Source: Pseudomonadota bacterium (lineage in GTDB: Archaea; Thermoplasmatota; SW-10-69-26; JACQPN01; JAJPHT01). Taken from it: a stretch of 64,000 nucleotides of DNA. Both the position numbers and the translations under genes were made by a program. This document shows, piece after piece, positions 1 to 64,000 of the stretch. The number at the start of each line of letters is the position of its first letter. Within the stretch, counting starts at the first letter, position 1. Location of the stretch: NCBI GenBank assembly GCA_021325135.1, contig JAJPHT010000022.1, forward strand, positions 1 through 64,000, in the 5' to 3' direction. The notes below the pieces were generated by a model, which worked only from the letters and a program-made list of their open reading frames with translations, had not been told where the DNA came from and made no database searches.

Positions 1-1272
1 ACCATCGCCGAGGTCGGCCCCAGCAACTGGTACATCAACATCGGCGCCGCCAACGACGTCGGCATGCACGTGAACGACGTCCCGTGGCGGGTCGAGTTCG
101 GCGAGACCTCCAAGTACCTCGCCGTGGGCGACACCGTCCTTCTCAAGATCGTCCACGTGGACGAGATGAAGAAGGCGCAGGTCTCCATGAAGGACCGCCA
201 GTGCCGCAAGCTCACGGGCGGGCTCATCTTCGAGGTCGCGCCCACCAAGGTCCCCCGCATCGTCGGCCGCCAGGGCAGCATGATCACCATGCTGAAGGAC
301 GCGACCAACGTGCGCATCTTCGTCGGCCAGAACGGCAAGATCTGGATGGACGGCGAGCCGGAGGACGTCGCCCTCGCGCTGGAGGCCCTCAAGAAGATCG
401 AGGCCGAGGCGCACACGACGGGCCTCACCGACCGCATGAAGGCCTGGCTCGAGGAGCGCCGCCCCAGCGCGCAGCGCACCCACAAGCAGAGCAGCGACAT
501 GGAGGCCGAGGCCGAGGAGGACCGCGAGATCACGCGCGAGAGGCGCGAGGACCGCCGCGAGCGCCCCGAGCGCCGCCCCCGCAGCTTCGAGGAGCCCGAG
601 GCCGAGGAGCGCCCCCGCCGCCCGCGCTTCGAGGACGAAGGCGCGCCGCGCCGCGGCAGGGCCGAGTCCGAGAAGCACCGCTACCAGCGCGCGCAGGAGG
701 ACGACACCGCCGACGCCGACCTCGAGGAGCGCAAGGGGCGCGACGGCCGCTTCGGCGAGCGCGAGGAGCGCCGCCACGGCGGCCCGCGCCGCGACCGGCC
801 CGAGCGCCGCGAGGAGCGCCCCCGGCGCTTCGACGACGAGCGCCCCGCGCGCAAGCCCCGCTTCGAGGAGGCGGAGGAGCGCCCCGCCCGCCGCTTCGAG
901 GAGGAGCGCCCGGCCCGCAAGCCGCAGTTCGACGACGCGCCGCCGCGCCGCGCGCCCCGCGACGAGCGCCCGCGGCGCTTCGCCGAGGAGGAGCCCGCTC
1001 CGCGCCGCCGGTTCGACGACGAGGAGCCCCGCCGCCCCGCGCGGCCATCCCGCTTCGGAGACGAAGAGCAGGCCGAGCCGCGCCCCGCGCGCCGGCCTCG
1101 TTTCGATGACGACGAGGCCGAGGAGCCTCGCCGCCCCCCGCCCCGCCGCATCGCGGACGAGGACGCGGAGGACGACCGCCCCGCCAGGCGCGAGGGCGAC
1201 GGAGACAGCCGGCGCAGCCGCGGAGGACGCGGGCGCCGGGGTGGACGCGGCCGCAACGGCCGCCAGGAGTGA
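1..1272 (+). CDS. rrp4: Exosome RNA-binding subunit Rrp4 (5'-truncated) with long R/E/D-rich C-terminal extension
   Basis: Frame is open from base 1. S1 domain end plus KH domain (VPRIVGRQGSMI, GQNGKIW). Lies directly upstream of rrp41. Confidence 0.93.
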   Translation, partial: TIAEVGPSNWYINIGAANDVGMHVNDVPWRVEFGETSKYLAVGDTVLLKIVHVDEMKKAQVSMKDRQCRKLTGGLIFEVAPTKVPRIVGRQGSMITMLKDATNVRIFVGQNGKIWMDGEPEDVALALEALKKIEAEAHTTGLTDRMKAWLEERRPSAQRTHKQSSDMEAEAEEDREITRERREDRRERPERRPRSFEEPEAEERPRRPRFEDEGAPRRGRAESEKHRYQRAQEDDTADADLEERKGRDGRFGEREERRHGGPRRDRPERREERPRRFDDERPARKPRFEEAEERPARRFEEERPARKPQFDDAPPRRAPRDERPRRFAEEEPAPRRRFDDEEPRRPARPSRFGDEEQAEPRPARRPRFDDDEAEEPRRPPPRRIADEDAEDDRPARREGDGDSRRSRGGRGRRGGRGRNGRQE

Positions 1273-1277
1273 TTGTC

Positions 1278-2090
1278 ATGGGTGGAAAGAAGCCCGAAGG
1301 AATGGTTCTCATCAACGACCAGGGCCTCCGCATGGACGGACGGCGCCCGGACCAGCTGCGCAACATCAAGATCGAGGCCGGCGTGCTCAAGCAGGCCGAC
1401 GGATCGTGCTATCTCGAGTGGGGCGGCAACAAGGTGATGGCCGCGGTCTACGGGCCGCGCGAGTGCCACCCGCGCCACGACCAGGACCCGACCAAGGCGC
1501 GCGTCCGCGTGCGCTACAACATGGCCGCGTTCTCGGTCTCCGACCGCAAGCGCCCCGGCCCCGACCGGCGCAGCCAGGAGATCAGCAAGATCAGCAGCGA
1601 GGCGCTGGAGCACGTCGTGCTCACGAGCCTCTACCCCAAGAACGCCATCGACGTGTTCATCGAGATCATCGAGGCCGAGGCGGGCACGCGCTGCGCGGGC
1701 CTCACCGCGGCCGCCGTCGCGTGCGCCGACGCCGGCATCCCCATGCGCGGCATGGTCACCGCCGTCGCGGCGGGCAAGGTGGACGGCAAGGTCTGCCTCG
1801 ACCTCAGCCGCGAGGAGGACAACTACGGCGAGACGGACTTCCCCATCGCCATCGTCCCCAAGACGGGCGAGATCGTGCTCCTCCAGCAGGACGGGCACTT
1901 CAGCCCCGACGAGCTCGACCAGGCCCTGGAGATGGCGACCGACGCCGCGATGCGCGTCTACGAGATGCAGAAGGCCGCCCTCCTCGCCCGATATCAGGCG
2001 CAGGCCCAGGCCGAGGACGAGCCCGCCGAGGCCGAGGCCGCCCCCGCGGGCGATCACGACCACGACCACGAGGACCCGGAGGTGGCCTGA
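1278..2090 (+). CDS. rrp41: Exosome catalytic subunit Rrp41 (RNase PH family)
   Basis: RMDGRRPDQLR, ADGSCYLEWGGNKV, AGTRCAG motifs; SD-like GGAGTGAT before ATG 1278. Confidence 0.96.
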   Translation: MGGKKPEGMVLINDQGLRMDGRRPDQLRNIKIEAGVLKQADGSCYLEWGGNKVMAAVYGPRECHPRHDQDPTKARVRVRYNMAAFSVSDRKRPGPDRRSQEISKISSEALEHVVLTSLYPKNAIDVFIEIIEAEAGTRCAGLTAAAVACADAGIPMRGMVTAVAAGKVDGKVCLDLSREEDNYGETDFPIAIVPKTGEIVLLQQDGHFSPDELDQALEMATDAAMRVYEMQKAALLARYQAQAQAEDEPAEAEAAPAGDHDHDHEDPEVA

Positions 2091-2890
2091 TGTCGGACGA
2101 CGTCATCGCCGAGATCAAGCGCGACTACCTCACGCAGCTCGCCCGCGACGGCAAGCGCCAGGACGGCCGCGCCTTCGACGAGTTCCGCCCCGTGAAGATC
2201 CAGACGCGCTGGATCCAGCAGGCGGAGGGCAGCGCGCGCGTCCACCTGGGCGACACGCAGGTCGTCGTCGGCATCAAGATGGCCATGGGCACGCCCTACC
2301 CCGACGCGCCCAACGACGGCACCATGACCACGAGCGCGGAGCTCGTGCCCCTCGCCAGCGCCGACTTCGAGGTCGGGCCGCCCTCGCAGGCGTCCATCGA
2401 GCTGGCCCGCGTCGTCGACCGCGGCATCCGCGAAAGCAAGTCCATCGACTTCGCCAAGCTGTGCATCAAGCCCGGCGAGAAGATCTGGATGAGCTACCTC
2501 GACATGCACGCCGTGGACTACGACGGCAACCTGTTCGACGCGTGCAGCCTGGGCTGCATCGCCGCGCTCATGACCGCCACCGTGCCCCACAGCAAGGTGC
2601 AGATCGAAGGCGTGCCCCCCATGCAGGACGCGCCCATGCCCGTGAAGGAGATCCCCATCATGGTCACGGCGCTCAAGCTGGGCGGCCAGATCCTCTTCGA
2701 CCCCACCGCGCTGGAGGAGAAGGTCGGCGGCCCGCGCCTGTCCGTCTCCTTCGACCGCGCCGGCAACATCCGCGCCATGCAGAAGGGCCTCGGCGGCTCG
2801 TTCACCAAGGACGAGGTCCGCCACATCGTGCGCCGCGGCCGCGAGCTGGCCGACGGCCTGCGCGAGCAGGTCATGAAGCAGGTCGGCTAA
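2090..2890 (+). CDS. rrp42: Exosome subunit Rrp42
   Basis: Starts MSDDVIAEIKRDY; RQDGRAFDEFR, AEGSARVHLGDT, ELARVVDRGIRES, DYDGNLFDA. TGATG overlap with rrp41. Confidence 0.96.
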   Translation: MSDDVIAEIKRDYLTQLARDGKRQDGRAFDEFRPVKIQTRWIQQAEGSARVHLGDTQVVVGIKMAMGTPYPDAPNDGTMTTSAELVPLASADFEVGPPSQASIELARVVDRGIRESKSIDFAKLCIKPGEKIWMSYLDMHAVDYDGNLFDACSLGCIAALMTATVPHSKVQIEGVPPMQDAPMPVKEIPIMVTALKLGGQILFDPTALEEKVGGPRLSVSFDRAGNIRAMQKGLGGSFTKDEVRHIVRRGRELADGLREQVMKQVG

Positions 2891-2921
2891 AGCGGGGGGT
2901 TTGGGGGGCGCAGCCCCCCAA
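2889..2921 (+). repeat. REP-like GC hairpin element, family A, copy 1
   Basis: AAAGCGGGGGGTTTGGGGGGCGCAGCCCCCCAA; related copies near 50593, 50664, 50731 and 59889. Confidence 0.7.
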
Positions 2922-3012
2922 CGTCTGTTCTTCGTGGTTTTTCCTTCCCCGCGCATAGGCGATGCCTTGAAACTCGCCCGTCGGATTGGAAGGGCTCCGA
3001 GGCTGACCCGCC

Positions 3013-4149
3013 ATGCACCTACGGACCCCCACCCTGCGCGCGATCCTCGCGCTGCTCGTGATCGCATTCCCCGCCGCCGCGTCGATGTCGCTGGCCGCTT
3101 CCCCCGCGGCCACCCTCGCCAGCGCGGGCGAGTTCACGGTCAATCCCGACGCCATGTGCAAGCTGCGCGAAAGCTGGGTCGACCACCTGCTCGCGACCTA
3201 CCCGCAGGGCACCTGGGCGCCGATGAAGATGGTGCTCTCGGACAGCGACCTCGCCCTCATGGGCCTCCCCCCGCGGGACGTCCTCCTCGCGCAGCGCTAC
3301 GCCGAGCCCACGGCCCTCTTCCCCGACGGCAGCACGCAGACGGTGAGCGTCTCCGCGCTGGCGGCCTACGCAGGGACAGGCTGCATCGGCATCCGCCCCG
3401 GCGCGTGGCTCCTCCTGCTGTCGCGCGACGAGATCGCCCTCTGCAGCATGGCGCACGTCTACGGCTCTCCGGGAAGCTACGAGATCAGCACGGCCGGCCA
3501 CTGCGGCAAGACGGGCGACGTCGCCACGGTCATCGCCGCCGTGGGCAACTTCGACCGCCCCTTCTTCGGCCTGCCCGCCGTCTCCGTGCCCATCCTCCTG
3601 GACTTCGGCACGTTCGTCAAGAGCACGGGCGACGCCGGCATCGGCAAGGACTGGGCGCTCATCGGCATCAACGCGCCCGACCAGCCCCTCGTCTCGCCCA
3701 CCATGTGCTTCTGGGGCGGCCCCATCGGCATGTACCGCGACACCGGCGCCACCGTGGCCGCGACGCTCCTGGACCGCAACCTCGTCAGCGGACCCACGCT
3801 GAGCGCCGACCCGTTCCTCGTCCAGGGCATCGTCCACTACGGCCACGGCGCCGGCATCGGCACCGACGGCACGCCGCGCGCCGGCACCGCGTTCTACTGG
3901 ACGTCGACCACGATGATCTGGGAAGGCGCCATCACGCCGGGCGACTCCGGCTCGGCGTCCAACACCCTCACCGGCGACTCCATCGGCGCGGACCGCCAGG
4001 CCGCGGGCATCAACACGCACATCTTCGTGGACCCCTCGCTCAAGACAGGGATCGGCTACCTCGCCAGCACCCGCGCCACGCTGGTCACCGCGACCCTCGC
4101 CAACGGGCAGCTCGTGCCGTACCCTGCGCCCGTGCCGGGGGCGCCGTGA
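3013..4149 (+). CDS. Secreted chymotrypsin-like (S1) serine protease
   Basis: Signal peptide; catalytic triad motifs TAGHC, DWALI and GDSGS. Confidence 0.85.
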   Translation: MHLRTPTLRAILALLVIAFPAAASMSLAASPAATLASAGEFTVNPDAMCKLRESWVDHLLATYPQGTWAPMKMVLSDSDLALMGLPPRDVLLAQRYAEPTALFPDGSTQTVSVSALAAYAGTGCIGIRPGAWLLLLSRDEIALCSMAHVYGSPGSYEISTAGHCGKTGDVATVIAAVGNFDRPFFGLPAVSVPILLDFGTFVKSTGDAGIGKDWALIGINAPDQPLVSPTMCFWGGPIGMYRDTGATVAATLLDRNLVSGPTLSADPFLVQGIVHYGHGAGIGTDGTPRAGTAFYWTSTTMIWEGAITPGDSGSASNTLTGDSIGADRQAAGINTHIFVDPSLKTGIGYLASTRATLVTATLANGQLVPYPAPVPGAP

Positions 4150-4249
4150 GGTGCCGCCACACGCCCCAAATCGTTAAGTAGGGAAGCCGTCTTGCCAACG
4201 CCTGTTCCAGGACTCCCAGCGGGTCCTGTCCTCGTTGGAGGAACCGTCC

Positions 4250-4546
4250 ATGTCGCTCCGCACCAAGAAGGTCAAGTCCGTCGGTCGCTTCGGCCCCCGC
4301 TACGGCGTCAGCATCCGCCGCCGCATCCGCGAGGTCGAGGCCCGCCAGAAGGCCTGGCACTCCTGCCCCGCCTGCGCGGCGCCCCGCGTCAAGCGCACCG
4401 ACACCGGCGTCTGGGAGTGCCGCAAGTGCGGCCACAAGTTCGCCGGCGGCGCGTACCTGCCGCACACGCCCGCGTTCAACGCCAACGAGCGCATCCTCCG
4501 CGAGCTCTCCGAGGGCAAGGTCCCCACCGCGCCCGCCGAGGAGTGA
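4250..4546 (+). CDS. rpl37ae: 50S ribosomal protein L37Ae (eL43)
   Basis: RTKKVKSVGRFGPRYG, CPAC...WECRKC, GGAY; SD GGAGG. Confidence 0.97.
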   Translation: MSLRTKKVKSVGRFGPRYGVSIRRRIREVEARQKAWHSCPACAAPRVKRTDTGVWECRKCGHKFAGGAYLPHTPAFNANERILRELSEGKVPTAPAEE

Positions 4547-4689
4547 AGACCGTGGACTACCGCTGCGGCAAGTGCAAGCGCAACGTGGAGTTCGACACGA
4601 ACAACATCGGCATGCGCTGCCCCTACTGCGGCTCCAAGGTCTTCTACAAGGAGCGCCCCACCATCGCCAAGCGGGTCCACTCCCGCTGA
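4543..4689 (+). CDS. rpoP: RNA polymerase subunit P (Rpo12)
   Basis: YRCGKC...RCPYCGSKVFYKERP zinc ribbon; conserved position after rpl37ae. Start may instead be GTG 4552. Confidence 0.93.
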   Translation: MKTVDYRCGKCKRNVEFDTNNIGMRCPYCGSKVFYKERPTIAKRVHSR

Positions 4690-4709
4690 TATCAAACCGT
4701 GGTGAGCCC

Positions 4710-5006
4710 CTGCGCCACCACGCCGACCTCTTTTTCGAGCTTCCCGACCCCACAGCGGACGCCATCGCTCGCGCCCTCTCCCCCGAAGCCCACTCCGCCG
4801 CGCTGGACGAACCTGCGGGCCCGTCCGCGCCGCGCAGCAGAGCCGCGTCGGAGGTCCCCAAGACGCGCGCCGCCATCGCCCGCGAGCCCCACGGCATCCG
4901 CGTCCGCCTCGACGCCGACGACCTTGCCTCCCTGCGCGCCGCCGTCAACTCCTACCTCCGCTGGATCGACGCCGCCCAGAAGGCCGCCCGCCTGGGAACG
5001 GCGTAG
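4710..5006 (+). CDS. pcc1: KEOPS complex subunit Pcc1 (probable CTG start)
   Basis: IARALSPE...ADDLASLRAAVNSYLRWI signature; conserved position after rpoP. Confidence 0.88.
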   Translation: MRHHADLFFELPDPTADAIARALSPEAHSAALDEPAGPSAPRSRAASEVPKTRAAIAREPHGIRVRLDADDLASLRAAVNSYLRWIDAAQKAARLGTA

Positions 5007-5008
5007 GC

Positions 5009-5323
5009 TTACACCGCGCGGCCCGCGGCCCGCAACGCCGCGATGGCCTCTGCTTCGGCGACGCCGTGGTCGGTCAACTCGTGCTCCACGCCGAAGCGCG
5101 TCACCACCGGCCGCACCAGACCCAGCCCCACCAACGAGCGCTCGCTCGCGTAGTCCGGAAGCTCGCCCTGCAACGCCGCGAAGACGCGGCCCCGACGCAG
5201 CCCCGTCTCCCTTGCCACGTCGGGAGGCGCCAGCCGCCCGCGGGCCAAGTACGCAAGGAGGCACGCCTCGCGGTTTCTGCTGTGGCGAAGGCTCGTCCGG
5301 GTGGCGTCGCGCAGAGGGAGCAT
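5009..5323 (-). CDS. EarA/DUF1495-like winged-helix regulator, paralog 1
   Basis: SLRHSRNR...LQGELPDYASERSLVGLGLV...ELTDHG matches the EarA-family pattern SLxxSxxR...G...Y..E.SLVxLGLV...LT..G. Confidence 0.7.
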   Translation of the reverse strand: MLPLRDATRTSLRHSRNREACLLAYLARGRLAPPDVARETGLRRGRVFAALQGELPDYASERSLVGLGLVRPVVTRFGVEHELTDHGVAEAEAIAALRAAGRAV

Positions 5324-5393
5324 GGCCAATCGTAACGCGCTTCATGACGAGAGGATTGTCCGGGAATCACGACACGGAGGGGGCCGAAAGTGG

Positions 5394-5523
5394 GCCGCCT
5401 GGGGCCGGGCGTGCACGGGTGGGCACGGGTGTGCACGGGCGCGACCGGCCGGAGCCAGGCTGGTGCGGGTGTGTCCGCCCGTGCCCACCTGGCCACGCCC
5501 GTGCACGCCCGGCCCCAGGCGGC
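5394..5523. repeat. 130-bp palindrome with 26-bp perfect outer arms, built from 10-bp phased GTGCACGGGY-like units
   Basis: 5394-5419 is the exact reverse complement of 5498-5523. Confidence 0.85.
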
Positions 5524-5593
5524 TCCGCCCGTGCCCGCGTGCGTCCGCCCGCCCCCCGCAACGTTCTTCCCCCTCCCCATCTTCGCCCCCTTC

Positions 5594-5944
5594 ATGGCCG
5601 GCCAGCTCCCTCCGCAGATCCAGAACCAGCTTGCGCAGCTGCAGGAGCTTCAGCAGCAGGCGCAGGTGGTCGTCTCCCAGAGGCAGCAGGTGGAGCTGCA
5701 GGTGCGGGAGATCGAGCGCACGCTGGAGGAGCTGGCGAAGGTGCCGCAGGAGGCTCCGTTGTATCGCAGCGTGGGGAGCATCCTGGTCCGCGTGCAGGAT
5801 CGCGAGGGGCTCGTGGCGGAGCTGACGGACCAGAAGGAGACGCTGACGGTGCGTCTGGAGTCGGCGAAGCGGCAGGAGACGCGGTTGCGGGAGCGCGTGA
5901 CGGCGTTGCAGACGGAGCTTCAGGCCGCGTTGGGCGGCCGTTGA
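5594..5944 (+). CDS. pfdB: Prefoldin subunit beta
   Basis: LPPQIQNQLAQLQELQQQ...LYRSVGSILV; coiled coils; superoperon position. Confidence 0.95.
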   Translation: MAGQLPPQIQNQLAQLQELQQQAQVVVSQRQQVELQVREIERTLEELAKVPQEAPLYRSVGSILVRVQDREGLVAELTDQKETLTVRLESAKRQETRLRERVTALQTELQAALGGR

Positions 5945-6120
5945 GCGGCGCAGTGGGCTGCTCGCCTGTCTGCTGGCCATCGTCCATCGTCGTGCTTGGC
6001 ATCGTCCTTTCAGCGCGTCACCGGAAGGGCTTTCACGGCTTGTCGGGACGGGGGTGCGTTGCCCCCGGTTTTCCCCTGGAAAATCGCGCGCCGCAGCCGC
6101 GTGGCGCGCGATTCCGAGGC

Positions 6121-6130
6121 CTTTTATAGG
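6121..6130 (+). promoter_or_regulatory. TATA box of the surface-protein operon
   Basis: CTTTTATAGG about 60 bp upstream of ATG 6188 in a GC-rich background. Confidence 0.6.
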
Positions 6131-6187
6131 GCCACCCGAATCCCCGCGGGAATCCGCCGGCCGTTGCCGCCGGGAGAGTGCCTCCGA

Positions 6188-8653
6188 ATGCCCAACGGCC
6201 GCTCCGCTTGGATCACGCTGCTGGCGATTCTTCTCCTGGTTCCCCTGTGGCCTTCGGCCTCGGCGGCGGCCCCTGCGCTCTCGGGGTCGGTGCAGGCGAC
6301 GGGCGGGCAGGTCGTGACCGACCTGGGTCTGGATCCTTCGGGCCAGTTCGCGGCGGCGGTGGTGAGCTCGGGCGCGGCGTCGGGGCTTCCCGGCTGCCAG
6401 CTGGGCCTTCCTTGCGGCGGCGGGCTGGGCTCGTCGCACCAGGACGTGTTCGCGTGCGACTTCGGCGTCTCGGGGCAGGGCTGCCGCGGCGCGCCCCACA
6501 CCAAGCCGGCGACGACGTCGACCAACGCGCAGCAGGCGGTGGACGTGGTGTCGTTCACGCCGCTGGGCGCGCAGGACCTCGTGGAGTATTTCGGCGTGGC
6601 GGGGCCGGGCGACGTGGTGAGCCTCTGGTCGGCGTCCCAGGCGACGCCCCTCTTCGAGTTCGCGTTGGGCTCGGGCGGCGGCGTCTCGACGGCGCCCCTG
6701 GCGACCAACGTCTCGGTGAAGCCCGACGGCACGCGCGTGCTCTTCGGCACCCTCACCACGGGAGGCTCCGGCGGCGCGCTGCGCTACTACGCGCCCGACG
6801 CCAGCGGCGCCAACTGGGGCGAGAAGTGGTCCCTGGACCTCACCGACAGCCAGGGCGCGCCGACGCACGCGACGGACGTCGCGTGGGCGCGCGGGGGCGC
6901 GCTCGTCGTGCTGGGCACGCCCTCGGGCATCGAGACGTTCGTGCCTGGCGACCTGCGCCCCACGAGCGACGCGATGCACCTCTTCGACACCAGCAGCGCG
7001 GTGAACCGGGTCGCGGTGTCCGCGACCGGCGCCTCCGTCGCGGCCGCGACCAACGGCTACACCTTCTTCGCGCCCGTGGACCCCGCCACCAACAAGGTGG
7101 TCGTCCCGGCGTACAGCTTCAACAACCAGGGCAACGTGCAGGCCCTGGCCATGACGCAGGACGGCGAGCGCTTCGCGTCCGCCTCGGGCTCGCGCATCTA
7201 CTTCTTCCACGCCTCGCACGACTCGCACATCGCCATCCCGGATGGCAGCTACGACGCCGGCGCGCCCGTCACCGACCTCTCCTACGACGGCACGGGCCGC
7301 CTCCTGGTCGCGGCGGCGGGCGGCAACGTGCTGGGCTTCTCGCCGGGCGTCGCGGCCCCCGTGTGGACGCTGGACGCGGTGGCGGCGGGCCTCGACGCGC
7401 CCCTCGTGCGCGCGCGCGTCTCGGACGGCTGGTACGACGGCTCGTACCACGCGCAGGCGGACGCCGTGCGCGTCGCCGTGGCCGGGCAGACGAAGATCGC
7501 GGCCTTCGACGTGCTCTCGCGCGTGAACGCCACGCTCACCGCGCCGCAGGGCGCCTCCCTGGTGCCCGGCGTCGCCACGCCCCTCTCGCTCACGCTCACC
7601 AACGCGGGCAGCCTCACGGACAACTTCACCTTCGTCGTCAACCCGCCCTCGGGCAACGGCACCGCGTGGGGCGTCCAGAGCGCGGGCATGCTGCGCCTCG
7701 ACCCGGGCGCCACCGGGTACGCCAACCTCACCGTCACGCCCCCCGCCGGCCAGGCGCCGGGCACCTACGCCGTCACCGTGGAGGTCCACGCCGAGGGGCA
7801 CCACGGCCGGCCCGCGTGCGGCGTGTCGCCCGACGCCATCGCGTGCCCCACGGCGAACCTGACGCTGGCGCGCAGTGTCGTCCTGTCGGTGAGCGGCCCC
7901 GACGACAGGCGCCTGCTCAAGCAGGGCGCCGAGGACACCATTCCGATCACGGTGACCAACCTCGGGAACGCCGAGGGCGTCGTCAACCTGAGCGCCACGC
8001 AGACGCTGACGCGCGGCAGCAATTGGGCGCTGCGCTTCGCTCCCGGCCCCCAGGTTCGAGTGCCCTCGGGCGGAAGCGTCAGCCTCAACGTGACGCTGGA
8101 CGTGCCCAACGACGCGGTGAGCGGCGACAAGAACGTCGTCGCGGTCATCGCCAAGGAGGGCGAGTCCGTCACGGCGTCCAAGACGTTCGTCGCCTACGTG
8201 GACGCGCAGTTCGGCTCCGAGCTCAACGCCACCAACAGCAGCCTGGAGCTGGCGCCCGGCGAGCAGAGGAGCGTCACGCTCAACGTGCGCAACACCGGCA
8301 ACACCGAGGACGTCTACAACGTGACCTCCACCCTCTCGCCCGCGGGCGCGGAGAACGACTGGCGCGTCACCATCTCGGTGCCCCAGGTGAGCGTCCCCAT
8401 CGGCCAGGTCCGGCCCGTCACCATCACCCTCAAGCCCCTCGTGGCCGAGCCCCGCGACGCCACCGTCACGCTCACCGCCACCTCGCAGGGGGATCCCGCC
8501 AACGGGCAGTCCAGCTTCGTCATCGCGCTCGCGGCCAAGCCCGTCGTCACGACGCCCCCCGCGAAGCGCGGCATCCCCGGCCCCGAGCCCGCGCTGGCGC
8601 TGGGCTTCGTGGCGCTGGCCGCCCTCGCGCGCCGCCTGGGGGCCCGGCGATGA
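6188..8653 (+). CDS. Secreted surface protein: beta-propeller + Ig-like (NEW3/COG1470-like) repeats + PGF-CTERM-like tail (821 aa)
   Basis: Signal peptide; blade-like repeats (VSVKPDGTRV, AMTQDGERF, LSYDGTGRLL); NxGNxxD Ig repeats; IPGPE-TM-RR tail. Confidence 0.8.
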   Translation: MPNGRSAWITLLAILLLVPLWPSASAAAPALSGSVQATGGQVVTDLGLDPSGQFAAAVVSSGAASGLPGCQLGLPCGGGLGSSHQDVFACDFGVSGQGCRGAPHTKPATTSTNAQQAVDVVSFTPLGAQDLVEYFGVAGPGDVVSLWSASQATPLFEFALGSGGGVSTAPLATNVSVKPDGTRVLFGTLTTGGSGGALRYYAPDASGANWGEKWSLDLTDSQGAPTHATDVAWARGGALVVLGTPSGIETFVPGDLRPTSDAMHLFDTSSAVNRVAVSATGASVAAATNGYTFFAPVDPATNKVVVPAYSFNNQGNVQALAMTQDGERFASASGSRIYFFHASHDSHIAIPDGSYDAGAPVTDLSYDGTGRLLVAAAGGNVLGFSPGVAAPVWTLDAVAAGLDAPLVRARVSDGWYDGSYHAQADAVRVAVAGQTKIAAFDVLSRVNATLTAPQGASLVPGVATPLSLTLTNAGSLTDNFTFVVNPPSGNGTAWGVQSAGMLRLDPGATGYANLTVTPPAGQAPGTYAVTVEVHAEGHHGRPACGVSPDAIACPTANLTLARSVVLSVSGPDDRRLLKQGAEDTIPITVTNLGNAEGVVNLSATQTLTRGSNWALRFAPGPQVRVPSGGSVSLNVTLDVPNDAVSGDKNVVAVIAKEGESVTASKTFVAYVDAQFGSELNATNSSLELAPGEQRSVTLNVRNTGNTEDVYNVTSTLSPAGAENDWRVTISVPQVSVPIGQVRPVTITLKPLVAEPRDATVTLTATSQGDPANGQSSFVIALAAKPVVTTPPAKRGIPGPEPALALGFVALAALARRLGARR

Positions 8654-11112
8654 GCGCGCGCGCCCTCGCGGCCGTGGGCCTGGCGCTCCTCCTCGCGCTG
8701 CCCCTCGTGCCCCTGGCGGCGGCCGACCCTCCCGTCGCCGAGTCGTGGTCCCCCTACGACACCCTCTCGACCACCACGGCGCTGGCCTTCGCGCGCCAGG
8801 GCGTCACCATCGCGGCCGCGCTGGGCCCGGCGCCCATCAACTCCACGGGCCCCTCGTGCCCCACGCCCTCCGTGAGCTGCGTGCCCGGCACGACGCAGAC
8901 CAAGACCGACGTCCCCGACCTCTCCATCCTCCAGAGCGACCGCGGCTGGGCGCACAACGGCACGGGCAACGTCGCCGTCAACGGCCAGTCCTCCCCCGAG
9001 GGGCGCTCCCTGGTCGCGGTGTCCGCCGACGGCCACGCGGTGGCGAGCGTCGGCATCGACCGCACCACGCACACGCCGCTCCCCGGCGCGCCCTCGCCCA
9101 CCGGCCCCACGCCCACCCTCCCCGGCGGCGTGCCCCAGACGCTCAAGCTCTACGTGGACGAGGTCCCCGTGGGCGCCAACTTCTCCGCGGGCCCCGTCTC
9201 CGCCATGACCGTGGAGATTGCGGGCGTCCGCGCGGCGGGCCTCGCGCTCTCCGACGACGGCTCGCGCGCCGCCGTGCTCGTGGACGACGGGCTGGGCAAC
9301 CTCACGCTCCTCGCCTACAACGTCGCGCCGCCCAACCTCAACCCGGCGTTCACCTACGCGTGGGCCGGCAAGCCCGAGGCGCTCGCGGCGGACGCCACGC
9401 TCAGCCGCATCCTCGTGGGCGGCGACCTGCTCAACGCCAACAACGAGACGCGCGCCAGCCTCATCGTCGTGGACTACGCCACCGGCAAGCCCCTCTCCGC
9501 GTACAGCGAGGCGGCCAACGGAAGCGCCGTCACCGGCCTGGCCGTCACGCCCGATGGCGCCCTCGCCGCCATGGGCACCAACCAGGGCCGCCTCGTCACG
9601 CTCAACGGCCGCGACGCCAGCTCGCCCCAGGCCTACCAGGCCGCGGGCCCCGCCACCAACGTCTCCCACGTCGCGCTCTCGCCCGACGGCACGCACGTCG
9701 CGCTCGCGGCGGAGGGCACCATCCACGCGTACCGCCTCTCGGGCCTCCTCCCCTCGCCCCTCTGGACCGCCACCGAGGACGCGGCCGTGAACTCCCTCTC
9801 CTACAACGCCACGGGCGGCATCCTCGTCGCCAGCTTCTCCAGCGGCGCCGCCTCGGGCGCCTACGCCTTCGGCGACGGGAGCGCCACGCCCATCTGGTCG
9901 CTCCCCGGAGAGATCTTCGATATCAAGGTCAACGACGCCGGCACCGAGATCGCGTTCCGCCAGGGGCACGTCGTCGACGCGCAGCGCCTCCCGCGCGGCT
10001 TCGCCTTCGAGCAGGCCGGGGGCGGCAAGGCCTCCGCGGTGCGCCCGCTGCGCGCCGGCGCCTCCGCCGTCTTCGACCTCGTCGTGCGCGCCACCGGCGC
10101 CGCGCCCGAGACCGTGGCGCTCAGCGCGGCCGCGGACCCCAACCTCGCCGTGAGCTTCGACCCGCCCGTCGTCACGGCTCTCCCCGGGACCAACGCGCAC
10201 GTCGCGGTCACGCTCAACTCGACGCCCGCCTTCTCGGGCACGCACACGGTGAACCTCACCGCGACGGGGCTCTCCACCGCCGGCACGGACCACGCCACCG
10301 TCTCCGTCTCCTTCGAGGGCGTCGCCAACGTCACCTTCCGCGTCAACCAGACCGAGTACCAGGTGACCCCCGGCGCCCCCGCCGAGGCGCTGCTCACCGT
10401 CTTCAACGGCGGCACCAGCAGCGCGGCCGTCGGCCTGCGCTACTCGCAGCAGCCCAGCGTCGGCCCCCAGTGGGGCCTCGCCGTCGACCCCACGAGCTTC
10501 CTCGTGCCGCAGGGCTCCATCACCACCGTCCGCGTCACCGTCACGCCCCCCGCGAGCACGGCCAACGGCACCAACGACGCCGTCTCCTTCATCCTCGAAG
10601 GGCCCAACGTCTCGGACGCCGTGACGCTCCACTTCCGCGTGAACCCGCACCTGGGCGTCGACGTGGGCGCCTTGGGCCGCGTGAAGTTCGTGGAGCCCGG
10701 CAAGGTCGCGTTCTTCAACGTCACCGTCAGCAACACGGGCTCGATCTCGCGCGCGTTCAGCGCGTTCTACGACACGACGCCCGCCAACGGCAAGCCGTGG
10801 GCCGTCGACATGGCGACCGACCCCTTTCGCCTGGAGCCGGGCGCCTCGCGCACCGTGCCCGTGAAGGTCTTCGCGCCCGCCGACGCCACGCCCGACGACC
10901 ACGTCGCCGTGCTCGTCCGCGCCCGCAGCGTGCCCGAGGAGGCCAACGAGACGTTCGTCGAGGCGAACGTCACCCTCTTCGCCAACGCCGTCCAGCCCCA
11001 GCCGACCTCGACGACCACCTCGTCGGGCGGCAACGTCCCCTTCCCCGGCATCCTCGCGCTCGCCGCGTGCCTCGCGCTCGCGACGCTCGCCCGCAGGAGG
11101 CGCGCCCCATGA
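8650..11112 (+). CDS. Paralogous secreted beta-propeller + Ig-like surface protein with CTERM-like tail (820 aa)
   Basis: ATGA overlap with the upstream gene; signal peptide; ALSDDGSR, VTPDGAL, LSPDGTH blades; Thr linker then VPFPG-TM-RRRR. Confidence 0.8.
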   Translation: MSARALAAVGLALLLALPLVPLAAADPPVAESWSPYDTLSTTTALAFARQGVTIAAALGPAPINSTGPSCPTPSVSCVPGTTQTKTDVPDLSILQSDRGWAHNGTGNVAVNGQSSPEGRSLVAVSADGHAVASVGIDRTTHTPLPGAPSPTGPTPTLPGGVPQTLKLYVDEVPVGANFSAGPVSAMTVEIAGVRAAGLALSDDGSRAAVLVDDGLGNLTLLAYNVAPPNLNPAFTYAWAGKPEALAADATLSRILVGGDLLNANNETRASLIVVDYATGKPLSAYSEAANGSAVTGLAVTPDGALAAMGTNQGRLVTLNGRDASSPQAYQAAGPATNVSHVALSPDGTHVALAAEGTIHAYRLSGLLPSPLWTATEDAAVNSLSYNATGGILVASFSSGAASGAYAFGDGSATPIWSLPGEIFDIKVNDAGTEIAFRQGHVVDAQRLPRGFAFEQAGGGKASAVRPLRAGASAVFDLVVRATGAAPETVALSAAADPNLAVSFDPPVVTALPGTNAHVAVTLNSTPAFSGTHTVNLTATGLSTAGTDHATVSVSFEGVANVTFRVNQTEYQVTPGAPAEALLTVFNGGTSSAAVGLRYSQQPSVGPQWGLAVDPTSFLVPQGSITTVRVTVTPPASTANGTNDAVSFILEGPNVSDAVTLHFRVNPHLGVDVGALGRVKFVEPGKVAFFNVTVSNTGSISRAFSAFYDTTPANGKPWAVDMATDPFRLEPGASRTVPVKVFAPADATPDDHVAVLVRARSVPEEANETFVEANVTLFANAVQPQPTSTTTSSGGNVPFPGILALAACLALATLARRRRAP

Positions 11113-11132
11113 GTCCCACCAGGAGCCAAGCC

Positions 11133-14100
11133 ATGCCCGCCAACGCGAAGACCCTGACCACGCTGGCGCTCGCCGCCATCATGCTCGTGCCCACGCTCCT
11201 TGCGGCGATCCCCGGGGCCGCGGCGGACAACGTCCCCACGCTCCCCGGCACCAGCGCCCCCGTGGAGTGGACGCCCCTCGCGGGCTTCAACCAGACCCTC
11301 TGGCTCCAGTACCAGGACGCGGGCGCCCAGCCCGACTGCACGAAGGCCGGCATCCTCACGCCCTCCGGCCCCGGGGCCCCCGTCACGCCCGGCGGCACGC
11401 GCGCGCAGTGCCCCTACGGCACCGGCGCCGCGAGCCAGGCCGGCGGCTCGGACAGCGCCGTCTTCTCCTATGGCGGCGCGTTCGTGCGCGACTGGAACAT
11501 GACCGGACAGTCCATCCTCGCGCACGTCTCCGGCAGCTTCCAGCCCAGCCAGGTCCTCACCGTCACCGTCTCCGCCGGCTCCATGAGCCTCACCGGGACC
11601 CACACCACGGGCGCGAGCACGAGCCCCACGACCACGAGCAGCTTCGACGTGGCCCTCGGGCCCAGCGGCGCCGACACGCGCGTCGCGTTCGCCAAGGGGA
11701 GCACCTTCAAGGTCACCATCTCGTCGAGCGTCACGCAGGTCCCCGTGCCCGGCGGGCTCCCCGGCGGCGCGGCCACGCCCTCGCAGTTCAGCATCGACGA
11801 CACGCAGTCGTACGTCACCATCGCGTCGGACGACGCCTACCGCGCGGCCACCTGGACCGGCGACGCCAACGCGTCCGTCATCAACACGTTCCGCCCGATG
11901 GACAACAACAGCACCTCGTCCGCGCTGCTCAAGGGCTTCTTCGCCATGCAGAGCGCGTGGGGCTCCGACGACCTCGGCGGCGTCAGCGCGCCCACCTTCC
12001 GCGTCTTCCAGGACGACCACCCCTTCCAGCCCTTCCCCGGCGCCATCACGCAGACCGGCGGCAGCCCCGTCACCTCGCTCTCCCGCCCCGACCAGGGCAT
12101 CGTGACGTGGGGCTTCCCCCAGGGCGCGCTGGACTACCGCGGCTGGCCCTCCGCGGCGCTGCGCCTCGAGGTCTCCACGACCTACTTCGGCCAGGCCAAC
12201 GCGCACGTCTCGCAGGGCACGAGCCACCCCTTCGCCATCAACGCGCAGGGCGTGCGCCTCGCCGCCTTCGAGGACGACACCACGACGCCCCACCTCGTGG
12301 AGAGCGTCTCCCACTCGGCCCCCTCCGGCGGCGCCACCACCTTCCTGCTCACGGCCAACAACACCGGCGGCGCGCCCGACTCGTTCAAGGTGCAGGTCGC
12401 CTTCGTGCCCGTCGCCGGCTCGCCCCAGACGGGCTGGTCCGCGACGCTGGGCGGCCCCCAGCTCGTGGGCGACACCGTCTCGCTGGACCCCGGCGAGTCC
12501 AAGATCCTCACCCTCACCGTGGGCATGCCCTTCGCGTCCGCGGGCTCGGGCACGTTCCGCGTCACCGCCTCCAGCGTGAGCGACCCCGCGCTGGCCAGCG
12601 AGCCCGTCATCCTCATCGCGTCCATCGGCGCGCCCCAGGGGCACGACGTGGGCGTCATCGCGCCCCATGATATCACCATGGACGCGGGCCGCGACGTGGA
12701 CGTCCCCCTCTACGTGTGGAACCGCGGCGGAACCCCCGCCAACGCCACGCTCTCGCTGGCCTCCAGCGACTCGGGCGGCTGGACCACGGGCCTCCTCTCC
12801 AACGCGCTGACGCTGCGCTCCCTCCAGGTGTCCAACGTCCCCGCGGGCGGCATCGCCGTCGCCACGCTGCGCGTCCACGGCCCCGACCAGAGCCAGACGC
12901 AGCAGCTGGACGTCACGCTCAACGTCACCAACAAGGACGTCGCGGGCATCGCCATGGACCGCGTGCTGCGCCTCCACCTCACCACGGTGGGCGGCTTCCG
13001 CGTGCAGGTCCTCGACAAGATCAACGGCCTGCCGGTCGGCGCCGAGGTCGATCCCTGCTCCCGCACCGCGGCCCCTCCCACGCCTCCCGACACGAACTGC
13101 CTCCAGCAGAACGCGCCCGGGGCATCGTTCATCCAAGAGGACGGCGTGGACGGCATCCTCCTGCGCGCGTGGATCACCAACACCGGCCGCGTCACCGAGG
13201 ACGCCAAGGTGAGCCTTGACCCCAAGCCCGTCTTCCCCGGCTGCGCCGACGGCGTGTTCGACCACACCGTCAACGACGCGGGCTTCCGCCTCAAGACGCG
13301 CAGCGCCGACGGCGCGCTCCAGGACTTCGACGGCAACCTCCTCGGGGTCAAGCCCGGCGAGACCTACGAGGCCTACGTCTTCATCGCCGTGAACCGCGAC
13401 CAGGGCACGTGCGGCAGCAACGACATCATGCAGTTCACCCTGGGCGCCGTGGGCGCCAAGACCGGCGCCATCGGCCAGTACACGGCCCAGGTGCGCGCCA
13501 CCGACGGCGAGGACTCCACCAACGTGCTCCTCCAGCCCGTCGTCCGCGCCGGCAGCACCACCAACCCCTCCGTCCCCCTCGTGGACCTCTCCAACGCGGA
13601 GAAGACCGTCGTCACGCAGGGCGTGGGCGTCGGCAAGAACGCCACCTTCTACGTGCGCATGGTGAACGGCGCCTCGTGGGGCAGCTACAACGACTCCAAC
13701 GGCCACCTCGTCCCCGCGACGGCGGCGCTCACCATCATCAACCCGCGCGCCCCCGACGGATGGAACGTCAGCGTGCGCCCCGTGACCAGCGTCGTCGACC
13801 AGGCGGCGAACCCCTTCCGCGCCTCCTACGAGCTTGGCAACGTGGACCCCACGACGCAGGGCGCCGACGGGCTGCGCCGCCTCGCGCTCAACGACGTGGA
13901 GCTGCAGGTCAACGTCACCGCGCCCGACGGCAAGAACCACACCGCGCTGGCCAACGACCAGGACCAGATCACGCTGGAGGCCACCATGGGCACCTCGCGC
14001 AGCACGCTCTCCATCACGGCCGTCATCGGCGACCAGGCCGCGGTGAACCTGCACGCGGAGCCGCGCGTCCTCGCCCACCCCGTGGACGGAGGCGCCACCG

Positions 14101-16094
14101 CCATCTACGTCTACAACAACGGCAGCGCGCCCACCACCGTCACGCTGGCCGCCGCCATCGACCGCGACGCCACGCCCAACCCCGACGGCTGGAACGTGCA
14201 GCCCGCCGCGCAGACCTTCACGCTGGCCGCGTTCCACAACCGCACCGTCGCGCTCTCCATCACGCCCCCGGCGGGCAGCAGCGGCGGCCGCGTGCACGTG
14301 ACCGCGAGCTACGTCGAGTTCCGCGCCACGGGCCAGGTCAACGTCACCTCCGTGGACGTGCCCGTGGACGTCGTGCCCTCCGGCGCGCTCTCGCTGGACA
14401 CGCCGGTGCGCGCCGCCACGACGGGCCCCGGCCAGCCCGCGCAGTTCACGCTCACCATCTCCAACAAGGCGAACTCGCCCGTGAACTACCGCCTCGCCGC
14501 CACGGAGATCCCCAACTGGACGGCCACCATCTCGCCCGCGCAGGGCGTCGTGCCCCCGCAGGGCTCCGTCACCGTGCCCTTCGTGCTCCAGGCGCCCAGC
14601 GACGCGATCAACGCCACCGCGTACCAGACGGTGGTCACGGCGCAGGACACGGACCAGCCGGAGGACTTCGCCACGCTCCCCGTCACGGTGAACGTGCAGG
14701 GCGGCCAGGCGATCCCCTCGCTCTCGGCGCTCACCTTCCAGAAGACGGTGGACCGCGCCTCCAGCCGCGTCTTCGAGGTGCAGGTGCGCAACCTGGGCAA
14801 CGCCAACGGCACCATGCCCCTCTCCGTGCGCACCGCCGAGCCTGGCTGGGGCGCGCTGCTCCAGTCCACCTCGGGCCAGAACATCACCAGCGTCACGCTG
14901 GGACCCAACGAGCTGGCCACGGTGGACGTCGTCGTCTTCGCGCCCCTCGCGGTCCCCGAGAACAAGGCCGTCAACTTCGAGGTCACCGCCTCCACGCAGG
15001 ACGCCACGCAGTCCAGCAACGCGGCCATCCGCGCGCTCATCCACGACTACGGCGTCAAGGCCGAGGTCCCCGCCAGCGCCATCGACATCGTGCCCGGCAT
15101 CGCGCAGGACGTCCTCGTGCGCGTGACCAACACGGGCAACGACAACGACACGCTCAACCTCTCGGTGATCCTGCCCACGACGGACTTCCAGGACTGGACG
15201 GCGACCGTCTCGCCCGACCACGTCCTCCTCGCCCCCGGCGAGACCGCGGACGTGCACGCCTCGCTGCGCCCGCCCGTGAGCCCGCTGCCCAGCCCCCGGG
15301 CGTACGCCTTCACGCTCTACGCGGGCTCCGTGGGCGGCGCGGCCGTGAACGTCCCCAAGAACGCCACCGTCGCGGCCACCGCCAACGTGCTCAACTACCG
15401 CGCGCTGGACGTGGACGGCGACGGCCAGGTGGAGCTTGCCATCGACCAGGACAAGAGCAGCGCCAACGGCTTCGAGCAGTTCCGCGAGATCAGCGGCGAC
15501 GGCGTGCAGTGCGTCGTGGCCTCCAGCTCGCGCCTCAACGGCCTCGCGCGCTTCTTCCTGGACTGCCCGCTGGACGGCCGCTCGCTGGACGGCGTCGCGG
15601 ACGTCTGGTTCGACCCCGAGTCGGTGTACGCCTACAAGATCGCCCAGGTGGCGGACGTCAACGGCGACGGCACGCCCGAATACATGGTCGACTCCGACCG
15701 CGACGGCAAGATCGACCTCACCTTCGACACGGTGACCGAGAAGTACTGGAACACCACCGAGGTCCACGCCCTGGGCGGCGGCGCGGTGCAGTACCTCGTG
15801 GACACCAACGCCGACGGCCGGCCCGACTACTACGTGGACACCTCCGCGCACCTCGCGACGAAGACGCTCCCCGTGGAGGGCCACGACGACCTCGTGGGCA
15901 TCGACACCAAGAACGCCGGCAGCGCGGACAAGTACTACGACCCCGCGACGCAGAGCGTGACGGGCGCCTCCGTGGCGAACCTGTCCGACTTCGCCTCCAC
16001 CAACTGGTACTTCATCGTCGGGTTCGTGGCGCTGGTCGTGCTCACCGTGGTGCTCATCGTGGTGCGGGCGCGCGGTCGGAAGCCCAAGGAGTAG
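11133..16094 (+). CDS. Giant membrane-anchored surface protein with many Ig-like repeats and DxDxDG Ca-binding repeats (~1650 aa)
   Basis: SD AGGAG at 11121 (alternative ATG 11109); signal peptide; repeated N-x-G-N motifs; DVDGDG, DVNGDG, DSDRDG, DTNADG; C-terminal TM plus basic tail. Confidence 0.8.
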   Translation: MPANAKTLTTLALAAIMLVPTLLAAIPGAAADNVPTLPGTSAPVEWTPLAGFNQTLWLQYQDAGAQPDCTKAGILTPSGPGAPVTPGGTRAQCPYGTGAASQAGGSDSAVFSYGGAFVRDWNMTGQSILAHVSGSFQPSQVLTVTVSAGSMSLTGTHTTGASTSPTTTSSFDVALGPSGADTRVAFAKGSTFKVTISSSVTQVPVPGGLPGGAATPSQFSIDDTQSYVTIASDDAYRAATWTGDANASVINTFRPMDNNSTSSALLKGFFAMQSAWGSDDLGGVSAPTFRVFQDDHPFQPFPGAITQTGGSPVTSLSRPDQGIVTWGFPQGALDYRGWPSAALRLEVSTTYFGQANAHVSQGTSHPFAINAQGVRLAAFEDDTTTPHLVESVSHSAPSGGATTFLLTANNTGGAPDSFKVQVAFVPVAGSPQTGWSATLGGPQLVGDTVSLDPGESKILTLTVGMPFASAGSGTFRVTASSVSDPALASEPVILIASIGAPQGHDVGVIAPHDITMDAGRDVDVPLYVWNRGGTPANATLSLASSDSGGWTTGLLSNALTLRSLQVSNVPAGGIAVATLRVHGPDQSQTQQLDVTLNVTNKDVAGIAMDRVLRLHLTTVGGFRVQVLDKINGLPVGAEVDPCSRTAAPPTPPDTNCLQQNAPGASFIQEDGVDGILLRAWITNTGRVTEDAKVSLDPKPVFPGCADGVFDHTVNDAGFRLKTRSADGALQDFDGNLLGVKPGETYEAYVFIAVNRDQGTCGSNDIMQFTLGAVGAKTGAIGQYTAQVRATDGEDSTNVLLQPVVRAGSTTNPSVPLVDLSNAEKTVVTQGVGVGKNATFYVRMVNGASWGSYNDSNGHLVPATAALTIINPRAPDGWNVSVRPVTSVVDQAANPFRASYELGNVDPTTQGADGLRRLALNDVELQVNVTAPDGKNHTALANDQDQITLEATMGTSRSTLSITAVIGDQAAVNLHAEPRVLAHPVDGGATAIYVYNNGSAPTTVTLAAAIDRDATPNPDGWNVQPAAQTFTLAAFHNRTVALSITPPAGSSGGRVHVTASYVEFRATGQVNVTSVDVPVDVVPSGALSLDTPVRAATTGPGQPAQFTLTISNKANSPVNYRLAATEIPNWTATISPAQGVVPPQGSVTVPFVLQAPSDAINATAYQTVVTAQDTDQPEDFATLPVTVNVQGGQAIPSLSALTFQKTVDRASSRVFEVQVRNLGNANGTMPLSVRTAEPGWGALLQSTSGQNITSVTLGPNELATVDVVVFAPLAVPENKAVNFEVTASTQDATQSSNAAIRALIHDYGVKAEVPASAIDIVPGIAQDVLVRVTNTGNDNDTLNLSVILPTTDFQDWTATVSPDHVLLAPGETADVHASLRPPVSPLPSPRAYAFTLYAGSVGGAAVNVPKNATVAATANVLNYRALDVDGDGQVELAIDQDKSSANGFEQFREISGDGVQCVVASSSRLNGLARFFLDCPLDGRSLDGVADVWFDPESVYAYKIAQVADVNGDGTPEYMVDSDRDGKIDLTFDTVTEKYWNTTEVHALGGGAVQYLVDTNADGRPDYYVDTSAHLATKTLPVEGHDDLVGIDTKNAGSADKYYDPATQSVTGASVANLSDFASTNWYFIVGFVALVVLTVVLIVVRARGRKPKE

Positions 16095-16114
16095 GTCTCC
16101 TGGTCAAGCCTGCT

Positions 16115-16176
16115 CGATGCAACCCGAACCAACGAACCACGGGTCCTACTGTGGTTCGCTGGTTCGGGTTGCATCG
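16115..16176. terminator. 26-bp stem-loop after the surface operon
   Basis: CGATGCAACCCGAACCAACGAACCAC / GTGGTTCGCTGGTTCGGGTTGCATCG, one mismatch, 10-nt loop. Confidence 0.6.
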
Positions 16177-16249
16177 GGGGGCGCCATCCGCCGGGAAGCA
16201 CGGCGCCCCCAGGCAGCTTTAAGAAGGCCAACCCCCGATGCGCGGCCCG

Positions 16250-17485
16250 ATGCGTACCCACTTTCTGGGAGGTGTAGACGAGGTCGGCCGCCTGGGCATG
16301 GTGCTCGAAGGGAAGAGGACCACCCTCCTCTTCGACTACGGCATGGCCCCCCGCGACCCGCCCGAGTACCCCCACCCCGCGCCCGACGTCGAGGCGCTTC
16401 TCCTCTCCCACAGCCACCTGGACCACTCGGGCATGGTGCCCCTCGTCGCCGGCAAGCAGGGCTGCCCCGTCGTGGGCACGAGCCTCACGCGCAGCATGAG
16501 CGATCTCCTGGCTTACGACTCCATGAAGGTCGCGCGCCTCGAAGGCTACCCGCAGCCCTTCAAGCGCGAGGACATCGCGGCCATGAACGCGCAGTGGGAC
16601 GAGCGCCACTATGGGGACGTGCGCGAGAGCGGCGAGTTCGACGTGCGCTTCCACAGCGCGGGCCACATCCCGGGCTCCACCATGTTCGAGGTGGACGACG
16701 GCTCGACGCGCCTCCTCTTCACGGGCGACATCAACCTCATCGACACGCACCTCGTCGCCAAGGCCGAGCCGGTGCGCTGCGACGTGCTGGCCATCGAGGC
16801 CACGTACAGCGGCCGCGAGCACCCGGACCGCAAGCAGACGGAGGAGCAGCTCCTCGACGCCGTGGACGGCGTCATCGCGCAGGGCGGCAAGGTCGTGCTC
16901 CCCTGCTTCGCCGTGGGCCGCACGCAGGAGATCATGTGCGTGCTCGCGCAGCAGGGGTACGATGTCTGGGTGGACGGCATGGGCAAGCAGGTCGTCCAGA
17001 TGATGCTCGACGACAACCGCTACCTCAAGGACAAGCGCGAGATGCAGAAGGCGCTGGAGGCCTGCAACCTCGTGAAGAACCCCGCGCAGCGCGAGCGCGC
17101 CGTGAAGGGGGACGTGCTCATCACCACCTCCGGCATGCTCGAAGGCGGGCCCGCGCTCTACTACCTCAGCCAGCTCAAGGACGACGAGAAGAGCGCCGTC
17201 TTCTTCACCGGCTACCAGGTCCCCGGCTCCGGCGGGCGCAGCCTCCTGGACACGGGCGGGCTGGACCTGGGCCGCGGCAAGCACGAGGCGGTGCGCTGCG
17301 AGATCCGCAGCTTCGACTTCTCCGGCCACGCGGGCCACAGCGAGATCGTCGAGTTCGCGAAGCGCTGCAAGCCCGAGCACGTCGTCCTCTACCACAGCGA
17401 CGACCGCACGATGCTCGCGCAGGCGCTCTCCGAGTTCGCCAAGGTGCACACGCCCAAGGCGCTCGAGGAGATCGATTTCCAGTAG
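16250..17485 (+). CDS. Beta-CASP metallo-beta-lactamase ribonuclease (aCPSF2-like)
   Basis: SHSHLDH, AGHIPGS, FTGD, IEATY, GRTQE, FSGHA; no N-terminal KH domains; TTTAAG box at 16218. Confidence 0.88.
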   Translation: MRTHFLGGVDEVGRLGMVLEGKRTTLLFDYGMAPRDPPEYPHPAPDVEALLLSHSHLDHSGMVPLVAGKQGCPVVGTSLTRSMSDLLAYDSMKVARLEGYPQPFKREDIAAMNAQWDERHYGDVRESGEFDVRFHSAGHIPGSTMFEVDDGSTRLLFTGDINLIDTHLVAKAEPVRCDVLAIEATYSGREHPDRKQTEEQLLDAVDGVIAQGGKVVLPCFAVGRTQEIMCVLAQQGYDVWVDGMGKQVVQMMLDDNRYLKDKREMQKALEACNLVKNPAQRERAVKGDVLITTSGMLEGGPALYYLSQLKDDEKSAVFFTGYQVPGSGGRSLLDTGGLDLGRGKHEAVRCEIRSFDFSGHAGHSEIVEFAKRCKPEHVVLYHSDDRTMLAQALSEFAKVHTPKALEEIDFQ

Positions 17486-17507
17486 CCGGCCTGTCCGCTC
17501 GACGCCC

Positions 17508-18065
17508 TCACGGCGCGGGCGTCCTCCGCGTGCGGCGCCGCGTCGCGGTCCTCCTGCGATGCGCGGCGCCGCGCACGATCCGCCAGCCGGCGAGGACGAG
17601 GACCAGGGAGACGAGGAGGTAGCCCGCCTCCCAGGCGGCCACGTCGCCCTGGGGATGCAGCCAATGGAGGCGCAGCAGGGCGTGGTCCACGACGGCGTCG
17701 AGGAGCTGGAGCGTCCCGGCGCCGACGAGGGCGCTGCCCACGAGGACGCGGCCGGCGCGGGGCTCGGAGAGGCGGGGGCGCGCCTGCCAGAGGACGGCGA
17801 TGCCCGCGAGGACCAGGATCCACATGGCGAGGTGGAAGAGGCCGTCGGAGACCTCCGCCGCGCGGCCAGGGACGTCGACGAAGTGGTGCCAGCCCAGGAG
17901 GTCGTGGAACAGGATGCCGTCCAGCATGCCGACGAGGCCGGCGCCCAGCAGGCCGCCCGCCGAGCGGACGCGCCGCCGCCAGGGGGGCCGGCGCTGGGCG
18001 TGCGCCTCGTGGACCATGCCCCTTGCGGACGGCGCCGCGGGGGAAGACGGGCGCGGCCGGGTCAT
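17508..18065 (-). CDS. DUF2243-like His-rich membrane protein
   Basis: DGILFHDLLGWHH, SDGLFH, DAVVDHALLRLH in TM helices; coupled to the upstream regulator. Confidence 0.75.
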   Translation of the reverse strand: MTRPRPSSPAAPSARGMVHEAHAQRRPPWRRRVRSAGGLLGAGLVGMLDGILFHDLLGWHHFVDVPGRAAEVSDGLFHLAMWILVLAGIAVLWQARPRLSEPRAGRVLVGSALVGAGTLQLLDAVVDHALLRLHWLHPQGDVAAWEAGYLLVSLVLVLAGWRIVRGAAHRRRTATRRRTRRTPAP

Positions 18066-18436
18066 CGATGGCCGCGCGCGCCCTGGGAGCGCGTCTCCAG
18101 CCGCGCGCCGAAGGTGGCCGCGCAGTGCCGGCAGCAGAACCAGTGGTCGCGCGCTCCGTCCTGGGGCCACGCCTTGTGGACGCCCTCGCCGTGGACGGGG
18201 CCGCCGCACTCGTGGCACGCGACGGCCACCGCGCTTGGGGCCGGCGCGGGGGCCTGCTCCTCGCCCGCGAGCACGGCGCGATAGCCCCGGATGACGCCCA
18301 AGGCCTCCATCTGGCGGACCTTGGAGGCGACCGTGGGCGTGGAGACGCCGACGCGGCGCGCCAGCTCGCGGAAGCTCAGGCGCGCGTCCTCGCGCAGCAG
18401 GCGCAGGATCGCCTGGTCGGTCTCGTCCAGGTCCAC
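18062..18436 (-). CDS. Lrp/AsnC-type HTH + TRASH domain copper regulator (CopR/CopT-like)
   Basis: LDETDQAILRLLREDARLSFRELA HTH; CHECG...FCCRHC TRASH motif; divergent from copA. Confidence 0.85.
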   Translation of the reverse strand: MDLDETDQAILRLLREDARLSFRELARRVGVSTPTVASKVRQMEALGVIRGYRAVLAGEEQAPAPAPSAVAVACHECGGPVHGEGVHKAWPQDGARDHWFCCRHCAATFGARLETRSQGARGHR

Positions 18437-18460
18437 GCAGGGCGCTCCGCGCTCCGGCTA

Positions 18461-18476
18461 CTTGACGTTTGTCAAG
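18461..18476. promoter_or_regulatory. Candidate copper-regulator operator
   Basis: Perfect CTTGAC-N4-GTCAAG between the regulator and copA. Confidence 0.65.
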
Positions 18477-18513
18477 GAGAAGGCGCTTCACCCAGGGGCC
18501 CCATGGCGCCGCC

Positions 18514-20649
18514 GTGCAGCAGAGCGCGACCCTTCGCGTCACGGGCATGACGTGCGCCAACTGCGCGCGGACCATCGAGCGCAGCGTGGGCGCGCTGCCC
18601 GGCGTCGCGGACGCGCGGGTGAACCTGGCCACCGAGAAGCTGACCGCCGTCTTCGACGCGGAGCAGGCCGACCTCGCCCGCATCGAGCGGGCCATCGAGG
18701 CCGCGGGCTACGGCGTCGCCCGCGCCGCGCCCGCCGAGCTTGGCGCCCAGCCGCAGGACGAGCAGGCGCGCGACCGCTGGCGCCGCTTCCTCGTCGCGGC
18801 CCTCCTCGCCGCGCCGCTCCTCCTGCTTGCCATGGGCAGCATGCTGGCGGGCCGCGAGGCGCCGCTCCAGGGGTGGATCGAATGGGCCCTCGCCACGCCC
18901 GTCATGCTCTACTCGGCGCGCCCCTTCTACGAAGGCGCATGGAGGTCGCTCAGGAGCCACGGCGCCAACATGGACGTGCTCGTCGCGCTGGGCGCGGGCG
19001 CGGCCTACCTCTACAGCGCGGTCGAGGTCTTCGCGGGCGGCCCGCGCTACTTCGAGACCGCCGCGGCCATCGTCGCGCTGATCCTCCTGGGGAAGACCTT
19101 CGAGGCGCGCAGCAAGGCGCGAGCCTCCCGTGCCGTGAGGCAGCTTCTGGAGCTGGCCAGCAAGACGGCGCGCGTGCGCCGCGGCGGACAATGGGTCGAG
19201 GTCGACGCGAAGGAGGTGGCGCCCGGCGACCGGCTCCTGGTGAAGCCCGGCGAGCGCGTGCCCACCGACGGCCGCGTCGTCGCGGGCGCCTCCTCCGTGG
19301 ACGAGTCCATGGTCACGGGCGAAGGCGTTCCCGTGGAGAAGGCCCCGGGCGCCGAGGTCATCGGCGGGACCCTCGTCCAGGAGGGGAGCCTGGAGGTGGA
19401 GGCGACGCGCGTGGGCGCCGACACGGTGCTCGCGCAGATCGTCCGCCTCGTGGACGAGGCGCAGACGCGCCGCGCGCCCGTCGAGGCGCTCACCGACGCC
19501 GTCTCGCGCTGGTTCGTGCCCGCCGTCGTCGCCATCGCCCTCACCGCGGGCCTCGGCTGGGCCTTCGTGGGGCACGCGGGCCTCGCGGCGAGCCTGCGCA
19601 CCGCCATCGCGGTGCTCATCATCGCGTGCCCGTGCGCCATGGGCCTCGCGACGCCCACCGCCATCATGGTGGGCACCGGCCGCGGCGCCGAGAGCGGCAT
19701 CCTCCTCAGGGGGGGCGAGGCGCTGGAGCGCGCCCGCAAGGTGGACACGGTGCTCCTGGACAAGACGGGCACCCTCACCCGCGGCCGCCCCGAGGTGGTC
19801 GATATCATTCCCAGGGGCGTCGACGCGGCGGACCTGCTGTGCGCGGCCGCCGCGGCGGAGGCCCGCTCCGAGCACCCGCTGGCCTCCGCCATCGTCGCGC
19901 GCGCCGAGGCGGAGGGGCTCGCCCTGCCGCCGGTCGAAGGCTTTCGCAGCGAGCCGGGCGCGGGGGTCGAGGCGCTCGTGGAGGGAGAGCGCATCCGCGT
20001 CGCGCGGCCCGAGGCGGACGACGCGGACGTCGCGCGCCTGCGCGCGCAGGGCCGCACCGTCGTCGAGGTCCAGCACGAAGGGCAAAGGATCGGGCTCCTC
20101 GCCCTGGCGGACACGCTGAAGCCCACGAGCCGCGAGGCCGTCCAGCGCCTGCGCGGCATGGGCCTGGAGGTCGTCCTGGTCACGGGCGACCACCGCGAGA
20201 GCGCCGAGGCCATCGCCCGCGAGGCGGGCATCGCGCGCGTCGAGGCCGACGTGCGGCCCGCCGACAAGGCTGCCCTAGTCAAGCGATATCAAAGCGAGGG
20301 CCGCGTTGTCGCCATGGTGGGCGACGGCGTCAACGACGCGCCCGCCCTCGCGCAGGCCGACGTGGGCGTCGCCATGGGCGCGGGCGCCGACGTCGCCATC
20401 GAGGCGGGCGACGTCGTCCTCGTGGGCGACGACGTGCGCGACGTCGCGGCCGCGCTGGACCTCTCCCGCCGCACGCTGCGCAAGGTCTGGCAGAACCTCG
20501 GCTGGGCCTTCGGCTACAACGTGGTGCTCATCCCCGTCGCGGCCGCGGGGCTGCTGCACCCCATCCTGGCCGCCGGCGCGATGGCGTTCTCCTCGGTGAG
20601 CGTCGTCCTCAATTCCACCCTGCTCTCGCGGTGGTCGAAGGCCTCGTGA
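18514..20649 (+). CDS. copA: Cu(I)-exporting P1B-1 ATPase
   Basis: GMTCANC, TGE, CPC, DKTGT, SEHP, GDGVND, YN and MxxSS motifs. Confidence 0.95.
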   Translation: MQQSATLRVTGMTCANCARTIERSVGALPGVADARVNLATEKLTAVFDAEQADLARIERAIEAAGYGVARAAPAELGAQPQDEQARDRWRRFLVAALLAAPLLLLAMGSMLAGREAPLQGWIEWALATPVMLYSARPFYEGAWRSLRSHGANMDVLVALGAGAAYLYSAVEVFAGGPRYFETAAAIVALILLGKTFEARSKARASRAVRQLLELASKTARVRRGGQWVEVDAKEVAPGDRLLVKPGERVPTDGRVVAGASSVDESMVTGEGVPVEKAPGAEVIGGTLVQEGSLEVEATRVGADTVLAQIVRLVDEAQTRRAPVEALTDAVSRWFVPAVVAIALTAGLGWAFVGHAGLAASLRTAIAVLIIACPCAMGLATPTAIMVGTGRGAESGILLRGGEALERARKVDTVLLDKTGTLTRGRPEVVDIIPRGVDAADLLCAAAAAEARSEHPLASAIVARAEAEGLALPPVEGFRSEPGAGVEALVEGERIRVARPEADDADVARLRAQGRTVVEVQHEGQRIGLLALADTLKPTSREAVQRLRGMGLEVVLVTGDHRESAEAIAREAGIARVEADVRPADKAALVKRYQSEGRVVAMVGDGVNDAPALAQADVGVAMGAGADVAIEAGDVVLVGDDVRDVAAALDLSRRTLRKVWQNLGWAFGYNVVLIPVAAAGLLHPILAAGAMAFSSVSVVLNSTLLSRWSKAS

Positions 20650-20666
20650 CTTTCTCGCCACCACTG

Positions 20667-20752
20667 GACGCGACGACGCCACGGCGCCACGACGCGACGC
20701 TTGGGGGAAATTGTCGCGTCGTGGCGCCGTGGTGTCATCGCGTCGAGGGGTG
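20667..20752. repeat. Palindromic repeat family B, copy 1
   Basis: 32-bp arms (30/32 complementary) made of GACGCSAC-like octamers; near-identical copy at 57194. Confidence 0.85.
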
Positions 20753-20789
20753 ACGAAGGAGAGCGCCGCGAATTCTCTAGCAAGCCAGG

Positions 20790-22340
20790 TCACTTCGGCT
20801 TCCGCAGCCGCCGCACCAGGTTGGACGTCAGGCCGGCGCCCACCTTCGCCTTGTCCGACGCGGAGCCGTAGAGGAAGCGCGCGCCGGCCATGAACGTGTC
20901 CCGGAGCTGGGGCCCGTAGGGGAACCACCACACGCTGGGCGCGCGGGGCGGCACGACGTTGACGTGGCGCGGCTTGGTCATCTCCAGGAGGCCCAGGGGG
21001 CCGTGCGTGCGGCCGTGGCCGCTCTCCTTGACACCGCCCCAGGGCGTCTCGTTGGCCGCGAAGGTGTACGCCGCGTCGTTCACGACCACGGTGCCCGCCT
21101 CCAGGCGGCGCGCGAGGGCCTCGCCGCGGGCCACGTCCGAGGTCCACACGCTCGCGCAGAGGCCGAAGCGCGTGGAGTTGGCGGCGCGGAGGGCGTCCTC
21201 CACGTCGTCGAAGGGCACGATGGGCAGGATGGGGCCGAAGCACTCCTCGGCGAGGAGGCGCGCGTCGGAGGGCAGGTCCACGACCACCGTGGGCTCGAAG
21301 AACTGCGGGCCCAGGTCGGGCCTCGCGCGCCCGCCGCAGAGGATGCGGCCGCCGCGCTTGCGGGCGTCCGCGACGAAGTCCTCCATGTCCTGCACGCTGC
21401 GCGGGTCGGTGAGCGCGCCGATCTCCGTCTTGGGGTCCATGGGGTCGCCGACGCGCAGCGCGGAGGCGAGGGCGACGACCTCGGCCACGAAGCGGTCGTG
21501 GATGGAGCGGTGGACGTACACGCGCTTGACGGCCGCGCACGTCTGGCCCGCGTTGGTGAAGCGCCCCCACGCGATGCCGCGCGCCGTCCACTCGGGCGCG
21601 TCCTCCAGCACGAGGGCCGGGTCGCTGCCGCCAAGCTCCATGGTGCTGCGCACGCCGCGGGCGAGGAGGCGCTGGTCCACCTGGCGCCCCACGGGCACGC
21701 TGCCGGTGAAGACGAGGTGGTCCACGTCGGCGTCCACCAGCGCTTCGCCCGCCTCGCGGCCGCTCCCGGGGACCACGAGGCAGACGTCCGCGGGGATGCC
21801 GGCCTTCGTCATGAGGTCGCGCATGCGCAGCGCGCAGAGGGGCGTGAAGCTCGCGGGCTTGAGCACGACGGCGTTCCCCGCCAGCAGGGCGTAGACGACG
21901 TTGCCGCACGGGATCGCCAGGGGATAGTTCCACGGGCTGACGATGCCCACGACGCCCAGGGGCGCGCGCTCGATGGTGCTCACGCGGCCCAGGAAGAGGG
22001 GGTTGGAGAGGCGCGTCCGCTCGGGGCGGAGGACCTTGGGGCCGTGCGTCGCCGCCCACTTGACGCTGTCAAGCGCCGCGAGCACGTCGACGCCCAGCGC
22101 CTCGACGAAGGGCTTGCCCGTCTCCTGCGAGACCAGGCGCGCCATCTCCTCGCGGTCCGCCAGAAGCTCCGCCTGGAACGCGCGCAGAAGAGCCGCGCGC
22201 TCCTCCACGCCGCGGGCGGCCCATGCGGGCTGCGCGGCGCGGGCGCGGGCCACGGCGGCCTGAACGTCGGCGCGCGTGGCCGCGGGGATCTCAGCCAAGG
22301 TCTCGCCGGTCGCGGGGTTGCGGACCACCAGGGTGGCCAT
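20790..22340 (-). CDS. NAD(P)-dependent aldehyde dehydrogenase
   Basis: PWNYP, LKPA, FTGS, ELGG, NAGQTC, EECFGP, PWGGVKESG. Confidence 0.93.
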   Translation of the reverse strand: MATLVVRNPATGETLAEIPAATRADVQAAVARARAAQPAWAARGVEERAALLRAFQAELLADREEMARLVSQETGKPFVEALGVDVLAALDSVKWAATHGPKVLRPERTRLSNPLFLGRVSTIERAPLGVVGIVSPWNYPLAIPCGNVVYALLAGNAVVLKPASFTPLCALRMRDLMTKAGIPADVCLVVPGSGREAGEALVDADVDHLVFTGSVPVGRQVDQRLLARGVRSTMELGGSDPALVLEDAPEWTARGIAWGRFTNAGQTCAAVKRVYVHRSIHDRFVAEVVALASALRVGDPMDPKTEIGALTDPRSVQDMEDFVADARKRGGRILCGGRARPDLGPQFFEPTVVVDLPSDARLLAEECFGPILPIVPFDDVEDALRAANSTRFGLCASVWTSDVARGEALARRLEAGTVVVNDAAYTFAANETPWGGVKESGHGRTHGPLGLLEMTKPRHVNVVPPRAPSVWWFPYGPQLRDTFMAGARFLYGSASDKAKVGAGLTSNLVRRLRKPK

Positions 22341-22477
22341 GGCTTTCCCAGGTGCCCCGCGACGGATAAACGCTGGGATGGATCGCAGGACGTTCGGGGA
22401 TCAGCTTCCGGCGGCCATGAGCCGCTTGAGGCATGGAGACGATGGGGGTTGGTTGCCCCAGATCGTCTGAAGAGCCC

Positions 22478-22810
22478 TCAGCCGCCACACGTCACAGCGA
22501 TGGTCTCCAGAGACTCCGAGATGCAAATTCCGGTTTCACTCACGTCTGCAGTGGTGAAGTCGTGGCACTGGAGCGTCGCAGCAATCTGATCAGACACCGT
22601 GCAAGAAGCCGGATTGTTGCTGCAGGCTGCCGCTCCCTTTGCTCCCGGGGGGCCCTCCACGGTCACGGAGATGGTGGAGCCGGCTGAGCAGGTGAAGCTG
22701 CAGGACAGGACGCCGACGGCTACGCAGGAAGTTGCAGCCGCCGTTGGGACAACGGTGATTCCTGCAAAGAGAGTCGTGCTGGCGACAAGGGCAATAAGGT
22801 AAGGTTTCAT
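22478..22810 (-). CDS. Small secreted Cys-rich protein (8 Cys) in a lower-GC segment
   Basis: Signal peptide MKPYLIALVASTTLFAG...AAA; even number of Cys. Confidence 0.6.
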   Translation of the reverse strand: MKPYLIALVASTTLFAGITVVPTAAATSCVAVGVLSCSFTCSAGSTISVTVEGPPGAKGAAACSNNPASCTVSDQIAATLQCHDFTTADVSETGICISESLETIAVTCGG

Positions 22811-23176
22811 GGAATCTCGCTCTGTGCGGAACGATAGCCTTTCTTGGATTAGAAATCGCCCGCATTTTCCAAAACGATATGATCGGTTACATATCTTTCG
22901 TCAGCGCTTCAAGATTCGCAGGCCCTTCTTGCGTTACCGCGCGACGCGCGGCCAGTCCAAAGCTCCCCAAGGCCAGACGCATAGGCCGGGCGAAAGGCGA
23001 GGCGCAGGTATGGCGACCCCCTTCAATTTCAACCGGGGTCGGGGCGAATGTGAGGCTCAGGGATGACACTTCCGGAGGCCTCCGCGCACCGAAGAAGACG
23101 GCAAGGCGAAGGCAGCAGCGTGCCCGCGCCCGCCCAGGGATCTAGAGAATGCGTCTTCACGCGACCCGGTCCAAGT

Positions 23177-26014
23177 TTACGACCAGAACTGCCGCGTCTT
23201 CGCGTAGTTGATCTCGGCCTCCATGATGGCGCGCAGGAACGCGTCGTGCCCCTCGGCCTGCTTCGCGAGGATGCGCCCCGCCGTCTCGGGCCCGACGCCG
23301 CGCGCGGCGAGGGCCAAGAGCGCGCGCTCGCCGTGGTCCGCGACGAGGTTGGCGCTGGTGGCGAGGCGGGCCATCTCCTTGCGGCCCTCCTCGTCCAGCG
23401 TCGCGCCCTTGCTCGCGCGCATCACGCGCCGGGCCTGCTCGTTCCACGGCCGCGTGACGCCCAGGAGGATGCCGCCGCACTTGGGGCACTTGCGGGAGTG
23501 GACGGCGCGCTTCACGCGCGTCTCCACCTGCCACTGGCGGCAGTTGAGGCAGCCCAGCACGACGCGCTCGTCCTTGAGGCGCTCCTCGATGGCGCTCAGG
23601 AGCGTCTTGTCGGCGCGGGCGGGGGAGATCAATTCGATCTTGCGGTCCAGCCCCGCGGCGGCGATGGGCGAGAGCCCCTGCTCCACGAGGGCGATCTCCC
23701 CGGCGCGCAGCGCGCGGAGGACCTCCTGCGTGCGGGGCACGTCCAGCTTGTCCTCGAAGACCTCGCGCAGCGCCTCCTGGTGGAGCGGCGTGCCCTTGAA
23801 GACGTCCAGCATGCGGCCCACGTTCACGCGCTGGTAGTCCACCTGCCGCGAGAGCGCGCCGAACTTGCGCGCGGTGTGGAAGAGGCGGTACTTGAGGTAC
23901 GTCGAGCCCTGGAGGACGAGCCCCAGGAGCGTCGGCACGTGCTCGGGCTCGATGGCGAGGAGCACGTCCTTCACCATGGCCGTGGGCACGCGCGCCGGCA
24001 TGGTGAGCACGATGCGGTACGGGTCCACGTCGAGGCCCACGCTGCTGCCCAGGCGCGCCGTGAGAAGGCTCGCGAGGATGCGGCCCAGCGTCTCGTTGAC
24101 CTGCGTGCCGAAGCAGGCGTTGAGCACGATCACGCCCGCGCCGTTGTCCAGCGTCACGAGGCGGTCCGTGGGCAGCGCGTACTGCCCCTGCTCCTCGACG
24201 TACTCCACGAGGCTCCACGCCGCGTCCATCTCCGCCTTGTGCTCCTGCGCGACCCAGCGCGCCGCGGCCTCCTCGCCCTGCCCCTCCACGATCTCGCGGA
24301 TGCGCCGCCGAAGCTCGCCCACCCCCTGCGCCACGGCCCACGGCACGGGGATCTCCTCGCCCACCCACGAGGGGATCGCGCCCATGGGGTCCTTGATGGG
24401 CTCCACGCGCACCTCAAGCTGCTCCGCGTCGATCTCCGCGATGCGCCACGGCTGCCCCTGCACGATGAACGTCGCGCCCGGCTCCGCGAACGACGCCACG
24501 AACCCTTCGTTGAGGGTCGCCACGCTGCGCCGCGTCACGAGGTTCACCACCCGGTACGTCAGCTCGTCCGGGATCATGGAGATGTTCTCGAAGAAGTAGT
24601 CGCGGGTCCTCTTCTTGGAGCCGATGACGCCGTCCTCGTGGTACACGACCCACAAGTCGTGGAGCTGCTTCACCACCGCCATGAACTCGTCCAGCGACAG
24701 GTCCCGGAACGGATGCGCCCGGCGCGCGACCTGATAGCACTCCAGGTCCCCGACGCGGCGCTTCTCCAGCGCCATGGCCGCGACCTGGTTGGCCAGCACG
24801 TCCAGGGGCTTCTTCGGCGAGGGCAGGCGCTCCATGCGCTCGGCCAGAGTCTCCTTCACGATGACCGCGGCCTCGGCCACGTCGTCGGGGTCCTGCGCGA
24901 CGACCACGCCGTTGCTCACTAGATCATGCCGGTGCCCCGCGCGCCCCACGCGCTGGACCAGGCGCGTGACCTGCCGCGGGCTCGTCATCTGGAGCACGAG
25001 GTCCGCGTCGCCGATGTCGATGCCAAGCTCCATGCTGCTCGTGCAGATGAGCCCGCGCGCCTTGCCGCTCTTGAACGCCTGCTCCGCCGCGATGCGCACG
25101 TCGCGCGCCAGCGAGCCGTGATGCACCGCGATGGGCGGCACGCCGTCGCCCAGGAGGCGGATGCGCGCGGCCAGCACCTCCGCCGTCTCGCGCGTGTTGA
25201 CGAAGAGGAGCGTCTGCTTCTGCTCGCGGATGCGGTCCAGGCACGCGTTGAGGTACGCGGCCGCCTCGGGGCGCGCCATGATCCGCTCCGCCGTGGCGCG
25301 GTCGCGCGTCGTTGGCTTGGGGCTCACCACCTGGAGGTCCAACTGCTTCGAGACGGGGACCTTCACCGTGCGGACCTCGCGCCCTACACCGCCCAAGTAT
25401 GCGGCCACGTCCTCGGGGTCGCCCACGGTGGCGGAGAGGCCCACGCGTTGAAACTCGCCCGCGTGGCCCACGAGGCGCTCCAGCGCGACGGCGAGCTGCG
25501 CGCCGCGCTCGTCGCTGGCAAGCTCGTGCACCTCGTCGAGGACGACGGCCTTGACGCCCGCGAGCCCTTGCACGAGGCGGCGGCCCAGGAAGAGGAGCTG
25601 GAGCGTCTCGGGCGTCGTGATGAGCACGTCGGGCGGGTGGCGGCTCTGGCGGTCGCGCTCGCCCGCGGTGGTGTCGCCGTGGCGCACGCGCACGTCGAGG
25701 CCCATGGCCTTGCCCCACTCGTGGAGGCGCGCCATGAGGTCGCGGTTGAGCGCGCGAAGCGGCGTGACGTAGAGGAGCTTGATGCGGTCCTTCCACTCGT
25801 GGTGCGGGGCCACCCGCTTCCAGCGCAGCAGGTTGTCGAAGAGGGGCAGGATCGCGCTCTCGGTCTTGCCCATGCCGGTGGGCGCCAGGAGGAGCGTGTG
25901 CTCGCCCGCGTGGATGGGGGGCAGCGCGGCGGCCTGCGCCTTCGTGGGGTGCGTGATGCCGCGGCCCGCGAGGTATTGCCTCCACTCGGGGAGCAGGAGG
26001 TCGAACCCGGTCAC
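23177..26014 (-). CDS. lhr: Lhr-like SF2 helicase with C-terminal Zn-finger/HhH region
   Basis: APTGMGKT, TPLRALN, DEVHE, GLSAT, HHGSL, QRVGRAGH, CLNC...CPKC. Confidence 0.92.
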   Translation of the reverse strand: MTGFDLLLPEWRQYLAGRGITHPTKAQAAALPPIHAGEHTLLLAPTGMGKTESAILPLFDNLLRWKRVAPHHEWKDRIKLLYVTPLRALNRDLMARLHEWGKAMGLDVRVRHGDTTAGERDRQSRHPPDVLITTPETLQLLFLGRRLVQGLAGVKAVVLDEVHELASDERGAQLAVALERLVGHAGEFQRVGLSATVGDPEDVAAYLGGVGREVRTVKVPVSKQLDLQVVSPKPTTRDRATAERIMARPEAAAYLNACLDRIREQKQTLLFVNTRETAEVLAARIRLLGDGVPPIAVHHGSLARDVRIAAEQAFKSGKARGLICTSSMELGIDIGDADLVLQMTSPRQVTRLVQRVGRAGHRHDLVSNGVVVAQDPDDVAEAAVIVKETLAERMERLPSPKKPLDVLANQVAAMALEKRRVGDLECYQVARRAHPFRDLSLDEFMAVVKQLHDLWVVYHEDGVIGSKKRTRDYFFENISMIPDELTYRVVNLVTRRSVATLNEGFVASFAEPGATFIVQGQPWRIAEIDAEQLEVRVEPIKDPMGAIPSWVGEEIPVPWAVAQGVGELRRRIREIVEGQGEEAAARWVAQEHKAEMDAAWSLVEYVEEQGQYALPTDRLVTLDNGAGVIVLNACFGTQVNETLGRILASLLTARLGSSVGLDVDPYRIVLTMPARVPTAMVKDVLLAIEPEHVPTLLGLVLQGSTYLKYRLFHTARKFGALSRQVDYQRVNVGRMLDVFKGTPLHQEALREVFEDKLDVPRTQEVLRALRAGEIALVEQGLSPIAAAGLDRKIELISPARADKTLLSAIEERLKDERVVLGCLNCRQWQVETRVKRAVHSRKCPKCGGILLGVTRPWNEQARRVMRASKGATLDEEGRKEMARLATSANLVADHGERALLALAARGVGPETAGRILAKQAEGHDAFLRAIMEAEINYAKTRQFWS

Positions 26015-26838
26015 TCGATCCAGCCCGCCCGCCGCTTCTGATATCGCTCGCGGCGCTTGCGGCCCGTGGGGTTGTCGTCCCCGAAGCGCTTCAGCGACGC
26101 GATGGTGCCCAGGTCCACGCCGTCCAGCGTGAAGGCGCGCCCGGCGTCCGGGTCCACGAGGCCGTTCCCGAAGAGGGGGCCCAGGAGGCGCTCGCCCTCC
26201 AGCGCGTTGAACGCCGTGCCGCCGGTCAATTCGTTGAACGCGGGCATGACGATCATCTGCGCGCCCTCCGGAAGCATGGGGTACTGCTTACGGGCGGCCT
26301 CGGTGAAGGGCGCGCGGATCCACGCGGGCTCCTTGTGGCGGTGCCCCAGCGCGTCCATGAGCAGGACCGCCGGGTGGTTGTGGCACGTGACCACCGTGCG
26401 CGCGGACATGATGTCGTCGGAAGGCCACGTGTGGCCGTGGAGCAGCGCGACGTCGCCCACGAGGATGCCCGTCGCGTCGTGGACCTCCACGTCCAGGAGC
26501 CCGTCCAGGTCCACGTCGTGGTTGCCCGGCACCAGCTCCACCTTGGCGGGGAGGCCGCGGAAGAACGTGGGAAGCTCGCGGATCTCCTGGCGCGTCGAGT
26601 AGGGGACCTTGTGCTTGAGGTCGCCGATGACGATGAGGCGCTTCGCGGCGGTGCGGCGGAGGACCTCCTCCAGGCGGGCGCGCATGCGCGACGTCTGGCT
26701 GGGCAGGTGGACGCCCGCGCGCGCGAGGTCGCTCTCCAGGCCCACGTGCACGTCGCCCACCGCGACCGCGTCCGCGTCGGGGAGGTGGAGCGCGCGCTCG
26801 CCGAAGAGGGGGACGGGTCCCCGGGCCGCGGGCTCCAT
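26011..26838 (-). CDS. Metallophosphoesterase (Lhr-associated type)
   Basis: GDVHVG, GDLKH, GNHD, HGH, HNHP, MPAFN; overlaps the lhr start. Confidence 0.88.
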   Translation of the reverse strand: MEPAARGPVPLFGERALHLPDADAVAVGDVHVGLESDLARAGVHLPSQTSRMRARLEEVLRRTAAKRLIVIGDLKHKVPYSTRQEIRELPTFFRGLPAKVELVPGNHDVDLDGLLDVEVHDATGILVGDVALLHGHTWPSDDIMSARTVVTCHNHPAVLLMDALGHRHKEPAWIRAPFTEAARKQYPMLPEGAQMIVMPAFNELTGGTAFNALEGERLLGPLFGNGLVDPDAGRAFTLDGVDLGTIASLKRFGDDNPTGRKRRERYQKRRAGWIE

Positions 26839-26900
26839 GCCTCCGGCTTGAGGCCGGGATGGGGAAGAAGCTTTGCGCGAAGGGGCGCGCTGATGGGGCG

Positions 26901-27653
26901 ATGGACTGGGAGTTCACCGACTACGACCCGGGAGAGATGGAGGGCGCGTTCCTCCTCGTCGCGGTCCCCGTCACGCGCAACGTGCCCACCATCGTCGCGT
27001 CCGCGCTCCTGCGCTCGCCTCAGCGGCGCCTCGCGGTGGCGATCAACAGCGATCGCCTGCCGCCCGTGAGCATGTCCTACGCGGGCGTCGTGAGCGGGCC
27101 CATGCACGTCTGGGCGCTGCCGGGGCCCGCCGGCCCCCGTCTCGCGGGCCGGGAGCTGCTCGTCCTCGCCAGCGACGTGCGCCTCGTCCCCGAGGCGCTC
27201 ATGGGCTTCTGCGGCGCGCTGGCGCGCTGGGCGAAGGAGAAGCGCATCGGGTTCGCCCTCGCCATCGAGGCCGCCGACGCGGACGAGGTCCCGGCGGCGC
27301 CCAGCCTGGCCGCGACCTACGCAGGCGAAGGCGCGCTCGACGCGCTGGGGCTTCCGAAGTACGAGGGCGTCCACGCGGGGTTCAACGCCGCGTTCCTCGC
27401 GCGCTTCAACCAGCACAAGCTCGCGGCCGCGGGCGTCTTCGCGCCCAGCGCGGGGGACCCCGTGAGCGACGCCACCGCCGCCGTGCGCGTCCTGCAGGCC
27501 ATCGCCCCCCTGCTGCCGCGCCCGCTGGTCGCGGGGAACCTCGACCGGCTCGCGCACGACGCGGCGGAGCTGGTCGCGCGGACGCTGGCCGACCAGGAGG
27601 CCGCCAGGCAGGGCCTCATGGCCTCGGCCCGCGGGGACCCGGGCTACCTTTGA
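26901..27653 (+). CDS. PAC2-family proteasome assembly chaperone-like protein
   Basis: INSDRLPPVS, D..AAVRVLQAI pattern; C-terminal GYL resembles an HbYX motif. Confidence 0.6.
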   Translation: MDWEFTDYDPGEMEGAFLLVAVPVTRNVPTIVASALLRSPQRRLAVAINSDRLPPVSMSYAGVVSGPMHVWALPGPAGPRLAGRELLVLASDVRLVPEALMGFCGALARWAKEKRIGFALAIEAADADEVPAAPSLAATYAGEGALDALGLPKYEGVHAGFNAAFLARFNQHKLAAAGVFAPSAGDPVSDATAAVRVLQAIAPLLPRPLVAGNLDRLAHDAAELVARTLADQEAARQGLMASARGDPGYL

Positions 27654-27708
27654 ACCCCGCTCTATATTGTGGCAAAGGAATATACGCTTTGCACGATATT
27701 GTAGGGTC

Positions 27709-28029
27709 GTGGCCGACGTCTTCGAGATCCTGGCCGACCCCACCCGGCGGCGGCTCCTCAAGGCCCTCCGCGGCGGGGAGCGCTCCGTCAACGAGCTCGT
27801 CGAGGAGGTCGACATCCACCAGCCGGGCGTCTCGCGGCAGCTCCGCATCCTGCACGAGGCCGGCTTCGTGGAGGTCCGCCCCGACCGTCAGCGCCGCCTC
27901 TACTCGCTCCGCCCGGAGCCGTTCCGCGAGCTGGAGGACTGGATGAACGACTACCGTCAGATCTGGGACGCGCGCTTCGACAAGCTCGCGGCCCACCTCG
28001 CCAGCCAGAAGAAGAAGGACGTGAAGTGA
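27709..28029 (+). CDS. ArsR/SmtB family regulator
   Basis: FEILADPTRRRLL...VSRQLRILHEAG...WDARFDKL. Confidence 0.9.
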   Translation: MADVFEILADPTRRRLLKALRGGERSVNELVEEVDIHQPGVSRQLRILHEAGFVEVRPDRQRRLYSLRPEPFRELEDWMNDYRQIWDARFDKLAAHLASQKKKDVK

Positions 28030-28917
28030 ATGACGCAGCAGCACGCACCCCCCAAGCCCGGCAGCCAGACCATGCGCCTGGAGCGCGTCTTCGACGCCTC
28101 CCCCGAGGACCTCTGGGTGGCGTTCACGCGGCCCGAGCAGCTGGCCAAGTGGATCAGCCCCTTCCCCGGCGTGGACGCGGAGGTGCACGAGATGGACGCC
28201 CGCAAGGGCGGCCGCGTGCGCTTCACCATGATCGACGAGAAGGGCACGCGCTACCCCGAGGAGGAGCTTCTCTTCGAGTCCTTGACGCCCTACAAGGAGA
28301 TCGTCCAGTACCAGAGCAACGCCGGGCGCAGCGACGTCTTCGCCGACCACCCGATGCGCATGACGATCACGCTGGAGCCTCAGGGCCCGCGCACGAAGCT
28401 CACGCTCGTCCAGGAGGGGCTCCCCGCGGGCTTCCCGCTGGACATGGCCAAGGGCGGGTTCAGCGCCTGCCTCGACAAGCTCGCCAAGGTCGTCTCGCGC
28501 CCCGCGCACGGCAAGACGCTGCGCCTGGAGCGCGCGTTCGACGCCTCGCCCGCGGACCTGTGGGCCGCGTGGACCGACCCCAGGCAGTACGCGAAGTGGT
28601 TCAACCCCGCGCCCGGCATGGACCTCGTGGTCCACGAGTTCGATGTGCGCGTCGGCGGGCAGATCCGCTTCGACATGCCCCAGCCCGACGGGAACCGCAA
28701 CCCGCAGGAGGGCGTGTTCCACGTGCTGTCGCCCCACACGAGGATCGTCTCGGGCTCGCCCGACAAGTCGTTCCTCCTGGACGTGCGCCTCGTCCCGGAA
28801 GGCAAGCGCACGCGCATGGTGGTCGAGGTCACGGGCGTCCCGCCCGAGTACCACGCCATGGCGACGCAGGGCTGGAACGCGGGCTTCGACAAGCTCGAGG
28901 CGCTGCTCGCGCGCTAG
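28030..28917 (+). CDS. Tandem two-domain SRPBCC/AHSA1 protein
   Basis: Two LER.FDASP.DLW repeats, each ending in G...DKL. Confidence 0.88.
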   Translation: MTQQHAPPKPGSQTMRLERVFDASPEDLWVAFTRPEQLAKWISPFPGVDAEVHEMDARKGGRVRFTMIDEKGTRYPEEELLFESLTPYKEIVQYQSNAGRSDVFADHPMRMTITLEPQGPRTKLTLVQEGLPAGFPLDMAKGGFSACLDKLAKVVSRPAHGKTLRLERAFDASPADLWAAWTDPRQYAKWFNPAPGMDLVVHEFDVRVGGQIRFDMPQPDGNRNPQEGVFHVLSPHTRIVSGSPDKSFLLDVRLVPEGKRTRMVVEVTGVPPEYHAMATQGWNAGFDKLEALLAR

Positions 28918-29234
28918 AGCGGGGGCCCCACGAACCAGACGCAGTGGGCGACCTCGCCCTCGAACGTCCGGGCGTCGACGCAGACGTGGTTGATCGCGTA
29001 GTAGTCGACGCAGGCCGCCGCGACGGTCTGGACGCTCCCGGTGGGGGGCGTGCAGGCCTGGATCGGGGCCGAGTCCGCGGGCGCGGGCGGACAAGGCTTG
29101 TGCAGGCAGGCGGGCAGGCAGACCGGGCCCACTTGCAGCGTGCAGCACGGGAACGCGCACGCGGACGCGCTGGGGAGGGCGACGGCGGGGACGGCGACGA
29201 GGACGAGGGCAAGGAGCAGGAGCGCGCGGAGCAA
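28914..29234 (-). CDS. Small secreted Cys-rich protein (10 Cys)
   Basis: Hydrophobic signal peptide ending ASA; GC3-rich codons. Confidence 0.6.
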   Translation of the reverse strand: MLRALLLLALVLVAVPAVALPSASACAFPCCTLQVGPVCLPACLHKPCPPAPADSAPIQACTPPTGSVQTVAAACVDYYAINHVCVDARTFEGEVAHCVWFVGPPL

Positions 29235-29430
29235 GCTTGGGCCTCCACGCCGGGAGCCGCCGGCCCAGGCTTGAACCCCGGCGGCCTTGCAGGCTCCTGG
29301 GGCTCCGCGGGGACATGGCGGTCGTCTTGCCCGGAGGGGGGCCGCCCCTTCGTCCCGTGGCCGCCCGCGCCGCCCCGACGATTCCGCCCTCGCGCGGCCG
29401 CCACCGGGGATTCTCCCGCAAAACAGGCCT

Positions 29431-29470
29431 TGGCAAAGGTATATGCAGATACTAAACCTACAAGTTTAGT
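29431..29470 (+). promoter_or_regulatory. Promoter plus ArsR operator abutting a probably leaderless start
   Basis: TGGCAAAGGTATAT (compare TGGCAAAGGAATAT at 27670), then ACTAAAC-N6-GTTTAGT directly before GTG 29471. Confidence 0.7.
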
Positions 29471-29785
29471 GTGCAGCTGGACGATACGTTCGCCGCGTTG
29501 GCCGACCCCACGCGGAGGCGTCTCCTCGCCCAGCTGGAGAAGGGGGCGAAGACGCTCAGCGAGCTCGCCGCGCCCCTGCCCATGAGCCTGATGGCGGTGC
29601 AGAAGCACGTGCAGACGCTGGAGGCGGCCGGTCTCGTGGAGACCTGGAAGGAAGGCCGCAGCCGGCACGTGCGCCTGCGCCCCGCGGGGCTCGTTCCCGT
29701 GACCGAGTGGATCGCGGAGTCGCGCGCACGCTGGAACGCCGCGTTCGACAGGCTCGCCAAGGTCCTGGAGGAAGACGACACATGA
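29471..29785 (+). CDS. ArsR/SmtB family regulator
   Basis: DTFAALADPTRRRLL...AVQKHVQTLEAAGLV...WNAAFDRL. Confidence 0.9.
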   Translation: MQLDDTFAALADPTRRRLLAQLEKGAKTLSELAAPLPMSLMAVQKHVQTLEAAGLVETWKEGRSRHVRLRPAGLVPVTEWIAESRARWNAAFDRLAKVLEEDDT

Positions 29786-31140
29786 AGCAGACTCAGGAAT
29801 ACGAGATCGCCCTCACCCGCAGCTTCCGCGCGCCTCCCGAGCGCGTGTTCGACGCGTGGACCGACCCCGCGAAGCTCGCCAGGTGGTTCGGCCCGGACGG
29901 CTTCTCCACCACGACGCACGAGTTCGACCTGCGCCCCGGCGGCACCTGGCGCCACACCATGCGCGGCCCCGACGGGCGCGACTACCCCAACAAGATCGTC
30001 TTCGTGGAGCTGGCGCGCCCCGATCGCCTGGTGTACGACCACGTCTCGGGCCCGCCCTTCCGCACGACGGTCGTCTTCGAGAAGGAGGACGGGGGCGGCA
30101 CGCGCATGTCGTTCCGCATGGTCTTCCCCGACGCGGAGTCGTACCGCGTCGCCACGCAGCAGTACGGCGCGCAGGAGGGCGCGAAGCAGACGGTGGCGCG
30201 CCTCGCGAGCTTCGTGGAGGAGGCGCCCATCGAGGTGCGCCCCGCGCGCCGCACGTACTGGCCCGCCTTCACCGTGGAGCGCGTCTTCCGGGCCCCCGTG
30301 GAGAAGGTCTGGAGGATGTGGACCACCAAGGAGGGGCTGGAGGCGTGGTACTGGCCCGAGCCCCTGGTGGCCCACGTCAAGCGCCTCGACCTGCGCGTGG
30401 GCGGCGGCTGGGAGATCGCGGCCGAGGGGCTGCCCCACACGTCGCGCGCGACGTTCACGGAGATCGTCCCCCACGAGCGCCTGGGCATGATCGCGCCCAT
30501 CGACTTCATCCCGGACGTGGAGCCCTACGACCGGGGCGACACCATCGAGTTCCACCGCGTCGCCGAAGGCACGAAGATGACGTTCACCTCGACGCGCATG
30601 CACTCGGATACCTGGCAGAAGGCCTCCGGCAGCGGGTGGAGCAGCTCCATCGACCGCCTGACGCGCGCCCTCGAAGGGGGCCCCGAGCCGGCGCGCGGCT
30701 TCACCCTGGAGCGCGAGTTCAAGGCGCCCCCCGAGAAGGTCTGGGAGATGTGGACGACCCCCGAGGGGATCGCCAAGTGGTGGGCCCCCTCCGCGCGCGA
30801 GATGGGCTTCGACATGCGCGTGCGCCACATGGACGTGCGCGTGGGCGGCACGTTCGCCTTCGAGATGAAGAACGACAAGCACGCGCTCGTCAACCGCGGC
30901 ACGTACACCATGGTCGAGCCGCACTGGGAGCTGGCCTGGACGTGGCACTACGACATCTACCTCTCGCCCGACGAGAAGCCCTACGACGTGCCCATCCTGG
31001 TCACCTTCACGCGCACGCCCGCGGGCGGCACGAAGATGACCTTCATGCAGGGGCCCCTCGCGAAGCCCGGCTTCACCGAGGGCTCGCGCCAGGGCGTCAT
31101 GCAGAACCTCGGCTACCTGGCCAAGGCGCTGGGGGAGTGA
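29782..31140 (+). CDS. Triple-domain SRPBCC/AHSA1 protein
   Basis: Three R.F.AP.E.V(F/W)..WT repeats, each with D.R.GG. Confidence 0.88.
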   Translation: MKQTQEYEIALTRSFRAPPERVFDAWTDPAKLARWFGPDGFSTTTHEFDLRPGGTWRHTMRGPDGRDYPNKIVFVELARPDRLVYDHVSGPPFRTTVVFEKEDGGGTRMSFRMVFPDAESYRVATQQYGAQEGAKQTVARLASFVEEAPIEVRPARRTYWPAFTVERVFRAPVEKVWRMWTTKEGLEAWYWPEPLVAHVKRLDLRVGGGWEIAAEGLPHTSRATFTEIVPHERLGMIAPIDFIPDVEPYDRGDTIEFHRVAEGTKMTFTSTRMHSDTWQKASGSGWSSSIDRLTRALEGGPEPARGFTLEREFKAPPEKVWEMWTTPEGIAKWWAPSAREMGFDMRVRHMDVRVGGTFAFEMKNDKHALVNRGTYTMVEPHWELAWTWHYDIYLSPDEKPYDVPILVTFTRTPAGGTKMTFMQGPLAKPGFTEGSRQGVMQNLGYLAKALGE

Positions 31141-31144
31141 TAGC

Positions 31145-31936
31145 ATGGCCACGCAGTTCGTCACCTCCAAGGACGGCACGAGGATTGCGTATGAGACGGT
31201 GGGCAGCGGCGAGCCCCTGGTCATCGTCTGGGGCGCGCTGGGGGCCCGCGCGTCCCCGTTCGCGAAGGGGATGCGCGAGGAATTGGCCAAGAGCTTCACC
31301 GTGTACGACTACGACCGGCGCGGCCGCGGCGAGAGCGGCGACGCGAAGCCCTACGCCGTCGCGCGGGAGGTCGAGGACCTCCGCGCCGTGTGCGAGGCCG
31401 CGGGCGGCTCGCCCTTCGTGTGGGCCACCTCGTCGGGCGCCGCGCTCGCGCTGGAGGCCGCCGCGGCCGGCGTCCCCATGCGCGTGCTGGCCGCGCACGA
31501 GCCCCCCTACGCCGTGGGGCCGGAGGCCGGCTCGTTCGACCGCGACTACGAGGCGAACGTCACCGCGCTCATCCAGCAGGGCAAGCGCGCCGAGGCCGTG
31601 GGCTACTTCATGCGCGTCGTCGGCGTGCCCGGCCCCATGGTGTGGGTCATGCGGCTGATGCCCTTCTGGAAGCAGATGGTCCAGCTTGCGCACACGCTCC
31701 CCTACGACGCCGCGATCATGAACCGCTTCGAGATGCCCGAGGCGCGCCTGCGGGGGATCCGCACGCCCACGGTCGTCCTCGTGGGCGGCAGCACGCCCTC
31801 GCGCCTGCGCGCGGCGGCCGACGCGGTGGCGAAGGTCGTCCCCGGCGCCACCGAGCAGGTCGTCCCCAAGCAGAACCACGGCATCAAGCCCCAGGCGCTG
31901 CGCCCCGCGCTCGTCGAGGCGTTCGCGGGCAAGTGA
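31145..31936 (+). CDS. Alpha/beta hydrolase
   Basis: SKDGTRIAY, YDRRGRGES, TSSGA nucleophile elbow, C-terminal His. Confidence 0.88.
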   Translation: MATQFVTSKDGTRIAYETVGSGEPLVIVWGALGARASPFAKGMREELAKSFTVYDYDRRGRGESGDAKPYAVAREVEDLRAVCEAAGGSPFVWATSSGAALALEAAAAGVPMRVLAAHEPPYAVGPEAGSFDRDYEANVTALIQQGKRAEAVGYFMRVVGVPGPMVWVMRLMPFWKQMVQLAHTLPYDAAIMNRFEMPEARLRGIRTPTVVLVGGSTPSRLRAAADAVAKVVPGATEQVVPKQNHGIKPQALRPALVEAFAGK

Positions 31937-31940
31937 TATC

Positions 31941-33366
31941 ATGGCCTCCCGCTGGCTCGGCTTCGGCGTGCTCTCGCTGGGCACGCTCATGATCGTCCTG
32001 GACACGACCATCGTGAACGTCGCGCTCCCCTCGGTGAAGGCGGACCTGGGCTTCTCCGACACGGGCCTCGCCTGGGTCGTGAACGCCTACGTGCTCACCT
32101 TCGGCGGGCTTCTGCTCCTGGGCGGGAGGCTGGGCGACCTGTACGGGCCGCGCCGCCTCTTCCTGGGCGGCATCGCGCTCTTCACCCTCGCTTCCCTCGC
32201 GTGCGGCACCGCGACGACGCAGGCGTTCCTCGTCGCCGCGCGCGCCGTGCAGGGCGTGGGCGGCGCGGTGGTCTCCGCCGTCTCGCTCTCGCTGATCATG
32301 GGCCTCTTCCCCGAGCCGGAAGGGCGCGCGAAGGCCATGGGCTTCTACGGCTTCGTCGCCGCGGGGGGGCGGCAGCCTGGGCGTCCTCCTGGGCGGCCTC
32401 CTCACGCGCGCGCTGAGCTGGCACTGGGTCTTCCTCGTCAACCTGCCCATCGGGATCGCCGTCGCCATCTCCGCCCTCGCGGTCCTCCCCGACACGCGCG
32501 GCCAGACGGGCGCGAGGCGCCTCGACGTCGCGGGCGCCGCCACCGTCACGGCCGCCCTCGTGCTCGCCGTGTACGCGGTCGTCAACGGCGGCGCCTCCGG
32601 CTGGGCCTCGCCGCGCACGCTGGGCCTCCTCGCCGCCGCGGCCGCGCTGCTGGGGGCGTTCCTCCTCGTGGAGACGCGCGTGCGCGACCCGCTGGTGCCG
32701 CTGGGCCTCTTCCGCCTGCGCAACCTCGCGACGGCCAACGCCATCGGCGTCCTCTGGGCCGCCGCCATGTTCGCGTGGTTCTTCCTCGCCGCGCTCTACA
32801 TGCAGCTCGTCCTGGGGTACGATCCCCTCCAGGTGGGGCTGGGCTTCCTCGCGTCCAACGTCATCATGGCCGCCTTCTCCCTGGGCCTCTCCGCGAAGAT
32901 CGTGCTGCGCTTCGGCATCCGGCTGCCCCTCGCCGCGGGGCTCGCCCTCGCCGCCATGGGGCTCCTCCTCTTCGCGCGGGCGCCCGTGGGCGGGACGTTC
33001 CTCGCGGACGTGCTCCCCGGCATGCTCCTCCTGGGCTTCGGCGCCGGCATGGCGTTCAACCCCGTGCTGCTCGCGGCCATGGGCGACGTGTCCCCCGAGG
33101 ACTCGGGGCTCGCCTCGGGCGTCGTCAACACGTCGTTCATGATGGGCGGCGCGCTGGGCCTCGCCATCCTCGCGAGCCTCGCCGCGGCGCGCACGCAGGC
33201 GCTCGCCGCGTCGGGGGCCGCCCCCCTCGCCGCGCTCAACGGGGGCTATCACGCGGCGTTCCTCGCGGGTGCCCTCTGCGCGGGCGCCGCGGCCGCGCTG
33301 GGCGGCACCCTCTTGAGCCCCGCCGCGCCTCCCGCGCCGTCCCCCGCCGCGCCCGCGGAGGTGTGA
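31941..33366 (+). pseudogene. DHA2-family MFS efflux transporter with a +1 frameshift in a G7 run
   Basis: LDTTIVNVALP and GGRLGDLYG motifs; removing one G at 32363-32369 restores FVAAGGGSLGVLLGG...WHWVFLVNLPIG and joins the 32560-33366 ORF. Confidence 0.85.
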
Positions 33367-33369
33367 GCC

Positions 33370-33717
33370 GTGAGCCTCGCCAAGAAGCTGAACCTCAAGG
33401 ACGGCATGAAGGTCCGCGTCGTGGGCAAGCCCAAGGACGTGGACCTGGGCGACGTCGCCGCCACCACGTCCGCCAAGGCCGACGCGATCCTCGTCTTCGT
33501 GCGCATGCTCGACGAGGTCGACGCCCGGTGCGCCCCCATGGTGGAGGCCGCGAGGGAGGACCGCCTCGCATGGGCCGCGTACCCCAAGGCAGGCCAGCTG
33601 GGCACCGACCTCAACCGGGACGTCCTGTGGCGGCACCTCCTCCAGCAGGGCATCCAGGGCGTGCGCCAGGTGGCGCTGGACGACGTGTGGAGCGCGATGC
33701 GCTTCCGCCCGAAATGA
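33370..33717 (+). CDS. Conserved hypothetical protein (DUF3052-like)
   Basis: LAKKLNLK...WAAYPK...TDLNRD...WSAMRFR pattern. Confidence 0.7.
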   Translation: MSLAKKLNLKDGMKVRVVGKPKDVDLGDVAATTSAKADAILVFVRMLDEVDARCAPMVEAAREDRLAWAAYPKAGQLGTDLNRDVLWRHLLQQGIQGVRQVALDDVWSAMRFRPK

Positions 33718-34115
33718 AGAAGCGGCCCCCCATCGCTGCGCGCGCCGTGGCCGAGAAGCACCTGCGCCGCAACGGCACGCTGGAGAGCGTGGGACGCAAG
33801 GTCCGCGGCAAGCCCGTCGGCCCGTGGAGGTTCTACCACCACGACGGCAAGACGCTCAAGGCCGCCGGCCGGTTCGACGAGGACGGCCTCTTCACCGGCC
33901 CCTGGAAATGGTACGCCGCCAACGGCGCGGTGCGCCAGGCGGGCCGCTTCGAGAAGGGCCAGCAGGTCGGTCTCTGGAAGCGCTGGTACGGCGGCACCGA
34001 CCAGCTCTGCGACGTCGGGCGCTACGTCGAAGGGAAGCGCGTCGGGCCGTGGACGTTCTACGACCGGAAAGGGGGCGTCCGGCGCAAGCAGGCCTACGCG
34101 CCGAAGAAACGATAG
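33714..34115 (+). CDS. MORN-variant repeat (YwqK-like) protein
   Basis: Four G.W..(Y/W) repeats; ATGA overlap with the upstream gene. Confidence 0.75.
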   Translation: MKKRPPIAARAVAEKHLRRNGTLESVGRKVRGKPVGPWRFYHHDGKTLKAAGRFDEDGLFTGPWKWYAANGAVRQAGRFEKGQQVGLWKRWYGGTDQLCDVGRYVEGKRVGPWTFYDRKGGVRRKQAYAPKKR

Positions 34116-34138
34116 CACGAACGCGCTGGGGGTGGAAG

Positions 34139-34211
34139 CGCCGCCTCACGGATTTGAACCGAGGACCTTGGGATTAACAGTCCCACGCTCTACCGGCTAA
34201 GCTAAGGCGGC
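34139..34211 (-). tRNA. tRNA-Asn(GTT)
   Basis: GCCGCCT/AGGCGGC acceptor stem, CTGTTAA anticodon loop, GGTTCAAATCC T arm; no encoded CCA. Confidence 0.96.
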
Positions 34212-34331
34212 AAGTGGTGCGGCCCGCTCCCGGGAGCCCGGGGGAGAGTCGCGTCCGGTGGCCGGGCAGAGCGGAAGGCCCTCAAAAGGATTTCTACCCC
34301 CGGGACGCGCGGGTCCCGGGGGCGCGCAGGC

Positions 34332-34931
34332 TTACTTCTCCAGTTCCTCGTCGCTCTTGCCCAGGTCGGTCTTGCGCAGGTCGGGGACGACCGGCGCCGC
34401 CGCCTTGTCCTCGGGGATGGCGTCGCCGACCTGCTGCATGGCGTTCTCCTGGAGGGAGGAGCCGCGCACGTTGCTCATGCCGGAGCCGCCCTGCATGGAG
34501 GAGCCGCCCATGGCGCCCGCGCCGGAGGCGCTTCCGCCCGGCTGCGAGCCGCTGCGGACGGTCTCCTTGACGTGGTCCTTGGTGCGCTTGACCTCCTCGG
34601 CGGTGGTGCCCACGACCTGGCGCGTGGTCTCACCGGCCTTGCTGATGGCCTCCTTGGTGGAGCCGGCGAGGTCGTGCTTCTTGGCCTCCTCGCTGAAGCC
34701 CTTGAGGGCGCCCGCGACGGCGGCGACGCCCTTCTGGACGGTCTCCTTGACCTTGTGCTTGACCTCCTCGGGGCTGGACTCCTTGAAGCGCTTCTCGCTG
34801 GCGCCCATGGTGGAGCCGCCCTGCGAGCCCGTCTCGGCGAAGGTCTCGCCGTAGGGGGTCTCGCGCGTCGCGTTCTCCTGCTCGTTTCCCATCTCGTTGC
34901 CCATGTTGCTCGTGTTCTCGTTGTCTTCCAT
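34332..34931 (-). CDS. Hydrophilic LEA/CsbD-like low-complexity protein
   Basis: E/K/T/A-rich amphipathic repeats (VKHKVKETVQKG, TKDHVKETV). Confidence 0.6.
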   Translation of the reverse strand: MEDNENTSNMGNEMGNEQENATRETPYGETFAETGSQGGSTMGASEKRFKESSPEEVKHKVKETVQKGVAAVAGALKGFSEEAKKHDLAGSTKEAISKAGETTRQVVGTTAEEVKRTKDHVKETVRSGSQPGGSASGAGAMGGSSMQGGSGMSNVRGSSLQENAMQQVGDAIPEDKAAAPVVPDLRKTDLGKSDEELEK

Positions 34932-34943
34932 CGTCAGTTCACC

Positions 34944-35747
34944 TCAGAAGCCTGCCCGGCCGCGGCCCGCGAAGGCCTCGCGGGCGGGGCGGCCCACGTA
35001 GCGGATCTCCTCGCGCGAGCGCTGGAGCCTCCGGCGCGTCTCCGCCTTCGCGTGCGCGGCGCGGCTGCGCGCCACGCCCCACGCGACCAGCGCGATCACG
35101 ACGTCGATCCCGACGGTGATCCACGTGCCGGCGGGGTCGAAGAGGAGCTTGTTGAGCCCCGCGATGAGGGCGATGTGCAGGATGATCCACGCGGTCAGCG
35201 CGACGACGCCCAGGAGGACGCCCATGGAGATGGACGTCGTGAGGCCGCTCCACCAGGCGCCCGCGGCGGCCTTCAGCTCGCGGCCCACCTTGCGCGGCGC
35301 GGCGCGGGCCCGGCGGCCGGACTCGGCCACCGCGTCGGCGCGGACCCTCACCTCCTCCTTGAACGTCGAGGCCGCGTCCTTCGCGTCCTCGATCCTCTCG
35401 CTCACCGCGTAGGAGACGTCCTGCGCGGTGGCCTTCACGGCGTCGGTCGCGCGGCCGGCCGCTTCCGCGGTCGCCTCGCCCGCGCGCTTGACGCCGCGGC
35501 CCACCATGCGCATCTCGGGCGTCGCGGCCTGCGTGGCGCCCTCCTCGGCCGCGGCCCGGACGACCTTGCCGGCCTCCTGCACGCTCTCCTGGGCGTCGCG
35601 GCCCAGGTCGTTCTCCTCCAGCGCCTCGACGAAGCCCTCGATGGCCCCTGCGAGGGCGGCGGCGAAGCGACGCGCGCTCTCCTCGGCTTCGCGCCGCACC
35701 GATTCGTAGTCCGTGCTCTCGACGTCGTCGTCCGGAATGCGAGTCAC
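34944..35747 (-). CDS. LEA-like N-terminus + two-TM holin/YqjE-like C-terminus
   Basis: A/E/R-rich helices followed by two hydrophobic segments and a basic tail. Confidence 0.6.
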   Translation of the reverse strand: MTRIPDDDVESTDYESVRREAEESARRFAAALAGAIEGFVEALEENDLGRDAQESVQEAGKVVRAAAEEGATQAATPEMRMVGRGVKRAGEATAEAAGRATDAVKATAQDVSYAVSERIEDAKDAASTFKEEVRVRADAVAESGRRARAAPRKVGRELKAAAGAWWSGLTTSISMGVLLGVVALTAWIILHIALIAGLNKLLFDPAGTWITVGIDVVIALVAWGVARSRAAHAKAETRRRLQRSREEIRYVGRPAREAFAGRGRAGF

Positions 35748-35863
35748 CTCGTGATGCCGCTTGGTCGTCCGGAAGCGGGCTTAGCCGTTCTGGCCGCGTG
35801 GCCGGTGTGGTTTCGGCGCGCCGGCCGAGCGGACGTAGCGGGGGGCGCTCCCTCCACGCGCGC

Positions 35864-37543
35864 TTGACGCCCTCCTCGCCGCTCACTGCCGAGCAGTCCG
35901 CCGCCGTGCGCTGCGCGGCGCACGCGCTGGAGATCCGCGCGGGAGCGGGCACCGGCAAGACGCACACGCTCGCGCACCGCGTGGCGCACCTCGCGCCCGC
36001 GCCGGCGCAGCAGGCGCGCGTCCTCGTCGTCACCTTCACCCGGGAGGCGACCGCGGGCCTCCAGCGGCGCCTCTCTCTTCTCTTGGGCCGCGACCACCTG
36101 GTGCGCGTCGTCTCGTTCCACCAATGGGCCGCGCGGGAGCTTCCCCCCGAGGAGCGCCGCTTCCTCGGCGACGCGGAGGCGCGCAAGGCGATCCACGAGG
36201 GGATCGCGCGGGCGCGCCCCGGCCCCGGCCTGCGCCGCGCGCTGGGCGTCTCCGCCGCGGGCAACGACGACGTCGCGGGCCGCCTCCTGGGCGCGCTCTC
36301 CTTCGTGAAGAACGCGCAGACCACGCTGGGCTCCGCGCTGGAGGGCGCCCTCTCGGGCCTCGCCCCGTGGCGCGACGAGCTGGAGACGATATCAGAGACC
36401 TACGAGCGCCGCAAGGGCGATCGCCTGGACTACGACGACCTCCTCATCGCGTTCCGCGACCGGCTGCGCGGCAGCGCCGCGTTCCGCTCGGGCGTCGTCT
36501 CGCGCCTCGACCACGTCCTCGTCGACGAGTACCAGGACGTGAACGCCATCCAGGCGCAGGCGGTGCATCTTGTGACCGCGGGCCCCGGGGGCGCGCGCGC
36601 CACGGTGGTGGGCGACGCGCGGCAGAGCATCTACGGCTTCCGCGGCGGCGCGCCCCGGCACCTGGAGGACTTCCTGGCGCCCTACGGCAAGCGCGGCAAG
36701 CGGCTCGCCCTCACCGTGAGCTTCCGCAGCGACCGCGCGCTCGTGGAGGCCGGCAACCGCGCGCTGCCCACCGCGTTCCCGCTGCGCGCGCGGCGCGGGG
36801 CGGCGCGCGGCGAGGCGCCCGAGGTCCGCGCGTGCGAGGACCCGCGCGACGAGGCGCGCGTCCTGGCCGACCACGTGGAGGCGCTGCTGGCGGAAGGGGC
36901 GGACCCGCGCGAGATCGTCGTGCTATCACGCGCGCGGCACCTCGCCCTGCCCTACCAGGAGGAGGTGGTCGCGCGGCGCGCCGACGAGGCCTGGGCCGAG
37001 GACCACCCCGGCGCCATGGCGGACGCCATCGACGCCTTCCTCGTGGCCGCGCGCCGGCGCCGCGCCGCGCTGGACCCGTGGGCCGCCGCGCAGGAGGGCG
37101 AGCTGGGCCGCGCCGCGCGCATCCTCGCCCGCCGCGCCCGCAGCCAGGCGCTCCCCGCGCGCCCCACCGCCGCGCGCCTCCTCGCGCTCCCCCGCGGCGA
37201 GGACCTCTTCCACGTGAAGGCCATGACCATCCACGCCGCCAAGGGGCTGGAGTGGGACCACGTCCTCCTCGCGGGCGCGCGCGAGGGCGGCCTCCCCAGC
37301 GACCACGCGCTCCAGGCGCCCGAGGGCGTGCGCGACGCCCTCGTCGAGGAGGAGCGCCGCCTCCTCTACGTCGCCCTCACGCGGGCGCGCAGGAGCTTCC
37401 TCGCCACGTGGCCGCGCCTGGGCGAGCGCCGCGCGCACGCGCCGTGCCGCTGGCTGGAGACGCTGGAGAGAGGGCGCGCGCCGGAGCCGATGCCGGCCCG
37501 GTCGTCCCCGCCACGAGGGGCCATCCACCTGAAGGCTCTTTGA
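35864..37543 (+). CDS. UvrD/Rep/PcrA-family SF1 helicase (compact)
   Basis: AGAGTGKT, DEYQD, GDARQSIYGFRG, TIHAAKGLEW, EERRLLYVALTRAR; start uncertain. Confidence 0.9.
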   Translation: MTPSSPLTAEQSAAVRCAAHALEIRAGAGTGKTHTLAHRVAHLAPAPAQQARVLVVTFTREATAGLQRRLSLLLGRDHLVRVVSFHQWAARELPPEERRFLGDAEARKAIHEGIARARPGPGLRRALGVSAAGNDDVAGRLLGALSFVKNAQTTLGSALEGALSGLAPWRDELETISETYERRKGDRLDYDDLLIAFRDRLRGSAAFRSGVVSRLDHVLVDEYQDVNAIQAQAVHLVTAGPGGARATVVGDARQSIYGFRGGAPRHLEDFLAPYGKRGKRLALTVSFRSDRALVEAGNRALPTAFPLRARRGAARGEAPEVRACEDPRDEARVLADHVEALLAEGADPREIVVLSRARHLALPYQEEVVARRADEAWAEDHPGAMADAIDAFLVAARRRRAALDPWAAAQEGELGRAARILARRARSQALPARPTAARLLALPRGEDLFHVKAMTIHAAKGLEWDHVLLAGAREGGLPSDHALQAPEGVRDALVEEERRLLYVALTRARRSFLATWPRLGERRAHAPCRWLETLERGRAPEPMPARSSPPRGAIHLKAL

Positions 37544-37566
37544 GGGGCCGTTCTGTTACACGCCGC

Positions 37567-38184
37567 ATGCCGGAGACCGTGACACCCGCCCAAGCCATCC
37601 GCAACCTGCTCGAGATCCAGAAGAAGGAGTGGGCGGGACGCCTGGGCTCCGTGGAGGGGCGCTACTCGCACTACGTCGGGCTGGCCGCCGACCGCGCGCA
37701 GTGGTACGCCGAGAAGCGCGTGAAGCATCGGCGCGTGGGGCGCGGGCTGAGGTTCGCCGCCATCCTCCTGGGCATCCTCGCCGGGCTCGTCCCCCTCGTG
37801 GCGCCGCTCACGATCCCCCTGGGGAAGTCGACCACGCTCACCATCCTGGCGATCCACGCCACCATCCCGCTCGCGGTGGCCGCGGGGCTCGTGCTGCTGG
37901 ACAAGTTCTTCGGCTTCTCCACGACGTGGCTGCGCTTCGTCCAGACCGAGCAGGCCATCGTGAGCCTCGCCGACAAGTTCCAGGCCGACTGGCAGAAGCG
38001 CAGCGAAGGGTGGACCGCCCCCATGGACGCCGCCCAGCGCGCCGAGGCCGGCAAGCTCATCGAGGAGTTCGTCGGGCGCATCGACGCGCTCGTGCAGAAG
38101 GAGACGAACGTCTGGATCGCGGAGTTCACGGGCGCCATGGCGCACATGGACGAGAGCGCCTCGGGCGCGAAGACGCCTGCGTGA
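37567..38184 (+). CDS. SLATT-domain two-TM protein
   Basis: WY...R..AI...G..P TM1, then TM2 ending LDKFFGFSTTWLRF, and ET..W..EF. Confidence 0.75.
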   Translation: MPETVTPAQAIRNLLEIQKKEWAGRLGSVEGRYSHYVGLAADRAQWYAEKRVKHRRVGRGLRFAAILLGILAGLVPLVAPLTIPLGKSTTLTILAIHATIPLAVAAGLVLLDKFFGFSTTWLRFVQTEQAIVSLADKFQADWQKRSEGWTAPMDAAQRAEAGKLIEEFVGRIDALVQKETNVWIAEFTGAMAHMDESASGAKTPA

Positions 38185-38267
38185 GAACCGCGCAGAGACG
38201 AGTCCTGCCGGATTCGGCTGATCCGTGTCTGCGCCTGCGCTTCGCCATCTTCGATGGCCCGGTGTAG

Positions 38268-38352
38268 TGCGCAGATACGGATTTGAACCGTAGAATCCCT
38301 AAGGAACTAGCCCCTCAAGCTAGCACCGTTGGCCAGGCTTGGTTATCTGCGC
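38268..38352 (-). tRNA. tRNA-Leu(GAG)
   Basis: GCGCAGA acceptor stem, CTAGC-TTGAGGG-GCTAG anticodon arm, long variable arm, GGTTCAAATCC. Confidence 0.95.
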
Positions 38353-38420
38353 GGATGCGATCCCCTGAGGTTGGGGGGTATGCCTGGAAACCCGTTCCCC
38401 TATTTGAAAAATGGGGTCGC

Positions 38421-38948
38421 TCAGACGGGGACGACGCCCACGAAGAGGGCGAAGGCGAGGACGAGGAGCGTCGCGACGGTCACGACGGGCATGAACGGGT
38501 ACGCGGCCTTGCCGCGCCCCAGGAGCCTCGCGGCGGGCCAGGCCAGGAGCTTGAGCGCGACGAAGTAGAGGACCACGAGGAGGGGCGGGAAGAGGGCGGC
38601 CGCCGCGACGCAGGCCGCGACGTCCGCGGTGGCGAGGCGCAGCCAGAGGCCGATGGCGCGGTGGCTCAGGAGCGCGAAGAGGACGATGAGGCCCCACTTG
38701 GCGAAGAAGGGCGCGCCGGGGCGGAAGTCGACGGCCCAGACGTGGATCGCCAGGAGGACGACGGCGAAGGCCCACCAGACGTCCATGAACTCGCGCTGCG
38801 CCGACATGTGCTTCACGTCGGAGAGCGTGGCCACCACGAAGGAGCCCAGGAGGAAGAAGAGGCCGTCCACCTCCAGGGGCGAGAGGTCCCACGCCACGAA
38901 GGGCGAGAGCGCGTCGAGCACGCTCCGGCGATCCTCCGGGCGCGCCAT
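38421..38948 (-). CDS. Divergent A24 prepilin-peptidase-like membrane protein
   Basis: Polytopic; ATLSDVK (Asp1), LATADV at the GxGD position, YPFMP near the C-terminus; divergent from the pilin genes. Confidence 0.65.
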   Translation of the reverse strand: MARPEDRRSVLDALSPFVAWDLSPLEVDGLFFLLGSFVVATLSDVKHMSAQREFMDVWWAFAVVLLAIHVWAVDFRPGAPFFAKWGLIVLFALLSHRAIGLWLRLATADVAACVAAAALFPPLLVVLYFVALKLLAWPAARLLGRGKAAYPFMPVVTVATLLVLAFALFVGVVPV

Positions 38949-39070
38949 GAACGCGTCGAATCGCGTTCGGAGACGCGCGCGCGGCGCGCCGCTCCCCGCG
39001 ATAGCATTTTGGGTCCGCCAGGCCGGGAGACGGGGGAACGACGCCGGGGTTCCCTGTCGCCCGACCGTGG

Positions 39071-39080
39071 TCTTATATAG
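39071..39080 (+). promoter_or_regulatory. TATA box of the pilin genes
   Basis: TCTTATATAG upstream of SD GGAGG and ATG 39138. Confidence 0.65.
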
Positions 39081-39137
39081 GCCCTGCAACCGAGCAACCC
39101 GGCGAGTTGGGTTTCGGCCCGCTCGGAGGACCAAACG

Positions 39138-39617
39138 ATGAAAGCGAACCAGAAGTTCCTGGCTGGCGACGATGAGGCTGTTTCCCCGGTCATCGCCGTG
39201 ATCCTGATGGTGGCCATCACCGTCGTGCTCGCGGCGACCGTCTACGTCTGGGTATCCGGCTTCGGCGCCCAGAGCGGCAACCCGCAGAAGAGCATGTCGC
39301 TCACCAGCGCGGGCGCCCTGTCGGGCGGCTTCAAGACGTACAGCGTCGCGTCGAGCACCACCGGCATGAAGTACGGTGACATCTCGGTCACGCTCAACGG
39401 CGCGACCTTCGCCATGGACGCCACCGTCGCGTGCGCGAGCCCCCAGACCATCCCGACCGCCAGCCAGTACCTGGCGTGCACGGGCACGACGCGCCACGTC
39501 GCGGGCGACGTCATCAGCGCGGGCGACGTCATCTCGCTGCGCGCCTCGAGCGGCGACACGCTGCGCATCCTCGACTCGCAGGCGAACGCGGTCATCCTGA
39601 CCCTGACGGTGGGCTGA
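39138..39617 (+). CDS. Archaeal type IV pilin 1
   Basis: Class III signal peptide DDEA/VSPVIAVILMVAITVVLAATVYVWVSG. Confidence 0.92.
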   Translation: MKANQKFLAGDDEAVSPVIAVILMVAITVVLAATVYVWVSGFGAQSGNPQKSMSLTSAGALSGGFKTYSVASSTTGMKYGDISVTLNGATFAMDATVACASPQTIPTASQYLACTGTTRHVAGDVISAGDVISLRASSGDTLRILDSQANAVILTLTVG

Positions 39618-39630
39618 GGGAGTTGATCTC

Positions 39631-40119
39631 TTGAAGGCCAACCGCAAGTTCCGCATGGACGACGACGGCGTCTCCCCGGTCATCGCCGTGATCCTGATGG
39701 TGGCCATCACCGTCGTGCTCGCGGCGACCGTCTACGTCTGGGTGTCGGGATTCGGCGCCCAGTCGAGCTCGCCGCAGAAGAGCATCGCGCTCACCAGCGC
39801 GGCCGCGCTCAGCGGCGGCAAGAAGACGTACACCATCGCCTCGTCGACGAGCACCATCAAGTACAGCGACATCCGCGTCACGGTGAACGGCGTGCAGCAG
39901 GACCTCACGCAGACGAGCCCCGGCACGGCCGGCGCCTGCTCCACGACGCCCGCGGCGGCCACGCTCTTCGTGGCGTGCGCGCAGAACGCCGAGGCGCTCA
40001 ACGCGACGATCATCCACGCCGGCGACACGCTGACGCTGGGTGGCGTCAGCTCGGGCCAGACGCTGCGCATCCTGGACTCCCAGGCCAACGCGGTGATGCT
40101 GACCCTGACCATCGGGTGA
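39631..40119 (+). CDS. Archaeal type IV pilin 2 (TTG start)
   Basis: DDDG/VSPVIAVILMVAITVVLAATVYVWVSG, identical H-domain to pilin 1. Confidence 0.92.
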   Translation: MKANRKFRMDDDGVSPVIAVILMVAITVVLAATVYVWVSGFGAQSSSPQKSIALTSAAALSGGKKTYTIASSTSTIKYSDIRVTVNGVQQDLTQTSPGTAGACSTTPAAATLFVACAQNAEALNATIIHAGDTLTLGGVSSGQTLRILDSQANAVMLTLTIG

Positions 40120-40131
40120 GGATCGTCCCCC

Positions 40132-40176
40132 GCGGCCCGGGCGACCGGGCCGCACCCCCTCTTCTTTTCATCTTCT
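40132..40176 (+). terminator. Pilin terminator
   Basis: 9-bp stem with GCGA tetraloop followed by a pyrimidine/T tract. Confidence 0.65.
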
Positions 40177-40499
40177 GACGAACTCCAGGCGGAGCCATCT
40201 CCGGCGAAGCGCGACAAGCCGGCAGGCTCCCGGGCGTGTTCACGCGCGGAGGTGACACCCTCCCCGTGACACGCCGTGTCGGTGCGTCCCGCCGCTTGCC
40301 GGCGCTCGCGATTTCCACGAGAGAAACGCACGCACGCCGGACCTCGTTTCGCGCATCGCCGGCCCCCGACCGTTAACGGAAGTGTTTTTAAGGGGGCCGT
40401 GGTTCGCGGCTCCAGACGGAGAGCCAGCTCTCTCACAGACGGCTGGGCATGATCCGCGAAATGGGACGAATCGTTTCGAATCATGGAGGAATCCATACC

Positions 40500-43400
40500 A
40501 TGGATGCTACTACTAAGACCAAGACCCTCGCGGTCGCCTTCGTGGCGTTCCTCGTCGGCTCCGTCTTCGTCTCGGGTGTCGCCACCGCGCACTCCGCTGA
40601 CCTGGCGGCCGCCGACGATGCGGGCCACAACGTGGCGAACCCCGCGAACGTCCTCACCGTGGGCAACCCCATCCGGGTCGTCCACTTCAACACCGCCGGC
40701 ACCATCTCGCAGGTCACGTACCCCGAGAACGGGACGATCGACTACAACCAGACGTACGACCTGACGCTGACGGCCATCGGCAACTCCACCGGCGCGACCG
40801 GCGTCAACCTCGCGTGGGGCACCCAGTACCAGCTCGTCGCCCCCTCGGGCACGCTGGTGGGCGCCACCCGCTCGGCCTACAACGACACCGAGCACTGCGG
40901 CCAGGGCTCCACGGCCCCCGTGGCCTACCAGACCGCGTGCGGCGCGCCCTACTCCTTCGCGAACATCACGTTCCCCAACGTGAAGTTCAGCGAGGGCGGC
41001 ATCTGGCTCGTCACCAACGCGACCAGCTCGGCGACCGTCGCCCAGTTCGTCGTCTCGCCCCACACCGAGATCGCGGTCTCCCTGAGCAAGACGAGCGTCG
41101 TCTACAACCCGACGGGCTCGTTCAACTACATCCTCACGGCGACCTACGCGGCGAACGGCACCCCCGTCTCCGGCGCGGTCATCGACGTCTTCCCCTCGGG
41201 CTCCGGCCTGACCAACGGCGTCACGACCCAGCCTGACGGCACGGCCACGGTCCTCCAGACCGGCACGCCCCACGCCAACGTGTACCACTTCTTCGTGAAC
41301 GCGTCCATCGCCAACACGGTGACGGGCTCGTGCGCCTCGGGCGACCCCGTCAGCACGTGCAGCGACATCTTCGGCGAGAACAACCTGACCATCAGCGCCG
41401 CGCCCCTGACGGTCAACAAGAACTCGACGACGGCGTACACGGGCTTCCAGAACAACGTGACGTTCACGCCCCAGTTCCAGTCCGCGCAGGACTCGAACAG
41501 CAGCTTCGCCTTCACCGGCGTGCAGGCCTCGGCCGGCACGGCGCTGGGCGCGGGCTTCTTCCCGAACGCCTCGAAGTTCAACGCCTCGGTGACCTTCCCC
41601 AACGGGACGGTCCTCTACATGTCCGGCGCGACCCGCGGCTCGCTCGCGTTCCCCGTGAGCGAGTTCACGGTCTCCGGCGGCTCGAACCTCCAGTGCTTCG
41701 ACCCCAACAACGCCGTCTGGATCTCCGGCCCCGGCAGCGCGTGCAACGTCACGAGCATCCTGGCCAAGTCCTTCGGCGTCGACCAGGACACCGGCCGCAT
41801 CTACTTCGTGCCCGGCTCCAGCCTCTGGCTGGGCGGCACGTACACCTTCGGCCTGACCATCAGCAACGACGCGGCGGGCAACTCGGAGTACTCCGGCTCG
41901 ACCACGCTTGTTCCCACCTCCCCCGCGGGCGTCAACCTCGCCCTCACGGACGGCAGCGGGAACTCGCTCACGGCGATCCCCGTCCTCCCCGGCACGGGCA
42001 GCCCCCTGGGTCTCCAGGGCCAGACGGTCCTGCTGAACATCACCGGCGAGTCGCTCTTCCAGCACCCCCTGTGCGAGTCGGGCGGCGCGCCCGGCGACGT
42101 GGGCTGCACGGCGAGCCCCACCGGCACCGAGGGTTCCGGCGGCAACTTCGCGGAGAACATCACCGTCTCCGGCGCGGTCCTCCCCACGCACCCCACCACG
42201 GGCTCCGCCTCGGGTGACATCACGTACAACCGCACGACCGGCATCGCGACGATCAGCAACCTCGTCACGAGCGGCTCGGGCAACGTGGTGTTCTCGGTCA
42301 ACTGGAAGGGCACGACGACGACCCTGACCGTCCCCACGAGCGGTGGCGCCAACATCACCACCGACACGGCGGACATCCAGGTCGGCAAGCTGACGAACTT
42401 CACGATCACCGTGAAGGACGCCTTCGGCAACCTCGTCCCCACCGCAACCATCAAGGGCTTCAACGAGGACGGCAGCGCGTTCTCGCCCACCACGGATCCC
42501 TTCGGCTCGGGCGGCATCACCGGCAACGGTGGCCCCACCATGGGCCAGGGCGGCGTGTACAACATCAACATCACGCCCGCCAGCGTGAAGAACATGATCG
42601 TCCAGGCGACGGTCCAGCCCCCCGGCGGCACCGCGACCTACGCGCTCTACCGCGTGAAGGTCGTCGCCGGCCACGACCTGACCGTCAACCTGTCGAAGAC
42701 GGACACCTCCGCGGGTCTGCCGACGTTCATCAGCGTGAACGCGACGAACTCGACGGGCGCGGGCGTCCCGACCGGAACGGCCCAGGTCTACCTGCTGACG
42801 GCCCAGGAGAAGACTGACCTCCTGGCCAACGGCAGCACGTCGCTGAGCAGCGTCCCGTCGTTCCGCAAGTTCGGGAACAGCCTCACGGCGTTCACGAACT
42901 CCAGCGTGTACGGCGTCAACATCACGGCTGCCCTCGGCGCGGACGTCTACAACGTCTACGTCCAGGACGCCGCCGTGCCCTCGCTCCAGCACGACAACCT
43001 GAACAGCATGCCCATGCTCACCGTGCACAACTACACGGTGACCTTCGTGCCCGCGACCATCGCGACCAACTGGACCGGCCAGACCAACGTCACGGTCAAC
43101 GCGACGATCAAGGACTGGCAGGGCAACCTCGCGCCCAACGGCACGCAGATGCGGTACAGCCTGGCGAACTCCACGGGCAACCTCACGGACCCGACGGTGG
43201 GCGGCAGCTACAACTTCGCCGCGCTGAACAAGACGGGCATCACGAACGGCGTGGTCACCCTGACGGTCACGGGCCGCGACCCGGGCGTCATCATGGTCGA
43301 GATCATGCCCGCCTCGAGCGCGGGCACCCCCATCTTCACGGGCGCCACCGGCGCGCTCGTCGTGGCGGGTCCGACCGTGACGGTGAACCCCACCAGCGTG

Positions 43401-44462
43401 AACATCCTCACGCCGCAGGTCTTGACGATCACGGCCGCCAACTTCACGGGTGGCGCGCTGGCTGGCGTCGAGGTCCGCGTGTGCGGCATCTCGCTGAACG
43501 CGAACTTCCCCTCGACCGCTCCCACGACGCTGACGGCCTCGGACCGCGCGAACTGCACGGCCGTGGACGTCACCAACGCCGACGGGACGGCCGCGGTCAA
43601 CGTCGCGCCCAACAGCCTGTCGCCGCTCCTGGTCTACGTGAACAACGTGAACACCGGCGTGTCGATCCCCGTCTTCGCGGGCACCCTCGCGGTGAGCATC
43701 GACAAGACGTCCCCCAAGACTGGCGACACCGTGACCATCACGGCCGCCCAGTCCCAGGGCGCCTCCGGCTCGGCGGGCATCGCGGTCAACGTGACCCGCG
43801 ACGGCACGTTCGTCGTCAACCAGACGAGCGACTCCTCGGGCCACGTCGTGCTCTCCAACGTGAGCGCCGGCAACTACAGCATCGTGGCGACCCGCAGCGG
43901 CTTCCTGCCTGGCTTCCTCAACTTCAGCGTTGGGGCGTCCAGCGGGAACGTCACGCCCCCGGGCCCGCACTTCACCCTGTCCAACCTCGTGGTGCCCGAC
44001 ACCGCGACGGTCGGCCAGCCGGTGACGGTCAGCGCTGACGTGAAGAACGACGGCACCTCCTCGGGCACGGCCAACATGCTGCTGCTCGTGAACGACAAGG
44101 TCGTCGGCACGTTCTCGCTGCCCGACCTCGGCGTTGGCGAGACGCAGAGCGTGCAGTTCCAGCCCTTCACGCCCAGCGTCCCCGGCACGTTCCACGTCGT
44201 CGTCAAGATCGGCACCACGACTGTCGACAAGACGATCACGGTGAACCAGCAGGGCACGACCACGTCGACGCCCACGACGAGCACGACGACCACGACGACG
44301 ACCACGACGACCACGTCGCCGACGGTCTCGTCGAGCCCCGTGACGAGCACGCCCACGTCGACCACGACCACGACGCCGAGCCCCAGGGTGCCCGGCTTCG
44401 AGTTCGTGGCCCTCGTCGGCGCCATCGCCGCGGCGCTCCTCGTGCTCCGCCGCAAGAACTAA
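40500..44462 (+). CDS. Major cell-surface (S-layer-like) glycoprotein with PGF-CTERM (1320 aa)
   Basis: TTTTTAAG TATA at 40385; SD GGAGGA; signal peptide; very many N-x-S/T sequons; Thr-rich linker; VPGFE-TM-RRKN. Confidence 0.85.
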   Translation: MDATTKTKTLAVAFVAFLVGSVFVSGVATAHSADLAAADDAGHNVANPANVLTVGNPIRVVHFNTAGTISQVTYPENGTIDYNQTYDLTLTAIGNSTGATGVNLAWGTQYQLVAPSGTLVGATRSAYNDTEHCGQGSTAPVAYQTACGAPYSFANITFPNVKFSEGGIWLVTNATSSATVAQFVVSPHTEIAVSLSKTSVVYNPTGSFNYILTATYAANGTPVSGAVIDVFPSGSGLTNGVTTQPDGTATVLQTGTPHANVYHFFVNASIANTVTGSCASGDPVSTCSDIFGENNLTISAAPLTVNKNSTTAYTGFQNNVTFTPQFQSAQDSNSSFAFTGVQASAGTALGAGFFPNASKFNASVTFPNGTVLYMSGATRGSLAFPVSEFTVSGGSNLQCFDPNNAVWISGPGSACNVTSILAKSFGVDQDTGRIYFVPGSSLWLGGTYTFGLTISNDAAGNSEYSGSTTLVPTSPAGVNLALTDGSGNSLTAIPVLPGTGSPLGLQGQTVLLNITGESLFQHPLCESGGAPGDVGCTASPTGTEGSGGNFAENITVSGAVLPTHPTTGSASGDITYNRTTGIATISNLVTSGSGNVVFSVNWKGTTTTLTVPTSGGANITTDTADIQVGKLTNFTITVKDAFGNLVPTATIKGFNEDGSAFSPTTDPFGSGGITGNGGPTMGQGGVYNINITPASVKNMIVQATVQPPGGTATYALYRVKVVAGHDLTVNLSKTDTSAGLPTFISVNATNSTGAGVPTGTAQVYLLTAQEKTDLLANGSTSLSSVPSFRKFGNSLTAFTNSSVYGVNITAALGADVYNVYVQDAAVPSLQHDNLNSMPMLTVHNYTVTFVPATIATNWTGQTNVTVNATIKDWQGNLAPNGTQMRYSLANSTGNLTDPTVGGSYNFAALNKTGITNGVVTLTVTGRDPGVIMVEIMPASSAGTPIFTGATGALVVAGPTVTVNPTSVNILTPQVLTITAANFTGGALAGVEVRVCGISLNANFPSTAPTTLTASDRANCTAVDVTNADGTAAVNVAPNSLSPLLVYVNNVNTGVSIPVFAGTLAVSIDKTSPKTGDTVTITAAQSQGASGSAGIAVNVTRDGTFVVNQTSDSSGHVVLSNVSAGNYSIVATRSGFLPGFLNFSVGASSGNVTPPGPHFTLSNLVVPDTATVGQPVTVSADVKNDGTSSGTANMLLLVNDKVVGTFSLPDLGVGETQSVQFQPFTPSVPGTFHVVVKIGTTTVDKTITVNQQGTTTSTPTTSTTTTTTTTTTTSPTVSSSPVTSTPTSTTTTTPSPRVPGFEFVALVGAIAAALLVLRRKN

Positions 44463-44473
44463 CTGAGCGCACG

Positions 44474-44524
44474 GCGCGGGCGCCCTTGAGGCGCCCGCGC
44501 ATCCCCCCTTTTTCTCATCTTCTC
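44474..44524 (+). terminator. Terminator of the surface glycoprotein gene
   Basis: 11-bp stem GCGCGGGCGCC/GGCGCCCGCGC then a T tract. Confidence 0.7.
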
Positions 44525-44597
44525 TCCCCCAGCGCGAGCGCCGCGTCGCCTCCAGCGGGGATCAGATGATAAGGCCGCGACGGCACGCTGGGGGAGC

Positions 44598-45002
44598 ATG
44601 CTTCCCCTCCTCGCCATCGGCCGCTCCATGCGACGCAGCCACGCCCGCCGCGCCGTCCTCGTCGCCCTCGACCGGCTCGGGCAGGCCGGGCTCGCGCCGC
44701 TCGCGGAGCAGGCGGGCCTCGCGCCCGAGCGCGTGCGCGCGGTCCTCCACGGCCGTCTGCCGGGCTTCCTGCCGGAGCTGTCGCTCCTCGCGCTGGAGCT
44801 CGTCCGCCAGGAAGGAGAGGAGTACGCCATCGCGCCGCGCGGGCGGCTCGTCGTGAGGTCGCTGGCGCGCGGCGGGCTCAAGCTCCTGCTGGAGGGGCCG
44901 GACGCCGCGCTGCGCGCGCCGCTGGAAGCCGCGCACGAAGAACGATGCCCCGCGTGCGGGCAGCGCGTGCCGCCGCGCGACCGCAGGCCGCAGAGGCGTT
45001 AG
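44598..45002 (+). CDS. EarA/DUF1495-like winged-helix regulator, paralog 2
   Basis: RSMRRSHARRAVL...LHGRLPGFLPELSLLALELV; C-terminal CPACG. Confidence 0.62.
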   Translation: MLPLLAIGRSMRRSHARRAVLVALDRLGQAGLAPLAEQAGLAPERVRAVLHGRLPGFLPELSLLALELVRQEGEEYAIAPRGRLVVRSLARGGLKLLLEGPDAALRAPLEAAHEERCPACGQRVPPRDRRPQRR

Positions 45003-45003
45003 C

Positions 45004-45318
45004 TCACGCCTTGGGCTTCGCCTCGCCCTTGGGCGCCTCGGCGGCCTTCAGCGCCTCGGCGATCTGCTGGAGAAGCACGCTCTTCGCGCCGCGCGCGTCG
45101 ATGAGCACGCGCCCTTCGCTCTTCCACCAGCGCTTGGGGTGGCCCACGCCCTTCTCCAGGACGGGGCGCAGGTGCATCTTCGCGGCGACCTGGGCGACGG
45201 CCTCGGCGGTGGGCTCCGCGATGGCCAGGTGCCTGGGCACCCGGCGCCAGGGGCGCGGCTCGGCCGCGTCGAAGTAGAGCGGCCAGAGGACGAGTTTCCC
45301 GTCGTCGCGCGAGACCAT
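45004..45318 (-). CDS. srp19: Signal recognition particle 19 kDa protein
   Basis: LWPLYFD...RRVP..LAI..PT...HPKRWW..EGRV...K..LL. Confidence 0.9.
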   Translation of the reverse strand: MVSRDDGKLVLWPLYFDAAEPRPWRRVPRHLAIAEPTAEAVAQVAAKMHLRPVLEKGVGHPKRWWKSEGRVLIDARGAKSVLLQQIAEALKAAEAPKGEAKPKA

Positions 45319-45367
45319 GAGAATCAGAGGGAAGCGGCCGGCAGGGGCGGCCGAGGTGTCAGGCGGT

Positions 45368-45748
45368 TCACTCGACGAGGACGGCGTTGATCGCGCCGTG
45401 CTGGCCGGGGCGGCTCGTGATCCGCGCCTTTCCGGCGCTGGTCTGCACGATGGCGCCCTTGGTCATGATGTTGCGGCGCACGTAGTTGATGTTCGCCGGG
45501 TTGCCCGTCACGGTGGTGATCTTCGCGGGCGCGGTCTTCCCCGTCTTGGGGTTGGTCACGTTGGCCGTGTCCGCCTTGAGCATGCGCACGCGCATCTCGC
45601 CCGCGCGGACGCGGACGTACTTGCGCTTCGTCGCGCCGATGGTCGTGAGAACGGGCTCGCGGCCGATCTCGAACTTGCGCTTCTTGTGGGCCATCATCCG
45701 GCGGCCGCCGGAGGGCTTGCGCTTGGATTCGCCCTGCCAAATCGCCAT
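45368..45748 (-). CDS. rps8e: 30S ribosomal protein S8e
   Basis: MAIWQGESKRKPSGG, KRKFEIGR, TKGAI, SRPGQHG. Confidence 0.97.
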   Translation of the reverse strand: MAIWQGESKRKPSGGRRMMAHKKRKFEIGREPVLTTIGATKRKYVRVRAGEMRVRMLKADTANVTNPKTGKTAPAKITTVTGNPANINYVRRNIMTKGAIVQTSAGKARITSRPGQHGAINAVLVE

Positions 45749-46046
45749 GCTGACACCGATCCTGAGGGGGCAGCGATCCCCGTTCCCCTATTTGAGTATT
45801 TTCCGGGCGGAGGATCCTCCGCGACTTGAGGGGCCCAGGGTTTCCACCGAGCGTGTTAAGTAGTGGCTAGCCTCTTTCCGGTGCAGCCACTCCCTCCCGT
45901 GCAGCCATGCGGCGGTGAGAAATCTTCTTATAGCGATATCGCAACATAGGCCTCACGCACGGGGCATCCGACCCGCATCGGGTATGGATCCACCAGGGAA
46001 ACGGGCCTCGGACGGCCTGTCTTCTGTGCCCAGGAAGGAATACGAG

Positions 46047-46451
46047 ATGGCTCAACTTTCTCGTCGGGAAGCCGACTTGGAGATCATCACCGTCGAGGAC
46101 CTTTCCCAGGCGATCCAGGACCGCATTGGCCTGGGGCTTGAGGAGGCCGACCGCGACGCCGAGTTCGTGATGGATATCTTCGGCTTCAACGACCGCATCA
46201 TCGACAACGTCCTCGAGCCCGAGGACCGTCAGCTCTTCTACATCCTGGAGGAAGAGGGGCTTCTCACCACCGAGCGCGAGGAGACCACGCTCTACGACGG
46301 CCGCGAGTGGCGCACCCACTACTGGCTCTTCAGGAAGGACAAGATCCTCGCCTCCGCCGAGGCCGCCCGCGCCAAGGCCGGCTCCGCCGACCACGAGTTC
46401 GGCATCTACGCCGAGATGCCCGAAGACGTGTGGGCCGCCCGGAAGCGCTAG
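46047..46451 (+). CDS. DUF6015-like conserved Thermoplasmatota protein
   Basis: DIFGFNDRIIDNVLEPEDRQLFYILEEEGLLTTEREETTLYDGREWRTHYW. Confidence 0.7.
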   Translation: MAQLSRREADLEIITVEDLSQAIQDRIGLGLEEADRDAEFVMDIFGFNDRIIDNVLEPEDRQLFYILEEEGLLTTEREETTLYDGREWRTHYWLFRKDKILASAEAARAKAGSADHEFGIYAEMPEDVWAARKR

Positions 46452-46618
46452 CTCCCGAAAGCGCCGACGAGCGGGCTCGTTGAGCGCCGCCCGGAAGCGC
46501 TGAGAGTTTTTTCGCCGGCCTCCGGCTGGCTCATCCTCAACCCACCAGGGGGCGCGCCGCCTCGGGCGAGCCAACCCTTGATATGGGGGAACTCCGTTGG
46601 CGCGGCCGAGGAACGCCC

Positions 46619-46834
46619 GTGGCCCTTCCCCTCGACGTGCTTGAGCGCAGCATCAACAAGAAGATGTCCCTCCAGCTCAAGGACGGCCGCGTCATCGAGG
46701 GCAAGCTGGTCGGCTACGACCAGTACATGAACCTCGTCCTGGAAGAGAGCGAGGAGAAGGCCGGAGAGACGGGCCGCCGCCTGGGCACCCTCGTGCTCCG
46801 CGGCAACAACGTCGTGACCATCTCCCCGCAGTAG
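46619..46834 (+). CDS. Sm-like (Lsm/SmAP) RNA-binding protein
   Basis: PLDVLERS...GKLVGYDQYMNLVL (Sm1), LRGNNV (Sm2). Confidence 0.95.
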   Translation: MALPLDVLERSINKKMSLQLKDGRVIEGKLVGYDQYMNLVLEESEEKAGETGRRLGTLVLRGNNVVTISPQ

Positions 46835-46928
46835 GCCTGCCGGCGATCGCCGGACGCGGAACGCCTTATATATCGGCCGACCCCGTGTTTCAAAATCTAT
46901 AAGACACGGGGCATTCTGATAGGAACTC

Positions 46929-47068
46929 GGAAGGGCCCGGCTGGTAGTTGTTCAAGTGCATCCCATCCCCTCCTTGTGAGGCCAGCTTCGTCCTTCCACT
47001 CTCACATCCGCCAGCCCCTCTGGCGGACTCACCATTCTTCCAGGCCGAGCCCTGGCCTGATCCTTTCT
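46929..47068 (+). ncRNA. Candidate structured small RNA
   Basis: Closing stem plus two internal hairpins, upstream TATA-like boxes, 3' hairpin and pyrimidine tract; strand uncertain. Confidence 0.4.
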
Positions 47069-47077
47069 GCGTCGCAG

Positions 47078-47160
47078 GCCCGTCGCGTCGTCACGCCTTC
47101 GTCGTGACGACTTGCGCCGGACCTGCAGCCCGTCGCGTCGTCACGCCTTTGTCGTGACGA
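47078..47160. repeat. 33-bp direct repeat x2 duplicating the 3' end of map
   Basis: 47078-47110 and 47128-47160 match at 32/33 positions. Confidence 0.85.
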
Positions 47161-48040
47161 TGCACTCGGATTCGAGCACGAGGACGGTGTGCTCGAACTG
47201 CGCGACCTGGCCCTCGCCGATCTCGTGGAGGATGGGGTACTGCTTCACGGCGCCCGCGCGCTCCAGCAGGCGCATGGCGTAGGCCACGCGCTCGGGGGGG
47301 ACGGCGCCCGCGATCCAGCGCTCGGCGAAGGGGAGCTTGGGATATCGTTCCGCGATGTGCTTCAGCGCGTCGCGCGCGACGGGGTCGCGCACGGGGCGCG
47401 CGCCCATGAAGTGGTAGATGTGCCCGCCCTTGGTGTCGCGGATCTTGCCCGCGCCGGTGGTGCTGAAGGGCTCGATGGCGATGGCGGTCCCGGGCTGCAC
47501 GCGGCCGCGCGCGGTCTGCGCGACGTTGGGGATGGAGAGCCCCGCGTGCTGCACGTATTGATCCACGCTGTGCCCGGTGAGGTTCACGATGGGCTTGTAG
47601 CCGCGGCCGCGGATGGTGCTCTCGATGGCGCGGCTGATGTCCTCGATGGGGACGTTGGGCTTCACGACCTCCAGCGCGGCCGCCAGCGCGTCCCGGGTGC
47701 ACTGCATGAGGTCCGCGTGCTTGCTCGTGCCCACCTCGACGGTGATGGCCGTGTCGCCGATCCAGCCGTCCACCTGCACGCCGCAGTCGAGCTTCACGAC
47801 CTGGCCTTCCACGAACTCGCGCGCGTCCAGCACGGCGGGCGTCTCGTGCGCGGCGTCCGCGTCCAGGCTGATGCAGCAGGGGAAGGCGCACTCGCCGCCG
47901 TTCTCGCGGATGAAGCGCTCCACGGCCTCCGCGACGTCGATCATGCGCGCGCCGGGCTTCACCAGCGAGGCGCCGTACTCGCGCGCGCGGCCGGCGAGGT
48001 TCCCGGCCTTGCGGTACTTCTCGATGGCGTCAGCGTCCAC
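47141..48040 (-). CDS. map: Type II methionine aminopeptidase
   Basis: AFPC..S...AAH, KLDCGVQVDGWIGDTA, NLTGH, AIEPF, QFEHT. Confidence 0.95.
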   Translation of the reverse strand: MDADAIEKYRKAGNLAGRAREYGASLVKPGARMIDVAEAVERFIRENGGECAFPCCISLDADAAHETPAVLDAREFVEGQVVKLDCGVQVDGWIGDTAITVEVGTSKHADLMQCTRDALAAALEVVKPNVPIEDISRAIESTIRGRGYKPIVNLTGHSVDQYVQHAGLSIPNVAQTARGRVQPGTAIAIEPFSTTGAGKIRDTKGGHIYHFMGARPVRDPVARDALKHIAERYPKLPFAERWIAGAVPPERVAYAMRLLERAGAVKQYPILHEIGEGQVAQFEHTVLVLESECIVTTKA

Positions 48041-48620
48041 GGGCTTCGACCTCCGCCGCGCGAATCGCGCCCTCGCGCAAAACCTTTGCCTCATCGCCCG
48101 TGGCGTCCACGACGGTGTCGAGCCTGCCGCTGCGCGCGCCCGCGTCCACGACGAGCCGCGCCTCGGCGCCCGCGAGGTCGCGCGCGCGCCGCGCGTCGGC
48201 CGCGTCGAGGTCCGCCGCCGCGAGGGGCCCGAAGTGGCGCGCGAGGCGCCGCGTGAGGTCGACGCTGGGCGCGCGCACGGCGACGAGGTCCGCGCCCGCG
48301 GTCACCTCGTCGGGGATCCACGGGCGCGGCCGCAGGAGCAGCGTCAGCGGGCCCGGCCAGAAGGCGTCGGCGAGGCGGCGCGCCAGCGGCGTCGCGAAGG
48401 CGACCTGCTGCACGTCCTCGAAGCCGCCCACGAGCACCGGGAGCGCCTCGTCCGCGCTGCGGCCCGTCGCGCGGAAGAGGCGCAGCGCGGCCGCGTCGTC
48501 CAGCGCGTCGCCGCAGAGCGCGTAGGCGCCGTCCATGGGCAGCACGGCCAGCTCGCCCGCGTCGAGGAGCCCGGTCGCGCGCTGCACGACGTCCGGCTCG
48601 GAGTGCGCGACGAGCTCCAC
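48030..48620 (-). CDS. TsaC/Sua5/YrdC-fold protein with degenerate active site
   Basis: FWPGPLTLLL, VAVRAP and LREGAI are retained; catalytic motifs are altered. Confidence 0.8.
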   Translation of the reverse strand: MELVAHSEPDVVQRATGLLDAGELAVLPMDGAYALCGDALDDAAALRLFRATGRSADEALPVLVGGFEDVQQVAFATPLARRLADAFWPGPLTLLLRPRPWIPDEVTAGADLVAVRAPSVDLTRRLARHFGPLAAADLDAADARRARDLAGAEARLVVDAGARSGRLDTVVDATGDEAKVLREGAIRAAEVEARGR

Positions 48621-48624
48621 GGGA

Positions 48625-49134
48625 TCACTTCTTCTCGAGCTGCTTCTTGATGAGGTCGCCCAGCGTCAATTCCTTGGCGCCGGCGTTGCCCACGGGGCGT
48701 CCGCCGATGCCGGAGGGCGCCTCGGGCTTCTCCTTGAGCTTGACGTCCAGCGCCTTCTCCAGCTTCGCCACGAGCGCGTCGGGCGGGTGGTAGGTGCCCT
48801 TCTCGATGTTCGCCAGGTTGCTCACGCGCTCGTTGATGGCCTTGCCCAGGTCCTCGATGGAGAGGCCGGCGCGCTGGCGGGCCTGCTTCACGCGCTCGCC
48901 GTAGTCCTCGACGAGCTCCTCCTGCATCTGGTCGTAGATGTCGCGGGGCTTGCCGCGGACGGCGCGCCGCTCCAGCGCCTGCGTCGTCTGGCTGCGGCCG
49001 GTGACCTCGACCTTGGGGCCCGCCTGCTCGACGCCGAACTTCACGCAGTTGCCGCACACGCTCATGGTCGTGCCTTCGATCACGGCGCGCCGCAGCGAAG
49101 GGAACTCCTTGCCGCACATCTCGCAGGAGGGCAT
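48625..49134 (-). CDS. mbf1: Archaeal multiprotein bridging factor aMBF1
   Basis: CEMCG...VC..C..FG zinc ribbon, ELVEDYG, HTH, LTLGD; adjacent to pan. Confidence 0.93.
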   Translation of the reverse strand: MPSCEMCGKEFPSLRRAVIEGTTMSVCGNCVKFGVEQAGPKVEVTGRSQTTQALERRAVRGKPRDIYDQMQEELVEDYGERVKQARQRAGLSIEDLGKAINERVSNLANIEKGTYHPPDALVAKLEKALDVKLKEKPEAPSGIGGRPVGNAGAKELTLGDLIKKQLEKK

Positions 49135-49334
49135 CGTCGCTCCATGGGGGCTCCATGGATAAAGCCCTCTCCCGATGCTCGTGGAGGTGGAAGCCGCTCC
49201 GGAGATCGAACGATCAGCCGTCCGCCCCAGGCGTTTCCACAAACGCTTAATATGGAGCAACCCTACCCAGCGACTGCGCCACCCCCGGGGAAATGCGGGT
49301 TTCCCGGAGTTCTGGGCGCACGGGATTGGTCCGC

Positions 49335-50594
49335 GTGTCCGAGGACGACATCTTCACGCCGTCGCCCCTTCCTCTCGACGGCATCGTCCCCGGGGAGGAC
49401 GACGAGCGCTACCTTGTCGAGCGCGTCAAGCACCTGGAGGAGCGCAACGCCCAGCTTCGCGACCAGAAGCGCCGGCTGGAGACCCAGTACCGCAACGCGG
49501 AGAACGACCGCCAGCGCCTGGCGCGGGAGATCAAGCACATCAAGGCGGAGATGGAGAAGCTGAAGTCCCCGCCGCTCATCGTCGGCTACGTCAAGGACAT
49601 CCTGGAGGACGGGCGCGTCGTGTTGAAGAGCAGCACCGGCCCCCACTTCGTCGTCCACGTGGCGGACTTCGTCGACCGCGCCCAGATGAAGGCCGGCGAC
49701 CGCGTCTCGCTGAACCAGCAGAGCCTCAGCGTCGTGGGCGTGCTGCCCGCCTCGCTGGACCCCGCCGTCTACGGCGCCGAGGTCGTGGAGCACCCCACCG
49801 TCACCTACGAGGACGTGGGCGGCATCAAGGCGCAGCTCCAGGAGATCCGGGAGGCCATCGAGCTTCCCATGAACCGCCCCGAGCTCTTCGAGCGCGTGGG
49901 CATCGATCCGCCCAAGGGCATCCTCCTCCACGGCCCCCCGGGCACCGGCAAGACGCTCATCGCCAAGGCCGTCGCGCACCACACCAACGCCACCTTCATC
50001 AAGCTGGCCGGGAGCGAGCTGGTGCAGAAGTACATCGGCGAGGGCGCGCGGCTCGTGCGCGAGCTTTTCCAGATGGCGCGCGCCAAGGCGCCCAGCATCC
50101 TCTTCATCGACGAGCTTGACGCCATCGGCGCCTCGCGCTACGAGGCGAGCACCAGCGGCGACCGCGAGGTGCAGCGCACGCTCATGCAGCTGCTCTCGGA
50201 GATGGACGGCTTCAGCCCCCGCGGCGACGTGAAGATCATTGCGGCGACCAACCGCCCCGACATGCTGGACTCCGCCCTCACGCGACCGGGCCGCTTCGAC
50301 CGCCTCATCGAGATCCCCAAGCCCGACCTGGACTCGCGCCGCGAGATCTTCGCCATCCACACGCGCCGCATGAGCGTCGCCCTGGACGTGGACCTCGCGC
50401 GCCTTGCCTTGCAGGTCGGCGAGGACGCCACCGGCGCGGACATCAAGGCGGTCTGCACCGAGGCCGGCATGTTCGCCATCCGCGAGGAGCGCGACTCGGT
50501 CGCCATGGCCGACTTCGAGAAGAGCATCCGCAAGCTCCTCGGCCAGAAGATCGGCGGCGCCCAGAACCTCCACAAGGACTCGGCCTTTGCCTAA
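49335..50594 (+). CDS. pan: Proteasome-activating nucleotidase
   Basis: N-terminal coiled coil, PPLIVG, GPPGTGKT, FIDELD, REVQRT, RPGRFD. Confidence 0.95.
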   Translation: MSEDDIFTPSPLPLDGIVPGEDDERYLVERVKHLEERNAQLRDQKRRLETQYRNAENDRQRLAREIKHIKAEMEKLKSPPLIVGYVKDILEDGRVVLKSSTGPHFVVHVADFVDRAQMKAGDRVSLNQQSLSVVGVLPASLDPAVYGAEVVEHPTVTYEDVGGIKAQLQEIREAIELPMNRPELFERVGIDPPKGILLHGPPGTGKTLIAKAVAHHTNATFIKLAGSELVQKYIGEGARLVRELFQMARAKAPSILFIDELDAIGASRYEASTSGDREVQRTLMQLLSEMDGFSPRGDVKIIAATNRPDMLDSALTRPGRFDRLIEIPKPDLDSRREIFAIHTRRMSVALDVDLARLALQVGEDATGADIKAVCTEAGMFAIREERDSVAMADFEKSIRKLLGQKIGGAQNLHKDSAFA

Positions 50595-50788
50595 AGCGGG
50601 GAGTTCGGGGGGCGCAGCCCCCTGAAGAAAGAGGAGTCGTCCGGCCGCGCCGCAGCGCGGCCAAAATGGGGGATTTCAGGGGGGCTCGCCCCCCTGACGT
50701 CTCGGTCGCCTGCTCGACGTGATTTCACGTCAGGGGGCTGCGCCCCCTGAAACCCCCGCTTTTGGCCGCGCTGCGGCGCGGCCGGACG
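50593..50788. repeat. Cluster of three family-A REP-like units, including a ~62-bp inverted pair
   Basis: 50638-50700 is nearly the reverse complement of 50727-50788. Confidence 0.85.
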
Positions 50789-50805
50789 TCGCCTAGGGAA
50801 CGTTC

Positions 50806-51726
50806 ATGGCCCGGCCTGGCATCCTCCGGATCGTGAGGCTCCTCGCCGGGCTGGCCCTTGCCCTCCTCGCCTTGCCGCTTGCCGCGGCCCAGGCCAACCT
50901 GCCCATCCAGGCGCAGGTGACCGGCTTCATGGACGACCCGGGCCACCCGCTCCAGCCCGGCGCCAACGAGACGGTCGAGATGACCGTGAACTACCAGGCG
51001 GGGCCCGCCTCCCTGCCCGGCCCGCAGCCGGACAACAACGACCCCACCAGCAGCGGGCCCATGCTCACGCACATCACGTACCGCGCGAAGCAGGTGCCCA
51101 CCTGGGTGGAGAACCTCACCTTCGACCCGCCCGAGGTCTACGCCAACGACACGCCCGGCATGCAGCAGGAGCCGCACCACGTCCACGTCATCCTTCGCAT
51201 CGCGAAGAACGCGCCCGCCGGGAACCACCAGAACCTCAGCGTCGACCTCATCGCCGACCCCAACGGCCCCACCCCCGGCGCGACGGGCACGACCTCGGAG
51301 ATCGCGCTGCGCCCTGGCGCCGTCCCCAAGGTCAACGTCACCAAGGACGCGCAGGGGCAGGCCATCCTCAAGGGGGGAAGCTGGCAGCCGGTCCGCTTCC
51401 ACGTGACCAACGTGGGCAACGGCCAGATCACCGCGCGGCTCAACGTCACCGTGCGCCCCCAGGACAGCATCGTCGACTTCCCCGCGACGCTCACGCTGGA
51501 CCCCGGCCAGACGCTCCCCGTGGACGTCATGCTGCGCCTCCCGTGGACCTACGGCGAGTCGGGCGCTCTGGAGCTGGAAGCCACGCCGCTGGGCGCTGGC
51601 GACGAGGAGGGGAAGCCCGCCCACGCGGACGTGGACATCGCCGGGCAATCCGCGGTCCCCGCCCTGGAGCCCCTCGTCGCGGTGGCGGCCGTGGGCATGC
51701 TTGCCTTGCTGCGCCGCAGGTCCTAG
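50806..51726 (+). CDS. Secreted Ig-like protein with CTERM-like tail
   Basis: Signal peptide; VTNVGNG Ig motif; VPALE-TM-RRRS. Confidence 0.75.
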   Translation: MARPGILRIVRLLAGLALALLALPLAAAQANLPIQAQVTGFMDDPGHPLQPGANETVEMTVNYQAGPASLPGPQPDNNDPTSSGPMLTHITYRAKQVPTWVENLTFDPPEVYANDTPGMQQEPHHVHVILRIAKNAPAGNHQNLSVDLIADPNGPTPGATGTTSEIALRPGAVPKVNVTKDAQGQAILKGGSWQPVRFHVTNVGNGQITARLNVTVRPQDSIVDFPATLTLDPGQTLPVDVMLRLPWTYGESGALELEATPLGAGDEEGKPAHADVDIAGQSAVPALEPLVAVAAVGMLALLRRRS

Positions 51727-51857
51727 CGCCGATCCTGGGTGGCGTGCAGCGCCTCGCCCCTCTAGTTTTCCCTGTGGAAGGGTACTTTCGACTGGAGCGG
51801 AGACGTTCCGCGCACCTTTAAGCCGGAGACACGGCTCTGGCGGCCAATCTCGGAGGG

Positions 51858-54089
51858 ATGCATAGGGCCAAGACCGTCGCCGAGGAGCTTGCGAAGAAGC
51901 AGAAGGAGATCAGCGTCTCGGAGTTCTTCGAGCGCAACAAGCACATCCTCGGCTTCGACAGCAGCGTCCGCGCGCTCATCACCAGCGTCAAGGAGGCGGT
52001 GGACAACGCCCTGGACGCCTGCGAGGAGGCGCAGATCCTTCCCGACCTCTACGTCGAGATCCGCCGCGAGGGCCCGGCGGCGAAGGTCGGCCAGACGGAG
52101 GAGCTCGTGATGATCGTCGAGGACAACGGCCCCGGCATCGTCAAGCAGCAGATCGGCAACATCTTCGGCCGCCTGCTCTACGGCTCGCGCTTCCACGCCA
52201 TCCGCCAGAGCCGCGGCCAGCAGGGCATCGGCATCTCCGCCACCGTGATGTACGGGCAGCTCACCACCGGCAAGCCCGCGATCGTCTACTCCAAGATCGG
52301 CGAGAAGCAGCCGGTCATCCTCACGCACCTCAAGCTGGACACGCGCAGCAACCGCCCCGACGTCCTCAAGCAGGACCCGGTGTTCGGCGACGAGCACTGG
52401 GCCGCCAAGGAGCATGGCACGCGCATCGAGGTCGCCATGACGGGCAAGTACCAGCGCGGCCCGCAGAGCGTCTTCGAGTACCTGCGCAGCACGGCCATCG
52501 TGAACCCGCACGCGCGCCTCACCTTCAAGGAGCCCGACGGCACGACCACCGTCTTCGAGCGCGCGACGGACCAGCTTCCGCCGCCCACCAAGGAGATCAA
52601 GCCCCACCCCGAGGGCACGGAGCTTGGCACGCTGCTGAAGATGGCCAAGAACACCTCGGCCAAGACGCTCACCACCTTCCTCCAGGAGGAGTTCAGCCGC
52701 GTCTCGTCGGAGAAGGCCAAGGAGATGTGCGACGCCGCCGCGCTCTCGCCGGGCATGCACATGGAGAAGTTCGACCTCGACGAGGCGAAGGCGCTCCTCA
52801 GCGCCCTCCCCAAGGTGAAGCTCCTCCCGCCGCCCACCGACTGCCTCAGCCCCATCGGCGAGACGCTGGTGCGCAAGGGCCTCAAGAAGGAGCTTCCCGA
52901 CACCGAGTTCATCGCCACCGTCACGCGCCCCGCCAACGTCTACAGCGGGCGCCCCTTCGTCGTGGAGGCGGGCCTCGCCTACGGCGGCGGGCTCCCCAAG
53001 GACGAGCCCGTGCGCATCATCCGCTTCGCCAACCGCGTGCCCCTCCTCTACCAGAAGGGCGCGTGCGTCAGCACCACCGCCGTAGAGGGCATGGACTGGC
53101 GCCGCTACGAGCTTGACCAGCGCGGCGGCAAGGGCATCCCCATCGGCCCCGTCGTGCTCCTCGTCCACGTCGCGTCGGTGAACGTCCCCTTCACCAGCGA
53201 GGCCAAGGAGGCCATCGCGGACATCGACCAGATCCGCAACGAGGTCGTCCTCGCGCTGCGCGAGTGCGCGCGCAAGATGGGCAGCCACGTTCGCAAGAAG
53301 GCCAAGCTCTCGCGCATGAAGGAGAAGGAGGAGATCATCCGCAAGATCATCCCCAAGATCGCGGAGAAGAGCGCCTCCATGCTGGGCAAGCCCGTCCCCG
53401 ACTACGAGCCCATCATCGCGCGCATCATGAACAACATGATGATCACCGACCAGATCGAGCCCGTGCCGAAGAAGGGGCTCAAGGTCTCCATCCAGGTCAC
53501 GAACTACTGCAACTTCGGCAAGACCTTCCAGCTCTACAGCGCGATCCCGCACAACGTCGCGCCCACCGACGTCTCCCCCGAGCCCGAGAAGGTGGAGGAC
53601 GGCCTCATCACGTGGAAGATCAAGCGCATCCCCACGGGCGAGACGGAGACGCTCTCCTTCCTGCTCCCGGGGCTGGACGCCTCCGACTTCGACGAGACGG
53701 ACCTCTACGTGAAGGGCATCGACGAGGAGCTTGTCATCGGCGCCGAGCCCTGGAAGGGCAAGGAGGAGCTCCCCCGCATCGAGGTCGAGACGGTGAAGAC
53801 CATCACCGCCGAAGGCCAGGTCGTCGAGGGCATCGTCCAGAAGGATGACCCCGTCCCCGAGACGCCCGATGGCGAAGAGGACGTCGAGGCCGAGAAGGAG
53901 CTATCAAAAGCGAAGGGCAAGAAGGGGAAGGAGGTGGAGCTTGCGTCCAAGGACGCGCGCCCCGCCGCGAAGCCCAAGAAGGGGAGCGCCTTCCCCATGC
54001 CCAAGGCCGCGCTGGAGCAGCAGGCGAAGCTTGGCAAGCCCTTCCCCGGCGCGAAGAAGGCCCCCAAGCCCAAGGGAGGGAAGAAGTAG
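51858..54089 (+). CDS. top6B: DNA topoisomerase VI subunit B
   Basis: [44 protein letters not shown]; C-terminal extension. Confidence 0.97.
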
Positions 54090-55223
54090 ATGGCGAAGAA
54101 GAAGGCCGCGAAGGCCGACGGCACCGTCCAGATCACCGAACGCCAGAAGGCGGCCATGACGGAATTGCAGAAGATCGCGGAGAGCATCTACGCGGACTTC
54201 CAGCACCACCGCATCCCCAACCTGGAGCTGTCGGTCCGCAGCAAGAGCAACATCCAGTTCGAGGACGAGCTCAACGTCTGGAAATACGGCGAGAACACCA
54301 CGGAGCGCAGCGCCAAGAAGACCGACGGCGCCTACATGCTCCTGCGCACCATGTACCTCGCCGAGTTCATCAAGCAGATGATCAACGAATCCAAGTCCTC
54401 CACGCTCAGAGAAATGTACTACATCAGCGAAGGCTGGGACATGGCGAAGTTCGGCGACCAGGCCGAATCCGACAAGCTCGCCGAAGACCTCGAGATCATC
54501 ACCCTCTGCCTCCGCGAGGACTTCAAGCTCCGCCCCGAAGAATCCGGCGCCTCCGTCCTGGGCAACATCACCCTGGAAGAGGTCACCCGCGACGGCAACC
54601 GCAAACGCTTCAACTGCCGCGACGACGTCGGCGACGCCGGCTACACCATCCCCTTCAACGTCGAGAAGGACAAGCTCAAGATCCTCAGCCACGACGCCGA
54701 CATGATCGTCGCCATCGAGACCGGCGGTATGTACGACCGCCTCGTGGAGAACCGCTTCGACGAGACCAACCGCGCCGTCCTCCTCCATCTCAAAGGCCAA
54801 CCCGCCCGCAGCACACGCCGCTTCCTCAAACGCCTCAACGAGGAGAGCGGGTTGCCCGTGGTGGTCTTCACCGACGGCGACCCGTGGTCGTTCCGCATCT
54901 TCGCCTCGGTGGCCTACGGCGCCATCAAGACCGCGCACATCTCCGAGTACCTCGCGACCCCCACCGCGCGCTACCTCGGCATCACGCCCTCGGACATCGT
55001 CAACTACGACCTGCCCAGCGACAAGCTCTCGGAGCAGGACGTCAAGGCGCTGGAGGCGGAGCTCACGGACCCCCGCTTCGCCGACGACTGGTGGAAGGGC
55101 GAGATCGAGCTGCAGCTCTCCCTCCAGAAGAAGAGCGAACAGCAGGCGCTCGCGAAGTACGGCCTCGACTTCGTGACGGACACGTACCTGCCGGAGAAGC
55201 TCTCCGAGATGGGGATCCTGTAG
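54090..55223 (+). CDS. top6A: DNA topoisomerase VI subunit A
   Basis: [28 protein letters not shown]. Confidence 0.97.
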
Positions 55224-55225
55224 GA

Positions 55226-56524
55226 TCACTCCTTCGGAAGCACGATGCCCGCCACGACGACGCCCTCGCCGCCGGAGGGCGCGCCCTCGGGCCAAGGCAG
55301 ATCGTGGTAGGCCACCTCGCCGTGCTCGGCCACGTCGAGGCCCACCTCCTCGTGGCGCTCGGAGACGCGCAACGAGACGAGCCTGTCGGTCGCCCCGAGG
55401 ATGCCCCACGTCATGGCGAACGTGTACGCGACGACGGCCAGGACCGCGACGGCCTGCTTGCCCACCAGGAGGAGGCTCCCGTCAGCGCCCGCCGGGTTCA
55501 CGGCGAGGCTCGCGAAGGCGCCGGTGAGGAGCGCGCCCAGGATGCCGCCCACGCCGTGCACGCCGAACGCGTCGAGGCTGTCGTCCAGCCGCAGCACCTC
55601 CTTGGTGAGCGCGACGCCGAGATGGCAGACCGCTCCCGCCGCGAGGCCGATGAGGATGGCCGCCATGGGCGCGACGAAGCCGCTGGCGGGTGTGATGGCC
55701 ACGAGCCCCGCGACCAGGCCGGCCGACGCGCCCAGCACGCTGGCCTTCCCCTTGCGCCACCACTCCAGGGCGCACCACGAGAGCGCGGCGGCCGCGGCGG
55801 CCAGGTGCGTCGCCGCGAAGGCGGACACGGCGAGGCTCCCCGCCGCCAGGGCGCTGCCCGCGTTGAAGCCGAACCAGCCGAACCACAGCAACCCCGCGCC
55901 CAGCACGGTGAGGGGGACGTTGTGAGGCCGCATCGCATCGCGGCCGAACCCCTTGCGGTGGCCCACGTAGAGGACGCACGCCAGCGCGGCGACGCCCGCC
56001 GTGACGTGGACCACGGTGCCGCCCGCGAAGTCCAGGGCGCCCAGCCTGCGCAGCCAGCCGCCCTCGCCCCACACCCAGTGCGCCACGACGTCGTAGACCA
56101 GCGTGCTCCACGCGAGGCCGAAGACCACGAGCGCCTTGATGGAGAAGCGCTCCGCGAACGCGCCCACGATGAGCGCGGGCGTGATGGCGGCGAACATCAT
56201 CTGGAAGAGCGCGAACGCAAGCGCGGGGACCGTCGCGGCGTACGCCGGCTCCGCCGCGTCGGCCCGCACTCCGGATAGCATCGCGCGGTCGAGCCCGCCC
56301 ACGACGCCGCCGTGGTCGTGGCCGAAGGCCAGCGAGTAGCCCACGAACGCCCACTGGAGCGAGACGAGGGCCAGCAGCACGAGGCATTGCATCAGTGTCG
56401 AGAGCACGTTCTTGTGGCGCACCATCCCGCCGTAGAAGAGCGCGAGGCCCGGCACCATGAGCATGACCAGCGCGGCGCCGACGAGCACCCATGCGGTGTC
56501 GCCGGTGGAGAGATCGACCGCCAT
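55226..56524 (-). CDS. amt: Ammonium transporter
   Basis: PGLALFYGG, DFAGGTVVH, LWFGWFGFN, DDSLDAFGVHG. Confidence 0.95.
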   Translation of the reverse strand: MAVDLSTGDTAWVLVGAALVMLMVPGLALFYGGMVRHKNVLSTLMQCLVLLALVSLQWAFVGYSLAFGHDHGGVVGGLDRAMLSGVRADAAEPAYAATVPALAFALFQMMFAAITPALIVGAFAERFSIKALVVFGLAWSTLVYDVVAHWVWGEGGWLRRLGALDFAGGTVVHVTAGVAALACVLYVGHRKGFGRDAMRPHNVPLTVLGAGLLWFGWFGFNAGSALAAGSLAVSAFAATHLAAAAAALSWCALEWWRKGKASVLGASAGLVAGLVAITPASGFVAPMAAILIGLAAGAVCHLGVALTKEVLRLDDSLDAFGVHGVGGILGALLTGAFASLAVNPAGADGSLLLVGKQAVAVLAVVAYTFAMTWGILGATDRLVSLRVSERHEEVGLDVAEHGEVAYHDLPWPEGAPSGGEGVVVAGIVLPKE

Positions 56525-56666
56525 GGCGCGCTCCTGCGGGCCGGGCGTATTTGGGCGCATCGGAAAAGTTCAGCGACGCATGATCGCCAAGCGCCTCGTC
56601 TTCCGTTCATCCGCTTGGACGGATGACGAACTCCGCTTCACTTGGCGAGGGACTCGGGAGGGAAGG

Positions 56667-56888
56667 TCACTCCGCCCCTTCCCGCTCCTCGCGCCGCGCG
56701 ATGGCCTCCTTGACGCGGCTGGGCACGCCGGGGCGCGAGCCGCCGATCTGCTCCTCGGCGGGGTACTGCGACGGCGCGGGCGCCTCGCCTCGCGGCGGCT
56801 CCAGGGGGAGGTCCGCGTCGCGCGCGCGGCGCATGTGCTCCATGTCGGGTGCCTTGCCTTCGGGGCGGTGCGGGTTGTGGCCGGGCAT
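56667..56888 (-). CDS. Small hydrophilic hypothetical protein
   Basis: MPGHNPHRPEGKAPD... (73 aa) with GC3-rich codons. Confidence 0.5.
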   Translation of the reverse strand: MPGHNPHRPEGKAPDMEHMRRARDADLPLEPPRGEAPAPSQYPAEEQIGGSRPGVPSRVKEAIARREEREGAE

Positions 56889-56947
56889 GCGGTCCACCAG
56901 GCGTGGGCGCGCCAAGGGGGTTCTGGCCGGGTGGTCGGTGGCGCGTC

Positions 56948-57121
56948 CTACATGCTCCCCCGCGTCGGGTCCACCAGCGCGGGCCCCTCCACGAGCCTGG
57001 CCCCCTTCGCGCGCGCGTTGCGCTCCGCCCGCTGGCGCGCGGCCTCGCCGTTCCCCGCCGCGAGGACGTTCGTCTCCCGCGCGCCGTCGGGTCGCTCCAG
57101 GACGTAGCGCCAGAGGGCCAC
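56948..57121 (-). CDS. Small hypothetical protein (57 aa, not in the ORF track)
   Basis: MALWRYVLERPDGARETNVLAAGNGEAARQRAERNARAKGARLVEGPALVDPTRGSM; strong GC3 bias. Confidence 0.5.
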   Translation of the reverse strand: MALWRYVLERPDGARETNVLAAGNGEAARQRAERNARAKGARLVEGPALVDPTRGSM

Positions 57122-57193
57122 GCCCTTGGCATGGGCACGGAGGTGGGATGGACGTTGCGCTTCCCGGGGGTTTCGCTTCTCCTGTCACGCCTA

Positions 57194-57269
57194 GACGCGA
57201 CGGCGCCACGACGCGACGCTTGGGAATCGTCGCGTCGTGGCGCCGTGGCGTCGTCGCGTTGAGTGGTGA
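57194..57269. repeat. Palindromic repeat family B, copy 2
   Basis: Near-identical to 20667-20752; left arm is one octamer shorter. Confidence 0.85.
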
Positions 57270-57276
57270 GAGAGCC

Positions 57277-59142
57277 TCAGTCCGCGGCGCCGCCCGCGCC
57301 CACCAGGGCCGGCAGCCAGAGCGGGTTGTCCCAGCGCGAGACCTCGAAGGGGCGCTGCACGATGGGGAGCGTGAGCGTCGTGGCCTTGTCGCCGTACTGC
57401 ACGTCCACGGGCGCGGTCTGCGCGCTGGGGAGCACGTCGCTGCCGGCCATCTCCTGGGTGAGGACGAGCTTGAGCTTGGAGCCGGCGAGGAGGCGCGCGT
57501 CGAGAGGATAGAACTCCATCTTCGCGACGAGGGGCTGGCCGGGCGTCACGGGCTGCGGGTCCATGCCTCCGGCGGCGTAGCGCAGGTCCATCTGCGCGCG
57601 GCCGATCCAGATGTCGCTTCCGTTGGCGAGGACCTCGTGCAGCTCGGCCCACAGGAGGCCGCCGCCGCTGCGGGGGACGACGGTGACGTGGAACGTGGGC
57701 AGGCCCGCGATGCGCGTCTCGTTGGCGAAGGGCGCGGTGGTGAACGAGAGCAGCGTCTTCGCCGCAGCTTCAGGGACCTGGGCGGGGAGCGCGCCCTCGG
57801 CCATGGGCGCGTAGAGCGTGTCGGTGCCCTCCTGGGCGCCCTTCTCCACGAGCTTGCCCGAGGCGTCGGGGTGCAGGGCGAGGGGCGTCGCGTCCAGGGG
57901 CGGATAGGCGTTCACCGGCTCGGCGCGCCAGTTGCCGTGCGTGTCCTCCACCTGCACGGCGGGGCCTGTGTCGGTCTTGGCGCCCTTCAATTCCTGGTCG
58001 AACCAGCGCAGCAGCATTTCGGCCCAATCCATGCGGACGTCGGGGTGCTCGCTGGCGCGGTCGGCGTGGACGTGCGCCCACTCGCCGATGAGCGCCTTCT
58101 TCGGGCCGGGGAACTGGTTGTAGATATCAAGCCCCTGCGAGGGCTTCACGTTCCAGTCCTGGAAGCCGTGGATGTAGAAGAGCGAGCCGTGGAAGCTCTT
58201 CAGCGCGCGCTCGCGGTAGTCGCGGTCCTGCCAGTATTGCGCCTGCGGGCCCATGTCGGCGGGCGTGCCGCTCTGGCCGCCGCCGGTGAGGTAGCCGAAG
58301 GCGCCTTCGGGCGCGTGGAAGGGGCCGCTGAAGGGGGAGGGGCACGCGACGCGCGCCGCGGTCTGCGGGTCGTCGGGCGAAGCCCCGGGCCCGCCCTGCG
58401 TCGCGCCGTACGAGTAATATTCCTCGCCCAGGATGAGGCTCCGCGTCTCCGCGCTGCCGTTGCGGAAGTGGAGCTGCTGCATGGAGTCGATGCCCTCGAT
58501 GGGCACGATGGTCTTGAGGTACTTGTTGCCGGTGGTGGCGGCCTCCCACGCGGTCGTGCCGTCGTAGGACTTGCCGATGACGCCCACCGCGCCGCTGCTC
58601 CAGGGCTGCGTGCCCAGGTAGGTGAGCATGGCGTCGATGTCCTTCTGCTCGGTGGCGCCCAGGTAGTCGTTGCAGCCCTCCGACTGGCCCGTGCCGCGCA
58701 CGCTGGCCTGCACGACGGCGTAGCCGTGGGGGACAAGGTTGTCGATGAGGAACTTGCCCAGGCGCACGTGCGCGGGCGTGCCCACGTCGTCGTCAAGCTC
58801 GCCGTAGTAGGGCCCCACGTCCACCAGCACCGGGACCTTCGTGCCGTTGGGCACGTCGGGGAGGTAGATGCCCAGCGCGAGCTTCACGCCGTCGAAGCTG
58901 GGCATGAGGACGACCTTCGCGGGGAGCGCATGGTAGGGCCCCGTCTCCACGGGGCGGCTCCAGTCGAGGGGCTTGCCGTCGGTCCCGTTGACCTCGAACG
59001 CGCTGGCCGCCGGGAAGGGGAGCCCCGCCGTGGAGGCCGGCGTCGCCCCCAGGGGCGCGTCCGTCGTCGCGCCGGGGGAGAAGCACCCCGCGAGGCCGGG
59101 CGCGAGGAGGGCGAGGGCAGCGAGGGCGAGGACGGGCCGCAT
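57277..59142 (-). CDS. CocE/NonD (S15 Xaa-Pro dipeptidyl peptidase-like) lipoprotein
   Basis: LAGC lipobox, VRGTGQSEG, GKSYDG nucleophile, HGFQDWNV. Confidence 0.88.
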   Translation of the reverse strand: MRPVLALAALALLAPGLAGCFSPGATTDAPLGATPASTAGLPFPAASAFEVNGTDGKPLDWSRPVETGPYHALPAKVVLMPSFDGVKLALGIYLPDVPNGTKVPVLVDVGPYYGELDDDVGTPAHVRLGKFLIDNLVPHGYAVVQASVRGTGQSEGCNDYLGATEQKDIDAMLTYLGTQPWSSGAVGVIGKSYDGTTAWEAATTGNKYLKTIVPIEGIDSMQQLHFRNGSAETRSLILGEEYYSYGATQGGPGASPDDPQTAARVACPSPFSGPFHAPEGAFGYLTGGGQSGTPADMGPQAQYWQDRDYRERALKSFHGSLFYIHGFQDWNVKPSQGLDIYNQFPGPKKALIGEWAHVHADRASEHPDVRMDWAEMLLRWFDQELKGAKTDTGPAVQVEDTHGNWRAEPVNAYPPLDATPLALHPDASGKLVEKGAQEGTDTLYAPMAEGALPAQVPEAAAKTLLSFTTAPFANETRIAGLPTFHVTVVPRSGGGLLWAELHEVLANGSDIWIGRAQMDLRYAAGGMDPQPVTPGQPLVAKMEFYPLDARLLAGSKLKLVLTQEMAGSDVLPSAQTAPVDVQYGDKATTLTLPIVQRPFEVSRWDNPLWLPALVGAGGAAD

Positions 59143-59267
59143 CGCCCGGGACCCCTCGGCGCGGAGGCATCAGCCTTGTGGTGGTGGAGGTGGGCGATGC
59201 CGCGCCCCTGTAGTTTCGCCCCTCCCCGTGGCGCCGGGAGAAGCCTCCACGCCCCTGAGGGGCGCCC

Positions 59268-59387
59268 ATGGCCTCGCTCGCCCCCGCGGCGCCCGTCCCG
59301 TGGTCCTGTCCTGATTGCCAGCGCCCCCTCGTCGCCACGGGCGGCTGCGCCTTCTGCCCCGCGTGCGGGTACTCGCCCTGTGGCTGA
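59268..59387 (+). CDS. 39-aa zinc-ribbon microprotein
   Basis: MASLAPAAPVPWSCPDCQRPLVATGGCAFCPACGYSPCG. Confidence 0.65.
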   Translation: MASLAPAAPVPWSCPDCQRPLVATGGCAFCPACGYSPCG

Positions 59388-59464
59388 GGGCGGGCAGCAC
59401 TTTCAGGCCCCCCTGGCCCGGGGCCGCTTGAGGCGAGCAGGCCTCGCTTCCTCTGGAGATTGGC

Positions 59465-59728
59465 ATGTTCTGCGCCCTGTGCGGCCAGCACGCGCGCCAC
59501 CCCAAGAGCCCCGTGCCGGAGCTGCGCCGGAAGGAATGCCCCCGCTTCCCCGACGGCGTGATCCATCGCGGCTGCTGCGCGGGGGAGGTGTGCTCGTTCC
59601 TCGACCGTCGCGGCCACGTGCGCTGCGGCTGGGAGACGGGCGGCAAGGAGAGGCTGGAGGTGGCTCAGCGCCTCCGTGCGGCGATCCAGGCCGCCTCGGG
59701 AGAGCCCGAGGCCGACCAGCATTCGTGA
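59465..59728 (+). CDS. Small Cys/His-rich putative metal-binding protein
   Basis: CALC...C...H..CC...C...C; SD-like GGAG upstream. Confidence 0.55.
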   Translation: MFCALCGQHARHPKSPVPELRRKECPRFPDGVIHRGCCAGEVCSFLDRRGHVRCGWETGGKERLEVAQRLRAAIQAASGEPEADQHS

Positions 59729-59888
59729 AGCCATCCACGTCGGACTTCCGCGCAAGGATGACGATCGCCTCGCTCCGTCGGCGCGCCGCTTTTGCATCCG
59801 TGTGGGTCCTCCTGCTGCCGATGCGAAGGGGGGAGTCCATGCTCGCGGACCCCGGGTGAGCCATCGCACCGCTGGAGCTTCGTCGTAG

Positions 59889-59916
59889 CCGGGGGAGGAC
59901 CCCCAGACCCCCCTTC
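59889..59916 (-). repeat. Family-A REP-like unit (divergent)
   Basis: Minus strand reads AAGGGGGGTCTGGGGGTCCTCCCCCGG. Confidence 0.5.
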
Positions 59917-59972
59917 GGAGGATGGCTCGGGGGTGGCGGCATCGCTTTCTGCCGGAGGCCAGATGGCCCCTC

Positions 59973-61106
59973 GTGCGAGCCTTCGTCGCGATCCTCCTGC
60001 TGGTCCTGGCCCCCGCGCTGGAGGGATGCGCGTCGCCCCCGACGACCCCCGCTTCGGCGCCCACGGCGCCCTCCGCGCTGCCTCTCCCCACGCACGTCGG
60101 CCACGTCTTCCTCATCGTGCTGGAGAACGAGGGGTACGACACGACGTTCGGGTCCTCGCCCCCGGCGCCCTACCTGGGGGCGACGCTCCCCTCCCAGGGG
60201 CGCCTCCTCACCCAGTACTTCGCCATCGGGCACTCCAGCCTGGACAACTACGTCGCCATGGTCAGCGGCCAGGCGCCCAACCCGCAGACGCAGAACGACT
60301 GCCTCGTCTACGCGGACTTCCACGAGGCGACGACGCTGGACGGGCAGGCCGTGGGGCAGGGCTGCGTCTACCCCGCGCACGTGAAGACCATCGGCGACCA
60401 GCTCGCCGCGAAGGGGCTCTCGTGGAGGATGTACGCGGAGGACATGAACGCCTCCGCGCCTGGCGTGCCCGGCGCGTGCCGCCACCCCGCCCTCGGCTCG
60501 CGCGACCCCTGGGAGGGCGCCTCGTCCGCGAAGGACCAGTACGCGACGAAGCACGTCCCCTTCGTCTACTTCCACAGCGTGATCGACGACGAGGCCTCCT
60601 GCAAGGCGCGCGTGGTCGACCTCAACCTCCTCTCCGACGACCTCAATGACTCTGCGCGCACGCCCGCCTTCTCCTTCATCTCGCCCAACCTGTGCGACGA
60701 CGGCCACGACGCGCCCTGCGCCAGCGGCGCGCCGGGCGGCTACAAGTCCATCGACGCGTTCCTCCAGGCCTGGGTCCCGCGCATCGTGAACTCCACCGCA
60801 TACCAGAAGGACGGCCTCCTCATCGTCACGTTCGACGAGTCCGACGGCGAGGACGACAGCACGGCGTGCTGCAACGAGCCCGCGGGCTACAACACGCTCC
60901 AGCCCGGCCTCACGGGGCCCGGAGGCGGCCACGTGGGCGCCGTCCTCCTCTCGCGCTGCCTCGCGGCGGGCACGAAGGACGACACGCCCTACAACCACTA
61001 CTCGCTCCTGCGCACGCTGGAGGACGACTTCGGCGTGGACCACCTGGGCTACGCGGGGCAGGGCGGGCTCAAGGACCTGGACCTGGGCGCGTGCGCGCTG
61101 CGTTAG
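59973..61106 (+). CDS. Phosphoesterase (acid phosphatase/PLC family) lipoprotein
   Basis: LEGC lipobox, HVFLIVLEN, SLDNY, KHVPF, DDGHD, TFDE, YNHYSLLRT. Confidence 0.88.
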   Translation: MRAFVAILLLVLAPALEGCASPPTTPASAPTAPSALPLPTHVGHVFLIVLENEGYDTTFGSSPPAPYLGATLPSQGRLLTQYFAIGHSSLDNYVAMVSGQAPNPQTQNDCLVYADFHEATTLDGQAVGQGCVYPAHVKTIGDQLAAKGLSWRMYAEDMNASAPGVPGACRHPALGSRDPWEGASSAKDQYATKHVPFVYFHSVIDDEASCKARVVDLNLLSDDLNDSARTPAFSFISPNLCDDGHDAPCASGAPGGYKSIDAFLQAWVPRIVNSTAYQKDGLLIVTFDESDGEDDSTACCNEPAGYNTLQPGLTGPGGGHVGAVLLSRCLAAGTKDDTPYNHYSLLRTLEDDFGVDHLGYAGQGGLKDLDLGACALR

Positions 61107-61327
61107 GCCAGCAGCGCCGCGGCGTCCGCGAAGGGGCAGGAGACGCAGACGCGGTGGTTGTCCACGATGGTCTCGAAGCCGGGGCGCCCGTCGAGGCAGT
61201 GGGAGCAGACCGGCGTGTCCTGCGCGGGCCCCGCGAGGGAGAGGACGCGCTCGGCGTGGCAGGAGGGGTCGCTGGCGGAGGACAGGGGGACGAGGGCGGC
61301 GAGAAGGCAGAGGGCGACAAGGAGCAT
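61103..61327 (-). CDS. Small secreted protein with two CxxC motifs
   Basis: Signal peptide, CSHC and CVSC; 74 aa. Confidence 0.55.
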   Translation of the reverse strand: MLLVALCLLAALVPLSSASDPSCHAERVLSLAGPAQDTPVCSHCLDGRPGFETIVDNHRVCVSCPFADAAALLA

Positions 61328-61428
61328 GGTTCTCAAAGGGGTTCCCCGGGCCTGGAGCGGACTGGCGCAGAAAATAACAGACGACCGTGCAGCCGGCCTT
61401 CTGCGGGCGCGGCCTTGGGGGCGGGGTG

Positions 61429-62166
61429 TCACGGCGCGCGCGCCGGCAGCCGCGGCTTGGGGCTCGTGGGCCGGAACCGCAGGCGCAGGAGCGTCTGGAG
61501 GAAGCGCACGAACTCCGAGGGGCCCAGCTTGGACTTGCCCACGGTGCGGTTCTCGAACGTGATGGGCACCTCGACGATGCGCAGGCCCGCGCGGCGCGCG
61601 AGGTGCAGCGCCTCCACCTGGAACGCGTAGCCGTCGCTCTGCGCGAGCTGCACGACGCCCGCCGCGCCGCGCACGTAGGCGCGGTAGCCGCTGGTGGCGT
61701 CGCCCACGGGGAGGCCCAGCAGCATGCGCGCGAGGAGGTTGCCCACGCCGCTGACGAGCTTGCGGTACCAGTTCCAGCCCACGATGCGCCCCTGCGGCGT
61801 GTAGCGCGAGCCCACCGCGACGTCGGCGCCGCTCTCCACGGCCTCGATGAGCGCGGGAAGATAGCGCGGGTCGTGGGAGAGGTCGGCGTCCATCTCGAAG
61901 ACGACGTCCCCCTTCGCCGCCGCGAAGCCGTCGCGGTACGCGCTGCCCAGGCCGCTCTTGGCGGGGCGCTGGATCACGCGGATCGGGTGCTTGGCCGCCA
62001 GGTCCCGGGCAAGGTCCGCCGTGCCGTCAGGGCTCGAGTCGTCCACGACCACGATCTCGTAGTCGATGGGCATGTGCTCGGCGATGGCCGCGACAAGGCG
62101 AGGCAGGTTCTGCCGCTCGTTGTAGGTCGGCACCACGATGCTCGCGTGACGCGCCCGGCGATCCAT
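61429..62166 (-). CDS. GT2 dolichol/polyprenol-phosphate mannose synthase-like glycosyltransferase
   Basis: VVPTYNE, VDDSSPDGT, MDADLSH, GSRY, DATSGYRAY, GKSK. Confidence 0.9.
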   Translation of the reverse strand: MDRRARHASIVVPTYNERQNLPRLVAAIAEHMPIDYEIVVVDDSSPDGTADLARDLAAKHPIRVIQRPAKSGLGSAYRDGFAAAKGDVVFEMDADLSHDPRYLPALIEAVESGADVAVGSRYTPQGRIVGWNWYRKLVSGVGNLLARMLLGLPVGDATSGYRAYVRGAAGVVQLAQSDGYAFQVEALHLARRAGLRIVEVPITFENRTVGKSKLGPSEFVRFLQTLLRLRFRPTSPKPRLPARAP

Positions 62167-62310
62167 GCGCCCGCGGCTCGCTGCTGCGAGAAAATCGCCT
62201 GTGGTACACCCGTGGAAGGCGTCCGGCTGACCGGCTGGAGGCCGCTTCCCCGCTTCGGCCCGCGCCCTCTGTACCAGAAACCACTCCAACCACGCGGCCG
62301 ACGCGCGCGC

Positions 62311-63336
62311 ATGGCCTCGTCCAGGCTCAAGGCTGCCCTCCTTCTCGGTCTCGGCCTGGCGCTCCTCGCCGCCATGGTCCTCTGGGTGGGGCCCTCCAAG
62401 GTGCTCCTCGCCCTCTCGCGCGCCTCGCCGGTCTACCTCGCGCTGGCGTTGGCCGCCTACGCGACGTTCTTCGTGCTGCGCGGCTGGCGCTGGAAGACGC
62501 TCTTCGCCCAGAGCGCGCCCGAGGTGCGCATGCGCTCGACGACGGGCATCACCGCCGTGGGCTGGCTCGCCAACAGCATCCTGCCCCTCAAGGGCGGCGA
62601 CGTGCTGCGCGCGGCCCTCCTGGCGAAGAAGGAGAAGGTGGGCCTCGGGCCCGCCGCCAGCACCGTCGCCCTGGAGCGCGTGCTGGACATGCTGGGCCTC
62701 GCCATCGTCGCCGCCGTGGGGCTCCTCCTCGTGCCCGACGACGGCGCGCTGCCCCGCGGCATCGCCCGCGCGCTGGAGATCGCGTGGATCCTCCCCATCG
62801 CGGGCCTCGTCATCCTCGCCGTCCTGGTCGTCATGCGCGACCGCGTGATCGCGCTGGCCACGCGCACCGTGGGCCAGTGGGGGCCCTTCGGCGTCCGCCT
62901 GGTGGAGTACCTCGCGACGACGCTCGCGGGCCTCGCCGCCCTGGCCAAGCGCCCGCGCCTGCTGCTTGCCCTCGTGCCGCAGAGCGTCGTCGTCGCCATC
63001 GCGCAGGCGGCCGTGTTCGCCTTCCTCGTGGAGGCGTTCCTGCCTGGCACGCCGCTTCTGCTGGCCTTCGGCGGCGCGAGCCTCTTCCTGCTCTCGTTCG
63101 TCGTGAGCATCACGCCGGGCAACGTGGGCACCTACGAGGCGGCCTTCGTCGCCGTCTACGCCGCGCTGGGCCTCCCCACGGCCCTCGTCGTCCCCGCGGC
63201 CATCCTCACGCACCTCACGACCACCATGATCGTCGCCCTGCTGGGAAGCCTCGGGCTCCTCTCGCTGGGCGTCGGGAGCAAGGGATTCTCGTGGCTTCCC
63301 GCGCGCCTCTCGCGCCCCAGGAGTGAGACGCCGTGA
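62311..63336 (+). CDS. Lysylphosphatidylglycerol-synthase-TM (UPF0104) flippase-like membrane protein
   Basis: RGWRW, N.ILP..GGD..R, ERVLD, TPGNVGTYEA. Confidence 0.85.
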   Translation: MASSRLKAALLLGLGLALLAAMVLWVGPSKVLLALSRASPVYLALALAAYATFFVLRGWRWKTLFAQSAPEVRMRSTTGITAVGWLANSILPLKGGDVLRAALLAKKEKVGLGPAASTVALERVLDMLGLAIVAAVGLLLVPDDGALPRGIARALEIAWILPIAGLVILAVLVVMRDRVIALATRTVGQWGPFGVRLVEYLATTLAGLAALAKRPRLLLALVPQSVVVAIAQAAVFAFLVEAFLPGTPLLLAFGGASLFLLSFVVSITPGNVGTYEAAFVAVYAALGLPTALVVPAAILTHLTTTMIVALLGSLGLLSLGVGSKGFSWLPARLSRPRSETP

Positions 63337-64000
63337 AGGCCGCCATGACGTACCCCACCTACGTCCACGACCTCGTCGAGGGCGTCAGCAAGAACGTGCA
63401 CCACCTCCGCGAGGCGCTCAACGAGCGGGGCGTCGACGCCGTGGACGACTCGCCCCGCGTCGACGTCGCCGACATGAACAGCAAGATCGTGTACGTGAAG
63501 CAGGGCGTCCGCGCCTACAAGCGCGTGCGCGCCGCGCTGGAGGACCCCAGCGTGGACGTCGTCCACTACCACGTCTCCATCCCCGGCATGGCCGTGTGGG
63601 CGGCGCTGGCCCGCGCGCGCAGCCGCAGCCGCACGCCCATGGTGCTCCACCTCTGGAACCCGTGGTTCGACGCCAACGACATCCACGTCGACGCGGGCCG
63701 CGACGCGAGCTATCACCGCCTCTTCAACGGCGCGTTCACCGCGACGCCGTGGCTCGCCAGCTTCGATGGCATCGTCGTCTCCAGCGACTACCAGCGCCGC
63801 CAGCTCGCGGCCCGGGGCATCCCGCGCGTGAGCGTCATCCCCAACGGCGTGGACCTCGACGCGTACCCGCCGGCCCCGGCCGACTCGACGCGCCGCAACG
63901 CCCGCCGCGAGCTTGGCCTCCCCGTCGACCGCACGCTCCTTCTCTACTACGGCCACCTGACGCCGTGGAAGGGCGTGCGCGTGCTCGTCGACGCGCTGCC
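63333..64000 (+). CDS. GT4 glycosyltransferase (3'-truncated)
   Basis: DVVHYH, VIPNGVD, LLYYGHLTPWKG. Confidence 0.85.
   Translation, partial: MKAAMTYPTYVHDLVEGVSKNVHHLREALNERGVDAVDDSPRVDVADMNSKIVYVKQGVRAYKRVRAALEDPSVDVVHYHVSIPGMAVWAALARARSRSRTPMVLHLWNPWFDANDIHVDAGRDASYHRLFNGAFTATPWLASFDGIVVSSDYQRRQLAARGIPRVSVIPNGVDLDAYPPAPADSTRRNARRELGLPVDRTLLLYYGHLTPWKGVRVLVDAL

What the first reader, a model, noticed from the sequence alone, without database searches (positions are those of the whole stretch)
463..1272. Exosome Rrp4 carries a ~270-aa charge-patterned disordered tail ending in an RGG box, like an RNase E scaffold
Seen: after the KH domain the frame continues for about 270 aa of mostly R/E/D/P. 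It has 11 Phe-centred units of the form basic-patch-F-acidic-patch (RRFDDE, PRFEEA, RRFEEE and similar) and ends RSRGGRGRRGGRGR, stopping exactly at rrp41. Known: typical archaeal Rrp4 ends shortly after KH and sits as up to three copies on the exosome cap. Blocky-charge disordered tails drive bacterial RNase E condensates (BR-bodies). Inference: this exosome may carry a multivalent tail that forms RNA-decay condensates or scaffolds partners such as Sm, the beta-CASP nuclease or helicases, i.e. an archaeal degradosome/P-body analogue.
Basis: partly seen in the sequence, partly recalled or inferred. Interest (0 to 1): 0.82.

Follow-up and report, generated by a model that had tools for sequence, protein, structure and literature searches.

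The report
Arginine-rich floppy arm on archaeal exosome
In a group of uncultured soil archaea, the lid protein (Rrp4) of the RNA-degrading exosome carries a real 270-residue floppy, arginine-rich arm; close relatives put a similar arm on other exosome subunits, so it is probably a built-in RNA-catching device, and whether it forms droplets is untested.

Summary
Rrp4 of this soil Thermoplasmatota archaeon continues 269 aa past KH (R28/E19/P12/D10%, 11 Phe, 10 in basic-F-acidic context, p<1e-4) and ends in an Arg/Gly box overlapping the rrp41 ribosome-binding site. It is no artefact: re-assembled contigs bridge it, codon bias is coding, and all four congeneric genomes have 142-419-aa versions. 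New here: among ~3,760 predicted proteins the three longest Arg-rich mixed-charge regions are in Rrp4, DnaG and fibrillarin, all of one RNA network. In the two family members with short acidic Rrp4 tails, an Arg/Gly tail sits on Csl4 (same terminal box) or Rrp41. The RNase E analogy is only partial: net charge is held near zero, patterning is fine-grained (2-4 residues, ~11-14-aa period), not 10-30-aa blocks, and aRNase J, aCPSF1 and Sm have no tails. Closer analogues are the E. coli CsdA IDRs and eukaryotic Arg-rich mixed-charge domains. Rrp4 tails recur across archaea (28% of representatives >50 aa, mostly acidic). Best reading: a selected, multivalent RNA-capture/cohesion arm (0.6); condensate formation plausible but unshown (0.3). 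I found no paper on it. New variant of a known machine.

The parts
1..462 (+). Rrp4 folded core (end of S1 and the KH domain with its GxxG loop). The gene is cut by the contig start; the 67 N-terminal codons lie on contig C11 after psmA and SBDS, overlapping this contig by 105 identical bases.
   Evidence: Pfam KH_6/KH_1; C11 overlap; full-length congener passes NF003181 and matches T. acidophilum Rrp4 8XIE, E 1e-49
463..1269 (+). 269-aa disordered Arg-rich mixed-charge tail (FCR 0.59, NCPR +0.007, R/(R+K) 0.94)
637..747 (+). Block conserved with the closest relative (76% identity over 37 aa) holding an acidic-[AV]DL element also seen in DnaG linkers; candidate short linear motif, weak
562..1125 (+). 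Array of 11 Phe-centred units, consensus (P/R)-R-R-F-(E/D)-(E/D)-E, median spacing 14 aa, most often 11; grown by degenerate in-frame tandem duplication (periods 30, 33, 48, 66 nt)
1210..1254 (+). Terminal Arg/Gly box (two RGG here; consensus RRRRGGRGRG in homologues), the only clearly net-positive stretch
1266..1272 (+). GGAGTGA: Rrp4 stop codon overlapping a Shine-Dalgarno-like element for rrp41, kept in G001, G002 and G003
   Evidence: sequence; function inferred
1278..2090 (+). Rrp41, catalytic subunit; phosphate-binding and acidic motifs match T. acidophilum Rrp41; short acidic/His tail
2090..2890 (+). Rrp42, no tail
2901..2921 (+). Terminator-like hairpin plus T-run after rrp42 (about one expected by chance)

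Best explanation
The tail is a selected, intrinsically disordered, arginine-rich mixed-charge arm on an otherwise ordinary nine-subunit exosome. Up to three copies hang from the rim of the cap. The net-positive terminal Arg/Gly box, and more weakly the Arg-Arg-Phe units, bind RNA without sequence specificity. The charge-balanced body acts as a long soluble tether whose Arg and Phe stickers also allow weak cohesion with similar regions on DnaG and fibrillarin/Nop5. The effect would be a larger capture radius and longer residence of RNA at the S1/KH pore, possibly useful for structured RNA in a 72% GC genome. Shown: reality, disorder prediction, composition, protein-level constraint, proteome-wide restriction to this RNA network, and relocation of the arm between subunits. 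Inferred: RNA binding, effect on decay or tailing, and cohesion.
For: Present in 4/4 congeners (247-419 aa) and about 15 further close homologues, nearly all ending in the same box. G000 vs G002 tail: pN 0.22 < pS 0.35; in three unambiguous blocks 30 of 59 differences are at third positions. NCPR stays at 0.00 to +0.05 in all 14 full tails measured despite 3-fold length change. The longest Arg-rich mixed-charge stretches among 3,757 predicted proteins are Rrp4 281, DnaG 191 and fibrillarin 105 aa; DnaG is an exosome subunit bound through its CTD (PMC4227792) and Nop5 binds the exosome via Rrp4 (PMC7667871). In family f1, G007 has a 49-aa acidic Rrp4 tail but a 113-aa Csl4 tail ending in the same box and a 202-aa Nop5 tail; G008 has a 59-aa acidic Rrp4 tail but a 129-aa Rrp41 tail ending in RGG repeats. 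GC bias alone does not explain it: proteome R/(R+K) is 0.72 and many other basic disordered regions in the genome are Lys-rich. The similar CsdA IDRs (R29/G30/E11/F6%) drive RNA-mediated condensation in E. coli (10.64898/2026.09.17.752289).
Against: No expression, binding or activity data exist. A net-neutral tail with 29% acidic residues is a poor RNA binder over most of its length. Length and unit number vary widely, and G011, G013, G014 and the sister order manage with short Rrp4 tails. One member inside the genus clade (P0013) has a Lys/Ala tail instead. Tail alignments are ambiguous, so pN/pS is rough. The subunit-swap pattern rests on two genomes, was noticed after the fact, and kin are not independent.
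Confidence: 0.6

Rival explanations
1. Condensate model (extends the best explanation rather than excluding it): Rrp4, DnaG, fibrillarin and Nop5 tails together drive an RNA-dependent phase-separated body for RNA decay or rRNA processing, an archaeal analogue of BR-bodies or the nucleolus.
For: The four proteins that carry such regions belong to one network (aRNase J pulls down DnaG, fibrillarin, Nop5, Rrp4, Rrp41/42 in Pyrococcus, 10.1101/699629). High-Arg mixed-charge domains condense and co-assemble heterotypically (10.1101/771592). The exosome is oligomeric, so valence is multiplied. Archaeal fibrillarin normally lacks a GAR domain (PMC7290794), yet 5/5 genus members have a 70-135-aa R/G-rich tail.
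Against: Net-neutral Arg domains showed only modest condensation in that study. FCR 0.59 is below its 0.7 search cut-off, 12% Pro favours expanded chains, and long-range blockiness is absent. Fibrillarin tails are mostly confined to the genus while Rrp4 and DnaG tails are wider.
Confidence: 0.3
2. Protein scaffold: the Phe-centred units or the acidic-[AV]DL element are docking motifs for a folded partner (nuclease, helicase, Sm, ribosome), like RNase E microdomains.
For: Strict basic-F-acidic grammar in 95 Phe sites of 10 tails; islands conserved between G000 and G002; two short motifs shared between Rrp4 tails and DnaG linkers within the genus.
Against: Unit number ranges from 0 to 18 among close homologues (P0009 has none), flanks differ between subclades, and outside the genus the Phe context changes to GGF. 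No partner co-varies. The Atlas feature search gave no usable hit.
Confidence: 0.15
3. Tolerated expansion: slippage in GC-rich DNA lengthens permissive termini and linkers; selection only keeps them soluble and neutral.
For: Degenerate in-frame tandem repeats; wide length range; tails of unrelated acidic, Lys-rich or Pro-rich make-up recur on Rrp4 across archaea, so this terminus is permissive.
Against: Restriction to one RNA network in a 3,757-protein proteome, retention of the terminal box down to about 50% core identity (L062), the same box on Csl4 of G007, and the cost of 250-420 extra residues on a housekeeping protein.
Confidence: 0.12
4. Regulatory shield: the tails act as an entropic brush or autoinhibitory gate that limits access to the cap until RNA or a partner displaces them.
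For: Acidic tails of 60-230 aa on Methanobacteriales Rrp4 would suit an RNA-mimic or repelling role; this tail has acidic patches of -5 to -6 per 10 residues.
Against: Overall neutrality and a conserved basic terminal box fit capture better than exclusion.
Confidence: 0.1
5. Assembly artefact or read-through of non-coding DNA.
For: MAG contig edge; other frames are also open in this GC-rich stretch.
Against: One re-assembled contig covers 124-1269 with no difference and another bridges the stop (run X1, possibly the source sample); a second study's contig covers 1157-1611 with no difference. Independent genomes carry homologous tails; no Rfam match.
Confidence: 0.01

Closest known systems
Archaeal Rrp4 (T. 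acidophilum 8XIE, A. fulgidus 2BA0, S. solfataricus 2JE6; NCBIfam NF003181)
   Same: NTD-S1-KH core, GxxG loop, psmA-SBDS-rrp4-rrp41-rrp42 order, complete exosome with Csl4 and DnaG
   Different: Solved proteins are 229-251 aa and end after KH; this one adds 269 aa of Arg-rich mixed-charge sequence
E. coli CsdA/DeaD IDR1 and IDR2 (10.64898/2026.09.17.752289)
   Same: Arg/Asp/Glu-rich low-complexity tail with spaced Phe on an RNA-processing enzyme; local similarity to two order-level Rrp4 tails exceeds shuffles (p about 0.01; 0.06 for this tail)
   Different: Much shorter (49 and 76 aa), Gly-rich and net positive (+0.12); on a helicase; analogy, not homology
Eukaryotic Arg-enriched mixed-charge domains (U1-70K, CPSF6, FIP1L1; 10.1101/771592)
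   Same: Balanced charge, Arg far over Lys, well-mixed pattern, fused to folded RNA-binding domains
   Different: Lower charge density (0.59), Pro- and Phe-containing units, no RS phosphoregulation, archaeal
Alphaproteobacterial RNase E C-terminal domain and BR-bodies (10.1101/272286)
   Same: Long disordered tail with Arg-rich sites on an oligomeric RNA-decay machine
   Different: No homology; tail is on the 3'-5' exonuclease cap, not an endonuclease; charge blocks are short; no known partner microdomains; no RNase E/G found in this genome
Fibrillarin GAR domain (PMC7290794)
   Same: RG/RGG-rich disordered region; the genus also has an R/G-rich tail on fibrillarin itself
   Different: GAR is N-terminal and Gly-dominated; here the RG box is only the last ~15-25 residues of a C-terminal tail

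Membership tests
Archaeal Rrp4 | NTD-S1-KH architecture above family cut-off | tested here: met
   Congener P0001 scores 219.6 vs cut-off 200; KH in window; N-terminus on C11
Archaeal Rrp4 | Encoded with rrp41 and rrp42 in the exosome superoperon; complete exosome in genome | tested here: met
Archaeal Rrp4 | Assembles as cap on the Rrp41/42 ring | not testable with these tools
   inferred from homology only
RNase E-type BR-body scaffold | Homology to RNase E/G | tested here: not met
   No PF10150 match in G000 (94% complete); tail vs E. coli AR1/AR2 no better than shuffles
RNase E-type BR-body scaffold | Alternating charge blocks of 10-30 residues | tested here: not met
   3 of 27 runs reach 10 windows; charge autocorrelation turns negative at lag 4-5; SCD not below shuffles, whereas the E. 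coli RNase E CTD gives z -5.8
RNase E-type BR-body scaffold | Disordered tail with Arg-rich RNA-binding sites | tested here: inconclusive
   Disorder predicted and Arg-rich box present; binding untested
RNase E-type BR-body scaffold | Conserved microdomains that dock degradosome partners | tested here: inconclusive
   Genus-level islands only; no partner identified
RNase E-type BR-body scaffold | RNA-dependent phase separation | not testable with these tools
   needs experiment
Arg-enriched mixed-charge domain (Greig et al.) | More than 60 aa with positive:negative ratio between 1:0.7 and 1:1.3 | tested here: met
   269 aa, 80 positive to 78 negative
Arg-enriched mixed-charge domain (Greig et al.) | High Arg/Lys ratio | tested here: met
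   75 Arg to 5 Lys
Arg-enriched mixed-charge domain (Greig et al.) | Fraction of charged residues about 0.7 | tested here: not met
   0.59 here, 0.47-0.67 in homologues over the whole tail; sub-windows not tested
RGG/RG motif | Closely spaced RGG/RG repeats (definition from memory) | tested here: met
   Two RGG three residues apart at nt 1210-1254; most homologues keep an Arg run plus one RGG and RG repeats

The most novel reading that the evidence does not exclude
This Thermoplasmatota lineage has independently equipped its exosome (Rrp4, or Csl4/Rrp41, plus DnaG) and its box C/D methylation complex (fibrillarin, Nop5) with interchangeable Arg-rich disordered arms that co-assemble with RNA into a membrane-less RNA-processing compartment, an archaeal counterpart of BR-bodies or the nucleolus.
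Probability: 0.25. Interest if true: 0.85.

Novelty: new variant of a known kind. Interest (0 to 1): 0.55.

Why it matters
All structurally studied archaeal exosomes have tail-less caps, and my searches found no paper on disordered Rrp4 tails or on archaeal RNA-decay condensates (limited library). Here one lineage concentrates its longest Arg-rich disordered regions on the exosome and the box C/D RNP and moves the arm between subunits, which points to selection on the complex rather than on one protein. It gives a cheap, fully reconstitutable test (five small genes in E. coli) of whether archaea organise RNA turnover or rRNA processing by condensation, which bears on how nucleolar and P-body-type organisation arose. 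If only RNA capture is shown, it is still a new way of building cofactor function into the exosome.

Tried and rejected
No RNA holder was listed among public runs, which says nothing about expression. Single-sequence AlphaFold was uninformative (core pLDDT about 30); only the alignment-based model was used. ESM Atlas feature search of the tail gave no usable hit. PF10447 missed Csl4 in 38 of 41 genomes and would have wrongly suggested that the tail replaces Csl4; NF034126 found it in 37 of 41, so that idea was rejected. The tail DNA is not a dispersed repeat or mobile element: blastn found only self-matches and low-identity, composition-driven hits such as the DnaG linker (output cut to 60 rows). 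No Rfam family in 1-6000. My first Nop5 comparison had a frame error and was redone; several Rrp42 rows are mis-assigned low-score hits and were ignored. The Rrp4 tree is a quick tree with many open nodes, so I do not claim a single origin or an order of gains and losses. No complex prediction was run because no specific partner is claimed. No phase-separation predictor was available. The GTDB class name is not given by the tools; from memory it may be SW-10-69-26, unverified.

Full report
What is there. The window starts inside rrp4 at the edge of contig C24 of a 3.77-Mb, 71.6% GC genome. Its nearest named relatives are soil and groundwater Thermoplasmatota MAGs. The first 67 codons lie at the end of contig C11, after psmA and SBDS, with a 105-base identical overlap. 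Downstream are rrp41 (1278-2090), rrp42 (2090-2890), an unrelated gene, then rpl37ae, rpoP, pcc1 and prefoldin beta. This is the usual archaeal exosome superoperon. Rrp41 keeps the motifs of the T. acidophilum enzyme, and Csl4 and DnaG are encoded elsewhere.

The observation. After KH the frame runs 269 more residues to TGA 1270-1272: R 28, E 19, P 12, D 10%, 11 Phe, almost no aliphatic residues. Ten Phe sit between a basic and an acidic patch (2.8 expected; 0 of 10,000 shuffles). With an alignment AlphaFold models residues 1-150 at pLDDT 83-93 and the tail as low-confidence coil. The stop overlaps GGAGTGA, a Shine-Dalgarno-like element five bases before the rrp41 ATG.

Is it real? Open frames are cheap at this GC content, so I looked for other evidence. 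GC3 is 0.95 in the tail and 0.99 in the core. One re-assembled contig covers 124-1269 without a difference and another crosses the stop; that run may be the source sample, but a second study's contig covers 1157-1611 without a difference. All four congeneric genomes have tails of 247-419 aa with the same Phe units and terminal box. Against the closest relative the tail has pN 0.22 and pS 0.35 (core 0.045 and 0.20); in three unambiguous blocks 30 of 59 differences are at third codon positions. The tail is therefore constrained as protein, though far less than the core, and grows by degenerate in-frame duplication.

Distribution. A search for long Rrp4 returned about 17 further close homologues with 110-420-aa Arg-rich tails, most ending in an Arg run followed by GGRGRG. 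The box is also at the end of a 281-aa tail in a distant Thermoplasmata MAG (L062, about 50% core identity). The sister order in the class has tails of 0-8 aa. Across 137 representatives at 50% identity the median tail is 10 aa, but 38 exceed 50 aa and 20 exceed 100 aa, a few of them chimeric. Most are acidic (60-230 aa in Methanobacteriales), some Lys- or Pro-rich, and some are 50-130-aa R/G/F tails. So a tail on Rrp4 is a recurring trait; a long, neutral, Arg-dominated tail with Phe units and a terminal box is largely confined to this lineage among the sequences I saw.

Charge grammar. FCR is 0.59 and NCPR +0.007. In 13 other tails NCPR is 0.00 to +0.05 although length varies threefold (kin are not independent, and a neutral repeat unit would expand neutrally). 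Kappa is 0.21 against 0.13 in shuffles (z 3.1), but ranges 0.11-0.23 in homologues, and SCD is never blockier than shuffles, unlike the E. coli RNase E CTD (z -5.8). With a 10-residue window only 3 of 27 charged runs reach 10 windows, whereas Caulobacter RNase E has blocks of 10-30 residues (10.1101/272286). The tail is better described as an Arg-enriched mixed-charge domain (10.1101/771592) with Phe stickers, close in make-up to the CsdA IDRs that drive RNA-mediated condensation in E. coli (10.64898/2026.09.17.752289).

A complex-level trait. I called 3,757 genes in the genome with my own codon model (87% coding; it may miss genes) and ranked Arg-rich mixed-charge stretches. The top three are Rrp4 (281 aa), DnaG (191 aa, between TOPRIM and the exosome-binding CTD) and fibrillarin (105 aa, C-terminal); the next ones look like coiled coils. 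aRNase J, aCPSF1, Csl4, Sm and RNase R have none. DnaG is an exosome subunit (PMC4227792), Nop5 binds the exosome through Rrp4 in Sulfolobus (PMC7667871), and these proteins co-purify with aRNase J in Pyrococcus (10.1101/699629). DnaG linkers are Arg-rich and 136-232 aa where complete in the family and in G013/G014 of the order; fibrillarin tails of 70-135 aa are in 5/5 genus members. The two family members whose Rrp4 tail is short and acidic carry the arm elsewhere: G007 on Csl4 (113 aa, same terminal box) and Nop5 (202 aa), G008 on Rrp41 (129 aa, RGG end). This complementarity rests on two genomes and was seen after the fact (chance about 1 in 30 ignoring kinship). GC bias does not suffice: proteome R/(R+K) is 0.72 and many other basic disordered regions in this genome are Lys-rich.

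How it most likely works. Shown: a constrained, disordered, neutral, Arg-rich arm with a conserved basic tip, confined to one RNA network and portable between subunits. Inferred: three arms (each roughly 5-6 nm radius of gyration by standard coil scaling, from memory) widen the capture range of the cap; the tip binds RNA non-specifically; Arg and Phe stickers give weak cohesion with DnaG and fibrillarin/Nop5 regions. I put RNA capture/cohesion at 0.6, true condensates at 0.3 (compatible with the former), motif-based scaffolding at 0.15, tolerated expansion at 0.12 and a shielding role at 0.1.

Novelty. Five literature searches found no description of such tails or of archaeal RNA-decay condensates, within a library that lacks most subscription journals. 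Earlier notes of this scan report analogous arms on Iainarchaeum Rrp4, Poseidoniales Csl4 and Heimdallarchaeum DnaG; I saw the Csl4 RGG-CxxC-RRM architecture myself in G025 and G036 but did not check the others. This suggests repeated, convergent addition of RNA-binding arms to the archaeal exosome, which makes this case less unique but the theme more general. Verdict: real, new variant of a known machine, function untested; interest 0.55.

Noticed in passing
G000 C42:92033-93745 (L111:2034-3743): DnaG carries a ~185-aa Arg/Glu-rich insertion without Phe between TOPRIM and CTD, with a genus-conserved island (acidic run, VDL, TSPIEGVDM).
   Followed up: yes
G000 C42:5794-7883 (L112:795-2881): Fibrillarin has a 90-aa R/G/P/D/F C-terminal tail ending in a basic Trp motif in all five genus members; Nop5 ends in a G/P/K/R-rich tail.
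   Followed up: partly
L218 (G007 Csl4), L156 (G007 Nop5), L035 (G008 Rrp41): Arg/Gly tails on other exosome or box C/D subunits in genomes whose Rrp4 tail is short and acidic.
   Followed up: yes
window 3013-4149 +: A 378-aa secreted-looking protein without Pfam match, with motifs resembling a trypsin-like serine protease (TAGHC, GDSGS), interrupts the superoperon between rrp42 and rpl37ae.
   Followed up: no
window 6000-16094 +: Three large tandem secreted proteins (about 790-885, 820 and 1650 aa) with beta-rich repeats and C-terminal PGP/PFP-type sorting-like tails; possible surface-layer or adhesin cluster.
   Followed up: no
window 5009-5329 -, 44598-45002 +; G000 C6:48893-49273: Small paralogous winged-helix-like genes sharing a 'SL..LGLV' segment recur next to housekeeping clusters.
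   Followed up: no
P0070, P0089-P0135 (Methanobrevibacter-like) and P0061-P0088 (Methanobacterium-like): Methanobacteriales Rrp4 has strongly acidic tails of 55-230 aa (NCPR down to -0.5), in Methanobrevibacter with a conserved KPxLQxF island and basic end.
   Followed up: partly
L217 (G025) and L118 (G036): Csl4 fused to RGG, a CxxC knuckle, an RRM and a GAR tail (242-258 aa extension).
   Followed up: partly
G000 C13:7979-10651; C17, C40, C27, C5, C34: The genome has RNase R as well as the exosome, and five DEAD-box helicases, none with a long Arg-rich tail; no RNase E/G found.
   Followed up: partly
P0013: One Rrp4 inside the genus clade has a 159-aa Lys/Ala histone-H1-like tail in place of the Arg/Glu tail.
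   Followed up: no
G000 C49:113306-115354: PIN-ATPase-KH protein (PINA-like) with an internal charged low-complexity insertion.
   Followed up: no

Follow-up and report, generated by a model that had tools for sequence, protein, structure and literature searches.

The locus between the Sm and map genes

The stretch of DNA analysed (the window; 64,000 nucleotides, C24:1-64000) belongs to an archaeal MAG of 3.77 Mb and ~70% GC, here called G000. A 306-nt gap separates the end of an LSM-domain gene (46834) from the convergent map gene, and it was in this gap that an earlier note, made from the letters of the DNA, had placed a candidate anti-Shine-Dalgarno (anti-SD) small RNA partnered with the Sm protein. 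The low GC content described there was found again, with values of 0.55-0.61 at 46800-47000 as against 0.66-0.75 in the flanking genes. The gene rpl37e, which comes after Sm in many archaea, is absent from the Sm-sRNA locus of G000, as had been remarked, and lies on another contig (C40:59037-59195). A second Sm paralogue is present on contig C33. The features of the interval are collected in Table 1.

Table 1. Features between the Sm and map genes, with positions in the window.
Feature	Position	Strand	Remarks
Sm/LSM (SmAP) gene	46619-46834	+	Pfam LSM, E 8e-23; longest ORF from 46583
Distal TATA-like box CTTATATA	46865-46872		present; left unassigned to the sRNA
Putative sRNA promoter, BRE-like TTTCAAAA and TATA box CTATAAG	46888-46903	+	~27-28 nt before the core
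sRNA core, 75 nt	46929-47003	+	covariance model R1: 74 bits, E 1e-21 in G000
P1, 5' strand GGAAGGG	46929-46935	+	pairs with 46991-46997 (UCCUUCC)
P2, 5' strand GGCUGG	46939-46944	+	pairs with 46982-46987 (CCAGCU)
U-rich segment UAGUUGUUCAA	46945-46955	+	length varies 1-12 nt among relatives
Invariant single-stranded seed GUGCAUCCCAUCCCCUCC	46956-46973	+	anti-start (CAU) and anti-SD (CCUCC)
3' strands of P2 (46982-46987) and P1 (46991-46997)	46982-46997	+	
3' GC-rich hairpin UCCGCCAG-CCCCU-CUGGCGGA	47007-47027	+	followed by a pyrimidine-rich tail to ~47045
Methionine aminopeptidase gene (map)	47141-48094	-	ORF; convergent neighbour of the sRNA

Limits and promoter of the sRNA gene

The gap was compared by BLAST with 40 relatives, of which 22 were matched, and ~70 nt (46929-46999) proved to be the sole part matching beyond the genus, at 83-97% identity out to the level of the phylum. 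This core aligns as GGAAGGG-n-GGCUGG-UAG-(variable)-GUGCAUCCCAUCCCCUCC-UWGUGAGG-CCAGC-n-CCUUCC. The promoter box is kept as TTTCnAAAnyTATAWR in 12 relatives with its spacing to the core fixed, and TATA boxes are found at the same distance from the sRNA in distant families. Across 19 members with GC-rich flanks, AT content reaches a peak of 0.91 between -30 and -26 relative to the 5' end of the RNA, as against 0.25-0.6 elsewhere. Both TATA-like boxes singled out by the earlier note, CTTATATA at 46865 and CTATAAG at 46897, are present. An AT-rich box near 46865-46872 recurs in several GC-rich relatives and is without a counterpart in AT-rich lineages.

The 3' region differs between lineages. UUUU stands right after P1 in 44/81 members, in AT-rich lineages, and sequence 3' of the core is pyrimidine- or U-rich in relatives. 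The stem TCCGCCAG/CTGGCGGA (47007/47020) had been proposed as part of the sRNA fold and can be upheld: a hairpin of unrelated sequence occurs at the same place in GC-rich relatives (L002-L006, L008, L010, L012, L014 and others), so that it is the presence of a hairpin and not its sequence that is kept, and the stem is taken to be real. A 3' hairpin is followed by a U-run in several GC-rich members. The hairpin at 47007-47027 with its tail is a probable 3' extension of the sRNA, or its terminator, in GC-rich lineages.

Judged in silico, the sRNA gene appears to be an independent transcription unit, with its own BRE/TATA elements and either a U-run or a hairpin and U-run. The interpretation in the earlier note is supported in so far as a discrete plus-strand sRNA gene with an archaeal promoter of its own directly follows Sm. 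The gene limits given there, with a multi-stem fold running to 47070, are replaced by the core at 46929-47003 with its two helices.

Fold and covariation

The covariance model R1 comprises two helices, P1 of 7 bp and P2 of 6 bp. Covariation among relatives, which had been suggested as a check on the fold, was assessed in 83 matches realigned to R1, a procedure in which fitting the alignment to the model favours the model; all 13 base pairs (13/13) change on both sides, with 94% of cells paired. In P1 both partners have changed at 7/7 pairs, with 93.9% of cells paired (82 distinct sequences); for P2, 6/6 pairs covary and 94.2% of cells are paired. Cells with a double change number 157 as against 38.6 in shuffles (0/500), and the signal is abolished in controls in which the partners were slid. 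P1 occurs as GGAAGG/CCUUCC, GAACAGGG/CCCUGUUC and GAACCGG/CCGGUU, and P2 as GGCUGG/CCAGCC, GGUCAG/CUGGCC and GGUUAG/CUAACC. RNAalifold gives both helices independently and leaves AGUGCAUCCCAUCCCCUC unpaired. The 211-nt stretch is more stable than its shuffles (z -3.7, 0/200).

Other pairings put forward in the earlier note fared less well, although the short motifs that it quoted were all found at or near the positions given. The long-range pairing of 46932-46944 with 47040-47053 is unconserved and absent from the MFE and consensus folds. The same holds for the 8-bp hairpin CCCCGTGT/ACACGGGG (46881/46904), although the second TATA box does lie in its loop, for the pairing TGTGAG/CTCACA, although the letters are there at 46975/47001, and for the supposed terminator hairpin CAGGCC/GGCCTG, although its letters (47041/47054) and those of TCCTTTCT (47061) are likewise present.

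It had also been considered that the conserved feature might be an ORF of 23 aa on the minus strand (46890-46961) with a strong SD. Such a frame does exist in G000, where AGGAGGGGAUGGG-AUG precedes 23 open codons, but indels of 1-3 nt and larger length changes right after the ATG disrupt it in relatives, and the resulting peptides are unrelated. Because length changes of 1-12 nt after GGCUGGUAG shift the minus-strand frame, the 23-codon ORF is not a gene, and the same variation in the U-rich segment rules out coding there. Conserved sequence, moreover, continues for 40 nt 5' of the ATG, signals for promoter and terminator are found on the plus strand, and the fold of the minus strand is no more stable than that of its shuffles (z +0.99). 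The ORF can be dismissed as having next to no chance of being the conserved feature, and it is almost certain that the plus-strand non-coding RNA gene downstream of Sm is genuine.

Distribution and genomic setting

In an even sample of 151 genomes of the phylum Thermoplasmatota, full-length matches to the covariance model were found in 120. A scan of 185,579 species genomes for the exact 18-mer returned at least 120 stretches and, among the matches listed, almost all are in Thermoplasmatota MAGs (Thermoplasmata, 'Thermoplasmatales' and Poseidoniales). An Rfam search, also suggested earlier, yielded no known counterpart: Rfam 15, whose families include tRNA, C/D and H/ACA sRNAs, DicF and riboswitches, gave no match in 46860-47070 at gathering score or at E<=10, and none over the sRNA in 10 diverse or distant family members at E<=1. 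Box C/D motifs were sought (C box RUGAUGA, D box CUGA) and the core contains neither UGAUGA nor CUGA. As for box H/ACA, the 3 nt after P1 vary (ACU, AAU, AUU, UUU, CUU) with no fixed ACA, and the internal loop between P1 and P2, whose two sides measure 3-5 nt and 2-4 nt, is too small for an H/ACA pocket. A literature search found no described Thermoplasmatota sRNA. The predicted sRNA is a family absent from Rfam and conserved across the Thermoplasmatota. The identities of tRNA, 5S, SRP, C/D and H/ACA RNA were weighed from the sequence and dropped.

At 69/145 of the exact 18-mer sites an Sm gene lies upstream in the same orientation, its end 77-560 nt away, and the order Sm-sRNA recurs in GC-rich as well as AT-rich lineages. 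The 600 nt upstream contained no Sm gene in the members covered of families f7, f8 and f20 (2-7 each) or in single members of f30 and f40. As determined by tblastn synteny, map is convergent and downstream of the sRNA in the GC-rich order, and upstream and on the same strand at 16 Poseidoniales-type loci. Adjacency to Sm is missing in many families. Circumstantial for a possible binding of the sRNA by Sm are the U-rich patch, the U-rich 3' ends of AT-rich lineages and the adjacency at 69/145 sites.

The unpaired seed

Within the seed, GCAUCCCAUCC is identical or nearly so in 83/83 aligned members and unpaired in the consensus, and in the MFE structure of G000 the seed is unpaired except for CCUC, which pairs with GAGG. 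A conserved and apparently accessible seed is what would be expected of a regulatory sRNA. The earlier note had read CCCCTCCT/CCCCUCCU at 46967 as an anti-SD linker, a reading that holds good in that these letters fall within the invariant, consensus-unpaired block complementary to SD-plus-start regions; CTCACC (47028), taken for a second such linker, is present and not conserved. The neighbouring U-rich segment is complementary to AACAAC..CCAG in the ftsZ leaders of G000, G032, G068 and G021 and may possibly act as an Sm-binding patch.

The seed resembles the 3' tail of 16S rRNA (sRNA CAUCCCCUCCUA, 16S GAUCACCUCCUA). Since the 16S rRNA of Thermoplasmatota ends ...GGAUGGAUCACCUCCUA, the sRNA sequence CAUCCCCUCCUA imitates the anti-SD, and a match to any TIR will be partly generic. 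This likeness raises the possibility that the sRNA is a mimic or decoy of the 16S 3' end, which would act as a general sink for SD sequences or capture a factor that binds the anti-SD tail (e.g. a Dim2/Pno1-like KH protein, or Nob1). Archaeal Dim2 binds the 16S 3' end, and the block is invariant over more than 18 nt, beyond what seed pairing usually needs, both of which would fit a decoy. Its most invariant part, GCAUCCCAUCC, nevertheless lies 5' of the anti-SD-like part and is without a counterpart in 16S rRNA, family f8 has CCCUUC in place of CCCCUCC, and the co-variation with ftsZ spacers described below would be left unexplained. A decoy is consequently regarded as improbable.

Complementarity to the RHH-ftsZ spacer

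One class of 18-mer matches ('type 3') does not represent sRNA genes; these matches are on the opposite strand, in the interval that separates a small RHH gene from ftsZ. The cdrS-ftsZ2 gene pair is a conserved operon (PMC7439475) which in haloarchaea shows signs of post-transcriptional control, translation in Halobacterium appearing to be uncoupled from mRNA level (PMC8303175). The G000 RHH gene (C24:104745-105019; Pfam RHH_8/RHH_1) is outside the window, at the end of the window's own contig, and is followed by ftsZ (Pfam Tubulin), whose ATG is at C24:105184 and which continues on the reverse of contig C17. Pfam searches confirmed the identities of the RHH, Tubulin/FtsZ, PRC, SepF and LSM proteins. 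The 164-nt spacer of G000 reads GAGGGACGGGAUGCAC ... GAACAACAGCCAGG ... CAAGGAGUGAUGGGAUGCAAUCG, in which the second AUG is the start codon; the ftsZ TIR within it is CAAGGAGUGAUGGGAUGCAA, and the reverse complement of the sRNA reads CAAGGAGGGGAUGGGAUGCAC, also written CAAGGAGGGGAUGGGAUGCACUUGAACAACUACCAGCC.

In Thermoplasmatota the RHH-ftsZ spacer is roughly 60-350 nt long and carries sense copies of GGGAUGGGAUGCAC together with lineage-specific extensions. The spacers of 22 relatives contain 1-6 sense copies of (G)GGAUGGGAUGC(A/C), the last of which usually overlaps the ftsZ start. In 23/25 genomes the reverse complement of the sRNA aligns locally to the cognate spacer better than to dinucleotide shuffles (z 2.6-14.8), with the control for the sense strand at background, and the scores of cognate pairs sum to 460 as against 374.7 +/- 16.8 when permuted (0/20000; 14 genomes), although related genomes are not independent and these shuffle and permutation statistics are therefore overstated. 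The extensions follow the lineage: in G074 there is a 32-nt match between UGGGAACAGGCCAGCCAGUCAGAAGGGAUGGG and UGUGAAAAGGCCAGCCAGUCAGAAGGGAUGGG, G068 and G021 share an f7-specific variant GGGAUGCC..GCUACCAGCCC, and G029 has its own variant AGCUU..UGCUAGAGGGG. This cognate-pair pattern is what co-evolution of an sRNA with its target predicts, and suggests such co-evolution. When 125,468 windows of G000 were ranked by sequence complementarity, rank 1 among non-self windows went to a site (C17:77787) just beyond the 3' end of ftsZ, and the ftsZ TIR shared ranks 6-10.

An energy-based RNAduplex ranking across the whole G000 genome (70% GC) did not single out ftsZ, and the fold of the G000 ftsZ leader gave no obvious internal anti-SD switch. 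Two genomes show weak complementarity in the spacer before ftsZ, namely G107 (f8; z 0.9) and G054 (Poseidoniales; z 1.1), the latter having no identified RHH gene upstream. The exact 11-mer is absent at ftsZ in five complete genomes (f8, f28, f43), its matches there being mostly in coding sequence and an IS-like repeat. Genomes of f8 have the sRNA and are without the canonical FtsZ_C domain; f8 retains an RHH gene, a short ORF resembling FtsZ and the strongest complement of the sRNA. Occurrence of the sRNA is not correlated with that of the FtsZ_C domain, and FtsZ is near-universal in the sample.

Such results bear on the possibility that the sRNA is real and its function unrelated to division, the complementarity of the leaders being a by-product of their SD-plus-AUG content and of shared ancestry. 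A seed resembling the 16S 3' tail would fit any strong SD: GGAGGUGAU is the complement of that tail and the motif includes AUG. The uninformative RNAduplex ranking, the many top complementary windows of G000 that lie inside coding regions and the weak complementarity upstream of ftsZ in Poseidoniales all point the same way. A generic match would not, however, account for extensions outside the SD-like core that co-vary (the 32 nt of G074; the f7 and G029 variants), for copies of the motif far upstream of the start codon and in the sense orientation only, or for exact matches of 18 nt and 10-11 nt in AT-rich genomes, which are beyond chance. We consider it unlikely that generic content explains the complementarity, while treating it as the rival that deserves most weight.

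The spacer elements might instead be degenerate inverted copies of the sRNA gene that are transcribed as cis-antisense RNAs and are not targets in trans. The order of their blocks mirrors that of the sRNA, and in AT-rich genomes the spacer element ends, on the sRNA-sense strand, in CCUCC-AUUUUUUU, which is terminator-like. The copies, though, are without P1 and without the 3' strand of P2, and no promoter was seen at a fixed distance from them. Different lineages keep different sub-segments, the complement of the seed being always among them, and GC-rich spacers hold up to six short copies of the motif. An origin of the elements as cis-antisense genes seems improbable.

Complementarity at sepF and a PRC-barrel gene

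Motifs matching the seed are not confined to ftsZ. In 15/19 genomes of the class, the start of a PRC-barrel gene is preceded at 0-3 nt by GGGAUGCAC, which complements the stretch of the seed that varies least; the remaining four carry near variants. A TATA box stands ~25 nt upstream of the PRC-barrel start, which implies a very short 5' UTR. Within the order, 8 genomes have the same sequence ahead of the sepF start and a further 2 have near variants of it. A part in archaeal division is known for PRC-barrel proteins (PMC10120694), and the PRC-barrel protein CdpB and SepF are components of the archaeal FtsZ ring (PMC10120694, PMC12126565). Because the sepF and PRC-barrel motifs are limited to the order or class of G000 and are invariant there, they provide evidence of conservation and no compensatory changes; the predicted target complementarity is conserved and co-varying at the ftsZ spacer and conserved only at the other two genes. 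Further copies of the motif in G000 are found in the leader of orc1/cdc6, where a UPF0058 gene begins, and elsewhere between genes.

The presence of boxes near the starts of ftsZ, sepF, the PRC-barrel gene, orc1/cdc6 and the sRNA gene would also be consistent with GGGATGCAC and GGGATGGGATGC being DNA operator boxes of a transcription factor (e.g. an RHH protein) that governs a division regulon, the sRNA gene simply carrying one of them. In Haloferax the regulator CdrS binds DNA and has a defined motif; of these Haloferax motifs, however, 15/18 are 41-110 nt upstream of the TSS (PMC8406309), whereas the boxes considered here are downstream of the TATA box, in transcribed leaders and always in one orientation. 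Operators would, furthermore, leave unexplained the lineage-specific antisense matches of 24-32 nt and the covarying helices of the sRNA, and we give this explanation as small a share of belief as the cis-antisense one.

Proposed function

The reading that we prefer, with a probability of about 0.6, is that of a trans-acting anti-TIR sRNA for FtsZ-based division, which would pair with the cdrS-ftsZ spacer and start and with the 5' ends of sepF and the PRC-barrel mRNA. The co-varying complementarity to the cdrS-ftsZ spacer, and that to sepF and the PRC-barrel gene, argues for a division-specific rather than a general anti-SD role, and the sRNA is probably a translational regulator of cell division. 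The earlier observation is confirmed in part, and there is partial support for its interpretation as an anti-SD sRNA next to Sm.

The plus strand from 46929 to ~47003 (perhaps ~47045) would encode a trans-acting, base-pairing sRNA expressed from its own BRE/TATA promoter, and we infer that it is transcribed. The P1/P2 scaffold would present the unpaired C-rich seed GUGCAUCCCAUCCC(C)UCC beside a U-rich patch, and the seed would pair with G-rich elements, GGGAUGGGAUGCAC and half-sites of it. Such pairing is predicted at three places: in the long spacer between the RHH (cdrS-like) gene and ftsZ, including the SD and start codon of ftsZ, and in the very short 5' UTRs of sepF and of the PRC-barrel (CdpB-like) gene. 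Pairing over the SD and start would block binding of the 30S subunit and lower translation of the proteins of FtsZ-based division; repression as the direction of regulation is assumed by analogy. Another effect of pairing in the spacer could be to uncouple the cistrons or to set off processing. The adjacent Sm protein may serve as chaperone.

A bolder form of this proposal would make the RNA an ancient sRNA of most Thermoplasmatota (including Poseidoniales and Methanomethylophilaceae-like lineages) and a post-transcriptional master switch of FtsZ division, in which a 16S-tail-like seed pairs with a GGGAUG(GGAUG)CAC code on the ftsZ2, sepF and CdpB-like mRNAs with Sm as chaperone. We hold this wider view tentatively, at somewhat less than even odds. 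If true, it would provide the first conserved archaeal cell-cycle riboregulator and the first clear archaeal triad of Sm, sRNA and target.

To our knowledge base-pairing sRNAs are rarely conserved beyond the genus, and targets are known for very few archaeal sRNAs. The present family combines a structure supported by covariation with occurrence in ~80% of the sampled genomes of a phylum and a predicted target set that appears to co-evolve with it, and the predicted targets (cdrS-ftsZ, sepF and the PRC-barrel gene) are central to FtsZ-based division. It would give Rfam a missing family and would explain the unusually long RHH-ftsZ spacers. Post-transcriptional control of division in archaea, and the role of Sm proteins with sRNAs, become directly testable.

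Comparison with known systems

DicF of E. coli is a prophage-borne RNA of narrow range that acts as an antisense inhibitor of ftsZ translation. The present sRNA is like it in being small and trans-encoded, with an unpaired region complementary to the ribosome-binding region of ftsZ, and both hosts have a chaperone of the Sm-fold class, Hfq in the one case and SmAP in the other. Action of an antisense RNA at the ftsZ 5' end in E. coli has been described (PMC8303175). Unlike DicF, the sRNA of Thermoplasmatota is chromosomal, occurs across the phylum and has two covarying helices; its sequence and structure are unrelated to those of DicF, its complement is repeated in the cdrS-ftsZ spacer and present also at sepF and the PRC-barrel gene, and it is at this stage a prediction from sequence.

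A further parallel is with sRNA41 of Methanosarcina mazei (PMC5867862), in that the predicted sRNA site lies inside a bicistronic transcript, here RHH-ftsZ. The sequences of the two RNAs differ, as do their targets (ACDS operons for sRNA41, division genes here) and their range (one genus, a phylum), and sRNA41 has experimental support whereas the present sRNA is predicted from sequence. The sRNA may be regarded as analogous in function to DicF and sRNA41 and as homologous to neither. RsaE/RoxS and the streptococcal csRNAs have an unpaired, C-rich, anti-SD stretch between helices, which in the csRNAs is also anti-AUG. The present sRNA shares such an unpaired C-rich stretch with these bacterial RNAs, with no homology to them, and unlike them has a seed that is 18 nt long and invariant and a specific target that co-varies with it.

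The genes on which the sRNA is predicted to act also have a known counterpart. In Halobacteria an RHH gene lies directly upstream of an ftsZ paralogue and is co-transcribed with it (PMC7439475, PMC8406309). The gene order of this cdrS-ftsZ2 operon is the same in Thermoplasmatota, with an RHH gene ahead of an ftsZ gene. In Haloferax the cdrS and ftsZ2 ORFs are only 3 nt apart (PMC8406309), whereas in Thermoplasmatota the long spacer that separates the two genes holds repeats complementary to the sRNA.

Target sites in the source genome

In the source archaeal genome (G000) the RHH (cdrS-like) gene, the spacer predicted as the target of the candidate sRNA and the first part of ftsZ lie at the end of C24, the contig that carries the sRNA itself (Table). 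When contig C17 (L146) is read as its reverse complement, its terminus shares sequence with this end, and the two contigs therefore join inside ftsZ. Beyond the junction, approximately 530 nt past the ftsZ stop and 5' of an ORF encoding a 172-aa membrane protein, are two adjacent GC-rich hairpins that carry GGGAUGGGAUGCAC and GGGAUGGAAUGCAC within their loops. In a genome-wide scan this twin-hairpin site was the best complement of the sRNA other than the sRNA locus itself. Further copies of the motif (the complement of the invariant C-rich seed of the sRNA) were seen at orc1/cdc6, a UPF0058 gene, a putative winged-helix-like ORF and the second ftsZ, all of these being read in G000 alone.

Table. 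Features of the sRNA neighbourhood and of motif-bearing loci in G000
Feature	Position	Strand or sense	Context or evidence
DUF6015 gene	window 46047-46448	+	Pfam, E 6e-25
Second, distal TATA-like box	window 46865-46872		~32 nt upstream of sRNA promoter
8-bp hairpin CCCCGTGT/ACACGGGG	window 46881-46911		Encloses sRNA TATA box
Direct repeat, ~33 nt, GCCCGTCGCGTCGTCACGCCTTYGTCGTGACG	window 47078-47110 and 47129-47161		Each copy a small hairpin
RHH gene, spacer and ftsZ codons 1-128	C24:104745-105569 (L150)		End of the window's contig
Two adjacent GC-rich hairpins, loops GGGAUGGGAUGCAC and GGGAUGGAAUGCAC	C17:77600-77800 (L146 about 1240-1440)	mRNA sense	
Motif-like copies, n=3	C45:69815-69905 (L264)		orc1/cdc6 leader
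GGGAUGGGAUGCAC-AUG	C37:17896 (L148)		UPF0058 gene start
CAAGGAGGGGAUACCAUGCAC	C6:65873		Start of putative winged-helix-like regulator ORF (class read by eye)
GCGGGAUUGCAC	C15 about 150300		~75 nt upstream of second ftsZ paralogue

Families f8 and f18

None of the 15 sampled genomes of the Thermoplasmatota family f8 gave a Pfam FtsZ_C match. In the three of these that were inspected (G074, G107 and G135; L254-L256), the sole FtsZ-like gene has an open frame of 238-244 aa, and in each of them it is preceded by an ORF that appears RHH-like by eye and then by a spacer complementary to the sRNA. The AT-rich genomes of f18 (G032, G093, G102, G138 and others) each contain between two and four matches to the covariance model of the sRNA, some of them just ~230 nt apart on the same contig. 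Among the weak matches, one or more correspond to a cdrS-ftsZ spacer site and not to an sRNA gene.

Surroundings of the sRNA gene

Synteny in families f1 and f6 identified the DUF6015 gene upstream of Sm as a conserved neighbour; rpS8e and SRP19 lie farther upstream, on the opposite strand. Closer to the sRNA, the distal TATA-like box was seen again in several GC-rich relatives. The 8-bp hairpin that the earlier note had described, with the TATA box in its loop, is indeed present in G000. Comparison with relatives found it in this genome only, not even the closest relative sharing it, and it may represent a terminator of the Sm gene or have arisen by chance.

Downstream, where the methionine aminopeptidase gene (map) converges on the sRNA, each copy of the ~33-nt repeat forms a small hairpin, the second overlapping the map stop and final codons. 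An analogous arrangement occurs in a relative (G003; L003), in which the 3' end of its own map is tandemly duplicated with a different sequence. The repeat could be left over from an integration site, or a terminator may have been duplicated.
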